Notes under the pieces: generated by a model
Seen by the model: only the letters and a program-made list of their open reading frames with translations
Databases searched by the model: none
What the model was told of the DNA's origin: nothing
Made by a program: the position numbers and the translations under genes
Assembly (NCBI GenBank): GCA_964035545.1
Contig: OZ037770.1
Location: 13,878,642-13,942,641 of the forward strand
Reading direction: 5' to 3'
DNA length: 64,000 bases
Source: Bugula neritina
Taxonomy: Eukaryota; Animalia; Bryozoa
In this document: positions 1-64,000 of the stretch, piece by piece
Layout: each line of letters starts with the position of its first letter
Numbering within the stretch: the stretch's first letter is position 1

Positions 1-160
1 TACTGTAACCTGACATCACCTGCCATATATATCATCAATATACTGTAACCTGGCATCACCTGCCATATCTCATCAGTATACTGTAACCTGACATCACCTT
101 CCATATCTCATCAGTATACTGTAACCTGCTATTGCCTGCCATATGTCATCAGTATAATGT
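1..160. repeat. Tandem repeat, ~38-40 bp unit (tactgtaacctgacatcacctgccatatctcatcagta), about 4 copies, truncated by the window edge
   Basis: Unit restarts at about 1, 41, 79 and 117; probably intronic in the first Roco-caspase gene. Confidence 0.85.
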
Positions 161-494
161 AATTATTATGAGCTAGTAATAACTATATTGATGAGAAATA
201 TATGTTGGTATAATACTTGAGGTAATACAAACTGTTGTTTACAATAATAACCCAATACTTTGGTTATAATCTAATTGCTTACCATTTAAAATAACTGCCA
301 TATTGCATTATCATTTTAATTGGTTCATCAGCATTGAACAGAAAAACTCATAGAAATGCAAAAATATGAAATCATAATAATTATATAATATATATAATAT
401 TATATAAATACATTTATTTATTTAAATATTAAAAAACTCTTTCCCTGAGTATAGATTCAATAAATTTATTAATTATAACCGCTGCTCTCTCTAG

Positions 495-3400
495 TGCTGG
501 GAAGATTCCTAACTTGGAGATGCTCATTCTTTCTGAGAACTGGCTCATGACTAAACAGCTTCTGGAAGTTGTCTGCTCTATCTCTAGCCTGAAGAGAATA
601 TTCCTTCAAAATTGTAGACTGAAAAAGTTGCCAGTCGGGTTTGTAGCCTATCATGCGTACATGTGTGTTTTTATGAACGTGTGTGAAATATTCAATGTTA
701 TTGCTGCATTGTGGGTTATATATTATACCTGTAGGAGTGATTCAGCTGCATAATTTCAAGGTAAGGAGTTGCCTTCTCCTCTTACTATAGCATGAGTATG
801 TTGGAAATTGCATTGGAACTAAAGCCTATGCAGCTAGCTTGTTCTCATTTTCTGTCTTTATTCCCAGCACAGCTTAAGTTTTTATTTAGATTTGTTTGCT
901 TTGCAATGCTTGAATTCAATTTTTATGCAATTTCTGGTTAGTAAATTCAGACATTTGAGTTTTTGGGGTAAAATTATAAACAGCAAAAGAGTGTGTTGCA
1001 CAAATCGATGGAAATTATAGCACATATGCTAAACTCACAGCATTTATGCCACTTTCAAGCTATAGCTCAAAGTTATCATTAATTACTGGTATTGGGTCAT
1101 ACTTGTTGCATCTGATTTTTGCTCAAATCGAAGCTGTGAATCGATTTCAGCGGTTGTTGTAGAAGTGTTGAGTACCTGCTGCTATCTATGACTACTGCTA
1201 GTGTTATTAAAAATGTGTTGATCTCAAAAGGATTTCATAGATTTAATGGATAAATCTGGCTATATGTTTTAAACTTGTCAATCTAAGGGTATTTTTGGTA
1301 CAAGTATGATATTGTGAGTGTGATGGGAGGATTATATTTTTGCTGATTAAGATAGCTATGCATTGGCAGCTTGCAGTCTGAGTGGTAAAAAGAAAACTGT
1401 GACACAAAACATAATGAGTACTCCACTCCAAGTTGAGCTTATTTTGAGCTGTTGTTTAAATTATTCTGTACCTGGCTTTCACTTTTAGAAGGTAGATATA
1501 TTTGTGCTAGAAGTAGCTGCCTTTCTCTGCCTGTTGTTTTATTAGAATCTATCTTCAGTTAGACTATGTATATTATAGTGTTTATGCTGTTAATATAAAT
1601 TTAGTTTTTAATTTTTCAGTTTTATTATGACATCCAAAAAATATGTGAAGCTGAAACTATTTTTGTTATTAGTAATGGTTTGCTACTTATTTATTCTAGT
1701 ACTAGCGGTTGGATAAAATCCAGGTTCTACTGTTCAGTTTCTTAAATTTTCAGGATACTCCAACACTTGACTTTTTGTGAGTTATCTGCCCCACATTCAC
1801 CGCAGTTTTTCTGGTACCAATGATTAGATAAAATCATATAATTTTTTATTTACAGCATCCAGTTTCTTGACAGATTGGAATACTTGGACATTTCTCTCAA
1901 CTCGTTTGTTGATTTTCCACCCTTTATTTGTCGTATTCCCAATTTGAAAGAGTTGAACATGTCCGATTGTATGTTTCTGAAATCATTGAATTCTGGAATA
2001 GCTGGGATGTCTACACTCAGAACTCTCCGGTTGACTGGCAATGGAGCCTTAGAAACCCCTTCAGTTGAGATATGTAGTAGGGGCTTGCATTCCATCAAAC
2101 AATTTTACCAGGATTTGTCTGAAGGAGTTGCCAAAAGTTTTCCATTTGTCACAGTTGCTGTTTTGGGCAGCACAATGGCTGGAAAAACTAGTTTGATCAG
2201 GACTCTACAGAATGCTGACAGAAAGAGAGTTTTGACGAACAGAAGTCCAGATGCTGTGACAGATGAGACGACAAAGGTTTTTAAAATGGAGGAAATAGAA
2301 ATTGGTGATACAGTTCTGCGACTCATTGATATGGGCGGGCAGGAAGTCTATCATATCGCATACCAGCTAACGCTGCGACAAAACTGCATTCCGGTGATAG
2401 TGGTCAACATGCAGCAGTATGATAAAATTGCTAGAGAGTCGACTGGTAGGGAAGCTGTGCGAAGATTGGCTTTTGATTACTTGTCTCATCTCTATCTCGC
2501 TAATCCGACTCTTGGTGCCCCTAAACTCGTGCTCACTCACAAAGACCGGTTTAAGAAAGATGTTTTTGATACTTTGAAAGCAGATTTTCTTCAGCATGCA
2601 CTTGAGTTGTGTGATAATTTGGTTAAGGAAGAGAAGGCACTGGGGAGCCATTTTTGTCAGATTCAGCATTTCAATACTACTAGAGGGGTCTTTTTTGTTG
2701 AAGACATTTATGAGGTAGGAACAGATGATGGTTATTTGGTGTTTGATCAAATAAAGACATCTCTTCTTAAAAGCAGTCAGAGCTTTGTTAAGCTGTTGCC
2801 TCAAGTCTGGGTGGAAGTCAACGAGAAAGTTGCTTCTATGCCATTTGCGTACAACACTGTTGATGAGATGTTGCTCACTTTTCAACAACAAGGCCTTAAA
2901 CTTACCCAAAATCAGCTACGGATAATTCTGATGTACATGAACAGCTGTGGAAAACTCCTGTGGTATCCAGAAGTTGAGCCTCTTCAGACGTTTGTCTTTC
3001 ACAAGATATCTGAGGTCACTAAGCTGCTTTCAGTTTTGTACCATCATGCGAGTGATGCGTGGAAAGTTGAGAGTTTTGTGCCATACTTGGACCACAGAGG
3101 GGTGCCTGTTGAGAAAGAAGAGTTTGAGGCTTCTATGAAGCATTTCAAAAGTACCGGGCTCATCAGTGAGAGCCTACTCTACCGGCTGATTGGCAAGCAG
3201 ACGTCGTTCACTCGCGATTCAGACGTGAAAGTAGCAGTGGCTTTGCTAAAGTCGTTTCGTCTTTTATATGGACCTCTAAAGCAAGATTCCCAAGAAGATG
3301 CTTTTATTGTCCCATACTTTGCCTCTAATTATTTTGAGGCTGCCATTACCTCGGAAGAAAGCCTCTCTCTCCAAGTTGATCTCAAGTTCAATGGCCTATC

Positions 3401-6400
3401 GCTGCCCCAGTATGTTTTCCATCAAATGAGTGTTGGCCTTTTGGAGCTGTTTTCTGATGATGTGGCTTTGCCGCAAGTGCAGCAGAATGGAGCGAGAGTG
3501 TACTGCAATGATTTGGATGTCAAGCTGATTCATAATAAAGTGTCTCGCACGGCCTCGGTTAGCGTAACGTCGTCCGTTGAGCATATTGGCGCCATGTGGG
3601 ACACGCTGATCAGCACGACTAACAACATTCTGAAGCACCTTCTGAAAGCCTGGCCTGTGTGTAGGTCTGTCGTACTATCTTACTGTGCTCATTGTCTGCT
3701 GCTTGGAGTTGCTCATCCTGCCAGAAAGGTCAACCCCAATTGGATATCTCTGAAAGGTGGTCTATCGAAGCTGAATCTTCACAAAGAGCTAAAGATGATC
3801 CTCTGTAATGAAGATAGGATACTCAGTCCGTTTCAATACCCGTGTACGTATCTCAACCTCTCCATTTGACTACTGGATGTTACTCGTTTGGAATTAGAGC
3901 TTCATGTGTATAAGCTGTCCTTGCTATTCTATTGCAATAACTTTTGACGATGTGTGATTCAGGTTTGCCTTTGTCTGAGACGGACACACACAAGTTCTCT
4001 GATGCTGTCAAACAATTGCGAGATTGCAAAAGGCAAGCAGAAAGTCTGTCAGGTTAGAAAATACTTTGCTCTGTTGCATTTCCTGAACATCTTTAGTCAT
4101 CAGCTTTTACTAGAAAACTCGAAACTTACTAAACCTCAAAGCATAAAGTTATATGCATGATGCAAGTGGGAGAATTGTCTTATAGATATGTATGTGTTAT
4201 GTGATGGTAAGTGATGTCTCAATGACATTTCTGTTGTCCTTGTTGTCGTTCATGTTTTAAAACATGTTTTTACAGTGTAGAATACGATAAGTTATTAGAT
4301 TCAGTGAGCCACAGGCCAATACTCAAAAAAAGAACAACTTCCAATATTTAACTACACTTTTTTTTGTTCAAGTAACACTAATTTTACTAACTCCATATTC
4401 AACAAAATCTCATTTTTGATTACTATTAGTTAGCCTGGATTAGAGAAGAAAAAAAGCACATTTCAGCTTCGAACATGATAGGTATTTAAATATATGTCTA
4501 ATTGTAACATTGTTACCTTGCAATTGACTAGCTGGGGTTAAGAGCCAATCAGATGGCATGACTGATGATGTAGCAGCCAATGAGGATGATTTGAGTGATC
4601 TCTCTGATGAGGATGAGAATCTGTATCCAGATGAGGAATTTGGTGAAGATATGAAGTTGATACGTCTGAACCCAACACCAACTACTAGCTCTAGGATAAG
4701 ACAACTCTTCTCAAACACTGACAAGGTATTCCAATCTCATGTAATCTCAAGTACGGAAAAGCAATTCTTATATATTTCAGAATATTTATATTATTTCAAT
4801 GATCTCCTGAACTTTGTTTTTTTCGTAAACTTCAGTTTTAAACATTTTAAGCTCAATGAAGGAGTAACAATAAAATACAAAATTTATGCTTTGTTTATAT
4901 TTCAGAATATTTATATCATTTAGTATAGCTTTCACATAACCTTGTTTCTAAAAGTTAACGGTGATGAATGAAGCTACTGTATGACAAACTTGATTGTTAA
5001 ATACTGTGTTTGTTAGCCATATAGTTTGCTACTCTCTTAGAAAAGTGCAAACTTAAATACTGATTCATTTTTTTCTAAATTTAGAACTATAATCTCTTAT
5101 TTTATTTGATATTTATTATTTACTTCAATTGGATTCTGAACTTTTGCAACTTGTACATAGGCCTACTCATTTATATGCTGTATCGTGCCCCTAGGTATTC
5201 GGTATGACACGGAAAAGAGGAAGAGCTCTTATAATCAACAACAAGAACTTTGATAAGAGACCAGATTTGTGTAGGAAAGGTTCAGATGTTGATGTTGAGA
5301 ATATGTCTGCCATGTTGAAGGAGTTCAAGTTTGACGTCGTGACACACACAGACTTGAAGGCTGAGGTACGTTTGGGTTAGATAGCAAACTAAAATATTCC
5401 TAAATACAAATTATGTAATTATCTCGCGTGGTAAGACCTACACCAGTAAAATGTTACTAATTGTCAACCCTTAGGCTATGCTGCTTGCTGTGAAGGAGGA
5501 AGTGAAATGTGAGGAACACGAAGATCTGGGGTGTCACGTGTTGGTTATCATGACTCATGGAGGTGTGAATAACTACATCTATGGCACTGACCTTAAAAGA
5601 GTCAGTCTTACTGACCTGTATGACTTGTTGACACCCCTGAACTTCCCTGGTATGTCTGGGAAACCCAAAGTGGTGGTACTAGAAGTCTGTAGTGGAGGTA
5701 ACTACAAACTACACTTTAATATTTGAAATCTAAGTATCGTTTTCTTCATAATTGTTAACCACATTTACGGATAGGAAAGTCGGCTACAATATGAATAGTT
5801 TTTCTAATAATTGTTGAACTATGTTTACGAATATGATAATCAGTGGTCAGATGACAGGCAGCCTTTTGAATGTGCTTTTAAGTTAAAGTCTATATGCTTA
5901 ATAGGAAAAGTTAGGACCCATTTATCTTCTTCCAACTTGATTCGTTAATAATTATTCAATTCTGTAAGATCGATATGATTTTACAGTGAGGATAGATGTG
6001 GGTGATAGAGGTATAGACCCAGCACCTGATATTGGACAAGCTCAGAAAGAAGATACTGAAGTAGTATCGCCCCAACCTGCTAAAGTTCCTGGAGTTGTTG
6101 GTTCTGAGGCTATGAATAGACTGAACTATGATGATCTGCTGGTGGTGAAAGCTAGCATGGAGTGTGAGTAGAGAAAATCAGAAATTTTCACCAAAAGCAC
6201 TAGTTAATATCCAACAATGGAAAAAGTCATATTTGTATTTGAAGACACAATTTCATTTTTACATTTGAAGTTTTATACAGCAAATGTGTTTATAAATAAA
6301 TAGAAACTTGCTAAATTTGTTTTAGCGTTCATCTCCAAGATTCACCCTGTGTATGGATCTCTAATGGTTAGAGCTCTTGTATCTTCAATATACAAACATG

Positions 6401-6753
6401 CCTGTCACCATGATCTCTACACCATATTTAAACAGGTTAGTCAAACTGCAGTGCTAACAAAGCAGCAGTACCTATTGTAGTGTAGTATATGCATTGTGGA
6501 TCATCTCTCTAGGTATGTTTGCCATTATCTGGGTACACTTGGTTTTCGTTACCTTGGTAAGCTTACTGTTTTCTAGGTACAGACTAAAGTTAGAAAACTG
6601 TGTGTGGACAAAGATATGAACTGTGGACAGCTGGTTGTAGCCTGGGATACTCTCACTCACATGAGAAAACTCTACCTCTTTCCTGGGTTCAATGGCCACA
6701 TGAGAGAGAATAACTCCTCATTGAGATTGAGTTGTATTGATTGGACCGAATAA
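495..6753 (+). CDS. LRR-ROC-COR-caspase fusion protein, copy 1 (5' partial). Exons 495-638, 1856-3843, 3963-4052, 4532-4725, 5195-5365, 5475-5697, 5987-6163, 6326-6435, 6577-6753
   Basis: All introns are GT-AG and phase-compatible. LRRs (LEYLDISLNSF, LKELNMSDC). ROC motifs GSTMAGKTS, DMGGQ, THKD. COR (LP.VW..V, YMNSCGKLLWY, YCAHCL). Caspase p20 (RGRALIINN, RKGSDVD, IMTHG, GKPKVVVLEVCSG) and p10 (DLLVV, GSLMVRAL, LYLFPG). Stop TAA at 6751-6753. Confidence 0.85.
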
Positions 6754-7529
6754 AAGCATGCCTTTTGGGTTCCCAAGAAAGGATAACTCCTAGTGCAGTT
6801 AAACCCCCTGTATTAATATAATAATTATAATAATTGAAACTAAGCAGCATATACTGATGCAATAACCTGTCCTGTGGTAGTAACAAATGCCACCTATATG
6901 TTTCATATTTTTTTGTATTTTACGTTTACAGAGTTTACACTTTTGTATCACTTATGGCTACACTTGAAGATTTGTATAATATATGTTCCTTTGTAAATTA
7001 ATGCTGAATCTATACTCTATTATTTAATGATCACAGGCCAATTACTCTGAATCTATCTGAATAAATTAATAAATGCAAAATGTAACCTTATATATGATAA
7101 TATTAATTATTAATGTTATATATCTTTTGTGTATTATGTTTCACAGGTTTAAGGCATAGGTGGAGGTTATATCAATTCACATGACCAATAACATAACTTT
7201 TTATTTGTTTTCTTATTTATAAACTCATTTCATAAATAAATTTCAGTCAAATCATAGCTGCTTATTATCCTTTGGTCTGAGAAAATAGTGTATTAAAAAT
7301 AATTGGACTTGTACCTTTTAAAATTTGTGGCTGCTTCCTTGAAACATGTACTGTGTGACAAAAAGATGTTGGGAAATAAGTTCAAGCTTTTAGTTTTACT
7401 AAACTAAGGTAAATTATTTATTACATCATAAAAATAGTTTTTCCAAATATTTACATATAATGATATGCACAGTTTAATTATCTTATTATGGCTTTGTACT
7501 TGATTAATTAACTTGTAAACAAATCTCAG

Positions 7530-7757
7530 AACGGCCGCGACTGTTGCGACGATTGATTGGTTGCGTACACTGAAGCCTGCATGACTAATGCGTTATATCA
7601 TCCAATAAGAGCAAAGTTTGCCTATTTCCTCCATTCTACGAAATAAGCTTTTGTACAGGTACAACGCTTTGCGTACAGCATGAGAGCTGAAATATTTTAG
7701 CCGTATTGCCTCCACCACTACTCTAGGCTCGTGACCTTATTAATGATAACTAGTAAG
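7530..7757 (+). promoter_or_regulatory. Candidate promoter and non-coding first exon of Roco-caspase copy 2
   Basis: Locally CpG-rich patch with ATTGG (~7556) and CCAAT (~7603) boxes, followed by a GTAAGT donor near 7752; a tttttag acceptor at 8281 precedes the first coding exon. Confidence 0.35.
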
Positions 7758-8372
7758 TATAATATATAATATAGTTATATAAATTATAATCTGTTAGTTT
7801 AGTGAGTTAACGTGTACCAAAACCCTTTTAGCACAACCCTGTATTTAGCTTTTCAAGGCTGTGGGTAAATTTTATTAAAAATAGACATAATTTAAGTTTG
7901 TTGATAGACTGATGATAATGGGATTATGATCAAAGAGTGTCACTTGTTGGGTTGGATGAGCAACCATTTATCATCAAAACAAATATAGACTATAGTAATC
8001 ACTATAGAGTATCAGTTTTGTTGTAAGCAAGTTAATGAACTTGTGGTATGTCTATCATGTTGTTACCCACACAATCACATTATCAGTGCAAATCTCATTA
8101 GACTACTGGCAACTAATAACTAGTTACTAGCTACTAGTTACTAGCTACTAGTTACTAACTATCATTAACTAGCTACTAGTAAATACCTACTAGCTACTAC
8201 TTACAGTTACTGGTTAATAGTAGATAGTTAGTATAAGGTAATAGGTTTCTAACAAATACTGCAGATAATTTGCCTTTTTAGATGACTAAAATGTTGAAGA
8301 TAACAAGCCAGAAGAATATAGACATGTAAACATAAGGTTACAATAAGAAAAATATGATCTCAAGTCATAAAC

Positions 8373-11300
8373 ATGCATAAAGTAGCCATGTCCACTGCTA
8401 ATGCTATTGAGACAGGTAGGTGTTTTGTCACAAGTTTTCAATCATCTAGTAAAGTCATAAACTTTACAGTGTTGTCTTTTGTTCTATACTAGTAAATCAT
8501 GGGTTTGCTTTTTCCTGGCTGAGAAATTGCTTAGAATGAGAGTGTAATCCTTGTGTGCATTAATTATCCAAGTCCTCCTATTTTCAAACATGTTTATATT
8601 AAGTTAAACTGCTAAGGTGTGGATTTTGTATGCCTATTGAAAAATCTGTGAATATTGTGAGGAAATTTTTATTTTTATTTTCTTCTGCAGACAATAACTA
8701 TAAGCATAATATTTTATGATTTTCTCCCAAACATTAAAGAGAAGCCATGAAAACTTAGCTGCCATAAAGAATGAAAAAAGTAAACAATATGTTTAGGGCC
8801 TTCATTAACATAAAATTACATAACATTTAAAAACTCCTTTACAGATCAAATCTACCTTGTGGATGAATATGAAGCTACACATCTCATGTACGATAAAAAT
8901 ATTATCTGTAGGCCATAATTACAACCAGGGATGTAGTAGCAAAAAGATTCTAGGCTATACTCTCAGGCCGGGTGTCCAGGGGGCCGCCCAGGCCCCCGGC
9001 GGGGTTTGGGGCAGTGCCCCGGCCACCGAAGTCCTCAGAGCGCTTCTGATGCAAATTTATGCAATTTAAAGCCATTGTAAATTCTAATTTTTCTAAAAAA
9101 AATCGATGTTGAAAGGTGCACTTCACTATTATTTTCATACCATACCATAATATACTCTAATATACACAGGGCAACCTTTTAGCTGAGGCTGCATTATTAG
9201 TGTATATAAAAATTTGGCACCACCCCCAACTAAAACCTCACCCAATTGTGCTAGAATCAAAATTTAAAAACCATGTTGTAGATCTTCCTGTTCCTCAAAG
9301 GAATTTTTTTGGAGTTTTCAATATTGTTTTTTTGCAAAGTCATAGACAAAAAACTACCCATTTTTGGCCAAATTTACCCGAAAAGTTTATTTTTCAGTCC
9401 CTGCCAAATATCTCAGCAGAAAGCATGTATTCGAATAGAACAAACACTGTCGGAATCCTGAGAAATTTTTGCAGAGCACATATCTTTTTGTCTTTTCAAT
9501 AGCTTTCATAGATTTTCTACAAATTAGTGATTTATACACTGAAAATGCGATATTTTTTCTTAAGCATTCACCAATGCGCAGCACTTCGAGCTTTAGTGAA
9601 CAAGAAGAGATGAGAAGATACTGATGCATACGTTACCAAGTACAGGCCTGCTAGTTGACAGGCTAGTGAATAGCTTGATGCGTACTTCGTTTATGGGGCA
9701 GCCATGATGGAATGTTGATAGATGATGCAGCCCTTATTGGTCATAGTGTAATCTCAGGCTAAACAAGCACAAGTAGGCAACACCCATGCCACCCACATAG
9801 CATTAACATAGCAAGAACTTAAATTAGATTGTAAGCGAAATTTACGATGTTCTCAGTGAGAATGCCTTAACTATTCTGTGCACTAATCATCAGTAACACA
9901 TACAAAAATATGCCCATACGAGCCTAGAACAGTCTATTTTCTTCTAGACCATACGGCGTATGGGATTGTATGGGTACCACTACATTCCTGATTGCAACTA
10001 TAGTCAAATTAAAGTAATACCACTAAATATACATACATATCTATGTACAACTATATATACATATATATATACATGTATTTATATACGTACATCTACATAT
10101 CTCTACAACATGCAGGTAAATATGCAGTGTGGTTCAACCGCTCTACCAATGTTCCTGAGGAAGAATGGATGGAGAATAAAACAAAATACTACTCCATAGA
10201 AGAGCTGAGTGCTTTCAGTCCCACAGTCACTCATCTGATAATCAAATATTCCATTCCTCAGAATATTCACACTCTGTTTCCTTACCTCACACATCTGAGA
10301 GTGAGGCATTTGAAGAGAGATGCTGACTTTAGTTGGTGAGTTATAATAGTAACTAATAACTGCTTACTAATTCCTAGTAACTAGTTATTATTAAAAGTTA
10401 CTTGTGACTATTTACTAAAAGTAACTATTTACTAGTAGCTATTGACTAATTACTAGTAACTGTTTGTTGTTGCAGTATATTTCTGCTGAGAAATCTAAAA
10501 GTGCTGATTATGTCAAGAAATGACCTGTCTGATAGATTGTCTAAGAATATTTTCGCACCTTTACAATCGTTGGAGGAATTGTATATCCGAGACTGCAAAC
10601 TGACTGTTATACCAAAGAGGTAAGTACATACCCAAATCTGTTTAAAGTATCCACTCCTGTGAAAGCCCCTGATTACAAGAGTTTTTAATGGGCTAAAAAA
10701 AGTGTCTCTTACCATGCTGGCAACATCAAAAAATATCCAACTTTCTACCATAAAGAGCTTCAAATGTTGTGAGCATAAATTTCCTTATAGAAATAGTATA
10801 TATTATAATATAGTTTATAGAAATAAGATTATGTTAATACGTTAGGTATATTTTATAGAAATAGTATATATTATAATATACTTTATAGAAATAAAGTATA
10901 TAGTGGTATTATAATATATTTTACAGAAATAATATATAGTAGTATTATAATTTATTCTATAAAAATAAAACATATTATAAAAATATATTTTATAAAAAGA
11001 CTATATATTATAATATAATTTACTTTACTGTTTGTTGCAGTGTGTTTCAGCTAAAGAATCTGGAAGTGCTAAATGTATCGTGGAATGAACTGTCGGATAT
11101 ATCAAGTGCTACGTTCACATCCTTACAATCATTGAAAGAGTTGTACATACGATGGTGTAACCTAACTTCTCTCCCTAAAAGGTAGGTACATACATAGCAT
11201 AATCTAACTTACGAATGAAATTTACGCTAAATATTATATACTCTGCAACATTTTTGATACTCAATAATAGAAAATGTAAAATTCAGCCAATCAGCTGCAA

Positions 11301-14300
11301 GCAGCACTCAAATATCTCGCCATTTTAACTTATATATAAAATTCTGCAAGCTCAAGTGCAAAATTCATTCTTCTAAAGATATAGTTGTGCAACTTTTGCT
11401 GCCTGCATATCTTAAATTTATATGTTTCTGAGTTAATTTTTTAAAATTCAAGTGTTGGTAAAATGCAAATAAAGTTCTATGTCGGCAATAATATCTTGGT
11501 ACAGTTTTGCTGCCTAGCACCAGCTGTGGCATAACCATTAGCTTTATTGATATAACCTGAATGCTTATATAAATATAGTGAGTGAGTTTTACGTGGTATA
11601 TTATGAGTGTCTAATGGAAACTCTTGACACTAATCTTTGGATGTTTGAAGATTGATAAAGATTTCTGTGAACTCAACTGTAGCAATGATGTAGAAATGAT
11701 GTAAAAAGCGTATTATGTGTCATTTGTAGTATAACACAGCTGAAACACCTACAAGTACTAAACATGTCAAGGAATGAGTTATCTAGTAACCTAACAGATG
11801 CTACATTCACATCTTTGCAGTCATTGACAGAACTGCATATGCGCTGGTGTAATCTTACTTCTCTACCCAAGAGGTGTGTATAGAAATCAATAAAATGAAC
11901 GAGGTCAAGGCACGATAACTCTTAACTCATCATTCCTTGTTTTAAAAATTAACATAATACGTTAATGCAACGTTTGAACCAAAACATTTAATTTTAATAG
12001 AATTTTCATTTGCATAATCAAAATGTCCCACCACACTATCTATTTTTGAATATTTATTTTAAAATCTTTAGCATACATTATATGGTTTTTATAAGCTAAG
12101 CACCTGAAAGGTAACATTAGTAGTTCAGCTAAAAATGTTTTGGCAACACATGAAGTATAGCTGGCTTTTAATATTCAGTAGATTTCATTTTTATTGTGGT
12201 ATCTCATCTTTACAACTGTGGATTACATAATAGATAGTATTTTATTCATTTATTTATTTATAATTTATTCATTTATAATTTATTTATTAATAATTTATTT
12301 ATTTATAATTTATTTATATATGTTGTCTTGTTTTTAGTTTGTTTCATTTGAGGCTTCTTGAAGTGCTAAATGTGTCGGGAAATAAGCTGTCCAACAGTTT
12401 ACCGGATGACTCATTTAAATTCTTGCGGTCATTGAAAATTCTGAACATCAGTGACTGTAAATTGACTTCTCTACCAAAGAGGTACACCAAATAATATATT
12501 ACAATAATATAGAGTGTTATACCATTGGCTGGAGAATATTAATCAACTTTTTACAGATTAGCAATATGCATAATATAAAACTATATCAATTACATTTTAT
12601 TGTATAGACTTTTCATACTTGGTTTGTTTGAAGTAATAAAGAAGTTGTGTGCCCTGTGTTATAGTCTGTTTTTGCTGACGAATCTTGAAGTACTGAGTAT
12701 GTCTGAGAATGTAGGACTGTCTAACAGTCTACCAGATGATATGTTCTCATCGTTGCAGTCACTGAGAGAGTTGGACATTGGCAGCTGTTTCCTTAGTGCT
12801 CTACCAAACAGGTGTGGCTTATTACAGAGTTAAACTGAAATAATACTTGTCTATTTTATTATAAGTCAACTAAAATCTAGTTAATTGTTGTTTGTGTGTG
12901 CGCACGTGAGTGAGTGAGTGAGTGAGTGTGTGAGTGAGTGTGTGTGTGAGCGAGTGTGCGCGTGTGTGCGCGAGTGTGTGCGTGTGTGTGCGTGAGTGTG
13001 TGTGTGTGAGTGAGTGTGTGAGTGTGCGCACACGTATATGTGTGAATGGTGTGGTGTGATATCACAATTTAATTTGAAGTAGTTGCTGTTTTATACCAAT
13101 TAAATTCCAAGGATTTGCTTAAAATTTATTAGCTTATTTTTATGTTTATTTAATAGCATTCCAAGCTTGCAAAAACTGCAGACTCTGAAACTCCAAAGAA
13201 ATAACTTCACCAGCCTATCCTCTTCCGTGTATCAATTGGGTGACCTGCGCCAACTGGACATCTCCAACAATGGCTTCTTCACAACTTTAAGTTCTGAAAT
13301 TCTACAGCTTGGTAAATTACAGAAAATAAATGTGGAAAATTGTTATGCTCTCACATCTCCTCCACTTGAGGTATGCAAGAGAGGAGTTGATACTGTAAGA
13401 CAATATTACACAGACTTGGCTAAAGGTGCTGGTAGAAGTTTGCCATTTGCGACAATAGCCCTGTTAGGCAATACAATGGCCGGGAAGACCAGTCTAATCA
13501 AGACCCTACAGAATAAGGACAGGAAGAGAGTTCTGACGGACAGAAGTCCAGACGCTGTGACAGATGAGACGACAAAAGTCTTCAACGTTGAAGAAGTTGA
13601 AACCGATAACACAATACTCCGACTCATTGATATGGGAGGACAGGAAGTGTATCACATAGCCTATCAGCTGACCTTGAAACAGAATTGTGTACCGGTGATT
13701 GTGGTCAACTTGCAGCAGTATAACACAATCTCAAATGAAACAACTTGTAGAGAAGCTGTTCGCAGGTTAGCTTTTGACTTCATGTCTCACCTCTATCTCG
13801 CAAATCCATCTCTCGAGGCTCCTAAACTTGTTTTTACGCACAAAGACAAGTTTTCAGTTTCCATGTTCAAAGAGCTACAATCTAGTTTTCTTGAGGTTTC
13901 TGATCATATTTGTGCTGAGATTGTTCGAGAGGCAAACGCAGTTGGTAGTGAAATCTGTCAAATTCAAATTTTCAGAGAAGTAACTAAACGTGTCTTTGCT
14001 GATGATGACATATTTGTAGTTGGAATAGATGACGAGTATCAAGTATTTGATTCAATTAAAAAATCCCTTCTTCGGAGTTGTCAGCTTTTTGTCAAACCTC
14101 TACCAAAAGTTTGGGAAGAAGTAAATGAGAAAGTTTTGGCTAAGCAGGCCGCCTATCAGTCCTTTTGGTCCACACTGGTTTTACTACAACAACAAGGCCT
14201 TCAGGTTGAGCCCACTCAGTTAGATATAATTCTCACTTACATGCACGATTGCGGTAAAATCTTGTGGTACAAAAACATTGATGCACTCAAACCTTTCATT

Positions 14301-17300
14301 TTTCACAGGATATCAGAGGTCACCAAGCTTGTGTCCGTTTTGTACCATCACGATTCTTATGTTTGGCAAAATAGATGCAGTCAATTCTTGCCTTGTCCTT
14401 CTAAAAACAAGATGCTTGTTGAAAGACAAGAGTTTGAGGAGCTGGTTTCAGATTTTAATGATACAGGCGTTTTGGTGCACACTCTTCTTGTTTATTTAAT
14501 TGAGCAAGAAACGTCATTCAAAAGTGTCCAAGATATCGATATTGCTATTTGCTTGCTCAAGAGCTTCCGTTTGTTACACGGTCCATTTCAAAGAGATTCT
14601 GACAGCTCGTGTTTTATTGTGCCGTTGTTTGCCAAGGAATATTTCAATATATCTTTCTCTTCACCGAAAAAGCTTTGTCTTCAAACCAGTGTCCAGTTCA
14701 ATGGCCTAACCCTGCCTCAATATGTTTACCATCAAATGAGTGTTGGCCTGTTGGAGTTGTTTCCTGACGTAACGGCGGTAATCAAAGTGAAAAGAAATGG
14801 TGCTAATGCATATCAGGATGGAATCTACACTCAGCTAATTCATGATTACAAGTCAAGCAAGGTTAACGTTTATGTTTCATCCGAAACGGTCGATATTAGT
14901 AGCATGTGGGCACGGCTGGTCAGCACCACCAACAACATGCTGAAACATGTTCTAGAAACTTGGACGGCGAGTAGACCGGTTACTTCTGTTTACTGTGCGC
15001 ATTGCCTGCTGCTGGGAGACCCTCATCCAAGAAAGATAACAAACCCTCAATGGTGTATCAATTCGCTGAACAAGTCCGCACCTCCAGTTTCCTTGTACAA
15101 TGGGCTTACGTTATGCAAGGAGGAAGAAATTCCAAGTGCTCTTCTCTATCCGTGTATGTCTATTTTAGTCCTTCTTAAAATCTTTGCTTATGCTGCAGCA
15201 TTTTGCGTGGAAGTACTCCGAAAATAGTAATAAAAGATGAAAAAATATCAAATATTTAAATGGAATAATAATTTGTTGTATTATATGTTCTCGTAAACAG
15301 ACATCCACCATAACTGTCTTTGATTTTCTGTAGTATTCAAAAGTTCTGATTTGCTATAGGTAACGCTGTGCTAGAAGATGAAGCTTGTACGAGTCTTGAA
15401 AAAATGGTTGATCGATTCATTGCTAGAAGAAATGAAAAGAAGGCAACTCTTGCAGGTAAGTTTTTTGTGAGATTATCTTTCAGCGTGTCTTTGCATCAGG
15501 TTTACAATTTTGTTATGGAATTTCCCCACACAACATATTATTATTTAATCTTTTTTTAACTTACCTTTAAAACACAGTGTCTTAATATAATTCTATTCCA
15601 TACACTTTAGTGCACTGATTATTATTATCAAGTCATATATGCTGTAATAGTTATTTATGTGAAACAACATGTATATAAGTAATGTAACATAATACATGCC
15701 ATAACTTGCAATCAAACTATTGCTACAGCTAGCAGTCTTAGCCAATCAAATGAGAGCACAAGGGATCAAGCAGCCAATGAAGATGATTTGAGTGATCTCT
15801 CTGATGAGGATGAGAATCTGTATCCAGATGAGGAATTTGGTGAAGAGATGAAGTTGATACGTCTGAACCCAACACCAACTACTAGCTCTAGGATAAGACA
15901 ACTCTTCTCAAACACTGACAAGGTATTCCAATCTCATTTAATTTCAAGTACAGAAAAGCAATTCTTATATATTTCAGAATATTTATATCTTTTATTTATA
16001 TAATTTAGTGTAGCTCTAACATAACCTGGTTTCTAGAGGTAAGAATGAAGCTAGTTCTATATTATGAGCCTGGTTTTAAATGCTGTTTTTGTTAACAATA
16101 TAGTTGGCTACTCTCTTAGGAAAGTGTAAGCTTAAATACTGGTCCACATTTGTTGTTTTTTGTTCAAAATTCAGAGCTATAATCTTTCATTGGATTTGAT
16201 ATTTATTATTTACTTCACTTAGATTCTGAGTTCTTGTAACTTGCACATAGGCCTACTCATTTATATGCTGTATGGTGCCCCTAGGTGTTCAGTATGACAA
16301 GGAAAAGAGGAAGAGCTCTTATAATAAACAACAAGAACTTTGATAAGAGACCAGATCTGTGTAGGAAAGGTTCAGATGTTGATGTTGAGAATATGTCTGC
16401 CATGTTGAAGGAGTTCAAGTTTGACGTTGTGACGCACACAGACCTGAAGGCTGAGGTACGTTTGGGTTAGATAGCAAACTAAAATATTCCTAAATACAAA
16501 TTATGTTATTATCTCGCGTGGTAAGACCTACACCAGTAGAATGGTACTAATGGTCAACCCTTAGGCTATGCTGCTTGCTGTGAAGGAGGAAGTGAAATGT
16601 GAGGAACATGAAGATCTGGGGTGTCATGTGTTGGTTATCATGACTCATGGAGGTGTGAATAACTACATCTACGGCACTGACCTTAAAAGAGTCAGTCTTA
16701 CTGACCTGTACGACTTGTTGACACCCCTGAACTTTCCTGGTATGTCTGGGAAACCCAAAGTGGTGGTACTAGAAGTCTGTAGTGGAGGTAACTACAAACT
16801 ACACTCTTTAATATTTGAAACTCTAACCATTGTCAACCACCTTTACGAATAGGAAAATCAGCAACAACATGAATAATTTTTATGCTAAATCTATACGTTC
16901 ATTAAAAAGGTTGGAATTCCTTTAACTTTTTCCAACTTGACTCGTTAATTATTATTTAATTCTGTAAGATCGATATGATTTTTACAGTGAGGATAGATGT
17001 GGGCGATAGAGGTATAGACCCAGCATCTGATATTGGACAAGCTCAGAAAGAAGATACTGAAATAGTATCGCCCCAACCTGCTAAAGTTCCTGGAGTAGTT
17101 GGTTTTGAGGCTATGAATAGACTGAACTATGATGATCTGCTGGTAGTGAAAGCTAGCATGGAGTGTGAGTAGAAAAAATCGATGCCTGCAGCCATTAGCA
17201 AACGTTTATTCATCTTTTCACAGAAAGTACTGGTTAATATCCAACAATGGAAAAAGTCATATTTGTATTTAAAGACACAATTTCATTTTTAAATTTGAAG

Positions 17301-17753
17301 TTTTATACAGCAAATGTGTTTATAAATAAATAAAAACTTGCTATGTTTGTTTTAGCCTTCATCTCCAAGATTCACCCTGTGTATGGATCTCTAATGGTTA
17401 GAGCTCTTGTATCTTCAATATACAAACATGCTGGTCACCATGATCTCTACACCATATTCAAACAGGTTAGTCAAGCTACAGTGCTAACAAAGCATCAGTA
17501 CTCATTGCAATATAATAGTATATGCATTGTGGATAATTTCTGTAGGTATGCTTGCTGTTTTCTGGGTACACTTGGTCTTCGTTATCTTGGTAAGCTTATT
17601 ATTTTCTAGGTACAGACTAAAGTTAGAAAACTGTGTGTAGACAAAGATATGAACTGTGGGCAGCTGGTCGTAGCCTGGGATACTCTCACTCACATGAGAA
17701 AACTCTACCTCTTTCCTGGGTTCAATGGCAACATGAGAGAGAATAACTCTTAA
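8373..17753 (+). CDS. LRR-ROC-COR-caspase fusion protein, copy 2 (~1364 aa). Exons 8373-8415, 10116-10335, 10476-10619, 11041-11181, 11730-11873, 12338-12481, 12665-12811, 13157-15153, 15360-15455, 15729-15922, 16285-16455, 16565-16787, 16988-17164, 17356-17465, 17610-17753
   Basis: The exons sum to 4095 nt with no in-frame stop. Five 141-147 bp double-LRR exons. ROC motifs GNTMAGKTS, DMGGQ, THKD; COR with YCAHCL; caspase His (16646-16648) and Cys (16778-16780). The first exon (MHKVAMSTANAIET) is the least certain part. Confidence 0.85.
8926..9990. mobile_element. Non-autonomous hAT-like DNA transposon in intron 1 of copy 2
   Basis: Imperfect TIRs cagggatgtagt / actacattcctg and an 8-bp TSD attacaac / attgcaac. 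The interior (~9170-9880) resembles the internal part of the elements at 44839 and 54326. Confidence 0.65.
11284..11550. repeat. Dispersed repeat, diverged copy also at ~35290-35570
   Basis: Shared blocks such as tatataaaattctgcaag, gttgtgcaactttt, tggtaca.ttttgc and cataac..ttagctttatt. Confidence 0.65.
12893..13058. repeat. Compound (TG)n/(GAGT)n microsatellite
   Basis: Seen directly in the sequence. Confidence 0.9.
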
Positions 17754-18738
17754 TTGAAATTAACTTGTATTCGGCTCGGTAGTGTGTGGCTTATATTAGA
17801 ATTACTCACTACTGCTTACCCCGCACTTTATTATATTCTAATAGAAAACTTTTTGTAAAACTAAAAGGTAATTTATACTAACTTTCCTGTTTTGTGCATT
17901 TCTGTTCAAGGTACAGAGCATTTTGATAGCTATATATTTTCCCTGTTATTATATTTAGTTATATCTTATACTATAATTGTATTAAACACATATAATACAG
18001 TTTTCAACGTAGAAGCACATTACTTCAGAATGAATAAGTTTAGAAAATTATCTTTTCAACATTTAAAGTGCTTTTGTCTACAACTTGCAGTCTTTAAGCT
18101 GTTTTATTATCTCTGATATATAATATATTTGGTGATTGCAGTGAAATTGATAAACTTGTACATTACATGTTGAATTTTTTGAGTTCATTCTCAACTGGTA
18201 ACAATAAACATAAATATATTATTCTTATTACTCCATCGGTAATTGCTTTTATAATTCACATGTAATAAATATTACTTTATTGTTAATACAGTACTGCTTC
18301 TATAAGACTTTGGTGCATAGTATCTGTTTTTTCCAAAAAAGTATCTTTAACTGACATGTTGAGCATTTTTGAAGTTCTTTAAGTTCAATGAATTTACAAG
18401 CTTCCATATTTTATGTATAGCTGACAAACTAAAGCGTACGGACTATAGTGTTTCGTAAGCTGCAAAAGGAGCATTATTTTATGGGAAATAAAGTTAAACA
18501 ACAACAACAGTAAGCTTTTCTTAGCGCGTCCGCGCCAGACCTAAACTAGATAGTTTCACATACAAAAGAAGGAAATGTGTGTAGTTGTCTGTTCATTATT
18601 CTGTGACTAGCGGCGAGAAATCTTTTGGTATTAGTTTTTCTGCCGCAAGTTTTGTCGATTGTTAATTAGCATGCAGCCTATGGACTACAGCTTTATGCAC
18701 ATGTCGGCATAAACTGATGAAAGCTGCAAAAGTCATCA

Positions 18739-18817
18739 GGGTAATTTTCTGAACCACAGGCAATTGTTACGGAAATTCCAATTAGTCGCGTGAGGTGTTT
18801 GGAAGTGGGGATTCCCC
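18739..18817 (+). promoter_or_regulatory. Cluster of NF-kB/Rel-type sites: GGGGATTCCCC (18807-18817), GGAAATTCC (18771-18779), GGGTAATTTTC (18739-18749)
   Basis: One perfect palindromic kB site and two weaker Rel-like sites within 80 bp, in a CpG-richer patch ~0.95 kb upstream of the ATG at 19755. Confidence 0.5.
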
Positions 18818-19019
18818 CACAATCTGACGCTCCACTAGGTTTCATTTTTCCATACGCTCATAGCGATAATGGGCACCATAATGATGATAGTCAAGGGCTA
18901 TTAGTATTACTTACACAGAGCCCAATGGAGATATTACTGACTGAAAATAAAGGTTTTTTTACAATTTGATCCAAGGTCCGCTTTATAAAAGTCAAAATAA
19001 GTCTGCAATTGTAAAACTA

Positions 19020-19190
19020 ATAGTTATAATATAACTAGTACTACAAGTATAACTATAACTATTACCAGTAATACTATTACTATTACTATTAGTATTAGCA
19101 TTAGTATTACTCCTACTATTAGTATTAGCATTAGTATTAATAATATTATTAGTATTACTATTACTATTACTATTAATATTACTATAAAGT
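19020..19190. repeat. Low-complexity (TAT/TAG/TAC)n tract
   Basis: Seen directly in the sequence. Confidence 0.8.
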
Positions 19191-19754
19191 ATAAAAATAA
19201 TTACAAGTCTAAGTAATTCATACTGATACTCAGACTGATAATGATACCCATACTCAGTATGGGTATCATGATACTGTTAAACTCATATTCACGATATTGT
19301 ATTTACTGTCATCAATATCATTATCACTTAATCACCATGATTATAATTATGAGTATAATTATCAGTGTAACTCTCTGTTTTAAACATTAATATGAAAGTG
19401 AATGTCAACAAATGTAATATAAATATAGTAATACTTATAGTTAGTGTTGATGGCTTAATATTTAAGTTGATGTTATATTCACAGTTTCAGTATTGACGTA
19501 ACAACAGTTCAAATTTGTTGGTCAATAGCAATGACCATGATAAGTATTTTAGTTTAGGTTTCGTGTAATAGGTAAACAAATTGAAGTAAATGATCCTGCT
19601 CTTCTATAACTTGTAGACTCATTTTGACAACAACACCACTTATATTTTTGAAATAAAACCAATCAACATTAATGATCACATTTTTTTTATAAATAAAAAT
19701 AATTTTCTGTTCCAGAGATACATTTGCCTCATATCTACAAAAAGAGTGTGAAAA

Positions 19755-20504
19755 ATGGCAGAAGCTAGAAATATTAAAAATCAATATATTATACCACCCG
19801 ATAAATTTTCATTCACTGTCGAAGAATGGCCTCAGTGGAAAAGAAGATTTATCAGATATATGTCTGTAACATCCTTAAACCAGGAGAGCGATGCTCACCA
19901 AATAGAGATGCTGATTTATACCATGGGCGACCAGGCAGAGGATGCTCTTCTGTATTCAGGAATCAATGAAAAGGTGGCAACTTTCAATGAGACCCTTGAA
20001 GCCCTTGACCAGTATTTTCTTTTAAGATCTGAATCGCGATGTCATCGAATAAAATTTAGTGAGAGAATTCAGCAGCCTGAAGAAACTATAGATGATTATA
20101 TCAAAACGCTGTTCGAGCTTTCCAAGAAATGTGATTTCGAACACACGAGTAGCGTGGAGAATCGAGTCGCTGATCAGGTGGTCAAAGGATTGAGAGATAA
20201 AGCTCTCAGTTTGAACATGCAACTTGATTCGCTCACTCTTGCTGACATCGCAGCTAAATGTGGCAGTCAGCAAAGAATATCTTCGAGAAGTGATTTAGCT
20301 GAAAACACAGAGCAAGCTGCCGATAGTAACTGGCATCATGCGTCTGCGCTAGATCCTGTTTTTACTCATAATGTAGTGACTTTTGCAGCTGACCAACAAA
20401 CACACATTCCGAGTGATCAGAGAGGCTATGTTGAAGGTTATCTACCTACCGGATGTTACTACTCCGCCTCGGATGGTGTGGCAAGCGCTGTTGAGGTACA
20501 GTAG
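19755..20504 (+). CDS. Ty3/gypsy-type Gag (capsid-like) domain, solitary and probably domesticated; 249 aa if unspliced, or first coding exon (19755-20495) of the eIF4G-like gene
   Basis: [61 protein letters not shown] and DQVVKGLRD match the N-terminal Gag of Mag/K02A2.6-like retrotransposons. No CCHC knuckle, pol or LTRs are visible. A splice acceptor (ttttctgttccag) at 19715 precedes the ATG. Confidence 0.8.
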   Translation: MAEARNIKNQYIIPPDKFSFTVEEWPQWKRRFIRYMSVTSLNQESDAHQIEMLIYTMGDQAEDALLYSGINEKVATFNETLEALDQYFLLRSESRCHRIKFSERIQQPEETIDDYIKTLFELSKKCDFEHTSSVENRVADQVVKGLRDKALSLNMQLDSLTLADIAAKCGSQQRISSRSDLAENTEQAADSNWHHASALDPVFTHNVVTFAADQQTHIPSDQRGYVEGYLPTGCYYSASDGVASAVEVQ

Positions 20505-23500
20505 ACACAAGCTCTATGTCATGCAATTTATAATTACATTATTTATGCTGTTGAATAAATAAACATATTAATTAATTTCAGCTTCATATTTTAGGTTTTT
20601 ACTGTATTTGTTCATCTCTATAAACATGCTAATTTAAATTACTCATCTCTACTAACATAACTCTCTTACTATTGGGATTCCTCTACTTTGTTTTTAGCAA
20701 TATGACAATATAACTGGTGTTTCACAATACTCTAACCAACAGTATTTAGTCTACCCTAACAGCTATCCTATTTATTACACCCCAACTTTAACAGGGGAAC
20801 AAGCTGTAGTGACGGAACCTTCACCTCAGGTAATAATAATTCCTTACTTTCACTAACACACCCACAATATTATATTATAATATCATATAAATATAATATG
20901 TAATTCAAACCTTTACTTTGAATGAAAACTGTTTAATTATTGTAAAATAATTTTTTTGGTTTTTAAATATAATTAATCACGTAATTGATATTGCATAATT
21001 TAATTCTATATCTAGTAAGTTTTTGTAAGCTCTTAAATTATTTAGTTTGAAGTTAATTTATACTTGCTGGATCACTAATTTTCAAACACATCCCTGATTA
21101 GCTAATAGCCAGTTTTCTAGCTTATCTTTGATTCATTGATGGGTAATTTTCTTATTTCAATGCTCTGTTCTAACTATCATATTTATGAGCAGTAGTTATT
21201 GAAAAATTAATTTTAAAGATGGTAAATAATTTGTTTTCTTAATCACAATTGTTAGGTATCTCCTCAACTCACTCATCGAGAAAAGCATCCTATTGAGATA
21301 GTTGATCCTCTTACCAAAACAATTGAAGACAATTCAAAGGATAAGCTTGTTTCTAGTACAAAGTCTACTCCAGGTAAACCTTTATAATATACAGGTACTT
21401 CTACACAGATTATAATTGTGTTAGGTCAACTCCAGGATACCCTGTTATATTCAAGGTAAACCACTAACTTTTAAGCCTGCTTCTGATTGACCAGAATTAA
21501 AATTCTACCGGCAAAATGAAAGCCATATTTTTGTTTAAACTTGGTAAAAAATGCATAAGGGGTTCACTTTGAACTGCAATGGGAGTTGTGCTCTGTTGTA
21601 GCTCCTGCTGGACTATCCTATGACCGAAACTTTATTGTTAGTTTGTATCATGCACCAGCTTCTCGGGTACGACCTTCATTTTTCCAGGACTTCCCTGAAA
21701 TTCTTTTAGCTCGTCCTCGAAAAGTGCCAGAGATATTTCGTAAAGGAAAGCCAAACCCTAATTACTTTAAAGAGGTTTGCATAATAAATATATATAACCA
21801 ACAATTAGATAGCGTGTTGATAGGGATAGTAAATGATCATGCCTTACTATGTTTAAGACTAACTTGCTGGAATATTTTCTACGCTCAATAAATTATGACT
21901 CATTACGTTATAGTTATTTTCAGCACTGCACACTAAAATAACCTAATAATGTCCTTACTTGAAGAATGCATCAATCAATAACCATTTGAAAGTCTTTTTG
22001 TTTGAGTTTAATGAAGACTAAATTCAATATTAGCTTTCAGGAGACCAGTTTTAAAGATGTTATAGCTTTTCTTGGGTATCACTCAAGTTTAGACTTGAAC
22101 ATAGGGAAACAGCAACTCTTTTAAGTAGAGTTTTATTTTGAAACTGAGTCATCCATAGAAACAGACGTTCACCAAATGTTTCAAGTTAATTGCTCCGAAA
22201 GACTGCAAGTTGAATATTTTACTAACAAAATATTAACTATAGTGACTTAGTAGTGTTGAAATGCATGACTCTTGTGAGGGAATAACTCCTTATTGATATT
22301 TACATTATATGGTTACAATTTACAGTAAATAGGAGCTTTTCACAAGCCCTCTGGGGACATTTGTATTTTGAAGTTGTCTCCTCCCAGAAGGGCGAAGTGT
22401 AGTCTCCATGATATATAGAACAAGCACATAAAATCAGTAGAAATTTAAGGTTTGTGGGAAGACTATTGCTAGTACCAGTTTCATTTTTTTTGAGATTAAT
22501 ATTTTGGCATAAGCACACAGGTTAGCAGTTCCAGAAAATTTTTAAAAATTTTCTTTCTTCAAAAATCTTGAGAAAAATTAACTTCAAAGCATGTTTGTGG
22601 TTTTGGTTACTGCATGAGCAAGTTGAATTGGCAACTATGAGATAAGTCCCATTAATCATTTGTTATGCTGGCTGTCATATTTAATTTATAGCTGTTGACC
22701 TTTCAACTCTTTGGTCAGAATGTGCTGTTAACACAGTGTTAGAGCACTGCTACTCTGCTAGTGCACTGAATGAGACAGCAGATTAGCTATGTTAGCATTT
22801 TCATTACACTTATGCTATGAGAATAGCTAGACTATAACCTCAACATCCATCATTTTCACAAAAAAGCATTTTCTCAAAGCTATAGATATATATTAAATAG
22901 ACAGATTAAATTTGTAGTATAGAACGAGTATGAAATGTGCTTTGATACATGTCGGTTAATTTTCTAATACAGGTTAAATGCATCTATTGCAATTGTAACA
23001 ATTGTGCTCAAATAAATATATATCTAGATAATTTAATCAGAAACCGAGATAGCCTTTTAGCAGTTGGCATTCAGGCCCTTGGGTTACAGCTTTGTTATTT
23101 CTTAATTATGCCTGTGGCTTGTAGCATTTAGGAGCATGCAGTAGTGAAGAAATTGAGAGAGCCTAAGTTCTTTAACTTTCTTTACGAATGTTGGTGTTGC
23201 GTATAACACAACTTTTTTGCTACATTTCTAATCTAGAAAAAAGGCTTTTCTCAATTTCTCCATTAGTACTGCATCTACTTTGTGTGTAGTAGTCATCTCC
23301 GTCAACTGCGGTAGATTCAAGATCCTAGTTAATGTATGGTAGGTTAAAGTATAGTTATATAATAAAATGGATATACAATATAAAATAGGTAAACTAAGCT
23401 AATCACTACTGCACCTGAAAGCCCAAGTTTCCCAACTCATCAAATTGCAGCATAAACTGAATTCTCTGACAATTACTTTAGAAGGAAATTCTGGTTGAAA

Positions 23501-26500
23501 AGTATTAAGCAGATTCTTACAAGTGAAGCAGTGAAAGCATGTTGATAAAATTGGGTTATTAACATTTTGCTTGGGTTTTCAGTTAAACTGTTTAATGTTA
23601 TAGCTCCTCAACTTCTCATGCTTCAAATATCATGAGCTAGTGTTATTGACACTCAACTGCAGTTATGCAACTAGCTTGGCTGATCCCATGGGTCACAAAA
23701 TGTTATAAAATATAAAGCCTTTCTTAAATTTGAGACTCATATTTGAATGACATAAAATTTTAGAGTGTGGCTATAAGTCACGACAGCACCAATTAGAATA
23801 TTACAGGTATTATCTTAAAATAGGCATGCGCAGGGATATGTAAGTTAAAATCAAGTATAACATTTCAATTAAATCTTTTAAGTAAAACTATTAGACCTGT
23901 TGTAAAATATGCAATGAAGATTTAGAGCAGACAAAATATTTCAAGATGGATCGATACTGAATGAAAAGATGCCTGCCTAAATATAAAGTATTTTTAATAA
24001 ATTTTTGCATAAACTGAGCTTTGCTTTTCTTGGTAATATTTTTCTTTTAAAGAAGTTTTAGCCATAACATGAAACTATGTAAAGCATTTACGGTCCTTTG
24101 AACATAATGTAGCACAAACTCTTCAAAGTGTAATTAAGTGCACATGCTATCACGAATCATTTTGATACTACAAATTTAATCTGTCTATATTTAATATATA
24201 TCTATAGCTTTGTGAAAATGCTTTTTGTGAAAATGATGGATGTTGAGGTTATAGTCTAGCTATTATCATAGCATAAGTGTGTAAGTGTAATGAAAATGCT
24301 AACATAGCTAATCTGCTGTCTCATTCAGTGCACTAGCAGAGTAGCAGTGCTCTAACACTGTGTTAACAGCACATTCTGACCAAAGAGTTGAAAGGTCAAC
24401 AGCTATAAATTGAATATCACCGGCTTTCCATGTACCGATCTCAGATCGATCTCGCTGAGATCGATCTGAGAAATGTGCTGATCAGATCGATCGTTTTTCC
24501 ATGAGAGTGTCAGATCGATCTAGCGGAGTTGCCTCCTCTTAAGTGAAGAGTACTTTAATATTATATTTTTTAACCCACCTGGGTGATTCAAGCTAATGCT
24601 TTTGAAAAAACAAAATTTCCATAGTCTAAAATTCAGTGCCAGCTATAAACTCTACGCAGTAAAGCTTTTAGTAAGAAGCAATTTAGCCAACTTAAGATAA
24701 TTCATTTTAATATTTTAGTTTGACAGCTTATATAAAATTAATAGCTGTTATGCAGATTATTCATAAACTTACAGGACTATTGGGCTTAAAAATAAGCAGC
24801 AAATAACTAATGAAAGTAAGTTTTACTAGCCATTTAAATTCAATTTAAATGCTCCTACTTTTTCCACCTTCTACCGTCTATAATTTTATATAATTGAGTT
24901 TGTTTAATCATAGTACTGAAAGTCAAAGTTTTGGCATCTGAAAATGTGGCTATAGTAATTATTAAGTAATTTGCTTAGTAATTACCAATAAATTATCATT
25001 TTTATTAGCGGCGACATTTTAGCGAACAGTCTTTTTCTATTTCTCAGATCGAACTTTCGTCTTTCCATGACCTTATTGCCTTGAGATCGATCTGAGTTCG
25101 AGCTCTACAGACCGACCAGCTCAGAACGACTGAGATCGATCTTTAGCGTCTTTCCATGGATCGATCTCAGCGAGATCGATCTGAGATCGGTACATGGAAA
25201 GCCGGTGAATGACAGCCAGCATAACAAATGATTAATGGGACTTATCTCATAGTTGCCAATTCAGCTTGCTCATGCAGTAGCCAAAACCACAAACATGCTT
25301 TGAAGTTAATTTTTCTCAAGATTTTTTAAGAAAGAAAATTTTTAAAAATTTTCTGGAACTGCTAACCTGTGTGCTTATGCCAAAATATTAATCTCAGAAA
25401 AAATGAAACTCGTACTAGCAATAGTCTTCACACAAACCTTAAATTTCTACTGATTTTATGTGCTTGTTCTATATATCATGGAGACTACACTTCGCCCTTC
25501 TGGGAGGAGACAACTTCAAAATACGAATGTCCCCAGAGGGCTTGTGAAAAGCCTCTATAGTACAAAACACTCAACAGTGTTTTTGGACAACTTTATAAAT
25601 AAATGCAAAAATACAGAAGGACTCGAAACAAAATTAAGTAATACATTCTGTGCCAAACAGCTGTTCTATAATTGATAGAAAAGAAATTTGCTACCACTTA
25701 TGAAATCTCAAATGGTCCACTGGCTAATTAATTAATTGAATATAAAGGATTATCTATAATGCTACATAATGCTTGAGTAAAGAACAATACTTGAAAGTTT
25801 AGCTTACAATGCAAATAAAAGTATTGAGACTGCTAAATCAATAAGCGTAATGCAAACATACTTCATGAAAATAACTTTTCAACTAAACTTTACGTGAATG
25901 AAGCGAAGAAATTTTCCTTATTTGTTGCTGCAAAACACAAAATAGGAAATGGATTAATATGTGGGTAGTATAATGCTATGTTTGGCAAGTCACACTATAT
26001 TAACATTCTTCACAACAAAGAGTGCCCTCTATATTGCTGTCAGAAATGTCAGCATATTTCAGTGATAAGGCAAATCTGATTGCATGCCTGGGTAGAAGAC
26101 ACCAATTAATGAAGTCGATTTTTTCTAATTTGTGTGTTTTAATAATTTGTTTAAACTTTTTTTGCACAGTATTTGCTTCAATGTAATTGTGACTTCAGCT
26201 TGAGCAGGTTCTGTTGTAAATATAATGTTTTTATCTGCACAGATAATTCTGTCGTTTTGTATAAAAGAAAGCACCCTAAACCGCTCTACAATATGGTTTA
26301 GAGAAGGCAAGCTAATAGGTCTAAACTGCTGAATTTTTAGGCTCAGAAAACAGTTTTTTCTGCTATTTTAGCTGAACTATTTTAGTCAATCAACATTCTA
26401 GTGTTAATTTTTTAGGGTCGCTTTATGAATGTTCAAGAAACTAACACAAGAGAGCTTGGTATGTTCAGAAAATCTCTAGATGATTATGAACATTCTAAAC

Positions 26501-29113
26501 AAGCACCAACGAAGGCCAACATAGACACTACGAGTAAATACACTGCTTCTACTGACATCATCAGGTATAACTGTAGTCTGACTCTTAGGCAGCTGGTGTT
26601 GCTTTTCTTTACTGGTAATAATTCAGTCGGAATTATCCCAACAGTTTAAGTTTTGTTGTTATTTGGCTGTTAGAAGACAGAATAAAAATTCTCCTTAGTT
26701 TGCAGATTCTATTACCAAAGACATTGTTGGTATAACAGTTTTTGAGATTCTTTCAAGACAACACATTGACATGTGCAATGCAACAATGAAATCTGCTAAC
26801 ACATGCTTTAAGAAGTAAAATTGGAGTAAAATTGGCTCTTTTAAGTATTAAAGTAGTAAAAAACTTTTAAGTTAAAAGTTTTTCTATCTAAAGGATCTGT
26901 TGAAATTTAGCATGTTTCATCTTCTATATCATAAGCAATTTTAGTTGTACTGTAATTAAGTGTCAGAATTTTGTTAAAACTTGGGTGTTATATTTCTATG
27001 TCATATTATTATGAAAACAGGTGTGAGCTTACTAAAGAGTCACCTAGTGCAAGCCTGTCTCTTTATTCAGGTTAGTTTATAAGTAGACATCCTGGTATGA
27101 TAGATGTATTCCATGATGAAAAGTCATAAGTGTTTCTCTAAAATATTATATAACATATTTTTTTAGTAACATCTTCAATGCGTAAAATCACTACTGCACT
27201 TGTTACTTCTTTTTATTTGCAAAACTTTAGTCAGTTTCGCTTTGGAAAATTCTCGAAATGATTTTGCTGCATTTTTTATTTTTTGCTCTCTTTGCTGACG
27301 AACATGCAAAAAAATTCTTCTATTATTCATTATCTAGTATTGTTTTGCTTACAAATGTGCTTAAGTTGGCCTGTGGTAGCTGCATAACTAAAAAGGCATA
27401 CTTTAATTTATTGGTCACATGATTGCCTTCTGTAAAATCTTCAGTTTTGTTACTTTTAAATAGAATATGAACGATTTATTAGTATTTAGCTTACGTAATT
27501 TTAACTAATTATTTAATAAACATTCTAGTATAGTTTAATAAACAAGTTAGAAAAATAGCCATAACTTTGCGAGTTACAAAGTTTAAGATATACAATCTCC
27601 AATATGTTCAAATTTGACATAAAAAATTGAGTGAGCAAGATTCACTTTTAGTTTTTAAGTATGATCCCAGGCCAACTACATGTACTTATGAATTTGATTA
27701 AAAGCTGGGGTGAATACGACGTCTCAAATAATGTGTATCACTTATAGGGTCTCTTACAAAAGGTTCAGTTGAACTTGGTGTCAGCAAACATCCAGACACT
27801 ATTCAGTCCGATTCGTCTGACGAAGACTCAGACATTCTGTCAGAATCGTCCGACGAACACTCAGACACTATTCTGTCAGATTCGTTTAGTGAATTGCCTG
27901 GCTCCTTGGTTACGGAGAGCTTCAAATTAGGTGCAAACTCCGCAATTGATGAGCAGGAAGAGCAGCTAAACACTCCCAGCCATAAGTTTTATGTGAGTAC
28001 ATCTCTTTCTTTTTATTCAACGTATAACTAATCCTCTACTTCATCAGAACTGGGCTGTTAGCTTTACAGAATGTCTAACGCTCTTTCAACAAGATGTCAT
28101 AGTAATTAGCTTGTGCTTTAGGATTTTAATTTTTGTGAGGAGCACTGTTTTAATATCTACCTTCCAGGGTTGGGGTAAATGTGATTTTTAATTTTAATTG
28201 GTTGTAGTTAATTACATTTTTTCAAGTAATTGAATGTAATTTGTAATTGTTGTATAAAATGTAATTGTAATTGTAATTAATTACATTGCTAATGTATTTG
28301 AATTTTACGATTACTTTATAATTACATAGCAATTACTTCAAATTTTTAAATCTTATAAGATTAATATTTTTCCTGCCTTGCCTGCTGTTTAATAAAAAGT
28401 TCAGATTAATTTAATATCATATTCATCACTGTTGAGAGCAAGGAAGGTTTTCCGTTGTCAAAATTGCCCTGGGTAGTTGGACCCCAGAGGTGAGATTATA
28501 TAACTTTTATTTGTCTCCTGTGACTACAAACGTAATTGTAATTGTAATTAATTACATTACAATATAATTGTAATTGTAATTAATTACATTTATTTCAACT
28601 GTAATTGACAAAGCATCATGTAATTGTAATTGTAATTAATTACATTAATATGTAATTGACCCCAATCCTGCTACCTTGACATTGGCAGTTTTTTATATTG
28701 TAAATGTGCACAAGTAGTTTTTTCTCACCTATCTCCGCTTTGTCCTGTTCGAGTAGCGGGAAATGTGCACAATTAGTTGCTAATTGCTAATTATGGACAG
28801 CAAAAATGAATAACACGAAACAAGACCGAAGAAAATTACCAAAGTTACTATTTAGGGTTAAAACTTATATAATATATTGAGGAGTTTATTTAAATTCTAG
28901 CATGGTTGGAAATCTCGAGTAGAGAAAAATGCTGAAGACAAGAATGCATATACTGAAAAAGGGAGACTTGACAGAATTCAGGCAATGAATAGGTTCAAAC
29001 ATAGCCGGGGTTTTGTACAAACTCCTAAATTGTTCGTGGAGTCTGCTGACAAGGCATTAAACAAGGTTAACGTAAATGCTTTGATGGAGTACACAACCTC
29101 TTCTAACGTTACC

Positions 29114-29159
<46 letters not shown>

Positions 29160-29208
29160 GTATATATATATACATATATGTATATATATACAAATATATA
29201 TATATATA

Positions 29209-29303
<95 letters not shown>

Positions 29304-32300
29304 GTATATATATATATGTATATATATACATATATAGATTCATATTTGGGTTCATAGGTGGTCAATTTGGTATGTATAACATCCATAGGGGGCTCTGTGC
29401 CCATAGGGGGCTGCTCATAGGGGGCACCATGTTTGAGTGTTTTAAATTACTCAGAACAGTCTGTTATGGTATATAGACACTATTTTAAAAATAGGCTCAC
29501 AGAAGGACAATTTGATATTTTCCAATATCAGAGGGGGCTCTGTATATATATACAAAAAGCCCCCTATGGTATTATACAATATCAAATTAGGGAGTTGTCT
29601 CCCCAAAAACTAATGTAAAGGTTTTTCACTGTTGGAAACACTTAATTACATTGATAATAATATCATTTCAGTTGCTATAATTGTGCCAGGGCTTAAGGTA
29701 GAACTTGTATAGAAATCTGGTCTGCATCTCCGTTAAAAAAATATATTTGAGTTGTTGTGAGCTTATATATAGTATATCTGCCCCCTATGAGCCTATATAT
29801 TCTATATCTGCCCCCTATGAACCTATATATTCTATATCTGCCCCCTATGAACTTATATATATTATATCTGCCCCCTATGAGCCTATATATTCTATATCTG
29901 CCCCCTATGAGCCTATATATTCTATATCTGCCCCCTATGAACTTGTATATATTTTATGTGCCATCTTTGAGCTCATATATACTATATATGTGCCGCTATG
30001 AGCCTAGATATGTTATATGTGCCCCTTATGAGCTCATATATGCTGCATGTATGCGATCCCCATAAGCCTGTGTATACTATATCTGCCCCCTATGAGCCTA
30101 TATATTCTATATCTGCCCCTATGAGCCTATATATTCCATATCTGCCCCCTATGAACTTATATATATTATATCTGCCCCCTATGAGCCTATATATTTTATA
30201 TCTGCCCCTATGAGCTTATATATATTATATCTGCCCCCTATGAACTTATATATATAATATCTGCCCCCTTTGAGCTTATATATTCTATATCTGCCCCCTA
30301 TGAACTTATATATATAATATCTGCCCCCTATGAGCTTATATATTCTATATATGCCCCCTATGAGCCTATATATTCTATATCTGCCCCCTATGAATTTATA
30401 TATATAATATCTGCCCCCTATGAGCCTATATATTATATATTTGCCCCCTATGAGCTTATATATTCTATATCTGCCCCCTATGAACTTATATATTCTATAT
30501 CTGCCCCCTATGAGCTTATATATTCTATATCTGCCCCCCATGAACTTATATATATAATATCTGCCCCCTATGAGCTTATATATTCTATATATGCCCCCTA
30601 TGAGCCTATATATTCTATATCTGCCCCCTATGAATTTATATATATAATATCTGCCCCCTATGAGCCTATATATTATATATTTGCCCCCTATGAGCTTATA
30701 TATTCTATATCTGCCCCCTATGAACTTATATATTCTATATCTGCCCCCTATGAGCCTATATATTTATTATCTGCCCCCTATGAGCTTATATTATATTATA
30801 TATCTGCCCCTATGAGCTTATATTATATTCTATATCTGCCCCCTATGAATTTATATATTCTATATCTGCCCCCTATGAGCTTATATATATTATATCTGCC
30901 CCCTATGAGCCTATATATTCTATATCTGCCCCCTATGAGCTTATATATATTATATCTGCCCCCTATGAGCTTATATATATAATATCTGCCCCCTTTGAGC
31001 TTATATATTCTATATCTGCCCCCTATGAACTTATATATATAATATCTGCCCCCTATGAGCTTATATATTCTATATATGCCCCCTATGAGCCTATATATTC
31101 TATATCTGCCCCCTATGAATTTATATATTTAATATCTGCCCCCTATGAGCCTATATATTCTATATCTGCCCCCTATGAGCTTATATATTCTATATCTGCC
31201 CCCTATGAATTTATATATATAATATCTGCCCCCTATGAGCCTATATATTCTATATATGCCCCCTATGAGCCTATATATTCTATATATGCCCCCTATGAGC
31301 TTATATTATATTCTATATCTGCCCCCTATGAGCCTATATATTATATATCTGCCCCTATGAGCTTATATTATATTCTATATCTGCCCCCTATAAACTTGTA
31401 TATATTTTATTTGCCATCTTTGAGCTCATATATACTATATATGTGCCGCTATGAGCCTAGATATGTTATATGTGCCCCTTATGAACTTATATATTCTATA
31501 TCTGCCCCCTATGAGCCTATATATTCTATATCTGCCCCCTATGAGCTTATATATATTATATCTGCCCCCTATGAGCCTATATATTCTATATCTGCCCCCT
31601 ATGAGCTTATATATATTATATCTGCCCCCTATGAACTTATATATATAATATCTGCCCCCTTTGAGCTTATATATTCTATATCTGCCCCCTATGAACTTAT
31701 ATATATAATATCTGCCCCCTATGAGCTTATATATTCTATATATGCCCCCTATGAGCCTATATATTCTATATCTGCCCCCTATGAACTTATATATTCTATA
31801 TCTGCCTCCTATGAGCCGATATATTTATTATCTGCCCCCTATGAGCTTATATTATGTTATATATCTGCCCCTATGAGCTTATATTATATTCTATATCTGC
31901 CCCCTATGAATTTATATATTCTATATCTGCCCCCTATGAGCTTATATATTCTATATCTGCCCCCTATGAGCTTATATATTCTATATCTGCCCCCTATGAG
32001 CCTATATATTCTATATCTGCCCCCTATGAGCTTATATATATTATATCTGCCCCCTATGAGCCTATATATTCTATATCTGCCCCCTATGAGCTTATATATA
32101 TTATATCTGCCCCCTATGAACTTATATATATAATATCTGCCCCCTTTGAGCTTATATATTCTATATCTGCCCCCTATGAACTTATATATATAATATCTGC
32201 CCCCTATGAGCTTATATATTCTATATATGCCCCCTATGAGCCTATATATTCTATATCTGCCCCCTATGAATTTATATATATAATATCTGCCCCCTATGAG

Positions 32301-35300
32301 CCTATATATTCTATATCTGCCCCCTATGAGCTTATATATTCTATATCTGCCCCCTATGAACTTATATATATAATATCTGCCCCCTATGAGCCTATATATT
32401 CTATATATGCCCCCTATGAGCCTATATATTCTATATATGCCCCCTGTGCGCTTATATTATATTCTATATCTGCCCCCTATGAGCCTATATATTATATATC
32501 TGCCCCCTATGAGCTTATATATATTATATCTGCCCCCTATGAGCCTATATATTCTATATCTGCCCCCTATGAGCTTATATATATTATATCTGCCCCCTAT
32601 GAACTTATATATATAATATCTGCCCCCTTTGAGCTTATATATTCTATATCTGCCCCCTATGAACTTATATATATAATATCTGCCCCCTATGAGCTTATAT
32701 ATTCTATATATGCCCCCTATGAGCCTATATATTCTATATCTGCCCCCTATGAATTTATATATATAATATCTGCCCCCTATGAGCCTATATATTCTATATC
32801 TGCCCCCTATGAGCTTATATATTCTATATCTGCCCCCTATGAACTTATATATATAATATCTGCCCCCTATGAGCCTATATATTCTATATATGCCCCCTAT
32901 GAGCCTATATATTCTATATATGCCCCCTGTGCGCCTATATTATATTCTATATCTGCCCCCTATGAGCCTATATATTATATATCTGCCCCTATGAGCTTAT
33001 ATTATATTCTATATCTGCCCCCTATGAACTTGTATATATTTTATGTGCCATCTTTGAGCTCATATATACTAGATATGTGCCGCTATGAGCCTAGATATGT
33101 TATATGTGCCCCTTATGAGCTCATATATGCTGCATGTATGCGATCCCCATAAGCCTGTGTATAATATATCTGCCCCATATGAGTTGATGTATACTATGTG
33201 TGCCCTATATCAGCAAGCACAGTCCACATCGTCTGATTGTATAGTAGGTTTATTAATTCGCATATTTTTAATTTGATGTCTTTCTCTGCAATTATGACTT
33301 TCAGCTTTAGAATTTTATTTGTTATATGCAGCACGTTTTCAAATTAAAAAAATTATCAACCTAAGAAGATACATACCTTTTGCTGTCTCCAATTTGCTGC
33401 TCAAATTTTTATTTTTGCTTCTGGTAGAAACAGGCATTTTTTCTAACAATTTAGTTATAGTGTTTAAAAGTACTAAATGGTTTCCCAGCAGCCTTTACTT
33501 AGCTGAAATGTAACTTTCCAGTGTCAGAATGGCAGCTTTGACAAATTTCTTGTATACATATACTGCTAGTAACAGAGAAAATGATCTGTTCCTGCAATCA
33601 CTTCTACTAAGGTCTATAGAGGGAGACCACATCCCTACAATTATGTAAAAGATAATAGACCCCCTGTAGTTTTGGGCCTAGTTTCTTTGCATCTTCATAA
33701 TAATTTTAATCAGGAAACTTAAGTAAGCTTAGAAGTTTTTAATTTACTAAAAATGGCTGCTAAGAGGGGTACCTTAGTTTGAACTTTATACAGAAATCCT
33801 ATAATTAGCCTATTTGGCTGCAACTTCAAAAGCACTCTCATATTTATAAATTCTTTTGAAGGAGTTTACCCTCAAATACTGTTGTACAATAAAGAAAAAA
33901 TTTCAAGCTAGCTGTTCTACTTTTCTTGGTTTTGTGTTATCTCAGAACACGCAGAGTTTATAGTCTTTATGAGAGACCTTTTTCAACTGACTGAGAGCAT
34001 AATAGCTGAGATCTTGTCTGCTGTCACTACAACACGGACTTTTATAATAGGAAATATTAAGAAATGCTTGCAGCTTACCTTTGCTATTAAATATTAGACC
34101 CTGTAGAATATAAGATAGGCCCTACACCAAATTTCATTCACAATAAATCTAATGGGAATCAGTAGAGATGATGAATTCAAAGTTATTAACACATATTATT
34201 GAAAACTATTTATACAAGTCTTACTCTTTTTGTTGGTAGTCAAATTATATGACTAGCAAGAAGTTTAGATTTTGTTATTCACCCATTGCGTGAACAATAC
34301 TTTTTCTAGCTGCATTATTTTACTTGAAAAATTTTCAAAACAGGGAAACCAATTCAGCAACTAGTTTTAAAGTTTGAAAAAGGCATGTAGCACCAGTGTT
34401 ACACTGGTCATCGGTCTCTATAACAGTAACAATTCAGTTTAATTCCAAATAGACAACCCCCTCCATATAGACGCCAAACAATATATTCTACTTAGACTGC
34501 CTACTGAACAGCTATATTTAAAAGCGTTAGAAAATGAAAATTGTACTTTTTATAAATAATATGTATTTTGCTGGAAATATTTTGTTGCATGCAATTAATA
34601 GAAGCTGGGGGAAACCCTGAGTATGTCTCATGTAAACACAGTTGGAGCAAATACACCAGCTAACTGTAGAATGGCTAAATATTTGCAGCCGTAATACCTA
34701 TAAACAATTCAACTAAAAAGTAGACATGGATGTGAACATTGTAGCTATTTGGTAATTAGTATAATAGCTTAACAGCGGATTTGCTCTTATCCTTACTAAG
34801 TGACAGGCAAAGTAAGAATTTACAAAATAAATTCTTTTAACAATACATTAGGCCAAGAACTACAGCAAATTGAAATTAATGATGGGTGTCTTTAGATTGC
34901 CTAACTTTTTTGGAGCTACTTACATTTTTCTTTCTTATATTGAAGAAAAAACAGCCATTTAGTTTAGACTTAGCAAAGGCTAGCAACTGTAAGACATGTA
35001 GTATTAGTCAAGTAGCTAACCTGTTACACAGGAAACTTAATAAATAAAATGTTCTGCCTCAGCAAAAGAAGTTTAAGCTTTTTACAATCGTGGCTCATTA
35101 AACGCTTGAATATTTTTATGTATAAACACCTAAAGTAAGTTTGTGATTTGAAATTAATGGCAAAAGGTTGAACACAAATTATTTACTATTGCCTTTCTTG
35201 GCCTGGGCCCAACCAGGCTAAGCAACTTAATTGACTACTAAAATTTTATGGAGAACTCGAATAGCTGACGTGTAAAACCATGTAAAAGTCAGCCGATCAG

Positions 35301-38300
35301 CAATGTGTACCAGGTCAACACCCCATTATTATAGCTTATATAAAATTCTGCAAGTTCAGTTGCAAACTGCATGCTTCTAGAAAGCAGTTGTGCAACTTTT
35401 TTTAAGTGCATTACTTCATTTCATATCTTAAATTTATGACACTCTGATGTATTTTCAAACATCTAAAGCAAGTGTGTATAAAATGCAATTAAAAATTGTA
35501 TGTCTACAAAAATGACCTGGTACACTTTTGCAGCTGAAGGCCAGTTGTTACATAACTCTTAGCTTTATTTGTTCTCTATTATACTAGTGTGAACTCTTGT
35601 TCTCCAATATGCCAGATTTTGGTACAGAACTCTGATTAGCTGGGTTTTTGAATGGTTTTCTAATACATACATCTGATTGCCTGAATAGTGCACACTGCAT
35701 CTACCTTTACATGGTGCAAGCTACAGGGTAGTATTATACCATCTTTCTGTTTACCAATTTTTTGTTCACAATAGTGAATAGGCTATTCAGCAAAGATTTT
35801 ATGGCATGTAAGCCATGGGAACTTTTACATGGTCTAAGTAATTTTAGAGGTAATGGCTTTCATTATAGAGCTAATAACAGGCTCCAACCTTATAGAGATA
35901 CACAAAGGGCTACATAAGGACAACAACAACTACAATAAGTATAACATAGGACATGAAGTTTGAAGCAATTTTGCTGGCAATTCCCCAAAGAATTAATATT
36001 ATACCTAACTAATGTAAACTTTGAACACATTTTTTCAACTTGCTGAAACTCCATACCAGCAAGAAATCTTTTTAACGAAGATAAATTGCATTTTGTAAAA
36101 CTGTTTGATGTTGTCGTGCAGCTCTGGCTAAATAAGGAAACATAGAGCAAGCCATTTATTTTGTAAAACTAATCATAAAGTACAGAATAAATCATGAAAA
36201 GTTGTATAATTTTGTATTTTAGTTTCACTTGAAGCTTTCCTGCAGCGTAGCAGTGTTTGTTCTATCCATTCAGTCAGTTACTTAATTGTTTATTAGTTTG
36301 TAGGCTGTTCTATTTACTCTAGGCCCTAGGCTTTAAGAATGAAGAACTAGCACTATCTAGCACCATCTAGCACTTGTAACCTATTGATAGTCCAGGGTGC
36401 TTTACTTGCCATACTCTGGCTTGCAGACAGAGGATTCAAATTGCTTTTTATGACTAGATACCTGTTATATTTTGCTCTTACAAGATAAATCAATTTTTAA
36501 ATATTCTCAAAGTAAAAACATGTTTAAAGGTAGCACCATACGTTGTTGTTCAGTTTGTATCTCTACCCCAATATTCTGCATTATATTTGTCTTCTATCAA
36601 TTTGTGAAAAGAGCTACTGAAAGAGCTTTTTATGAAACTTAAAACAAATTGAAACATTTACCCAATACTCAACTTACTGGATTGCTCTCTATCATGGTAG
36701 GCTATCAACAAAGCAAGCCAAAATTGCTTATTCTGAAATTTAGCTTTTGTGAAAATTGGCAAGCTTTAGTTAATAACCTGTAATTATATAGCCAAGTTGT
36801 TTAATTAAGATTTAAAGTAGCATTGTGTTACACACAATAGTTTCAGAAAATAATTGAAAGAAAAATTTAATAATATATTACTATAAAGTACCAGGAAAGT
36901 CTTGCTGATGTTTATAAAGCATGCATTAAACATTCTGTATTTCAATGGAAGATAACTTACACATTGTAGAAGGAAAGTTGTCCACTTGTCTTAGTTTACA
37001 AGGCTATGTCGTAATGCTAGTAGTAGACTGATACCCAAACAACAAAAAATAGGGAAAAATCTGGTGCTTGTCATAAATATTATGTTAATTTGTCTCTCTA
37101 GCATTAGGACAAAAAGAGAGATAAACCAGTTGCATATATAGTGCGATTGTGCATAAACTGCTATCCTAGCTTACAAATTGTTGAGTGCCAATATTTGAAT
37201 TGTCAATATATTTATGCCAGGTAAGGCCAGTAAGAAAATGTAGTTTACCAGTACAAGATTAAATAAAAAGTACGTAAAAGCAGTAACAGAGACAAGTTCT
37301 GAAACGTCTGCTCATGCAAACAAAATGCCCAATTGCTAAGAGTTGGGAGCAGTTTTGAAGAAGCTTGTATATTATACCACTAATTGTTAACATTAAATCT
37401 ATAAAAGTTACTGTTAAAGATTGAAAAAAAATCAAGGCACATTCAGAAGCTTGCTAATATATTTCTTTTGAAGCTATTGCAATTAAAGAGTAATTTGTAG
37501 TGTAACTGCTGCATTTCTAGCCCACAAAAAGTTTCAATAGCTTATAAAAGGCTAGACAACAGGGTTTTCAAATTTTGTTTTAGTACACATAGCTTCAGGT
37601 TTTTTTAAGAAGCGCTATTTTATATATTAGCAACTGTGAAAGATATAGTTAGGGGTTGCTCTTATTTGTGCTCCGTAAAGCATTTAAAAAAAGAACTCAG
37701 ATATGGGTTTGAGAAGAAAGGGCATATAATTAGTAGCCTTACATTCAGCTTTAACTCAATATATTTTACTGAAGCGTTGAGTTAATCTCTATAGACTTTA
37801 GAGCATATGAAAGTGTACTAACCGACTGTTTTGTGTGCACTATAGCAAAGAATCACAGTTCAAAGTACATTTTCAGATATAAATGATTGTGAAAAATATA
37901 TTTTAATTGGTTTAATCCTATCATATATTACAAGTCTCTTTGTTATGTAAATTCAAATAGAATACTATAATTATTTTGAAATAAATATTAAAAAATTATC
38001 AGCCTATTGTGCATTAGTACTTCAAATAATATTAGCAATGACAAAAATATTAATAGGAGATTTTTTTCTCATATGATGCATCATGAAGATGAAGTGCAGA
38101 AAATGTGCTAATATTCTTAAGATTAGTTTAAAGCAATGGTGTTCTGCGTGTTCTTTAATGATTGATTACAAACAGTGCCCTCAAATTGCCATCTATATAA
38201 CTGTTCAAAGAATCACTGAGGCAGACTTTTAAGAAATCTGCAAAATACTGTACCTATACGGTTGATTTAATGAAAGGAATAGCTAGTAAAACTTCAAAAA

Positions 38301-39362
38301 TAAGCCTTTGAAGCAAATCGTTTAGCATCTGGTAAATAGAAGTGCATACCTGGCCGTTTTTTTTAGTAATACCTATATAGTGGTGCTATCCATCCAATTG
38401 TTTTTTATTAAAAGACTTTAGATCATATAGCTAGTTTAGAAATTAGTTTTATCTTGCTTTGCTCGAATTATATAAGTAGGTATATGCATAGTAGCTAAAT
38501 GAACTTAACACACATATTTTTTAATACAGGAAAATACTATAGATATTAGATATTACAGTATAAACTGGCTGCAATCAAATTGAGTAATTTTTAAAATAAA
38601 ATATACATTATATGTTTCATTCATTCTTTAAGTATACAATATAGGCTTATAATAATTTGAGGCAACTTTTAATTAATTAATTATATCTGTATTTTGTCAA
38701 CTAACTGCTATTCTATTTTTGCTATTACAATATTTTACTTCACTTGCTTATTGAATGACGTGCAATTTCTTTTTCAAAGTACTTGTTTTTATAGTTTAAA
38801 ATTATATAAACTTGGTTCAATTTAATTGAACTTTTCCTGTTATATAAAAAAAAATATATATACAACTTTCATTACCTGAACAAAATATAAGAATAAGCAA
38901 AACATCAACATACAGGGTGCACTTTGAATTATTAGACATAAAAATCCTTATTCAATTTTAAAAAGGAAATACATAACATAGGAAATTGAAGTGTAATTTT
39001 TTTATTTAGAATGCATGGCTCTATCAGTTCCTTACAGAGATTAATGGCATAGTGTGAATAGAAGTTGAAAAATAATTGTTTTTCAACTGAAATTGTTGGA
39101 GAATTAATTATAGCAGACAAAGTAGAACAAAACCAATTGAGTTTCTATACTTTGCATAGTACAAATGTAATATAGCTATTATTACTCAAAAAGTAAAAAT
39201 GAGAAGACAATTTCAAAGTAAAAAAAATATGATATATTCTGATAACAGAGGGGGCTCTGTTTATAGGCCCCTATGGTATCGAAATATACCAAATGCATAT
39301 AAGCCCCCTATGAGCAGCCCTCTATGAAACCACATTTAAGAATATATATATATATATATATA

Positions 39363-39429
<67 letters not shown>

Positions 39430-42400
39430 GTATATATATATGTATATATATATATATACATATATATAAACAGACTGATGGCTAAACAATTCTTTTTATT
39501 TTTAATTACTACAAAGATTTAGAAGCAATGTGTTGAGCTTAGTGACCTTGACTTAGATATGAAACTGCCAGTTTTCAGTAGTTTCTTGTTTTGTTAAGTC
39601 TTAACTATAAATTGACTTCTTTATATGATAAATGCAGACGTAGCTCAGACGAATACCGGCGAGACGAGGATTCAGGTGGTTCCGGCTGGAGCACAGTTCC
39701 CGTCATGAAGACGCAGCGCATTGACCCGACTAAACTTCGACCCAGCAGAACGTCGGACACCATTCAGCTGGGGCCCTCCAGGGGTTTGAGTGGCTCCTGG
39801 TCCAGGGGCAATGCTAGTTCTGGCAAAAACACTTTCTCTCAGCAGCAGGAGGAGAGACCAAACACACCAACCAACAGATTTTCTGTAAGTAAATCTCTTC
39901 TTTCCGTCACATCTCTACTCTTACCACACTCTTATCGTTTCTTCATCCAATGTAAAATCTCAAGCAGAAAGTGAACAGGGTTGGTGTGTTAGCAGTTGTT
40001 GCTGTGTGATATCATCTCACGTCTGCTATCAACTATGTTTCTTAGATGCCCCGTGTAAGTTAGCCTCTGCAGTGTAAGTTAGCCTCTGCTGTCACTGTAA
40101 TCTACACCTATGAGTTGAGACCCTTGGCCACTGGCACCTACATGGCCCTACTACATCACTTTGTGTGTGCATAGCTTACTGAAATTGTTGCTACTTTGTG
40201 GTCTTCCATAACCCTTGCCAGCTATTTTGATTTATGCTCTTTGTGATGTGGAAAGTTTTTCCTCTACGCCACATTGGCATTTTCTGCACATTCTCACCCT
40301 AATATTTTAATAGAATTTTGCTACTTTTAAGACTTATCTGCTATCACGGCAGCGTTTCTAAGCTCGTAGCATTTCCATGATGATAGTGTTCGTTATAATA
40401 ACTTGGCAGTGTGTCATTGGCTTGTTTAACAGTTTCACAGGAAATGTGTCGCCATTTCTTACACGGCAGCTGATTTTGTAGGCTCTCAGAGATGGCAGCA
40501 CTAGAATGGGCAGCACACGTCGGGGATTCATGGAGATACAGAGGTAGAGAGTCTTACTGCCTCTTCTGTAGCTGTTGAGGTCAACATGTGTGCGTGTGTT
40601 TGTGTGTGCGTGCGTGTGTTTGTGTGTGCGTGCGCGTGCGTGTGTTTGTGTGTGCTAGATAATTATCACATGATTCACTGTTGACTCTCTACAGTTTGTT
40701 TAATGTCATGTCTTAGTTTTATTAGTCATACTTAATAAACCAACATTTCGCTCGGATAGCTAGAAAATCTAGAAGAATCTTCATTCTATTCACATGTTGT
40801 ATAGCAAGTTCTGTTCTCAGGTCCAATGCTGTGGCTGGCGTGCGACAGATCTCCAGATCTAGCGGCTCCAGTGGTCTATCCCGAGAGAACAGCGGGGAGG
40901 GTCGTCATAATGTACCCCCCTCTACCAAACCAGACAGTAGTCGTAGACTCAGCGACGTGCCTGGTAAAGTCGCAGTTGCTGTCAAACAGCTGTCCCGTGC
41001 TGAGTGTGAAACTAAGATGAAGGGCATAGTGGAGGAGTTCTTGAACAACCGAGACGTTAAGGTGAGCTGAGCTGAACAGCAGATGGATTTTAGGCTTGAG
41101 TTGAGCCTTTGGTTAGTCTCCTTTGATGAGCCATTAAATGGAGGGCATTAGATTAGCTTTCCTCAACTGATGGGCTAATCTCTGAACAGATTATCAACAC
41201 TCTACTTCAGCTGCTTTACCTAATCCCATTTAAGATTTAATGTTTCAGATGAAGACGTTTTATGTGTCTCTAATATATTCCTCTAGGAGATGATGGAGTG
41301 TATCAAAGAACTTGATGCCCAGTTCAACAAGAACCTTATCACTGAGTGCTCAATAAACCACGTACTGGAGAAGACAGAATCTGCCAGGAAAGCTGTTGGT
41401 AACATGCTGGCTGAGCTCATCAAACACGAACTTTTACCTTTAGATCTGCACCTGAAAGGTGTGGCAGCGGCGTTGGAGTTTGCCGAGGACTTGGCGATAG
41501 ACATCCCGAATGTGTGGAAGTATTTCGGACAGTTGATAGCGCCCATGTTCACAGTTGCTTCCATCTCTCTATCCAAACTAGACCCAGTCTGTACTTCTCT
41601 GTTAGATATAGGAAAGTCAGCTACACTGGCAGCTGAAATCCTAAAGGAAGCTAGTCATAACTCTGTAAGTGCCTTTCTCTTACTTTGTAATAATTAGTAG
41701 AAGCCTGTTCATTTTTCCAAATAATTTTCTTTTTACCATATAATTTCTTGAAAATTTTATTTTCTAGAATCTGTCAGATATTGGTAAACGGTGGAGCGAC
41801 AGTGGCCTGACCTGGTCAACTTTCCTGTCATCAGGAGAGGATCTAGATGAATTTATTAAATCAAATGTAAGTGTTCTTTTTCCCTGCCCCTACTCAATCC
41901 AACTAGCTCTCTGTATCTCTGCTTTTATCTTCTTGCCTGCAGTCTGGTGTCTTGAAATGTGATAAAGGGAAAATAATAATGATTTTGATATCTTTTTCGA
42001 TGTGTGCTGTAAGAGATGGTGAAATGCGTGTCTGCCAAGGTTACCAAAGTTATTATTCTGTCTCTTACAGAAACTAGAATACACGTTAGGTGACAGTCCG
42101 GCCACGTCTTCCAGTAGTTCTGTCAGTCAAGATTTGTTCTCCATCATCGGTCCTCTACTACTAAATAGCGAAATGAAGTCTAATGGCCAAATCTTTGATA
42201 AGATCAATGCCAGCATACCAGAGGCTCTGCGTGAAGAGCAGTCTTTTATCAAGTCTCTAACTACTTGTGTGGCCAGGTCGTGTATTGGTTAGTATTACTC
42301 TAACTACTTGCGTGGCCAAGTCATGTATTACTCTAACTACTTGTGTGGCCAAGTCATGTATTGATTAGTATTACTCTAACTACTTGTGTGGCCAAGTCAT

Positions 42401-43011
42401 GTATTACTCTAACTACTTGTGTGCCCAAGTCATGTATTGATTAGTATTACTCTAACTACTTGTGTTACAGAAAATAGAAAGTTTGTGGAGGGAATATTCA
42501 AGAACAGGAGTGCAGTATTAATAAAATATCTGGACCATAGAGTGGAGAGAGAAGAGTCTGCCCTGATAGCCTTAGAGGAACTCATGGATGAACTGGAACA
42601 TCCTGCCGGTATGTCGTATATTTTAATGACTTTCAGTGGTGGATTAAAACCTCTACACTACCCCCTGCCTTTTGCATTGATATGGTTTTTCCTAAGATGA
42701 AGTTAGTATGGTGTTGTGTTGACTTAAACTGGTAGTTTCACAATATATTTTTATGTTTACTAATAGCAATACAAAGGGTGTGAATGCTGGGTTTACTTGT
42801 AGTGAATGGTTAGTTGAGTCACACTGCTAGGATTTGTAACTATGGAAGATTTCCTCTCTACATTACAGGTTTATTGAGTGACTTTTGCTATGCCTTCTCA
42901 GACGATGATGTAGTATCTGAGGAATCATTCTTCTCATGGGAGAAAAACAGCAAACGTGGAATAGCTGTCAAATCTGTTAGTGCCTTCTTCAAGTGGCTAA
43001 GGGAAGATTAG
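19755..43011 (+). CDS. Predicted Gag-eIF4G-like chimeric protein (~1115 aa). Exons 19755-20495, 20698-20829, 21256-21373, 21602-21774, 26416-26564, 27021-27070, 27748-27992, 28901-29115, 39638-39884, 40482-40543, 40821-41061, 41287-41664, 41768-41866, 42071-42287, 42471-42608, 42869-43011
   Basis: All junctions are GT-AG and phase-compatible (3348 nt, open). eIF4G-like motifs appear in canonical order: [11 protein letters not shown] (PABP-site-like), YDRNFIV (eIF4E-site-like), GWSTVP..RIDPTKL, NRFSAL, MA3, W2. Linkage of the 5' and 3' halves is inferred. Confidence 0.5.
22335..25552. repeat. Long inverted repeat pair: left arm ~22335-22920, right arm ~24165-25552 (interrupted by a MITE), spacer ~1.25 kb; possible foldback/long-TIR element
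   Basis: The arms are near-identical reverse complements. The mirror ORFs 22300-22518(-) and 25369-25560(+) translate almost identically. Confidence 0.85.
24418..25207. mobile_element. MITE with ~49-bp perfect TIRs (caccggctttccatgtaccgatctcagatcgatctcgctgagatcgatc), inserted in the right arm of the inverted repeat
   Basis: TIRs are read directly and the left arm preserves the empty site. The TSD is short and ambiguous; Harbinger-like termini are only a guess. Confidence 0.85.
28165..28670. mobile_element. hAT-type MITE with GTAATT-rich subterminal repeats
   Basis: TIRs cagggttggggt / accccaatcctg and TSD ctaccttc / ctaccttg. Confidence 0.75.
29117..29336. repeat. (TA)n microsatellite starting at the splice donor of exon 28901-29115
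   Basis: Seen directly in the sequence. Confidence 0.95.
29337..39341. mobile_element. ~10-kb putative non-autonomous or decayed DNA transposon inserted in a (TA)n tract
   Basis: Flanked by (TA)n on both sides. Inverted subterminal motifs catagggggctgctcatagggggc (~29402) and gccccctatgagcagccctctatg (~39303). No intact transposase ORF. Confidence 0.6.
29755..33200. repeat. Minisatellite, 30-bp unit (atctgccccctatgagcttatatattctat), over 100 copies with higher-order structure
   Basis: Seen directly. A variant block (ttatgtgccatctttgagctc...cctagatatg) recurs at ~29950, ~31405 and ~33040. Confidence 0.95.
39342..39468. repeat. (TA)n microsatellite
   Basis: Seen directly in the sequence. Confidence 0.95.
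39638..43011 (+). CDS. EIF4G: eIF4G C-terminal region (linker, MA3/HEAT-2 and W2/HEAT-3 domains), 8 exons
   Basis: [44 protein letters not shown] (MA3); [37 protein letters not shown] (W2). These match the metazoan eIF4G C-terminus. Confidence 0.9.
40587..40654. repeat. (TG)n/(TGCG)n microsatellite
   Basis: Seen directly in the sequence. Confidence 0.85.
42255..42465 (+). repeat. Tandem repeat (32/42-bp units, ctctaactacttgtgtggccaagtcatgtatt) covering an exon end and the whole following intron
   Basis: The first unit is coding sequence of exon 42071-42287; about five further units fill intron 42288-42470. Confidence 0.9.
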
Positions 43012-44838
43012 ATAACACCCAGTGATTGAACTTGCAAACATGTGACACTCATTCCTATTGGCTGGATTCAGTCTCAAGCTTACCTATTGGCTTACGGTGA
43101 CAAACAATAGCAACTAGTGCTACACTCTACCATATGCATATAATACAGGCTTATCTCCAGCTCTTGTTGACCTTCACCTTAACCTTGTTGACCACAGCTC
43201 ATAATATTATACACGGTTAGTTCTGTATGCAGTAATCTGGCTCGACATCTAGTTTCCTGGGTATTTTCCGATTGGCTGTTTGGCTCGAGTGTTATTGTTG
43301 ATGTCTGAGATTGTCATTGTGCACGCATGCGCTCCAAGTACACAATATAATAATAATATATAATAATATTATAATGATCAACATAATTATTATGTTCTTT
43401 CACCATGAGCTTCAACTCACACATTGAATCACACCAACATTTAACATTTTGGTTCAAGAATTTGGGTAAATATTTATCTACTTCTAGTAGCAAAGTTAAA
43501 TTATTGGTAAATCAAATCACAGCTGCCTTAAAACTATATTAATCATAATATTAGTGTATAGCATTAATATTACTAATAGTATATACATTATGAATAGTTT
43601 TCAATAATATGTATCAATATGTTTTTGTTAGTAGAGTGTTGCCATTCCTTTCTTATATTAAAAGTGACAATTTCTGTTTATTTTTATTTTTACTGTTATA
43701 AAGTTCTGTCAAATTTAATTACTGTTCATTCGCTCTACTTGGTATTTAAATATACCTCTGAATAAAATTTGTAATTTTATCAAAGTGTTTAGCTGCTTGC
43801 CTTGTATGAAATAAAAGTTTTAAAAATGGTGGATGATTAGTAGCTTTTGTTACAAATAACGTAAATGCTGAAAAATATAAAAAATACATCTGCGTATGTT
43901 AAAAAGTACACTGATAAATTGTTCGAGTGTGAAAGAATAAATATGAAAGGGTTTCTGTTATGTGCAGATCTGTGACCATCTGCTGCACTTTTTCTTTAAC
44001 ACGGTCATCTATATAGGAAGGTAGCCTGCATTGTCCTAAAAATAAATAATCCTAATTATTACAATATTTATATACATATATATTCAAAATATTTGACTGT
44101 GAATAACAAAATAAGGTAAATGGTAAATTGTTCTCAGGAACTTCATTGCATTGAGTCTTGGAGGATATTACCGCTGTGCACTAGTGTACTCAATTTTTAC
44201 ACAGCCTCAGTTAAATATTTGCAAGCAGTACTAGGTCTCATGGTGATTTACTTTGCCAACAGGATGTCCAGCATGTTCTTGCAAACACAGCATGACAGGC
44301 TCGTACTGTAATCACCAAACACCATTGAAGTTGGTTCTGGCCATCACCAACTGATGCCCTTTTTATCTTTTCAGCAATCATTTTTGGGAACTGTTTAACT
44401 TTATAGCTGTTCCCTGTGTTGTAATACAAAATAAAATATCAAAAGGATTAGTCACTAAGGCATCAAGATAGGCAGCATTAACATGGATAATATGTGTACT
44501 TTAGAGTCTTTAACATCTGTAGAGTAGTGTAAAGTTTTTACAGTCCTGTTTAATTTTGAGGGTCTTTTTGGAAATTCTACCATTTGTGCTAGAAACCTTT
44601 AAGCAGTAATTGTGTAAGTTGAATTTTGTTTGACTATGAAGAAGGTCTATATAGTATGTATACTTTTTGGTAATTAAGGAGAAAATGCTGCGAGAGAATC
44701 ATAGACAGTTTAATTTGTAGCTATCTTGTATATATATCCTGGACTTTTGAGCTGGGTGGTCACCATCTTTCTAATATGAAAATGTAAACAAAATATGAAA
44801 ATAATTATTTTAAATGAATAAAACAAAATATATTATAA

Positions 44839-46550
44839 CAGGGGTGTCCAACCTTTTCAGACCGAGGGCCAGTCTGCAAGTTTTAGCTTGGGCCGAGGGC
44901 CGCAAAATTTTTTCTGTTTTTAAAATCAATTTTCAAGATTCATTAAACATCTGCAGGCTATATGTATTATAATTATAAGCAATGGCTAGGCTTTGCATGT
45001 TTATTAAAATTATAATATATTTAAATAGATATATATATTACTTACGTGTGTGTATGTGCATATATATGCATTTAATTAAAATAGGTAAACAAGAAACATT
45101 TCATTTTTATTACTTAAATAATCAATAATTATATATGCATTTATGTTTGTGCATAAAAAATTATACATATATACATACAAAGTATATATTCATGATTGCA
45201 CATGCAAATTTAAACAAGATGCGCCAGTGCTAAAAGTCTGTACTAATACCGGTATAGTTGTATTTTACAACCATCAGTGAGACAGTTGTGAGTACACAGT
45301 AAGTACTGTTTGCCTTGAACAATTCTGTTAATATCTAGTTTTGTATCAGAACATGCAACCCTTAGTTGCTGGACTATGTGCTGATTAGTGAGTGAAATGT
45401 AGTATCTATTTTTGTGTATTTCATTTGACTGAAAATTGAAAGTTCAAAGTTCAAACCTTCAAGCTGTCTCAGTGCAGTGCAGCATCTAACAAGCAGTCAA
45501 AGGTCAAGATGATTACAACTCCCAAATCATTTCAGTACATACTCGCACAAAATTCATTATAAAACAAAATTGTTTAAGCATCTAACCTTAAAACAGTATG
45601 TAAATGAAAACGAACATATACACAATAATACTTTAGTACTGCATAAGTGAAGTGTGTCAGGGATTCTTCAATTACTTATCTTTCACAATACAATCAATAA
45701 AAATGAGATCTTAGCTATATTTTCAAAAAGGTCTTGTCTCTATATGGCCAGTCCTGATTAAATGTCTTTAAAATATCTGTCTGCACAGAATAGCTAAGGG
45801 CAACTTTTTAGCTGCAACTGCCTTGCTGAGGTTTGCATTGTAACTGTGTAAAAATTCAGTACCAGTAAAAACAATCTCATTTGATTGTAGGCTACTAGAA
45901 TTAAAATAAAAAAACTATGTTGTGAATCTTATTTTTCCCAGTGCAACTTTTTTGGAATTTTTTCATTCTTTTGCAAAGTTATAGAAAAAAACTGCACATT
46001 TTTGGCTAACTTTGCCTCAAAAGTTGATTTTTTTTAGTACCAATAAACAATCTTAGCAGGAAAACATGATATCTGAATAAAAAAGCAATGACTTTTAGAT
46101 TTAATATAAATTGTGGATTTATTTATACACTGGAAATGGTATATTTCTTTTTCACTAGTAAGCACTGTGCATAACTTCACACTTCAGTGAACGCGTAGAG
46201 ATGAGCATATTATAATGTTATAGGCGTCTACATTGCTATAAGTCACAGGCTTGCTAGCTAACAGACTATAATGACTAGCTTGCTGTTATTGGTTGTAGTT
46301 TGATCTCAGGCTAAACAATGACAAGTAGGCAACACGCATGCCACCCACAGAACAATATTGTAAAAGAACTTAAACTACATTTTAATAGAAATTCATAGTG
46401 GGATGCTCTCAACTATCCTATGTGCTGCTGTTTCAGGCTAGTTAGCAAATTTGATCAACAAAAATTTGTAACTTGCTATACCTTGGGGGGCCACACAAAT
46501 ATAGCTGGAGGGCCGGATCCGGCCCGCGGGCCGCCTGTTGGACAGCCCTG
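44839..46550 (+). mobile_element. Non-autonomous hAT (Charlie-like) element, ~1.7 kb
   Basis: TIRs caggggtgtccaac / gttggacagccctg, perfect 8-bp TSD tattataa, and a subterminal ggccggatccggcccgcgggcc motif. A close copy lies at 54326-56052. Confidence 0.9.
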
Positions 46551-48170
46551 TATTATAACTTATCCTCGTTTGTTCCCAAATATGCAATGATGTAACTAGT
46601 TAAACGGAACAGAAACTATTCTGCTATTTGCTATTATAAAAAAACTATGACATGTAATGATACTAACCTTCAATAGCTTTCACATTTTTTTTGTTTTTTA
46701 GTGAAAATCATGGCCATGCTGAAACATAAAATTTGCTGTGCCACCTTTAATAAATGGAATACATTTTAGATAGAACAGTTTCTTCCCTTTCAAGTTAAAT
46801 GTTTCTATACACAAAATCACAAAACATTAAATGCAGTGTAAGGTTGACTGAATAGCAATATTAAGACCTGTAGTTGAAAGATTGATTGATGAAAAATTAT
46901 AGCCCCTTTAGCATAAACTAAAAAGGATGGGCACAATAAAATTAAAATATAAATTATAAATATAGGCTAAATGTATAAATATTTAATATATAGATGAATC
47001 GTGGGACAGCTTAAAAATGATGTATATATGTATAGTTTAACTTAAATTCAAAAACAAATTTAATTTTACTCATCACCACCAGTACCACACTTTATTTTTC
47101 TGCTAATTATAGTTTCTGTGCCAAATTATAGAGCAAGAGCAAGAGCTTGCATATAGCTACATAAAGCTAACAGTTGTAGCTATTTCTATACTATCAACTC
47201 TAATGCTACATTACTTGCATGAATTATGTTTTATTGGAAAAGAGGAGCTGAGGGTTGATGGTATAAAAGCTAAGTTTTATTCTATAAGCCCCTGGATCAT
47301 GTAAGACTACATGAATATTTTTATATTACATTGGTTAAATGGTTTATTAAAGCAAAGTATGTGATAATTTACTCGATTTTCTGAGAACAATGATCAATGC
47401 TATTTTTGTTTTAGTACATTTTTAATTATATTTAACAGGAATCAGCTTTTCAGGTGCATGATCATACTGAAGTGTGTTAATTATAACTGTAAACAAACTT
47501 TTTGGAATTCAAGTTGCTTTTTGTTTTCTAACTTATAATGTGTGTATTTATGTACATATACCAACATATATAGGTAAATTGGATTAAATTTTACTTCCAG
47601 TGATATTTGTTGCCAAAACTGAAAAGTTAAGAATTGAGGCTAGCTTGTGAGTTAAAGTATATCTGAGTGTTCAATTGCCTTTTACCTTCTCTCATGCCTA
47701 CAAGTTGTCAGTAGCTGAGGCTAAATATACCACACGCCCTACTGGTTGGGAAGCTTGTTTTCCCCCTATAAAGCATTCCATACTATGGATTTCAAACTAA
47801 TCTTAACCCAACCACCATGTTTTTTTATCTTATGTTTTGACATGTAATGGTGATTTTATTCATGATAATATAATATAATTTAGGATTGGTATTTACCAGC
47901 ACAATAATAATCTAATCTAAAAATTAAATTATGTAGATAGGAAGTTAATTTTTATTATAAGTTGGTGGTCATTACTTGCAATGGTAAAATGTTAAGTTGT
48001 TTAATTCTTTACCACTTATAAAACATACATGTAGATGTTACCTGTATATTTTACATATTATTTATTCATATTTCCTGAATATATTAAATCTTCATATTAT
48101 ATCTGCAGATATTACATATTCATACTATACCTGCAGATTACATCTTATTATATATTCATATTATTTGCAG

Positions 48171-49061
48171 ATATTACCTTTCACAACCAACCAATCCCCA
48201 TCCCAGTTACAACCGAGGCAGAATCAAATTCTGAAGATCGTTGACCCTGAAACTAATTCAGTTATAAACAAAAATGACTTCAGAGAAAATCAACCTTCTC
48301 GGTCATCTTTCACCAGTTTGTATTACTACCCACAGTTTAGCTTAGACCAGCTAGCTGTAAGTTGGTAATCCCCCCAACATATGTTCATAAAACCTCAGTC
48401 TAATAGTTTAATTATGTAGATATACTCTGATTTTATTAAAACAACTTATCCATTGCATAATCTGTAATAAACATTGATATTCTATGCTGTGAATTTTGCT
48501 TACATATTTTGTTATATTGAGTCTAAAATAGATTAGAATGAAAGAGTTGGAAACTATAAATCATTATCTACAAGGCCCATGGTGCAATAGCTATGCTATT
48601 ATCTCACCACACCTACCAACTGTTGAAAGGAATATGTTTAGTGATAAAGCCAGTTCTAATATAGTTTGAGGTTTTCAGCCTGCATATTAGAAATTAGAAC
48701 AAGATGTGTGAATTACACAAAACCTGATATTAAACCATGTAAAACAACTGACAGCAGCTTGTATGTTGTATCTTATAATAGGATTTGTTACATCAACCTA
48801 AAAGCACCATCAATCCCATGCTAAAGTATAGTCCTATGTTTATAATGCTATATACTAAACGATATTGACACTTTATACAGGAGAGTTCTAGAAAAGTTAG
48901 GATCCAGTCACTCTCTAAGCTTATTCTACAGATCACTGCTTATTCCTGACTACAATACATTGTAGAGTCGAGAAGAGATTGGTGCACGCTGAGCTAAAAG
49001 TGGTTCAGTCTAGTCTACATTTCTTTCGTCTGATAAAAACATGCAGGAGTTTATGCCAAAT
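48171..49061 (+). pseudogene. eIF4G-like pseudogene relic
   Basis: Exon-like 48171-48300 encodes RQNQILKIVDPET (PABP-site-like). Exon 48966-49061 (SREEIGAR*AKSGSV*STFLSSDKNMQEFMPN) is homologous to exon 41768-41866 ([33 protein letters not shown]), with both Trp codons turned to stops. Confidence 0.65.
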
Positions 49062-49768
49062 GTAAGTGTTTATTTTAATACACTTACATTGCTTAGTTTC
49101 TAATTTTCTTTATATTTTATATGAGTTCTTTGAGCAAAATGTCATGACTAAATGTATAATTAATCTAACTACAAAACATCACCAGCTTCCTCTTACCATA
49201 TTCTCTGTATGAACCATTAACATGACGCATGCTCAAACTGAAGTCTTGCTCTAATCTTAAAATAGTTTGAGATTGCTTTTGTCACAGCTTGTTACTTTCT
49301 CAGAGTGGTGCACCCTTTGTAGTACGAAATAAACATTTAAGATAAATAGTATATTCAGTCACATTTACAAAACAACTGTGTTGCATACGATTTATAGTAT
49401 TTTCATAAATACGCTACACAACCTCCGTAATTTATTTAATCGAAACAGCGTTATATATTATATGCACACATGTAACTTATAAACACATATATCAATATAT
49501 TATTATACATATTATTATTACTTGTTCTATATATAATCGAACAGTGCAGCTGATTTATGTCTGATGTTTGAAGCAGTTCACGTTTTATCCCATTGCTGCC
49601 GTTTCAACTTTCGATGACTTACTAACTAAACTTGCAAAAGCAATAACTGAATAATTCAGCTTCATCAAGGAACTGCCTACTGAATTTTTAGACTGAGTTC
49701 AACTTGTTTAAAAGTCAAAGATTAGATAAGCCGAATGGTGCAATTACTAAATTGTATTTTATTACCAT

Positions 49769-52700
49769 TTAAAGATCAGAGAAAGCTTCATCTTCATAAA
49801 TAATTTCAAAATTTTCCTCGTCAACGAGTCGATAAATTGAACTTTTGAACTTGAGGAAATTTGTCTTAGCAGTTATGGAAGCTCTCTTGTAGAGCTTCTC
49901 CGTAACAACCCTTCCGGGCTTCTGACGACCACTTTGCTCCATGATTGTGTCTGCGTACTCAAACTGAGTCATAATAACAATATGGAAATCTTTGGGTCTT
50001 AGACCAGGATCTGTGACATACTTCTTATATCTCTCCTCATATTCCTTTTGCATTTCCTAAATTAAAAAAAGACATGCTGCACTATGATGTAAATATGTAG
50101 CTACAAGCCTACACAAATTTTAAGATTATTATAACATCTGTTTTCAAAAACAATTTTAAAATCTTAGTCCATTGGTGCAATGCATTCTTGGTAAAATATT
50201 TTTATAAGAAATTAAAAATGGCTATGTTGAAGGACGAAGAAATGCAGTACAAATTAAAAGGGCAGTCTGCCAGGCAAAGTGGCTGCAGAATACTAACTTA
50301 TAAGTATTTCATTTCTTCTTATTGTTTGAAAAGATATATAACTCAAGTAGGCCCTGACAGTTTTTTGGGTGTCTAATGACACGTTCAGGGCAGGTAATTG
50401 ATGACCAAGACTATGTAATTTAATAAGATAACCTTTCTCCAAATTCATAACACAATACAATAAGCTATTTCAGGTTTTTGAGAGCTAAAAAGATATTATT
50501 GTCATACTTGATATACATACTTACAAACAGCTGTATTTCTAAAAGCATGCTTAGGTTTAGAACTTAGGCTGAGACTTGGAACTCAAGCTAAAGTTTATAA
50601 CTAAAGCTAAGGTGCAGAATTGAAGCCAAGACTTACAGTTTATATTTTTTATTGAACTTAATGACAAACCTTTCAAAGTTTTTTTAAACTTGACTTTTTA
50701 ATGCCGAGTAAAACCAACTTGAATGATTACTCACTTCTTTACCGACAGCAGGAATTCTCTCAGTTATGAAGGCCGTTGCAAGGTCAGCCTGCATGCTAAA
50801 CTCTCTAAAAGGCATGCTATGTTTGTTAAGTCCAATATAGTAGAGACTCGGGTGTTCTATGTCAACCATCATTCTGTAGATGTTGGTCACATGATCATCT
50901 TTTACAACTGGTCTACAGTTTTCACTCAGGAAGGAGAAATCATATCTGAAATTATGATGCTGATTTTATTAGTAAATTATATATTAATATTCATTTAAGC
51001 AAGCTGTCTTTCTATGTTTGCGAAGCTAGTATATGATGAATACTTACATGTTCAACATGAAAAATGTGAAATAATGTAATGGAAAGCTGCTATCTGCCAG
51101 ATATATGCCAGTTTAGAAAGGGATAGAGAAAAAATAGATAATAAGGAAAAAGTTTGCACTTTAAATTTTTTTTAGCAAGCTACAAGATTACCCACTATAA
51201 GAGACTGAATAAGACTTTTTAAACAAAGAACAATTTTGTAGGTTTAGTGAAAGCAATTTTTACTAAACTTTGAAAATTATGTAAGGCACTACAGAAACAT
51301 TTGATACTAGAATTACAAAAATAATTTGATCAACAACTAAAGCCATTTAGAAAGAGAAAGTTTAAAAGTACATGTAAAAGTACTTATACCACCTTTATTG
51401 TCTTTGTTTCACTGCTGGCAAGTTTAAGTACATTTATAAAAATAATCACAAGTTACCTGTATCCAGTTGCCAGGAGAATGATATCAGCTTGTACAACTCT
51501 ACCATCAGTAAGTATGATGTCATCACCATCTAGTCTGGCCACGTCTGCAACATATTCTACATTTTCTAGAACGGGGAATTCGAATATCTCGTTGTGATGA
51601 CTCAAATATATCTACAATGTAAGTAAAAAGCATGGCTTTACAAAACCACAAACAATATTATAATAAGCTCCTGTCTAAATTAGGCTATTGACTACTTTTA
51701 TTATGAACTTTTGTCCAGAAATTTACAAGCATTCCTCTGCTGTAAATGTTACAGCGCATGTAGTCGCACAGAAACTTAGTGACGTGAGATCAGCTTGAAG
51801 AATTAACAATTAGCTGTTACAGTTGTTAATAAATTCTACCTTCTTGGCCACAGTATGAATTTCTGTAAGAATATCTATTCCTGAAAGACCTCCCCCAACT
51901 ATGACCACTGTCTTCCCAACATAATGAAGAGGGCTTTGAAAATAACTACTGTGAATCATCTCCCCTGTATATGTCTGCATGCCTTCAATTTCAGGGATAT
52001 GCACTTTTGATTCATGTCTAAAGTAATAACAATATTCAAATTAACAAATTAGAAATAGTCGATGAGATGAAAAAGGTGTATTGGGATGGTTACATAATCA
52101 ATAAGAACAAGACAGAAAGAAGTTATAGACATTATCCATCAACTTCTATTCTAGCTCAGGTTCTGCATGGGGGCAGATGACTCCTAAGATTGCAAATTGA
52201 CACACTTTATGAAATTTAAAAGATAATTTAGTTTTAGTGAGATTGCAAATGGATTCATCAATTATAAATCAAGGTGAGAAATTACCATTTTTGTGAACTT
52301 TATGCCTTTAAAATGTGATAAAGGTAAAATATTCATGTTGCCCTTATAATACTCATGGGATAAGATGTCTTAAAAATAAAAGCTTTATTTTATAAAAGTT
52401 AAAAACCTGCAAAATTAAAACATGAAATTATGTGAAGCTCATACATTGACATGAAATACCAGTAAAAATACTGATAAGAATGTAAAGGTATTTATATTCA
52501 TTCATATGCTGGTATGCAAAGAAATTTATATTAATCTACTAATACTACTAATATTACATTATTTAACTATATATACCCGGTTGCTACTAGAACAGCATCA
52601 CACTTCTTGTTAGTAACAGCTCCAGTTTCTTCATTTCTCACCATTACATTCCATTTCTCTACTTCGTTCACAGACGAGAATATGTCTACATTCAGTACTG

Positions 52701-55700
52701 TGTGGCGGAACTGAAAATGAGATACAATGGCTCCTATGTTGAGTTTATGATGTATTATATTATAATTGAACACATCAGTTGAGTTAAACAAATTCTAATA
52801 TTAGATTAATAAACCACTATGCATTATGATATCATAGAGTTTATACACTGGAAATGGTATATTTCTTTTCGAGTAGTAAGCACTGTGCATCACTTCACAC
52901 TTCAGTGAACGCGTCGAGATGAGCATAATATTATAATATAGGCGTCTACAATCTACATTACTATAAGTTACAGGCTTGCTAGCTAACAGGCTATAATGAC
53001 TAGGTTGCTGTTATTGGTTGTAGTTTGATCTCAGGCTAAACAATGACAAGTAGGCAATACGCATGCCACCCACAGAACAATATTGTACAAGAACTTAAAC
53101 TACATTTTAATAGAAATTCTTAGTTGGATGCTTTCAACTATCCTATGTGTTGCTGTTTCAGGCTAGTTAGCAAATTTGATGGACAAAAATTTGTAACTTG
53201 CTACACCTTGGGGGGGGCACACAAATATAGATGGAGGGCCGTCATAGACGAATTATAATGGTGTTACTTTGAGTTCATCTAGTTATTTATAGCAAACTGT
53301 AATAAGTGGTTTCTCTTTGTTATAAAACTTAACTAAATTTTCAAGAAATTACATGAATTATCTTTGAAATACTTTCATGATTTTGTAAATGCAATAGTTG
53401 GGTTGCTATTGTATACTTAACATTGTTTACGTATATTTAAACAGGGTTGTGTAAACGCAAAGATAAAGTAACCACTTACAAAGTTGAGCTTTCAATCAGG
53501 AATTAAAAATTCTTTTATGAAACGTTATGTTTACTATTAAAGAACAGTTACAATAAGAAAAAAAAGCAATATTTGTAATTTTTTTTGCATATTTTACAGT
53601 GCATACTAAGTGCATTATACCTATTTAATATCACATGGTTTTATTTGTATTACATATTATATAATATGACAAGAAATATATATTACATATTTGCTTCGTA
53701 ACACTTCATTTCCATTGCTTCAAGTTATTCGAATGAATGCTTGAGCAGATAGACTTGGCATGCTACGTTTCTAATATAGAACAAAGGTTTTTTTCAGTTT
53801 CTCCATTACTGTAGGTACCTAACTTGATATGATACCTTTATGAAGTCGTAGAGCTGGAAATGTCTAGCAAAGTTTTCTAGATAGTCCAATATCATATACT
53901 GTGGCAGAAACGACTCTTTTATTTCTGGAGATAGAGGAAAGTCTGGGTGGGCTAACATGTCTTTCGTATTGTTTGTCCTAGACAAGGAGACAAGCTTATA
54001 ATTTGATATTGCAATGCTGGAATTCCCCATTAGCCCCAATAGTGTAAAGGCTAGCACGCAAAGTTGCAATACCAGAGGGAATTGCCGGCAGAGGAAAGGT
54101 TTCGGTAGATGTTACAGCAAGCTGTTGACTTTGTTACTTTCACCAATTCATCCAAGTTTGACTTTGTAGGGTGCAAACCTGCAGATTTCCGATTAACTTA
54201 GGCTATATTATCATATAGACTTAGGCTATACCAATGAACTAAAACTTTTTTATTATAGTTCAATGGGCTATCTGCTATATTTTACGGATACCTAACTTTT
54301 CATACTATGATACTATACTCTAAAACAGGGGTGTCCAACCTTTTCAGACCGAGGGCCAGTCTGCAAGTTTTAGCTTGGGCTGAGGGCCACAAAATTTTTT
54401 CTGTTTTTAAAATCAATTTTCAAGATTCATTAAACATCTGCAGGCTATATGTATTATAATTATAAGCGATGGCTAGGCTTTGCATGTTTATTAAAACCAT
54501 AACATATTTAAATAGATATATATTACTTACGTGTGTGTATGTGCATATATATGCATTTAATTAAAATAGGTAAACAAGAAACATTTCATTTTTATTACTT
54601 AAATAATCAATAATTATATATGCATTTATGTTTGTGCATAAAAAATTATACATATATACATACAAAGTATATATTCATGATTGTACATGCAAATTTAAAC
54701 AATATGCGCCAGTGCTAAGAGTCTGTACTCATACTGGTATAGTTGTATTTTACAACCATCAGTGAGACACTTGTGAGTACACATGCAGTGAGTACTGTTT
54801 GCCTTGAACAATTCTGTTAATATCTAGTTTCGTATCAGAACATGCAACCCTTAGGTGCTGGACTAAGTGCTGATTAGTGAGTGAAGTGTAGTATCTATTT
54901 TTGTGTATTTCATTTGACTGAAAATTGAAAGTTCAAACCTTCAAGCCGTCTCAGTGCAGTGCAGTGCAGCATCTAACAAGCAATCAAAGGTCAAAGGTCA
55001 ATGCTATTACAAATCCCAAATCATTTCAGTACATACTCGCACAAAATTCATTATAAAACGAAATTGTTTAGGCATCTATAAACCTTAAAACAGTATGTAA
55101 ATGAAACCGAAAATATACACAATAATATTTTAGTACTGCATAAGTGAAGTGTGTCAAGGATTCTTCAATTACTTATCTTTCACAATACAATCAATAAAAA
55201 TGAGATCTTAGTTATACTTTCAAAAAAGTCTTGTCTCTATATATGGCCAGTCCTGATTAAATGTCTTTAAAATATCTGTCTGCACAGAATAGTTACAGGT
55301 AACTTTTTAGCTGCAACTGCCTTGCTGAGGTTTGCATTGTAACTGTGTAAAAATTCAGTACCATTAAAAACAATCTCATTTGATTGTAGGCTACTAGAAT
55401 TAAAATTTAAAAACTATGTTGTGAATCTTATTTTTCCCAGTGCAACTTTTGTGGAATTTTTTCATTCTTTTGCAAAGTTATAGAAAAAAAACTGCACATT
55501 TTTGGCTAATTTTGCCTCAAAAGTTGATTTTTTTTAGTACCAATGAAATATCTTAGCAGGAAAACATGATATCTGAATGAAAAAGCAATGACTATTAGAT
55601 TTTATATAAATTGTGGATTTATATACTGGAAATGGTATATTTCTTTTTAAGTAGTAAGCACTGTGCATCACTTCACGCTTCAGTGAACGCGTAGAGATGA

Positions 55701-56429
55701 GCATAATATTATAATATTATAATAGGCGTCTACATTACTATAAATCACAGGCTTGCTAGCTAACAGACTATAATGACTAGCTTGCTGTTATTGGTTGTAG
55801 TTTGATCTCAGGGTAAACAATGACAAGTAGGCAACACGCATGCCACCCACAGAACAATATTGTAGAAGAACTTAAACTACATTTTAATAGAAATTCTTAG
55901 TGGGATGCTCTCAACTATCCTATGTGCTGCTGTTTCAGGCTAGTTAGCAAACTTGATAAACAAAAATTTGTAACTTGCTATACCTTGGGGGGCCACACAA
56001 ATATAGCTGGAGGGCCGAATCCGGCCCCCGGGCCGCCTGTTGGACAGCCCTGCTCTAAAACTAGGCTATTGCTAACTAACTGTAACTCTACACTTATAAT
56101 AAGTATAAAAGTATACAATTTATATAAGTTTAGGTTTAGCTACTATAGAAGGTGCTTAGCGTGTACCACTCATGTATGATCTTCAAATTCGAGTCCAGGA
56201 GATGATAATTCAAAGTAAAAATAAGGCAGGACTTATAGTTTCACATACATGCTTACCTTAACGTGTCGTACATAGGTGTATGTTTATACGGATCTCTATT
56301 CACCCAGATACCTCCAACTCTGTCACTAATCTCGTAGGCTGTGATATTCAGCTCATCCTTGTACTCACTGAGTGACTTGATAGTGGCCAGGCCAGCTGGT
56401 CCGGCCCCAATAACTACTACTTCTTTCAT
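49769..56429 (-). CDS. Flavin-containing monooxygenase, copy A (426 aa). Exons 56429-56257, 53977-53836, 52710-52577, 52017-51840, 51611-51457, 50945-50735, 50056-49769
   Basis: FAD motif VVVIGAGPAGL, GGIW, DAVLVATG, FMO fingerprint YTGEMIHSSYF, NADPH motif VVIVGGGLSG, ILLATGY. The exons sum to 1281 nt in frame. Confidence 0.92.
52841..53240 (+). mobile_element. Truncated 3' fragment of the hAT element family at 44839/54326
   Basis: Near-identical to ~46123-46514; lacks both TIRs. Confidence 0.85.
54326..56052 (+). mobile_element. Non-autonomous hAT (Charlie-like) element in intron 1 of FMO copy A
   Basis: Same TIRs as the 44839 element and a perfect 8-bp TSD ctctaaaa. Confidence 0.9.
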
Positions 56430-57949
56430 GGTTTAAGTTGAACGGTTATGGCTGAATACTGAATGAAGAGTACACTGCTATATCAGTAGGAAGTTGTCAA
56501 CGAATGATTACTGAATTACAGCGATTTTTTAGCTCTATGCTTCAATAAAGAGTTCAGTGACGCTAAAAGGTAATGCATGGCTGCACCGATGGTATGTAAC
56601 ACAATCCTTTGTTAACCCGGTGGTAAAAGACATAAGCACTAGCTTATGCAGGAGAACACAACCTACCAACATTTCTTTAACTGGTATCAATAAGTGCATA
56701 CAACTGGTTTAAGCTTTCCCCTATGCAAAAATAGAAAATAAATTAGTTAGCTAATATTTGATTCGTTTATACAAATATTTATAGTTTCTACAAAAACTAC
56801 TTTTTAGTAAACAACTACTGCATGGTAAGCTTGAAAAAGCATGAGATAAGTGATGGAATCAACTAATATTCTCCTGAATTGACAAAAGCAAGTTATATGT
56901 GAAATTATTCTGCAAAATATTATGTGTTCTAAAATATATTTAAATGTGTAAAATACGGTGAATTTGAAGGAAAAAATAAAAATACATTGGTTTGCTCAAT
57001 TTCGCTTCAAAACTATCCATTAACTAATTGCGGTGTTCAATCACTAATTACACGATTCAAATAACTACAAACAATATCTGCATGATCTAGTTTTGGAAAT
57101 ATCTTAAACAAAACTCACAAAAACCGTGTGCCATCAAAGAAATTTAGGCTGATGTGGCCAACTTAAATCACTTTTCCCCATACATTTAGCCATTCAAATT
57201 AAACCCATGCAAGGAAATTCAATCTGAGTATCTAATGAGCACATTAGTAATATTATATTATATGACCTTCAACTATATTTTTCCAGCTGTAGTGCACATG
57301 TACTCAATAACATTTCTAGAATACATCTCATAATAGCTAACTAATAACACTCAGTTGCAGTTTGCTGTTCCCTTTGTTCTTATAAAACTATATTAGTGAG
57401 GGTAGCATAATATAATATAATAATGTACTGCATTTTTATAGAAAAAATGCCAAGCACATTTGCTACAAAATGTGAATTTATTATTATATCGATATAATAT
57501 ATTTTTCCCTAATCTTCACAACAATCAAGTTATTAAATTTTTCATAAATCTTGACTATATATATTTTTTTAAGTAAAACAAATTACATTTCCTAATGTAT
57601 TGTAAAATATATATTTTTACTCACAATAAAATCTACTGCAAAAAAAATTTAGCGTAGGCATATACAAATAAATTCATACCTAATTAAAGAAACAGCAATT
57701 TCTTTTGGGGTGATAAAATCTGTTGACAGGTTATTGCTTAGACTCGCTAAGCAGTTGGAAAAAAGTAGGATGCAAAAAAATTATTATAAATTGTTTGACC
57801 AAATTGTGAAATTGCAGTCCTGAATTAGAAAGATATATTATTAACATTGTTGTTTTGTCTAATTTGAGACAAGCCAACATAGTTTACTTGCAAATTTCAA
57901 AGGTTTCAGTTTGGAAAACCACCATTAAGCAATTGAATACTGGCTCTAT

Positions 57950-60900
57950 CTAAGGTTCTGAATATACTGGGTCTTCGTAAACAACTTCAAAGTTTTCCTC
58001 ATCTACGAGTCGATAAATTGACTTCTTAAACCTCATAAAGTTCTTTAGTGCGTTACCCATAACCCTTCTGTAAATCTTCTCTGAAACAACTCTCCCGGGC
58101 TTCTGACGACCACTTTGTTCCATGATTGCGTCAGCGTATTCAAACTGAGTCAAACAGACTATATGGAAATCTTTGGGCCTTAAACCAGGATCTGTGACAT
58201 ACTTCTTATATCTCTCTTCATATTCCTTTTGCATTTCCTAAATTCAAATATATTTGGTTTGGAATAAGGAATGTTATAGAAGAAAAATAGCTTATATAAT
58301 TATGATGAAATGCTTTTGCAAAAGTTAGCTACCATCGCTAGGTCTATGCTCTGAAACATACAGCTACTAATATCTAGATTCTACAATTTGCAATTTTAAA
58401 TTTTTGAATTTGCAAAAAGGTAAACAAAAAACGTTTTAAGAGTATATTACTTAAGTAGGAAAAAGTCTATTGCTGATGATATAAATACCGCACACAGCTT
58501 GTCAGGAATGGTTACAGCTTTGTCAAATTTTGTTAAATCATTAGCTTGTAAGGAATGCTTACCATTAATTTAAATTATTGCTGTTTAAATTAGTAAAAAT
58601 TATTATTATTTAAAAAAACAGTTCTATAAATAAAAAATGAATACCGAAACAAAGAACGCATGAAAGATTAATTCAACAATTATTTATCGAAATGATAAGT
58701 TAGCTTATTGATTTTTGCTAATATGCTCAATTGTGGAAAACTTCGAACCTATATTTCACTGCTAGATAATGTACACTAGAGCCAGCAGCCAAGAGAGCAG
58801 GGATTCCATACTCAAAATACGACAACTTCAAGCAGACGACTCTCTGCTTGATTTTCTATAGTCATTGACCGAGGTTTTTTTAATGCCGAGTCAAACACAC
58901 TTGAATGATTACTCACCTCTTTGCTGACAGCTGGAATTCTCTCAGTTATAAAGGCCGTTGCAAGGTCAGCCTGCATGCTAAACTCTCTGAAAGGCATGCC
59001 GAGTTTGTTAAGTCCAATATAGTAGAGGCTCGGGTGTTGTATGTCCACCATCATTCTGTAGATGTTGGTCACATGATCATCTTTTACAACTGGTCTACAG
59101 TTTTCACTCAGGAAGGAGAAATCATACCTGAAATAAAACATCTTGTCATTAAAATATTGATGAAATGGCTTCTAATGAAGTATATTAATAAAAAAAGTTT
59201 GGCATGAACAAATGAATACTCGAGTATATATTCTTTACAAATTGAAATTACCAACTATTTAGTTGGCAATAGATATACTTAGTTTAGATGTTTCATTTTT
59301 TAATAAAACGTGTAAAATTTTTCAAGCTATTTATATAATGTTATAAGAGGCTTGGTTCTAATGGCAAAGAAAAAAGAAGACAACTTTCCCCATGATCACA
59401 AAAATACATACATGTGTAATGCTCTACAGAAGCGTCAATACATGTGTTAAAAACTGCATTTTAACTGAAGCTGTTTTACATGATGTTTTACATAAGTTGT
59501 AAAAACAAAGAGGTATTGGGCTGAATAAAAACACTGCAAATACTATAATGTTACTTTGTGGCTTACAAAGTCAAACAATTTAGAGAAAAAAGAATTTGCC
59601 AACTTGATATCACCTGTATCCAGTTGCCAGGAGAATGATATCAGCTTGTACAACTCTACCATCAGTAAATATGATGCCATCACCATCTAGTCTAGCCACG
59701 TCTGGAACATACTCCGAGTTTTCTGGTAGAGGTGCTTTGATTCGCTCATCATGGTGACTCAAATATATCTAAATTTTAAGTAAATTATAATACTTTATAC
59801 AATACTATAAACTTTAGATTTGAAAAAATATGTCTCCATTTTTCGTGTTTTTTTGCTTAAAAAACACCATTTTTATAACCGATAAACAAAAAGTATATAC
59901 ATTTAAAAATTTCCGATATAAATCATATGCCCGCGTGCATACATGTGTGTGTGTGTGTGCCCGCGCGTATGTAAAGTAGCAATGCTACCACAATGATGTA
60001 CAACTATGCTTATAAAGCAAAATAAAGTTGACCTTCTTAGCCACGGTTTGAATTTCAGTAAAGATATCAAGACCAGAAAATCCTGCGCCCACCAGTACCA
60101 CCGTCTTTCCAACATAGTATGTAGAGTCCTGAAAATAGCGAGTGTGAATTATATCCCCTGTAAATGTCTTCATGCCTTCAAACTCAGGAATGTGCATCTC
60201 TGTTTCATGTCTATAAAAAGCAATTAATTATATTTATAATCAGGTATAGGTTGTCATCCAGTTGATACTTGGTAACAAATCGAACAACTGCAATATAAGT
60301 AAGAAACTGTAGATGTGTGAAAAAGCAAAAGTCTAGTAGAAAAGTGTGCAAATAGAAAGTGTAAAATTGTAGAAATAAAAATATGCAAGTGCTTAGAAGT
60401 GTAAAAGCTTAAAAATTGATCATGTGATCACATGATCAAGTTTATATACATGCAGAAAAACCCTCAAATATACTTTTACTGAGCTATTCTATATTATTCT
60501 TTCTATGTACTCAACATGGATGCAATTTTTTTAATAGAAGGGATAAAAGTTAAATCTAATCTTCTTTCTATACTTCAGACTACAACATCTAAATACAACT
60601 GCATGTCTACACTAAAATACTAGCATACTAACATACTTTAGTGTACAGCTTAGCCTAGGGCCACACTGTGCGTATTTTCGCATGCGAACATTTAAACCAC
60701 AAGTAGCAAAGGTGTCCACTGTATGCGTTGGGAAAACATTCGCACTTGTCGCTCAGCATTCTGAACGCAAGTGCGAATCGTCTCTGTCGTCATCACCTAA
60801 TTGGCTGGTAGTTATTTAGCGAGCCCAATTCTTTTATTTCAGTGCTATATTCCAGTAAATTGCGTTTTATTAAAAGCGAGTGCGATTTACAAATGAAAGC

Positions 60901-63278
60901 TTTATTTATCCTGCATCACTGACGCTACAGTGGACACCTTTGTTACCTGTGGTTTCAATTTTTGAATGCGAAAATACGAACAGTGTGGCCCTAGGCTTAG
61001 ACAGTTTCACAATCCTAGATGTTGACTTTCATTTTCCGCATATGTTGTTTCAATCTGATCTAGTGCCAATAAAAATGAGCCTATATGATATCATGACGGC
61101 TTTTGCCTTGAAGTGTAACTATAGCTGATGGAATTTTCCATATTATACTTCAATTTAATAATCTGAACAAGCAGAGGGCTTGCTCTTAATATTGTAATCT
61201 AAACACTAAATAGTCATTACACAATGCATTCAAATAAAATCAGTTAAACTATAATATATATAATCGATAAAGGTTGTGGAAATTTCACTCAAATACCAAA
61301 ACTTTTAACTGAATATGGTAATACACAGATAAAATACTTTAACTATATACCCAGTTGCTACTAGGACAGCATCACATTTCTTGTTAGTAACAGCTCCAGT
61401 TTCTTCATTTCTCACCATCACATTCCATTTCTCTACTCCGTTTACAGATGATAGTATGTCTACATTCAGTACTGTGTGACGGAACTGAAATAAAGTATAA
61501 ATAGATGTGTTTAGCTTCTTATACAGTGTGGAATGCGTAGATGAAATATAGTGTTCTGTTACACTAGAACATGAATTTCATACTTAAAACCTGAAATGCT
61601 TCATTGTCATAATTAATCATAATTATCAAGTTGACACATAGGCAATAAATATTGTATGCATTACTACTTTATACCCAGTTTCACTGTCTGCTATAGTAGT
61701 TGAAACTCATGGCTTGACCTAGTTTTAAAGTTTAGGTTCAAATCAGCATCCAAGAAAAAGTGACTGACATTAATTTAAATATCTACAAAGAAGTTTAGAT
61801 TCAGATTTGAAATCCTCAGAGAAATAATGGAGAAGTCTTATATTATTTAGATGTGATAAACAGGAGTATAATTTTCAGTTATGAGTTGCAGCAATAAATA
61901 TTCTACAGCACAACTGCCTTTTATTGGTTCTCAAATTAAGATTTATACATTTAGGTGTTTTAACAGAGAAACTTTAATAGCTGGAGTTCTTAATTCTCCT
62001 TGTAAATTCTAACTCTTATGAGAACGTAATCTCTCTGGCTAGACATTGCATAACTTCTCCATAACTGCAATTATCTCTACAGATAGTACTGTCTTTACCT
62101 TGATGAACTGCTTAAGTTGGAAGTGACTAGCAAAATTCTTTAGGTAGTCCAACATCATACTTTGAGGAATAAAAGACTCTCTGATGTCTGAGGGAAGAGG
62201 AAAATCTGGGTGCCCTACCATCTCCTTCGTATTGTTAGCCCTGGCAGAGTAGTAAGTAATTCTCATAATAATTGTGTTTGTATAGTATATATACAAGGTG
62301 ACGCAAATTATGTAACAGTAGCCATGCTTAAATTTTGTTTAAATTTTATAGGTTTGTTAAGTCAGGTTATCATTTGAAATCCGCAAGTGTCAGGATGCAA
62401 TGCATTTTGGGTTTACTAAACCAGAATTCTCTCAGTTGAAACATAATTATTTTATAAGAAGTGATATATAAACATCTTTTCTGGCATAATCTAGCACTAT
62501 TTAAAGAGTTTACGATTTGGAGGACATCTTTAAATTCAATTACCACTATAAACCAGCCAATCAGGTGCAAGAGACTGTTCTATAAAATACACTCATTTGT
62601 GGTTTGTAAAATGCAAATGACAGTCTTGCACCAATAAACATATTATAATATATTTAATTGACAGGGACATAATTATTGCAGCAATATTATTGCAATTAAC
62701 TCAATTTTTTGCATTAGATAGTCTCACAATACATGTCATTGACCTTGATGGTTTGTCAAATCGGCTAGACATGTATTTAGAGAGCTGATTCATTATTTAA
62801 CTGTGTTTTTCCTGTATTTTACAATGCTTATAAAGTTATTGTATTAGTTTAGTTACATAAGCTATTATACTTATGTCCAGTTGAAGTACTGGAATGTAAC
62901 TAACTTTTATGAGTTATATGAAATTAGAATTAGTTTTGCTTAAATTAAAAAACCAAGTCATTGTGGTAACATAGGGAGTAAAATCAACCAAAACTACTTT
63001 ACATAAAAAAACAACCTACTAAAATACAGAAGCTTTGCACAGTAGCATACAATATACAAGGCTCCAACAAGATGCTAACCTAATCAAAATTGATAACATG
63101 TTTACCTCAATGAATCAAACATAGGTGTATGTTTGTAAGGATCTCTATTCACCCAGATACCTCCAACTCTGTCACTAATCTCGTAGGCTGTGATGTTTAA
63201 CTCATCCTTGTACTCACTGAGTGACTTTATAGTGGCCAGGCCAGCTGGTCCGGCTCCGATTACTACTACTTCTTTCAT
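57950..63278 (-). CDS. Flavin-containing monooxygenase, copy B (426 aa). Exons 63278-63106, 62240-62099, 61484-61351, 60210-60033, 59768-59614, 59127-58917, 58237-57950
   Basis: Exon sizes are identical to copy A (173, 142, 134, 178, 155, 211, 288). Motifs GAGPAG, FTGDIIHTRYF, GAGFSG, ATGY. Confidence 0.92.
60653..60996. mobile_element. PIF/Harbinger (Tourist-like) MITE in an intron of FMO copy B
   Basis: TIRs gcctagggccacactgtgcgtattttcgcat / atgcgaaaatacgaacagtgtggccctaggc and a TTA target duplication on both sides. Confidence 0.85.
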
Positions 63279-64000
63279 GGTCCAAACTTGAAGGAAGAGT
63301 GCAATACTGTGTAACGAACGCACAAGTTGTCTACTACTACTCACTGATGGTAAATGTTTAGGTTTGTAATCTAGCAACTTGTTTATTATAGGAGTGTATG
63401 CATATCGAATATAATCAGTCAACTGAGACGATTTTTATGGGCTCAAATTAGTCACGCATGACTTCACTGATGATTGGCAGATGCTTTAAAAAGCAAGAAT
63501 GTTGTCGAGTGTCGAAATAATACGCTTGCATAGCTGAATTCACTAGTTTCGGTTTCTTTTTATGTTTATCAGACAACATTTCATGGAACACATATTGTTA
63601 GCTGTGTGTGTGCTGCGCTTTACTGAAGTCTAAACTCTAAACCATCTTCCATCCTACTATATGCTTCAATACTAATGTTTCGTGCCCATCCATAGCCTAA
63701 AATATGACTTTGGCTATTTATTATAACTTCATATAGTATCATGACAAATTGATTAATCAAATGCACGTGAAGTATCAATGCCAATGACTGACCCGTTGAA
63801 ACAGATGAGGGGAAATCATTCTAACAGCTTTTTTCTAACTTTAGCCAGTTTTATTGGCTTATTCAAGACCATAACGTTGTAAATTACTTAATATTTTGGT
63901 TGCAAAATTCACATAGCTCAAAACACACATTTTAAAATCCAAGTAAAATTCATTTACATAGATGCCCTTCTAGAGTTGGCGTAACACTGACACATATTCA

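What the first reader, a model, noticed from the sequence alone, without database searches (positions are those of the whole stretch)
495..17753. Tandem LRR-ROC-COR-caspase genes: a candidate one-polypeptide sensor/GTPase-switch/protease immune receptor
Seen: in two adjacent genes the LRR, ROC-COR and caspase exons join in one frame through matching linker exons (3963-4052 and 4532-4725; 15360-15455 and 15729-15922), with conserved intron phases. Known: the well-studied animal Roco proteins (LRRK1/2, DAPK1, MFHAS1) carry kinase or death domains or no effector; COR mediates nucleotide-regulated dimerisation; initiator caspases are activated by induced dimerisation, normally via CARD/DED adaptors. 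The COR end (YCAHCL..G..HP...LC.....L.YP) resembles MFHAS1. Inference: ligand binding by the LRRs could drive ROC-COR dimerisation and directly activate the attached caspase, an adaptor-free analogue of the NLR inflammasome/apoptosome. I do not know this architecture from characterised animal proteins, but I cannot search to confirm novelty.
Basis: partly seen in the sequence, partly recalled or inferred. Interest (0 to 1): 0.93.

Follow-up and report, generated by a model that had tools for sequence, protein, structure and literature searches.

The report
Bryozoan Roco GTPase fused to caspase
Two neighbouring genes of a moss animal (bryozoan) each join a leucine-rich-repeat surface, an LRRK2-like GTPase switch and a caspase protease in one spliced protein; this design was glimpsed before in bacteria, amphioxus and an annelid but never tested, and here two very different sensor halves share an almost identical caspase with an altered substrate pocket.

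Summary
Observation confirmed. Both genes splice GT-AG into one stop-free frame: LRR, Roc, COR, acidic linker, caspase. For gene 2, RNA contigs show the COR-to-linker joint and five of the six later joints. An allele shows purifying selection (dN/dS 0.15). The host is very probably Bugula neritina. The architecture is not new in principle: bacterial LRR-Roc-COR-caspase (Kaur 2021), amphioxus LRR-caspases (Zhang 2008) and an Owenia ROC-caspase (Horkan 2024) are published, and I found full fusions in Watersipora, Branchiostoma, Owenia and Lingula. None is functionally tested, and I found no paper on the bryozoan family. The scan has noted this family before on other DNA of this genome (44 notes). 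Specific to this locus: (1) the two ROC-COR halves are deeply diverged (dS above 1.7) while the caspase modules are 95-98% identical, which points to recent module exchange; (2) the caspases keep His/Cys and Arg179 but lack the Gln283 and Arg341 equivalents, so specificity or activity is probably altered. Best mechanism: an adaptor-free immune or cell-death receptor gated by the Roc-COR nucleotide cycle, probably with the GDP/empty-state dimer as the active state. This is inferred, not shown.

The parts
495..638 (+). Gene 1 LRR exon (two repeats, phase 2-2); more LRR exons probably lie upstream, off-window
   Evidence: LRR_4 E 0.002
1856..3843 (+). Gene 1 large exon: last LRRs, Roc GTPase, COR ending in the CxHC...C...YP motif
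   Evidence: Roc 28.3 bits, above cutoff 27; COR-A E 1.6e-4
3963..4052 (+). Gene 1 linker exon 1 (predicted helix after COR)
   Evidence: helix in homolog model
4532..4725 (+). Gene 1 linker exon 2: acidic Asp/Glu-rich tether and caspase N-terminal extension; identity to gene 2 jumps about 35-40 nt into this exon
5195..6753 (+). Gene 1 caspase, five exons (5195-5365, 5475-5697, 5987-6163, 6326-6435, 6577-6753); His in MTHG, Cys in EVCSG
10116..10335 (+). Gene 2 N-terminal coding exon (cap before the LRRs); 5' limit and start codon uncertain
   Evidence: weak match (E 0.002) to the N-terminus of a Bugula fusion protein
10476..12811 (+). Gene 2 five symmetric phase 2-2 LRR exons of 141-147 nt, two repeats each (10476-10619, 11041-11181, 11730-11873, 12338-12481, 12665-12811)
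13157..15153 (+). Gene 2 large exon: last LRRs, Roc (G1 GNTMAGKTS, G3 DMGG, G4 THKD), COR
   Evidence: AlphaFold pLDDT 86, best Foldseek hits LRRK1 8e05 (E 1e-23) and C. tepidum Roco 6hlu
15360..15455 (+). Gene 2 linker exon 1
   Evidence: spliced to COR exon in RNA contigs; kept in frame in allele L023
15729..15922 (+). Gene 2 linker exon 2 (acidic tether)
16285..17753 (+). Gene 2 caspase, five exons (16285-16455, 16565-16787, 16988-17164, 17356-17465, 17610-17753); Arg179 kept, His/Cys dyad kept, Gln283 to Glu, Arg341 to Ile

Best explanation
These are two members of a large, diversifying bryozoan family of single-chain intracellular receptors. Shown: one spliced ORF per gene, an intact Roc GTPase under purifying selection, a COR domain, a disordered acidic tether, and a caspase fold with the His/Cys dyad. 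Inferred: the caspase descends from a CARD-type initiator caspase, with LRR-Roc-COR standing in place of the CARD, so COR-mediated self-association supplies the proximity that an apoptosome or inflammasome normally supplies. By analogy with C. tepidum Roco and MASL1, the GTP-loaded form is probably the resting monomer. An LRR-sensed cue (a microbial molecule, an effector or non-self) that promotes hydrolysis or nucleotide loss would give the dimer and fire the caspase, leading to cell death or immune signalling. Family members swap or homogenise caspase modules by ectopic recombination, so different sensor halves feed one output. In this sub-clade the S1 pocket is remodelled, so the substrate is probably not a standard Asp-P1 site, or activity is reduced.
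For: One frame and GT-AG introns. Spliced RNA joints. Allele dN/dS 0.15 for ROC-COR, and caspase dN/dS 0.08 between the paralogs. G motifs nearly invariant. Fold matches to LRRK1/CtRoco and to caspase-9/CED-3. Disordered tether, residues 664-715 of the homolog model. Bryozoan fused caspases form one clade with a Watersipora CARD-caspase (SH-aLRT 99-100) that shares the same acidic pre-caspase motif. Many paralogs; all 4 long paralog contigs examined carry caspase exons behind the COR exon. Symmetric two-repeat LRR exons, as in the shuffling brown-algal ROCOs (PMC11378527). Module exchange: gene 1 vs gene 2, and L016 vs L018 are 81% identical over ROC-COR yet carry caspases of different clades. 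Nucleotide polarity from PMC5714945 and PMC3995007. The bacterial equivalent is predicted to be a counter-invader system (PMC8195603).
Against: There are no functional data. No single listed RNA contig spans LRR to caspase, and one joint is only inferred. The LRR part of the large exon shows no positive selection between alleles (dN/dS 0.19, 67 codons); the cassette LRR exons could not be tested. The S1 changes may mean weak or no proteolysis in these two copies. Dimer polarity is borrowed from a bacterial protein about 16% identical. Some Watersipora models end before a caspase, so COR-terminated forms may exist.
Confidence: 0.55

Rival explanations
1. The fusion is real, but in this pair the caspase is a weak or dead pseudo-protease (c-FLIP-like). 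It acts as a scaffold, heterodimer partner or decoy for the family members with canonical pockets, or for pathogen caspase inhibitors.
For: Of 23 caspases aligned, only these two lack both the Gln283 and Arg341 equivalents; Trp340 is Lys. Related paralogs vary at the same sites (ETCSG with Arg kept, ETCSG with Ile, HACSG). Paralogous RNA contigs also show both Arg and Ile forms.
Against: His, Cys and Arg179 are kept, and the module is under strong purifying selection (dN 0.009, dS 0.113). Pseudo-caspases usually lose the Cys or His (established knowledge).
Confidence: 0.2
2. The proteins are nucleotide or stress gauges, or developmental death switches (polypide regression, brown-body formation, metamorphosis), and the LRRs bind host partners rather than microbial ligands.
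For: Characterised Roco LRRs (LRRK1/2) are regulatory rather than proven pattern sensors (own knowledge). Loss of GTP binding makes MASL1 toxic (PMC3995007). The LRRs next to Roc are under purifying selection.
Against: Dozens of diverged paralogs, tandem arrays, cassette LRR exons and module exchange are hallmarks of conflict genes; a housekeeping switch would not need them.
Confidence: 0.15
3. Activation runs the other way, or by release: GTP binding or LRR unlatching frees an auto-inhibited caspase held in the COR dimer, or the acidic tether is cut and the caspase dimerises on its own.
For: The CtRoco GTP state is the monomeric, active state (PMC5714945; PMC11052575 title). The tether is rich in Asp and disordered.
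Against: Initiator caspases generally need imposed proximity (established knowledge). A 50-residue disordered tether is unlikely to transmit inhibition, and no COR-caspase packing was evident (pTM 0.66, shallow alignment).
Confidence: 0.08
4. The Roco gene and the caspase are separate transcription units that merely can be joined on paper.
For: No full-length read. A possible poly(A) hexamer lies at 15229 and in-frame Met codons lie in the linker exons.
Against: The COR-to-linker joint is in RNA. The linker frames are kept in an allele and in both paralogs. More than ten RefSeq/GenBank bryozoan proteins are annotated as fused.
Confidence: 0.02

Closest known systems
Bacterial LRR-AP-GTPase(Roc)-COR conflict systems with variable C-terminal effectors, caspase among them (Kaur et al. 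2021, PMC8195603)
   Same: Same domain order and the same proposed logic: variable LRRs, GTPase switch, fused effector, several paralogs per genome.
   Different: Prokaryotic and only predicted. The effector here is an animal-type caspase closest to CED-3/caspase-9/-8/-2, in intron-rich genes; the ROC-COR forms its own long-branch bryozoan clade.
Amphioxus 'LRRs-caspase' hybrid genes (Zhang et al. 2008, PMC2575513); BRAFLDRAFT_67388
   Same: Proposed as a direct shortcut from pathogen recognition to apoptosis. I found that B. floridae 67388 is LRR-Roc-COR-A-COR-B-caspase.
   Different: The paper's text does not mention Roc or COR, and I could not confirm that 67388 is one of its models (figures are images). 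It has the canonical QACRG and S1 Arg, and a different ROC-COR clade.
Owenia fusiformis ROC-prodomain caspase (Horkan et al. 2024, PMC11463336) and Lingula XP_013407220.1
   Same: Roc-COR fused in front of a caspase through an acidic linker in another lophotrochozoan.
   Different: No LRRs (the Owenia protein has a Bcl-2 domain instead). It was treated as a single species-specific oddity. Its ROC-COR does not group with the bryozoan one (AU p 5e-5, sparse sampling).
MFHAS1/MASL1 and C. tepidum Roco (LRR-Roc-COR)
   Same: LRR-Roc-COR core and fold; RefSeq labels the homologs MFHAS1-like.
   Different: No fused effector, and single-copy rather than expanded.
Brown-algal LRR-ROCO candidate immune receptors (PMC11378527)
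   Same: Lineage-specific expansion with exon-cassette LRRs; a few members carry a C-terminal peptidase.
   Different: That peptidase is listed as IPR009003 (trypsin-like, from own knowledge), not a caspase; one repeat per exon there, two here.
NLR inflammasome / Apaf-1 apoptosome with CARD caspases
   Same: Repeat sensor, NTP switch and proximity-activated caspase.
   Different: Those use a STAND ATPase, death-fold adaptors and ring oligomers; here there is a GTPase, a presumed dimer and a single chain.

Membership tests
Roco proteins | Ras-like Roc domain with G1-G4 motifs | tested here: met
   Pfam Roc above cutoff in both genes; G1 GKT/S, G2 Thr, G3 DxGG and G4 THxD nearly invariant in 50 homologs
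Roco proteins | COR domain directly after Roc | tested here: met
   COR-A weak by Pfam (E 2e-4 to 9e-4), COR-B weak in a homolog; Foldseek aligns 650-720 columns to LRRK1 and CtRoco, probability 1.0
Roco proteins | GTP binding/hydrolysis and nucleotide-dependent dimer cycle | not testable with these tools
   needs biochemistry
Caspases (C14A) | Caspase fold with p20 and p10 halves and an intersubunit linker | tested here: met
   Peptidase_C14 on two exons; PDB hits CED-3 and caspase-8; homolog model matches caspase-9, CED-3 and caspase-7
Caspases (C14A) | His-Cys catalytic dyad | tested here: met
   MTHG and EVCSG align to the CED-3 His and Cys
Caspases (C14A) | QACxG motif and S1 Arg179/Gln283/Arg341 for Asp-P1 specificity | tested here: not met
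   Arg179 kept; Gln to Glu and Arg to Ile in both genes. All Watersipora, Branchiostoma, Owenia and Lingula fusions aligned keep all three. So these are caspase homologs, not shown to be Asp-specific.
Classical initiator caspases | CARD or DED prodomain | tested here: not met
   No death-fold hit on the exons scanned or on full-length fused homologs; the two linker exons were not scanned, but are only 30-65 aa
NLR / STAND receptors | NACHT or NB-ARC ATPase | tested here: not met
   The P-loop domain is a Ras-like GTPase
MFHAS1 orthologs | Orthology to vertebrate MFHAS1 in a ROC-COR tree | tested here: inconclusive
   The bryozoan ROC-CORs form their own clade; no vertebrate sequence was available to include
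Bacterial AP-GTPase conflict systems | LRR-AP-GTPase-COR with a variable C-terminal effector | tested here: met
   Architecture met. It is an analogue in an intron-containing animal gene; no sign of recent transfer (bacterial Rocos 23-27% over short stretches).
Bryozoan LRR-Roc-COR-caspase family (undescribed in papers found) | ROC-COR and caspase both inside the bryozoan clades, joined by the acidic linker | tested here: met

The most novel reading that the evidence does not exclude
Roc-COR GTPases are a second, recurrently evolved switch for animal innate-immune cell death, parallel to the STAND ATPases of NLRs and Apaf-1. Bryozoans run a repertoire of dozens of such one-chain receptors, re-pair sensor halves and caspase modules by recombination, and have evolved a caspase sub-clade with non-aspartate specificity.
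Probability: 0.3. Interest if true: 0.85.

Novelty: new variant of a known kind. Interest (0 to 1): 0.63.

Why it matters
How the Roc-COR nucleotide cycle controls an attached effector is a long-standing open question for LRRK2 and DAPK1. A natural Roco whose output is a dimer-activated protease gives a direct readout of which nucleotide state is 'on'. For comparative immunology, it suggests that GTPase-gated single-chain death receptors stand beside NLRs in several invertebrate phyla and are greatly expanded in a colonial animal. The near-identical caspase on two old, diverged sensor halves and the remodelled S1 pocket give concrete cases for studying effector swapping and change of caspase specificity. 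The score is tempered because the domain order is already published as a prediction, sits unnamed in RefSeq/GenBank, and nothing functional is shown.

Tried and rejected
(1) 'Bryozoan-only, unprecedented architecture': rejected after finding Branchiostoma, Owenia and Lingula fusions and three papers. (2) Independent origins from the caspase tree: the first AU tests rejected one clade only because an unfused sister of the Lingula caspase was left out; with it included p = 0.096, so the caspase tree does not decide. Only the sparse ROC-COR tree rejects a single origin (p 5e-5). The careful tree search did not finish; quick trees were used. (3) Positive selection on LRRs: not seen in the 67 codons that could be compared. 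(4) A third Roco-caspase gene or extra LRR exons elsewhere in the window: none. (5) The metagenome scan gave mostly short contigs, one with a caspase exon behind ROC-COR. (6) Paper searches for a bryozoan Roco or caspase family found nothing; subscription papers are not covered, and Huang 2008 (Genome Research) was not held. The joined protein was built only inside scripts and was not sent to any search or fold tool, so the window's own caspase active site was not modelled; a Watersipora homolog stood in.
Full report
OBSERVATION. I rebuilt both genes from the raw sequence. Gene 1 (495-6753, nine exons, 5' end not found) and gene 2 (about 10116-17753, fourteen exons) each translate without a stop, and all 21 introns are GT-AG. 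From the ROC-COR exon onward the intron phases match between the two genes. The LRR exons are symmetric phase 2-2 cassettes of 141-147 nt carrying two repeats each. Exon-wise Pfam gives LRR, Roc above the curated cutoff, weak COR-A and Peptidase_C14. An AlphaFold model of the large exon (pLDDT 86) matches LRRK1 and C. tepidum LRR-Roc-COR over 650-720 columns.

IS IT ONE MESSAGE? Contigs of four public runs were laid on 13100-17800. Runs X2 and X7 have empty intron bins while X14 covers them, so X2 and X7 behave as RNA. The decisive joint from COR to linker 1 (15151/15362, four letters between) is listed for X1; the four letters give the same Pro-Cys-Asn as the genome by two synonymous changes. 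The joints 15922/16285, 16455/16565, 16787/16988, 17164/17356 and 17465/17610 are listed. The joint 15455/15729 is not among the rows shown; it is consistent with the unplaced 41 letters of X1 contig 6 but is an inference. A syntenic allele (L023, 91% over 2.9 kb with introns) keeps both linker exons in frame and gives dN/dS 0.15 over the large exon. More than ten bryozoan RefSeq/GenBank proteins are annotated with the same fusion.

ORGANISM AND FAMILY. The closest named homologs are from the bryozoans Watersipora subatra and Bugula neritina. The allele and about 25 paralogous ROC-COR exons at 43-63% come from JGI records; the five I fetched are from samples whose record names carry AY690838, which I recall as the B. 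neritina mitochondrial accession (own knowledge). B. neritina is therefore the likely host. All four long paralog contigs examined have caspase exons behind the COR exon. Earlier scan notes count 50-109 such genes in this genome; I did not verify those counts.

ANATOMY. The G1-G4 GTPase motifs are nearly invariant in 50 homologs, as are a CxHC motif and a later Cys at the COR end. A model of a full-length Watersipora homolog shows a helix after COR (linker exon 1), about 50 disordered acidic residues, the caspase large subunit, a disordered intersubunit linker and the small subunit; the caspase part matches caspase-9, CED-3 and caspase-7. In caspase trees the bryozoan fused caspases, including this pair, group with a Watersipora CARD-caspase that shares the acidic pre-caspase motif (SH-aLRT 99-100). 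This suggests that LRR-Roc-COR took the place of a CARD; the direction of the swap is not proven, since the CARD form could be derived from a fusion.

TWO LOCUS-SPECIFIC RESULTS. First, the two genes are mosaics. The ROC and COR regions are close to saturation at silent sites (dS 1.7-2.6; 51% amino-acid identity over the exon), yet the caspase module has dS 0.11 and dN 0.009, and one intron is 96% identical. The switch lies about 35-40 nt into linker exon 2. A second case points the same way: L016 and L018 share 81% over ROC-COR but carry caspases of different clades. Second, the S1 pocket is remodelled. Both genes keep His, Cys and the Arg179 equivalent, but read Glu for Gln283 and Ile for Arg341; none of the other 21 caspases aligned shows these changes (one is truncated before Arg341). 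Close paralogs vary at the same positions. An earlier first-stage note on this window had flagged the S1 change; I confirmed it by alignment.

DISTRIBUTION AND PRIOR ART. A profile search of 1.8 billion representatives found Roc-COR-caspase fusions outside bryozoans: Branchiostoma floridae (LRR-Roc-COR-caspase, 1609 aa), Owenia fusiformis (Bcl-2-Roc-COR-caspase) and Lingula anatina. Kaur et al. 2021 (PMC8195603) list caspase among at least 24 effectors fused behind bacterial LRR-AP-GTPase-COR. Zhang et al. 2008 (PMC2575513) report amphioxus LRRs-caspase hybrids as shortcuts from recognition to apoptosis, without naming Roc or COR. Horkan et al. 2024 (PMC11463336) note one Owenia caspase with a ROC pro-domain. 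Aplysia TIR proteins with ROC-COR are reported as a possible immune GTPase cascade (PMC9334734). I found no paper on the bryozoan family and no functional test of any Roco-caspase. A sparse ROC-COR tree rejects a single origin of the fused Rocos (AU p 5e-5), while the caspase tree does not (p 0.096). Repeated origin is favoured but not established.

MECHANISM. The most likely reading is an adaptor-free immune or cell-death receptor in which COR self-association activates a tethered initiator-type caspase. I therefore favour a GTP-bound resting monomer and a GDP/empty active dimer, triggered through the LRRs. Shown: gene structure, splicing, domains, selection, mosaicism and S1 changes. Inferred: ligand sensing, dimer cycle, proteolysis and immune role. 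The rivals are a decoy or pseudo-protease role for this sub-clade (0.2), a developmental or metabolic death switch (0.15), release-type activation (0.08) and separate genes (0.02).

VERDICT. A real feature and a new variant of a known kind. The domain order is published as a prediction and is present, misnamed, in databases, and the scan has met this family many times on other DNA of this genome. It remains uncharacterised, is unusually expanded here, and offers a direct assay of Roc-COR switching. The caspase-module exchange and the remodelled pocket are the additions from this locus. Interest 0.63.

Noticed in passing
window 4570-6738 vs 15767-17771: The caspase modules of the two genes are 95-98% identical in exons and 96% in one intron, whereas the ROC-COR exons are 62% and linker exon 1 is 51% identical. 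The switch lies about 35-40 nt into linker exon 2, just before the acidic motif. This suggests recent gene conversion or module grafting.
   Followed up: yes
L016 2160-6760 vs L018 9761-14690: Sister ROC-COR exons (81% nt) are followed by caspases of different clades (HACSG type vs EVCSG type); an assembly chimera is not excluded.
   Followed up: partly
P0157 (Owenia CAH1786849.1): Architecture Bcl-2, Roc, COR, caspase. The passages I read in the paper that mentions the Owenia ROC caspase do not note a Bcl-2 domain.
   Followed up: partly
P0200 (Branchiostoma belcheri KAI8482183.1): COR-B, caspase and GT4-conflict glycosyltransferase in one predicted protein; may be a fused gene model.
   Followed up: no
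P0126 (Watersipora XP_067936783.1): The LRR C-cap is joined directly to the acidic linker and caspase with no ROC-COR, which may be a deletion derivative or a mis-prediction.
   Followed up: partly
window 14994-15116 (COR end): An invariant CxHC motif and a later invariant Cys in all 50 homologs; possible zinc site, not tested.
   Followed up: partly
P0219, P0211, P0100 (Bugula neritina GenBank): Fusion proteins of this family carry the name CASP8 in UniRef/GenBank, and Pfam misses their Roc domain, which helps explain why the family is overlooked.
   Followed up: partly
   Followed up: no
window 29758-33128: A 30-bp satellite of about 111 copies. Its long ORFs and TLR3-TMD Pfam hits are artefacts of the repeat.
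   Followed up: yes
window about 49770-63430 (-): Tandemly duplicated flavin-containing monooxygenase (FMO-like) genes, with a 1.7-kb non-coding duplicate at 44834-46550 / 54321-56052.
   Followed up: partly
window 1-162: 38-bp tandem repeat of 4.2 copies upstream of the first LRR exon of gene 1.
   Followed up: no

What the first reader, a model, noticed from the sequence alone, without database searches (positions are those of the whole stretch)
19755..21774. Retrotransposon Gag domain apparently spliced in frame onto eIF4G-like exons
Seen: the Gag-like ORF has no pol, zinc knuckle or LTR. A donor (GAG|gtacag, 20495/20496) three codons before its end is phase-matched to an open exon at 20698-20829 (Q/Y/P-rich). 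This continues to 21256-21373 ([11 protein letters not shown]) and 21602-21774 (YDRNFIVSL). Known: these resemble the eIF4G PABP-binding (RERKTIRIRDP) and eIF4E-binding (YDREFLL) motifs; domesticated Gags (Arc, PEG10, PNMA, Fv1) form capsids or restrict retroelements. Inference: a capsid-like domain fused to cap-complex and poly(A)-complex binding motifs might package host mRNPs, or co-assemble with retroelement Gag and interfere with its translation. I know no described Gag-eIF4G fusion.
Basis: partly seen in the sequence, partly recalled or inferred. Interest (0 to 1): 0.85.

Follow-up and report, generated by a model that had tools for sequence, protein, structure and literature searches.

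The report
Solo capsid gene beside broken eIF4G copy
A bryozoan (Bugula-type) genome keeps a lone retrotransposon capsid (Gag) gene intact under selection, directly upstream of and in phase with the first exons of an eIF4G copy that lacks its core domain; a true Gag-eIF4G fusion protein is possible but unshown, and comparison with related copies leans against it.

Summary
The sequence features are present as described. ORF 19755-20504 encodes a Ty3/gypsy-type Gag capsid with no pol, zinc knuckle or LTR. GAG|GTACAG at 20495/20496 is phase-0 compatible with open exons at 20698-20829, 21256-21373 and 21602-21774. None of these exons has an ATG.

The window is bryozoan, 84-93 % identical to Bugula neritina contigs. 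Two related copies keep the Gag ORF intact. In all three comparisons the capsid part is under purifying selection (pN/pS 0.20-0.30, p 8e-5 to 6e-3).

The same two copies have lost "exon 2": one has a nonsense codon and GT>AT at the donor, the other has the donor deleted. The proposed Gag donor is atypical and varies at position -1. All three copies keep the TAG stop and an AATAAA 50 nt downstream of it.

The downstream eIF4G-like gene has MA3 and W2 exons (39.6-43.0 kb) but no MIF4G anywhere in the window. B. neritina eIF4G copies do carry MIF4G exons just upstream of the homologous exon. Exon 4 (phase 0) cannot join that exon's conserved acceptor (phase 2).

Best reading: a young, stand-alone domesticated gag gene next to a rearranged eIF4G paralogue. 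A fusion isoform remains possible at about 0.25. No RNA data were available.

The parts
19716..19754 (+). Putative 5'UTR part of the Gag exon. A candidate acceptor (pyrimidine tract + AG at 19714-19715) lies 40 nt before the ATG. An in-frame TGA sits at 19749-19751. The start context AAAATGG is strong.
   Evidence: Read. The acceptor is kept in L001 and L005 with a C>T change inside the pyrimidine tract. That it acts as an acceptor is inferred.
19755..20279 (+). Gag capsid (CA) domain, residues 1-175, Ty3/gypsy type.
   Evidence: Pfam PNMA E=4.3e-6. phmmer hits to Gag-Pol polyproteins down to 3.9e-57. AF2 pLDDT 85-94. Foldseek hits: HIV CA, dArc1, Copia, MOAP1, Arc, PNMA2, retroviral Gag. pN/pS 0.20-0.30 with p 8e-5 to 6e-3.
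20280..20504 (+). Disordered Y/S/G-rich tail of the ORF (residues 176-249) and the TAG stop at 20502-20504.
   Evidence: pLDDT below 50 from about residue 190. pN/pS 0.54-0.73, not significantly below 1. The only indels against relatives are in frame, 6 and 24 nt. The GT and the TAG are kept in all three copies; position -1 is G, G or T.
20554..20563 (+). Two overlapping AATAAA polyadenylation-signal matches 50 nt after the stop, followed by a T/GT-rich stretch.
   Evidence: Conserved in L001 and L005. Function is inferred, and AATAAA is common in 33 % GC DNA.
20650..20697 (+). 3' splice site of 'exon 2': TACTAAC branch-point match at 20650-20656, a pyrimidine tract, and AG at 20696-20697.
   Evidence: AG and tract are kept in L001 and L005, where the branch-point match reads TACTAAT.
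20698..20829 (+). 'Exon 2': 44 codons, Q/Y/P-rich, phase 0-0, no ATG, donor CAG|GTAATA.
   Evidence: In L005, codon 14 is CAA>TAA and the donor is GT>AT. In L001, a 2-nt insertion plus a deletion removes the donor.
21256..21373 (+). 'Exon 3': 39 codons + 1 nt, carrying a PAM1-like IEIVDP stretch.
   Evidence: No significant database support. Not covered by any related contig.
21602..21774 (+). 'Exon 4': eIF4E-binding-like region. YDRNFIV is followed by a stretch resembling the non-canonical 4E-binding segment. It ends in phase 0 at the weak donor GAG|GTTTGC.
   Evidence: Pfam eIF_4EBP E=0.021. Residues 12-47 are 36 % identical to L006:3219-3326, at the 5' end of a MIF4G-bearing B. neritina gene. 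No PDB hit.
21775..39637 (.). 17.9 kb without recognisable eIF4G exons. It holds a foldback element (22329-25558), (TA)n arrays and a 3.4-kb 30-nt satellite (29758-33128).
   Evidence: No MIF4G match in 106 + strand ORFs of at least 30 aa or by motif scan on both strands. Repeats. Positive control for MIF4G detection from exon-sized ORFs.
39638..39884 (+). eIF4G exon E_a, the post-MIF4G linker (GWSTVP...NRFS). Its acceptor is phase 2. The donor is TCT|GTAAGT; an alternative donor lies at 39970.
   Evidence: 88 % aa identity to B. neritina gene B. The acceptor phase is the same in gene B. Homology to both Bugula genes starts only at about 39655.
40821..41061 (+). eIF4G exon E_b: linker and start of MA3.
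41287..41664 (+). eIF4G exon E_c: MA3 (HEAT-2) domain.
   Evidence: Pfam MA3 E=1.2e-10. PDB 1UG3 eIF4GI C-terminal portion, E=5.5e-12. A 77-aa protein named 'Eif4g [Bugula neritina]' is 90 % identical to part of it.
41768..43011 (+). eIF4G exons E_d 41768-41866, E_e 42071-42287, E_f 42471-42608 and E_g 42869-43011 (W2 domain, stop TAG at 43009-43011). Splice phases are consistent: 0, 0, 1, 1.
   Evidence: Sequence. Pfam W2 E=2.1e-7, 31.3 bits against a cut-off of 30. 91 % nt identity to gene A of the B. neritina contig. No stops or frameshifts.

Best explanation
The 249-codon ORF is a young, lineage-restricted, domesticated Ty3/gypsy gag gene of bugulid bryozoans. It is a solo capsid protein (two-lobed CA plus a disordered tail) with a strong start context and a probable 5'UTR intron. 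It has its own TAG stop and a poly(A) signal about 50 nt downstream, and selection keeps it intact.

It lies immediately upstream of the N-terminal exons of a rearranged eIF4G paralogue. That paralogue keeps PAM1-like and 4E-binding-like exons, then 18 kb of repeats, then intact linker, MA3 and W2 exons. It has lost the MIF4G core. It belongs to a cluster of partial eIF4G duplicates in Bugula.

Shown: Gag identity and fold, lack of pol and LTR, low copy number, purifying selection on CA, absence of MIF4G, and loss of exon 2 in the related copies.

Inferred: that the main product ends at the TAG; that it works as an Arc/PNMA-like self-assembling or Gag-binding protein; and that the in-phase arrangement with the eIF4G exons is at most used by a minor or lineage-specific isoform.
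For: - Gag identity and fold.
- Solo state.
- Only two close relatives in the databases, P0001 and P0151. Both come from a JGI sample whose contigs carry the B. neritina mitogenome accession, and both are collinear with the window in their flanks. The copies therefore arose by descent or segmental duplication, not by transposition.
- All three ORFs are intact with only in-frame indels. CA pN/pS is 0.20-0.30, p 8e-5 to 6e-3, including the pair L001-L005 in which exon 2 is broken.
- The stop codon and AATAAA are conserved.
- The candidate donor is atypical and variable at -1, and phase-0 GTs are frequent by chance.
- No protein carrying this Gag joined to anything else exists among 1.8 billion cluster representatives.
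- MIF4G is absent from the window, while exon-sized MIF4G ORFs of the B. neritina gene are readily detected.
- The window matches both B. neritina eIF4G genes only from exon E_a onward.
- Exon 4 (phase 0) does not fit the conserved E_a acceptor (phase 2).
Against: - Exons 2-4 are open, have no ATG, and begin at good acceptors; exon 2 has a TACTAAC branch point and a strong pyrimidine tract. Some upstream exon with a start codon and a phase-0 donor is or was needed, and the Gag exon is the only conserved candidate nearby.
- The GT of the candidate donor is kept in all three copies, and the indels in the tail are in frame right up to it.
- Exon 2 is symmetric (phase 0-0), so skipping it would still allow Gag to join exon 3 in the relatives. 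Their contigs end before exon 3, so this could not be checked.
- The C-terminal eIF4G exons are intact at about 9 % divergence. This argues that they are still expressed from some upstream start.
- No RNA evidence either way.
- It is unknown whether the three Gag copies are orthologues from cryptic species or paralogues.
Confidence: 0.5

Rival explanations
1. One reading: the Gag exon is spliced at GAG|GTACAG in frame to exon 2 (or, skipping it, to exon 3). This would give a Gag-CA protein carrying PAM1-like and eIF4E-binding-like motifs. It would end shortly after exon 4, or continue through the weak acceptor at 39581/39582 into the linker-MA3-W2 exons without a MIF4G domain. Such a protein could tether a capsid-forming module to eIF4E and PABP, acting like a 4E-BP or a packaging adaptor.
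For: - The phases fit, and exons 2-4 lack a start codon.
- Exon 2 has a strong acceptor and branch point.
- The donor GT is conserved and the tail indels are in frame.
- The tail composition (Y/S/G/Q-rich) resembles exon 2.
- A phase-0 acceptor exists at 39581/39582, where the E_a open frame begins.
- The C-terminal exons are intact.
Against: - The donor is weak (C at +4, A at +5) and reads GAT|GT in L005.
- 4 of 9 nearby GTs are phase 0 by chance.
- Exon 2 carries a nonsense codon and GT>AT in L005, and its donor is deleted in L001, while Gag stays under selection.
- The stop and AATAAA are conserved.
- No fused protein was found in the protein libraries.
- The motif similarities are not statistically supported.
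Confidence: 0.25
2. Nothing here is functional as a unit. The Gag ORF is a recently immobilised retrotransposon remnant, and the eIF4G exons are decaying pieces of segmental duplicates. Open frames and phase matches are then residual or coincidental.
For: - The eIF4G cluster is clearly in flux. B. neritina gene B is 5'-truncated, has a frameshift in its MA3 exon and stops after E_c.
- The window copy lacks MIF4G.
- Exon 2 is broken in the relatives.
- The tail of the ORF is not significantly constrained.
Against: - Three Gag copies about 10 % apart in flanking DNA all keep intact ORFs, with significant purifying selection on CA.
- About 490 codons of C-terminal eIF4G exons in the window have no stop or frameshift, whereas the introns are full of indels.
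Confidence: 0.1
3. The missing MIF4G is an assembly fault at the satellite or microsatellite arrays. On this view the locus is really the canonical full eIF4G gene of this species, with the Gag ORF either as its first coding exon or sitting in its 5' region.
For: - The interval holds a 3.4-kb 30-nt satellite and long (TA)n arrays.
- The B. neritina draft contig and the window differ structurally.
- The E_a acceptor and all C-terminal exons are intact.
Against: - The window has no Ns.
- Homology to both B. neritina genes stops within about 20 nt of the E_a acceptor, some 150 nt from the nearest microsatellite.
- None of the 4.6 kb of gene B between its exon-4-like piece and E_a is found anywhere in the 64 kb.
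Confidence: 0.12

Closest known systems
Arc / dArc1 (domesticated Ty3/gypsy Gag)
   Same: A solo Gag capsid domain of Ty3/gypsy origin without pol or LTR, kept under purifying selection. The predicted two-lobed CA fold matches dArc1 and Arc CTD structures. A profile of the family weakly hits dArc1 by sequence (E=0.18).
   Different: An independent, much younger domestication, seen so far only in Bugula (next-best relatives are about 39 % identical TE polyproteins). No evidence of capsid formation, RNA binding or expression. It carries a 70-residue disordered tail instead of Arc's N-terminal coiled coil.
PNMA family / MOAP1 / PEG10-RTL (vertebrate Gag-derived genes)
   Same: Pfam PNMA is the only family above its cut-off. 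Foldseek hits include the MOAP1 CA-like domain and the PNMA2 capsid. It lacks the zinc knuckle, as many PNMAs do.
   Different: Not orthologous: PNMA/PEG10 are vertebrate or mammalian. Its closest relatives are invertebrate-type Gag-Pol polyproteins.
SCAN-domain zinc-finger genes and other host-TE fusion genes made by splicing (e.g. SETMAR, PGBD3-CSB)
   Same: This is the mechanism behind these known fusions (statement from general knowledge).
   Different: No junction transcript is known here. The partner would be a translation-factor fragment rather than a DNA-binding or repair protein. The junction features are not conserved in the related copies.
eIF4G1/eIF4G3 (and the N-terminally shorter DAP5/eIF4G2)
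   Same: MA3 and W2 domains and the GW.TVP...NRFS linker are present. The best PDB match is human eIF4GI. A YxxxxLΦ-like YDRNFIV exon lies upstream, and a B. neritina protein named Eif4g is 90 % identical to part of the MA3 exon.
   Different: There is no MIF4G/HEAT-1 domain in the window. The N- and C-terminal exon groups are 18 kb apart and out of phase at the homologous acceptor. B. neritina carries tandem copies with MIF4G.
4E-BPs and other YxxxxLΦ-bearing eIF4E partners
   Same: A product ending after exon 4 would be a protein with a 4E-binding-type motif and no eIF4A/eIF3-binding core. In principle that is a competitor of eIF4G. Pfam eIF_4EBP matches weakly across the motif.
   Different: The score is below the family cut-off. 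The motif has I where L is canonical. No binding data exist.

Membership tests
Retrotransposon (Ty3/gypsy) Gag capsid | Significant sequence similarity to Gag of LTR retrotransposons | tested here: met
   PNMA 26.7 bits against a cut-off of 25. phmmer E down to 3.9e-57 to polyproteins with the order Gag-PR-RT-RNaseH-IN.
Retrotransposon (Ty3/gypsy) Gag capsid | All-alpha two-lobed CA fold | tested here: met
   The AF2 model built from a 72-sequence alignment has pLDDT 85-94 over residues 11-170. The top 50 PDB matches are all retroviral or retrotransposon capsids or their domesticated kin (Arc, dArc1, MOAP1, PNMA2), with probability 0.69-1.00 (0.97-1.00 for the best few) but modest E-values of 0.03-0.14. 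The best BFVD hit is a retroviral Gag at E=6e-4.
Retrotransposon (Ty3/gypsy) Gag capsid | Nucleocapsid CCHC zinc knuckle | tested here: not met
   There is no CX2CX4HX4C in the 249 residues. Related TE polyproteins do have it. It is often lost in domesticated Gags.
Domesticated gag gene (Arc/PNMA kind) | No pol, no LTRs, fixed genomic position shared between lineages | tested here: met
   No pol domains. No LTR-like repeats. L001 is collinear with 17539-21233, including the 3' end of the upstream ROCO gene, and L005 with 19147-21133.
Domesticated gag gene (Arc/PNMA kind) | Purifying selection after immobilisation | tested here: met
   CA pN/pS 0.20, 0.30 and 0.23, with p=8e-5, 6e-3 and 4e-4. 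Caveat: only three sequences, and orthology versus paralogy is unresolved.
Domesticated gag gene (Arc/PNMA kind) | Expression and capsid assembly or another cellular role | not testable with these tools
   No transcript or protein data could be reached.
eIF4G | MIF4G (HEAT-1) domain binding eIF4A/eIF3/RNA | tested here: not met
   No PF02854 match in 106 + 149 + strand ORFs or in 93 - strand ORFs. No FIGEL/LNKLT-type motifs on either strand. Positive control on B. neritina exon-sized ORFs: E=1.2e-13 and 8.8e-4.
eIF4G | MA3 (HEAT-2) and W2 (HEAT-3) domains | tested here: met
   MA3 E=1.2e-10 and W2 31.3 bits against a cut-off of 30. PDB 1UG3 E=5.5e-12.
eIF4G | eIF4E-binding motif YxxxxLΦ | tested here: inconclusive
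   YDRNFIV is present (frame from 21604). Pfam eIF_4EBP gives 15.2 bits against a cut-off of 24. No PDB hit.
eIF4G | N-terminal PABP-binding motif (PAM1) | tested here: inconclusive
   IEIVDP resembles the motif only from memory. phmmer against the PDB chain library gave no eIF4G hit.
Host-TE fusion gene made by splicing | In-frame splice junction between the TE ORF and host exons, supported by transcripts | not testable with these tools
Phase compatibility is confirmed. No RNA data.
Host-TE fusion gene made by splicing | Junction (donor, next exon) conserved in relatives | tested here: not met
   The GT is kept, but -1 varies (G/G/T). Exon 2 has a stop and GT>AT in L005, and its donor is deleted in L001. 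Exon 3 is not covered by the related contigs.

The most novel reading that the evidence does not exclude
In this bugulid lineage a Ty3/gypsy capsid domain has become the first coding exon of a MIF4G-less eIF4G paralogue. The chimeric protein would be capsid + PABP-binding-like + eIF4E-binding-like motifs, with or without the MA3-W2 tail. It could bind cap and poly(A) complexes without being able to recruit eIF4A/eIF3, so it would act as a self-assembling translational repressor or an mRNP-packaging adaptor.
Probability: 0.15. Interest if true: 0.8.

Novelty: new member of a known kind. Interest (0 to 1): 0.45.

Why it matters
Domesticated Gag genes such as Arc, PNMA and PEG10 are known mainly from vertebrates and flies. 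A young, selected, solo capsid gene in Bryozoa adds an independent case in a phylum with almost no functional genomics.

Its position, in phase with start-less eIF4G exons inside a cluster of partial eIF4G duplicates, makes it a concrete and cheaply testable candidate for exon capture between a capsid gene and a translation-factor fragment. A few junction reads would settle the matter.

If the fusion is real, it would be a new kind of Gag-host chimera. If not, the locus is an ordinary domesticated gag gene next to a decaying gene duplicate.

Tried and rejected
- Search for transcript-derived or annotated proteins joining Gag to anything. phmmer against 1.8 billion representatives and the word-indexed search found only two stand-alone relatives. 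The exact 249-aa product is not in the collection.
- The exon-4 ORF searched alone found nothing.
- The metagenome scan with the Gag protein gave only distant (25-29 %) loci L002-L004, which were not used further.
- The single-sequence AlphaFold run was useless (pLDDT 35) and was replaced by the alignment-based run.
- PDB sequence searches with exon 3, exon 4 and E_a gave nothing.
- I tried to reach the 5' part of B. neritina gene A on VXIV02002966.1. The extension gained only 2.6 kb, and the gene still runs off the locus. Whether a Gag precedes the complete eIF4G gene is therefore unknown.
- One row of the alignment ('geneA_try') used wrong coordinates and was ignored.
- My first E_g frame was wrong, and that row was discarded.
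- The idea that 18162-18374 marks positional orthology with the flank of gene B was dropped. It is a 213-nt, 83 % match, probably to a dispersed repeat.
- The PAM1-like ORF at 48.2 kb was considered as a remnant of a second N-terminal exon set. The similarity is at chance level (E about 0.6).
- The joined spliced model (Gag + exons 2-4, or beyond) was never built, searched or folded. All exons were handled separately by reference.


Full report
**What is in the sequence**

The window is AT-rich eukaryotic DNA (about 33 % GC). ORF 19755-20504 on the + strand encodes 249 residues.
- Its ATG follows an in-frame TGA and sits in a strong AAAATGG context.
- A pyrimidine tract plus AG at 19714-19715 lies 40 nt upstream and looks like the acceptor of a 5'UTR intron.
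GAG|GTACAG at 20495/20496 is phase 0. Exon 2 (20698-20829) is 44 open codons, exon 3 (21256-21373) is 39 codons + 1 nt, and exon 4 (21602-21774) completes that codon and ends in phase 0.
- None of exons 2-4 holds an ATG. The open frames of exons 2 and 3 begin exactly at their acceptors.
- Exon 2 has a textbook 3' splice site: TACTAAC at 20650-20656 and a strong pyrimidine tract.

**The Gag part**

- Pfam gives PNMA at E=4.3e-6, above its cut-off, and a weak Retrotrans_gag match.
- A full phmmer scan of 1.8 billion representatives gave 3227 hits. Residues 12-175 align at 30-41 % identity to long polyproteins. These carry protease, RT, RNase H and integrase in the Ty3/gypsy order.
- A single-sequence AlphaFold run failed. 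With a 72-sequence alignment (A3) the model has pLDDT 85-94 over residues 11-170 and a disordered tail from about residue 190.
- Foldseek against the PDB returns only capsids: HIV-1 CA, dArc1, Copia, MOAP1, Arc, PNMA2 and MLV. Probabilities are 0.97-1.0 for the best matches and E-values 0.03-0.1. Against BFVD the best hits are retroviral Gag proteins, E=6e-4.
- There is no CCHC knuckle and no pol-type domain in any ORF on either strand nearby. No LTR-like direct repeats occur within 15-27 kb.

The observation 'solo Gag capsid' stands.

**Organism and relatives**

Only two close relatives exist in the protein collections: P0001 (243 aa) and P0151 (251 aa).
- Both lie on short contigs of JGI sample 3300002729. 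Its contig names carry AY690838, the Bugula neritina mitochondrial genome accession.
- A 77-aa protein named 'Eif4g [Bugula neritina]' is 90 % identical to part of the window's MA3 exon.
- The window is therefore from a bugulid bryozoan, at 84-93 % nucleotide identity to the available B. neritina sequence. It is not human.
- L001 is collinear with window 17539-21233, from the 3' end of the upstream ROCO gene to intron 2. L005 is collinear with 19147-21133.
- The copies share flanks, so they arose by descent or segmental duplication and not by transposition. Whether they are orthologues from cryptic species or paralogues cannot be told.

**Selection**

All three ORFs are intact, and the only indels are in frame (6 and 24 nt, both in the tail).
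- For the CA part, pN/pS is 0.20, 0.30 and 0.23, with binomial p of 8e-5, 6e-3 and 4e-4.
- The tail gives 0.54-0.73, not significantly below 1.
- Flanking non-coding divergence is 5-13 %.

This is the signature of a domesticated gag gene.

**Evidence bearing on the splice**

For the splice:
- The phase fits and downstream exons lack a start codon.
- Exon 2 has a good acceptor.
- The GT is kept in all copies.

Against the splice:
- GTACAG has C at +4 and A at +5. The eight other well-placed donors of this gene are GTAAGT (three times), GTGAGC, GTTAGT, GTATGT, GTAATA and GTAAAC.
- Position -1 is T in L005.
- Four of the nine GTs in the last 120 nt are phase 0, so a phase match is expected by chance.
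- The TAG stop and two overlapping AATAAA signals 50 nt after it are kept in all three copies.
- In L005, exon 2 has CAA>TAA at codon 14 and GT>AT at its donor. In L001, a 2-nt insertion plus a deletion removes the donor. CA is nevertheless under selection between exactly these two copies. What is being preserved is therefore the Gag ORF itself, not Gag plus exon 2.
- Because exon 2 is symmetric, a Gag>exon 3 splice remains possible in those copies. Their contigs end before exon 3.
- No fused protein exists in the libraries, and the exon-4 ORF found no relatives.

No RNA data were reachable, so the splice itself is untested.

**The 'eIF4G' part**

True eIF4G exons lie at 39.6-43.0 kb:
- the post-MIF4G linker;
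- MA3 (Pfam 1.2e-10; PDB 1UG3 5.5e-12);
- W2 (31.3 bits against a cut-off of 30), followed by the stop at 43009-43011.
- Splice phases are consistent and there are no disruptions.

MIF4G, the defining core of eIF4G, is absent:
- There is no PF02854 match in 106 + strand ORFs of at least 30 aa between exon 4 and E_a, in 149 + strand ORFs elsewhere, or in 93 - strand ORFs.
- No MIF4G signature motifs occur on either strand.
- The method works: exon-sized MIF4G ORFs from the B. neritina contig score 1.2e-13 and 8.8e-4.

The B. neritina contig VXIV02002966.1 (loci L006 and L007) carries two tandem eIF4G genes:
- Gene A has a 1061-aa model with MIF4G, MA3 and W2.
- Gene B has MIF4G exons, a frameshifted MA3 exon and no W2.
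- Genes A and B align with each other upstream of E_a. The window aligns with both only from about 39655, just inside E_a.
- The E_a acceptor is phase 2 in both the window and gene B, whereas exon 4 ends in phase 0. The two exon groups can join in frame only through a weak acceptor at 39581/39582.

The interval between the exon groups holds a foldback element, (TA)n arrays and a 3.4-kb satellite. Exon 4 is 36 % identical to the 5' end of gene B (E=1e-4 against a single locus). Apart from a sub-threshold eIF_4EBP match, this is the only computed support for its eIF4G origin. The PAM1 and 4E-motif resemblances otherwise rest on recall.

The window thus holds a rearranged, MIF4G-less eIF4G paralogue within a dynamic duplicate cluster, or less likely an assembly fault.

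**Verdict**

- Best explanation (0.5): a stand-alone, recently domesticated Ty3/gypsy gag gene that lies next to, and by position in phase with, the orphaned N-terminal exons of a rearranged eIF4G duplicate.
The comparative evidence leans against it as the conserved product.
- Pure decay (0.1) is contradicted by the selection on CA and by the intact C-terminal exons.
- An assembly fault for the MIF4G gap (0.12) is not exclusive of the others.

As required, the joined spliced model was not built, searched or folded; every exon was analysed on its own by reference.

Noticed in passing
window 1842-6738 and 13104-17771 (+): There are two tandem paralogues of an LRR-Roc-COR (ROCO) gene. Each has a long single exon of about 660-690 codons. 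Their 3' regions are duplicated at 88-94 % (4543-6738 against 15740-17771). Four + strand ORFs outside the eIF4G region also hit the caspase domain Peptidase_C14, which suggests ROCO-caspase architectures.
   Followed up: partly
window 29758-33128: A satellite of about 111 copies of a 30-nt unit shows strong strand asymmetry (GC skew -0.43 at 30-32 kb). It gives long spurious ORFs on both strands.
   Followed up: partly
window 22329-25558: A foldback-like element has nested inverted repeats (arms of 350, 139, 59 and 50 nt, 97-100 % complementary). It lies in the interval after exon 4 and is probably a young non-autonomous transposon.
   Followed up: no
window 42255-42465; L006:767-1387: The end of exon E_e together with its donor is tandemly repeated (43/76-nt unit, about 5 copies) inside the following intron. 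This creates a row of duplicate donor sites. The B. neritina contig has more copies.
   Followed up: no
L006/L007 (NCBI VXIV02002966.1, 6030-28836): B. neritina has two tandem eIF4G genes. The second starts with an exon-4-like piece that lacks the YxxxxLΦ motif, has a frameshift in its MA3 exon and lacks the W2 exons. It is annotated as separate 270-aa and 77-aa proteins.
   Followed up: partly
window 48204-48377 (+): An open frame here has a second IxIVDP-type stretch (KIVDPETN) followed by a Y-rich piece. It lies in the 4.9 kb between the eIF4G 3' end and the FMO genes. Its similarity to exons 3 and 2 is at chance level (E about 0.6-0.8).
   Followed up: partly
window 49772-56432 and 57953-63434 (-): There are two tandem flavin-containing monooxygenase (FMO-like) genes on the minus strand. 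The B. neritina contig has the same downstream neighbour.
   Followed up: no
window 44814-46590 and 54259-56179: A dispersed repeat occurs in two copies. Near-identical short ORFs appear at 44814-45280 and 54307-54765, and again at 46034-46590 and 55534-56179.
   Followed up: no
window 19011-19212: An imperfect 9/12/30-nt tandem array (TATTAC/TATTAG-rich) lies about 550 nt upstream of the Gag start. In L005 this region aligns at only 78 %.
   Followed up: no
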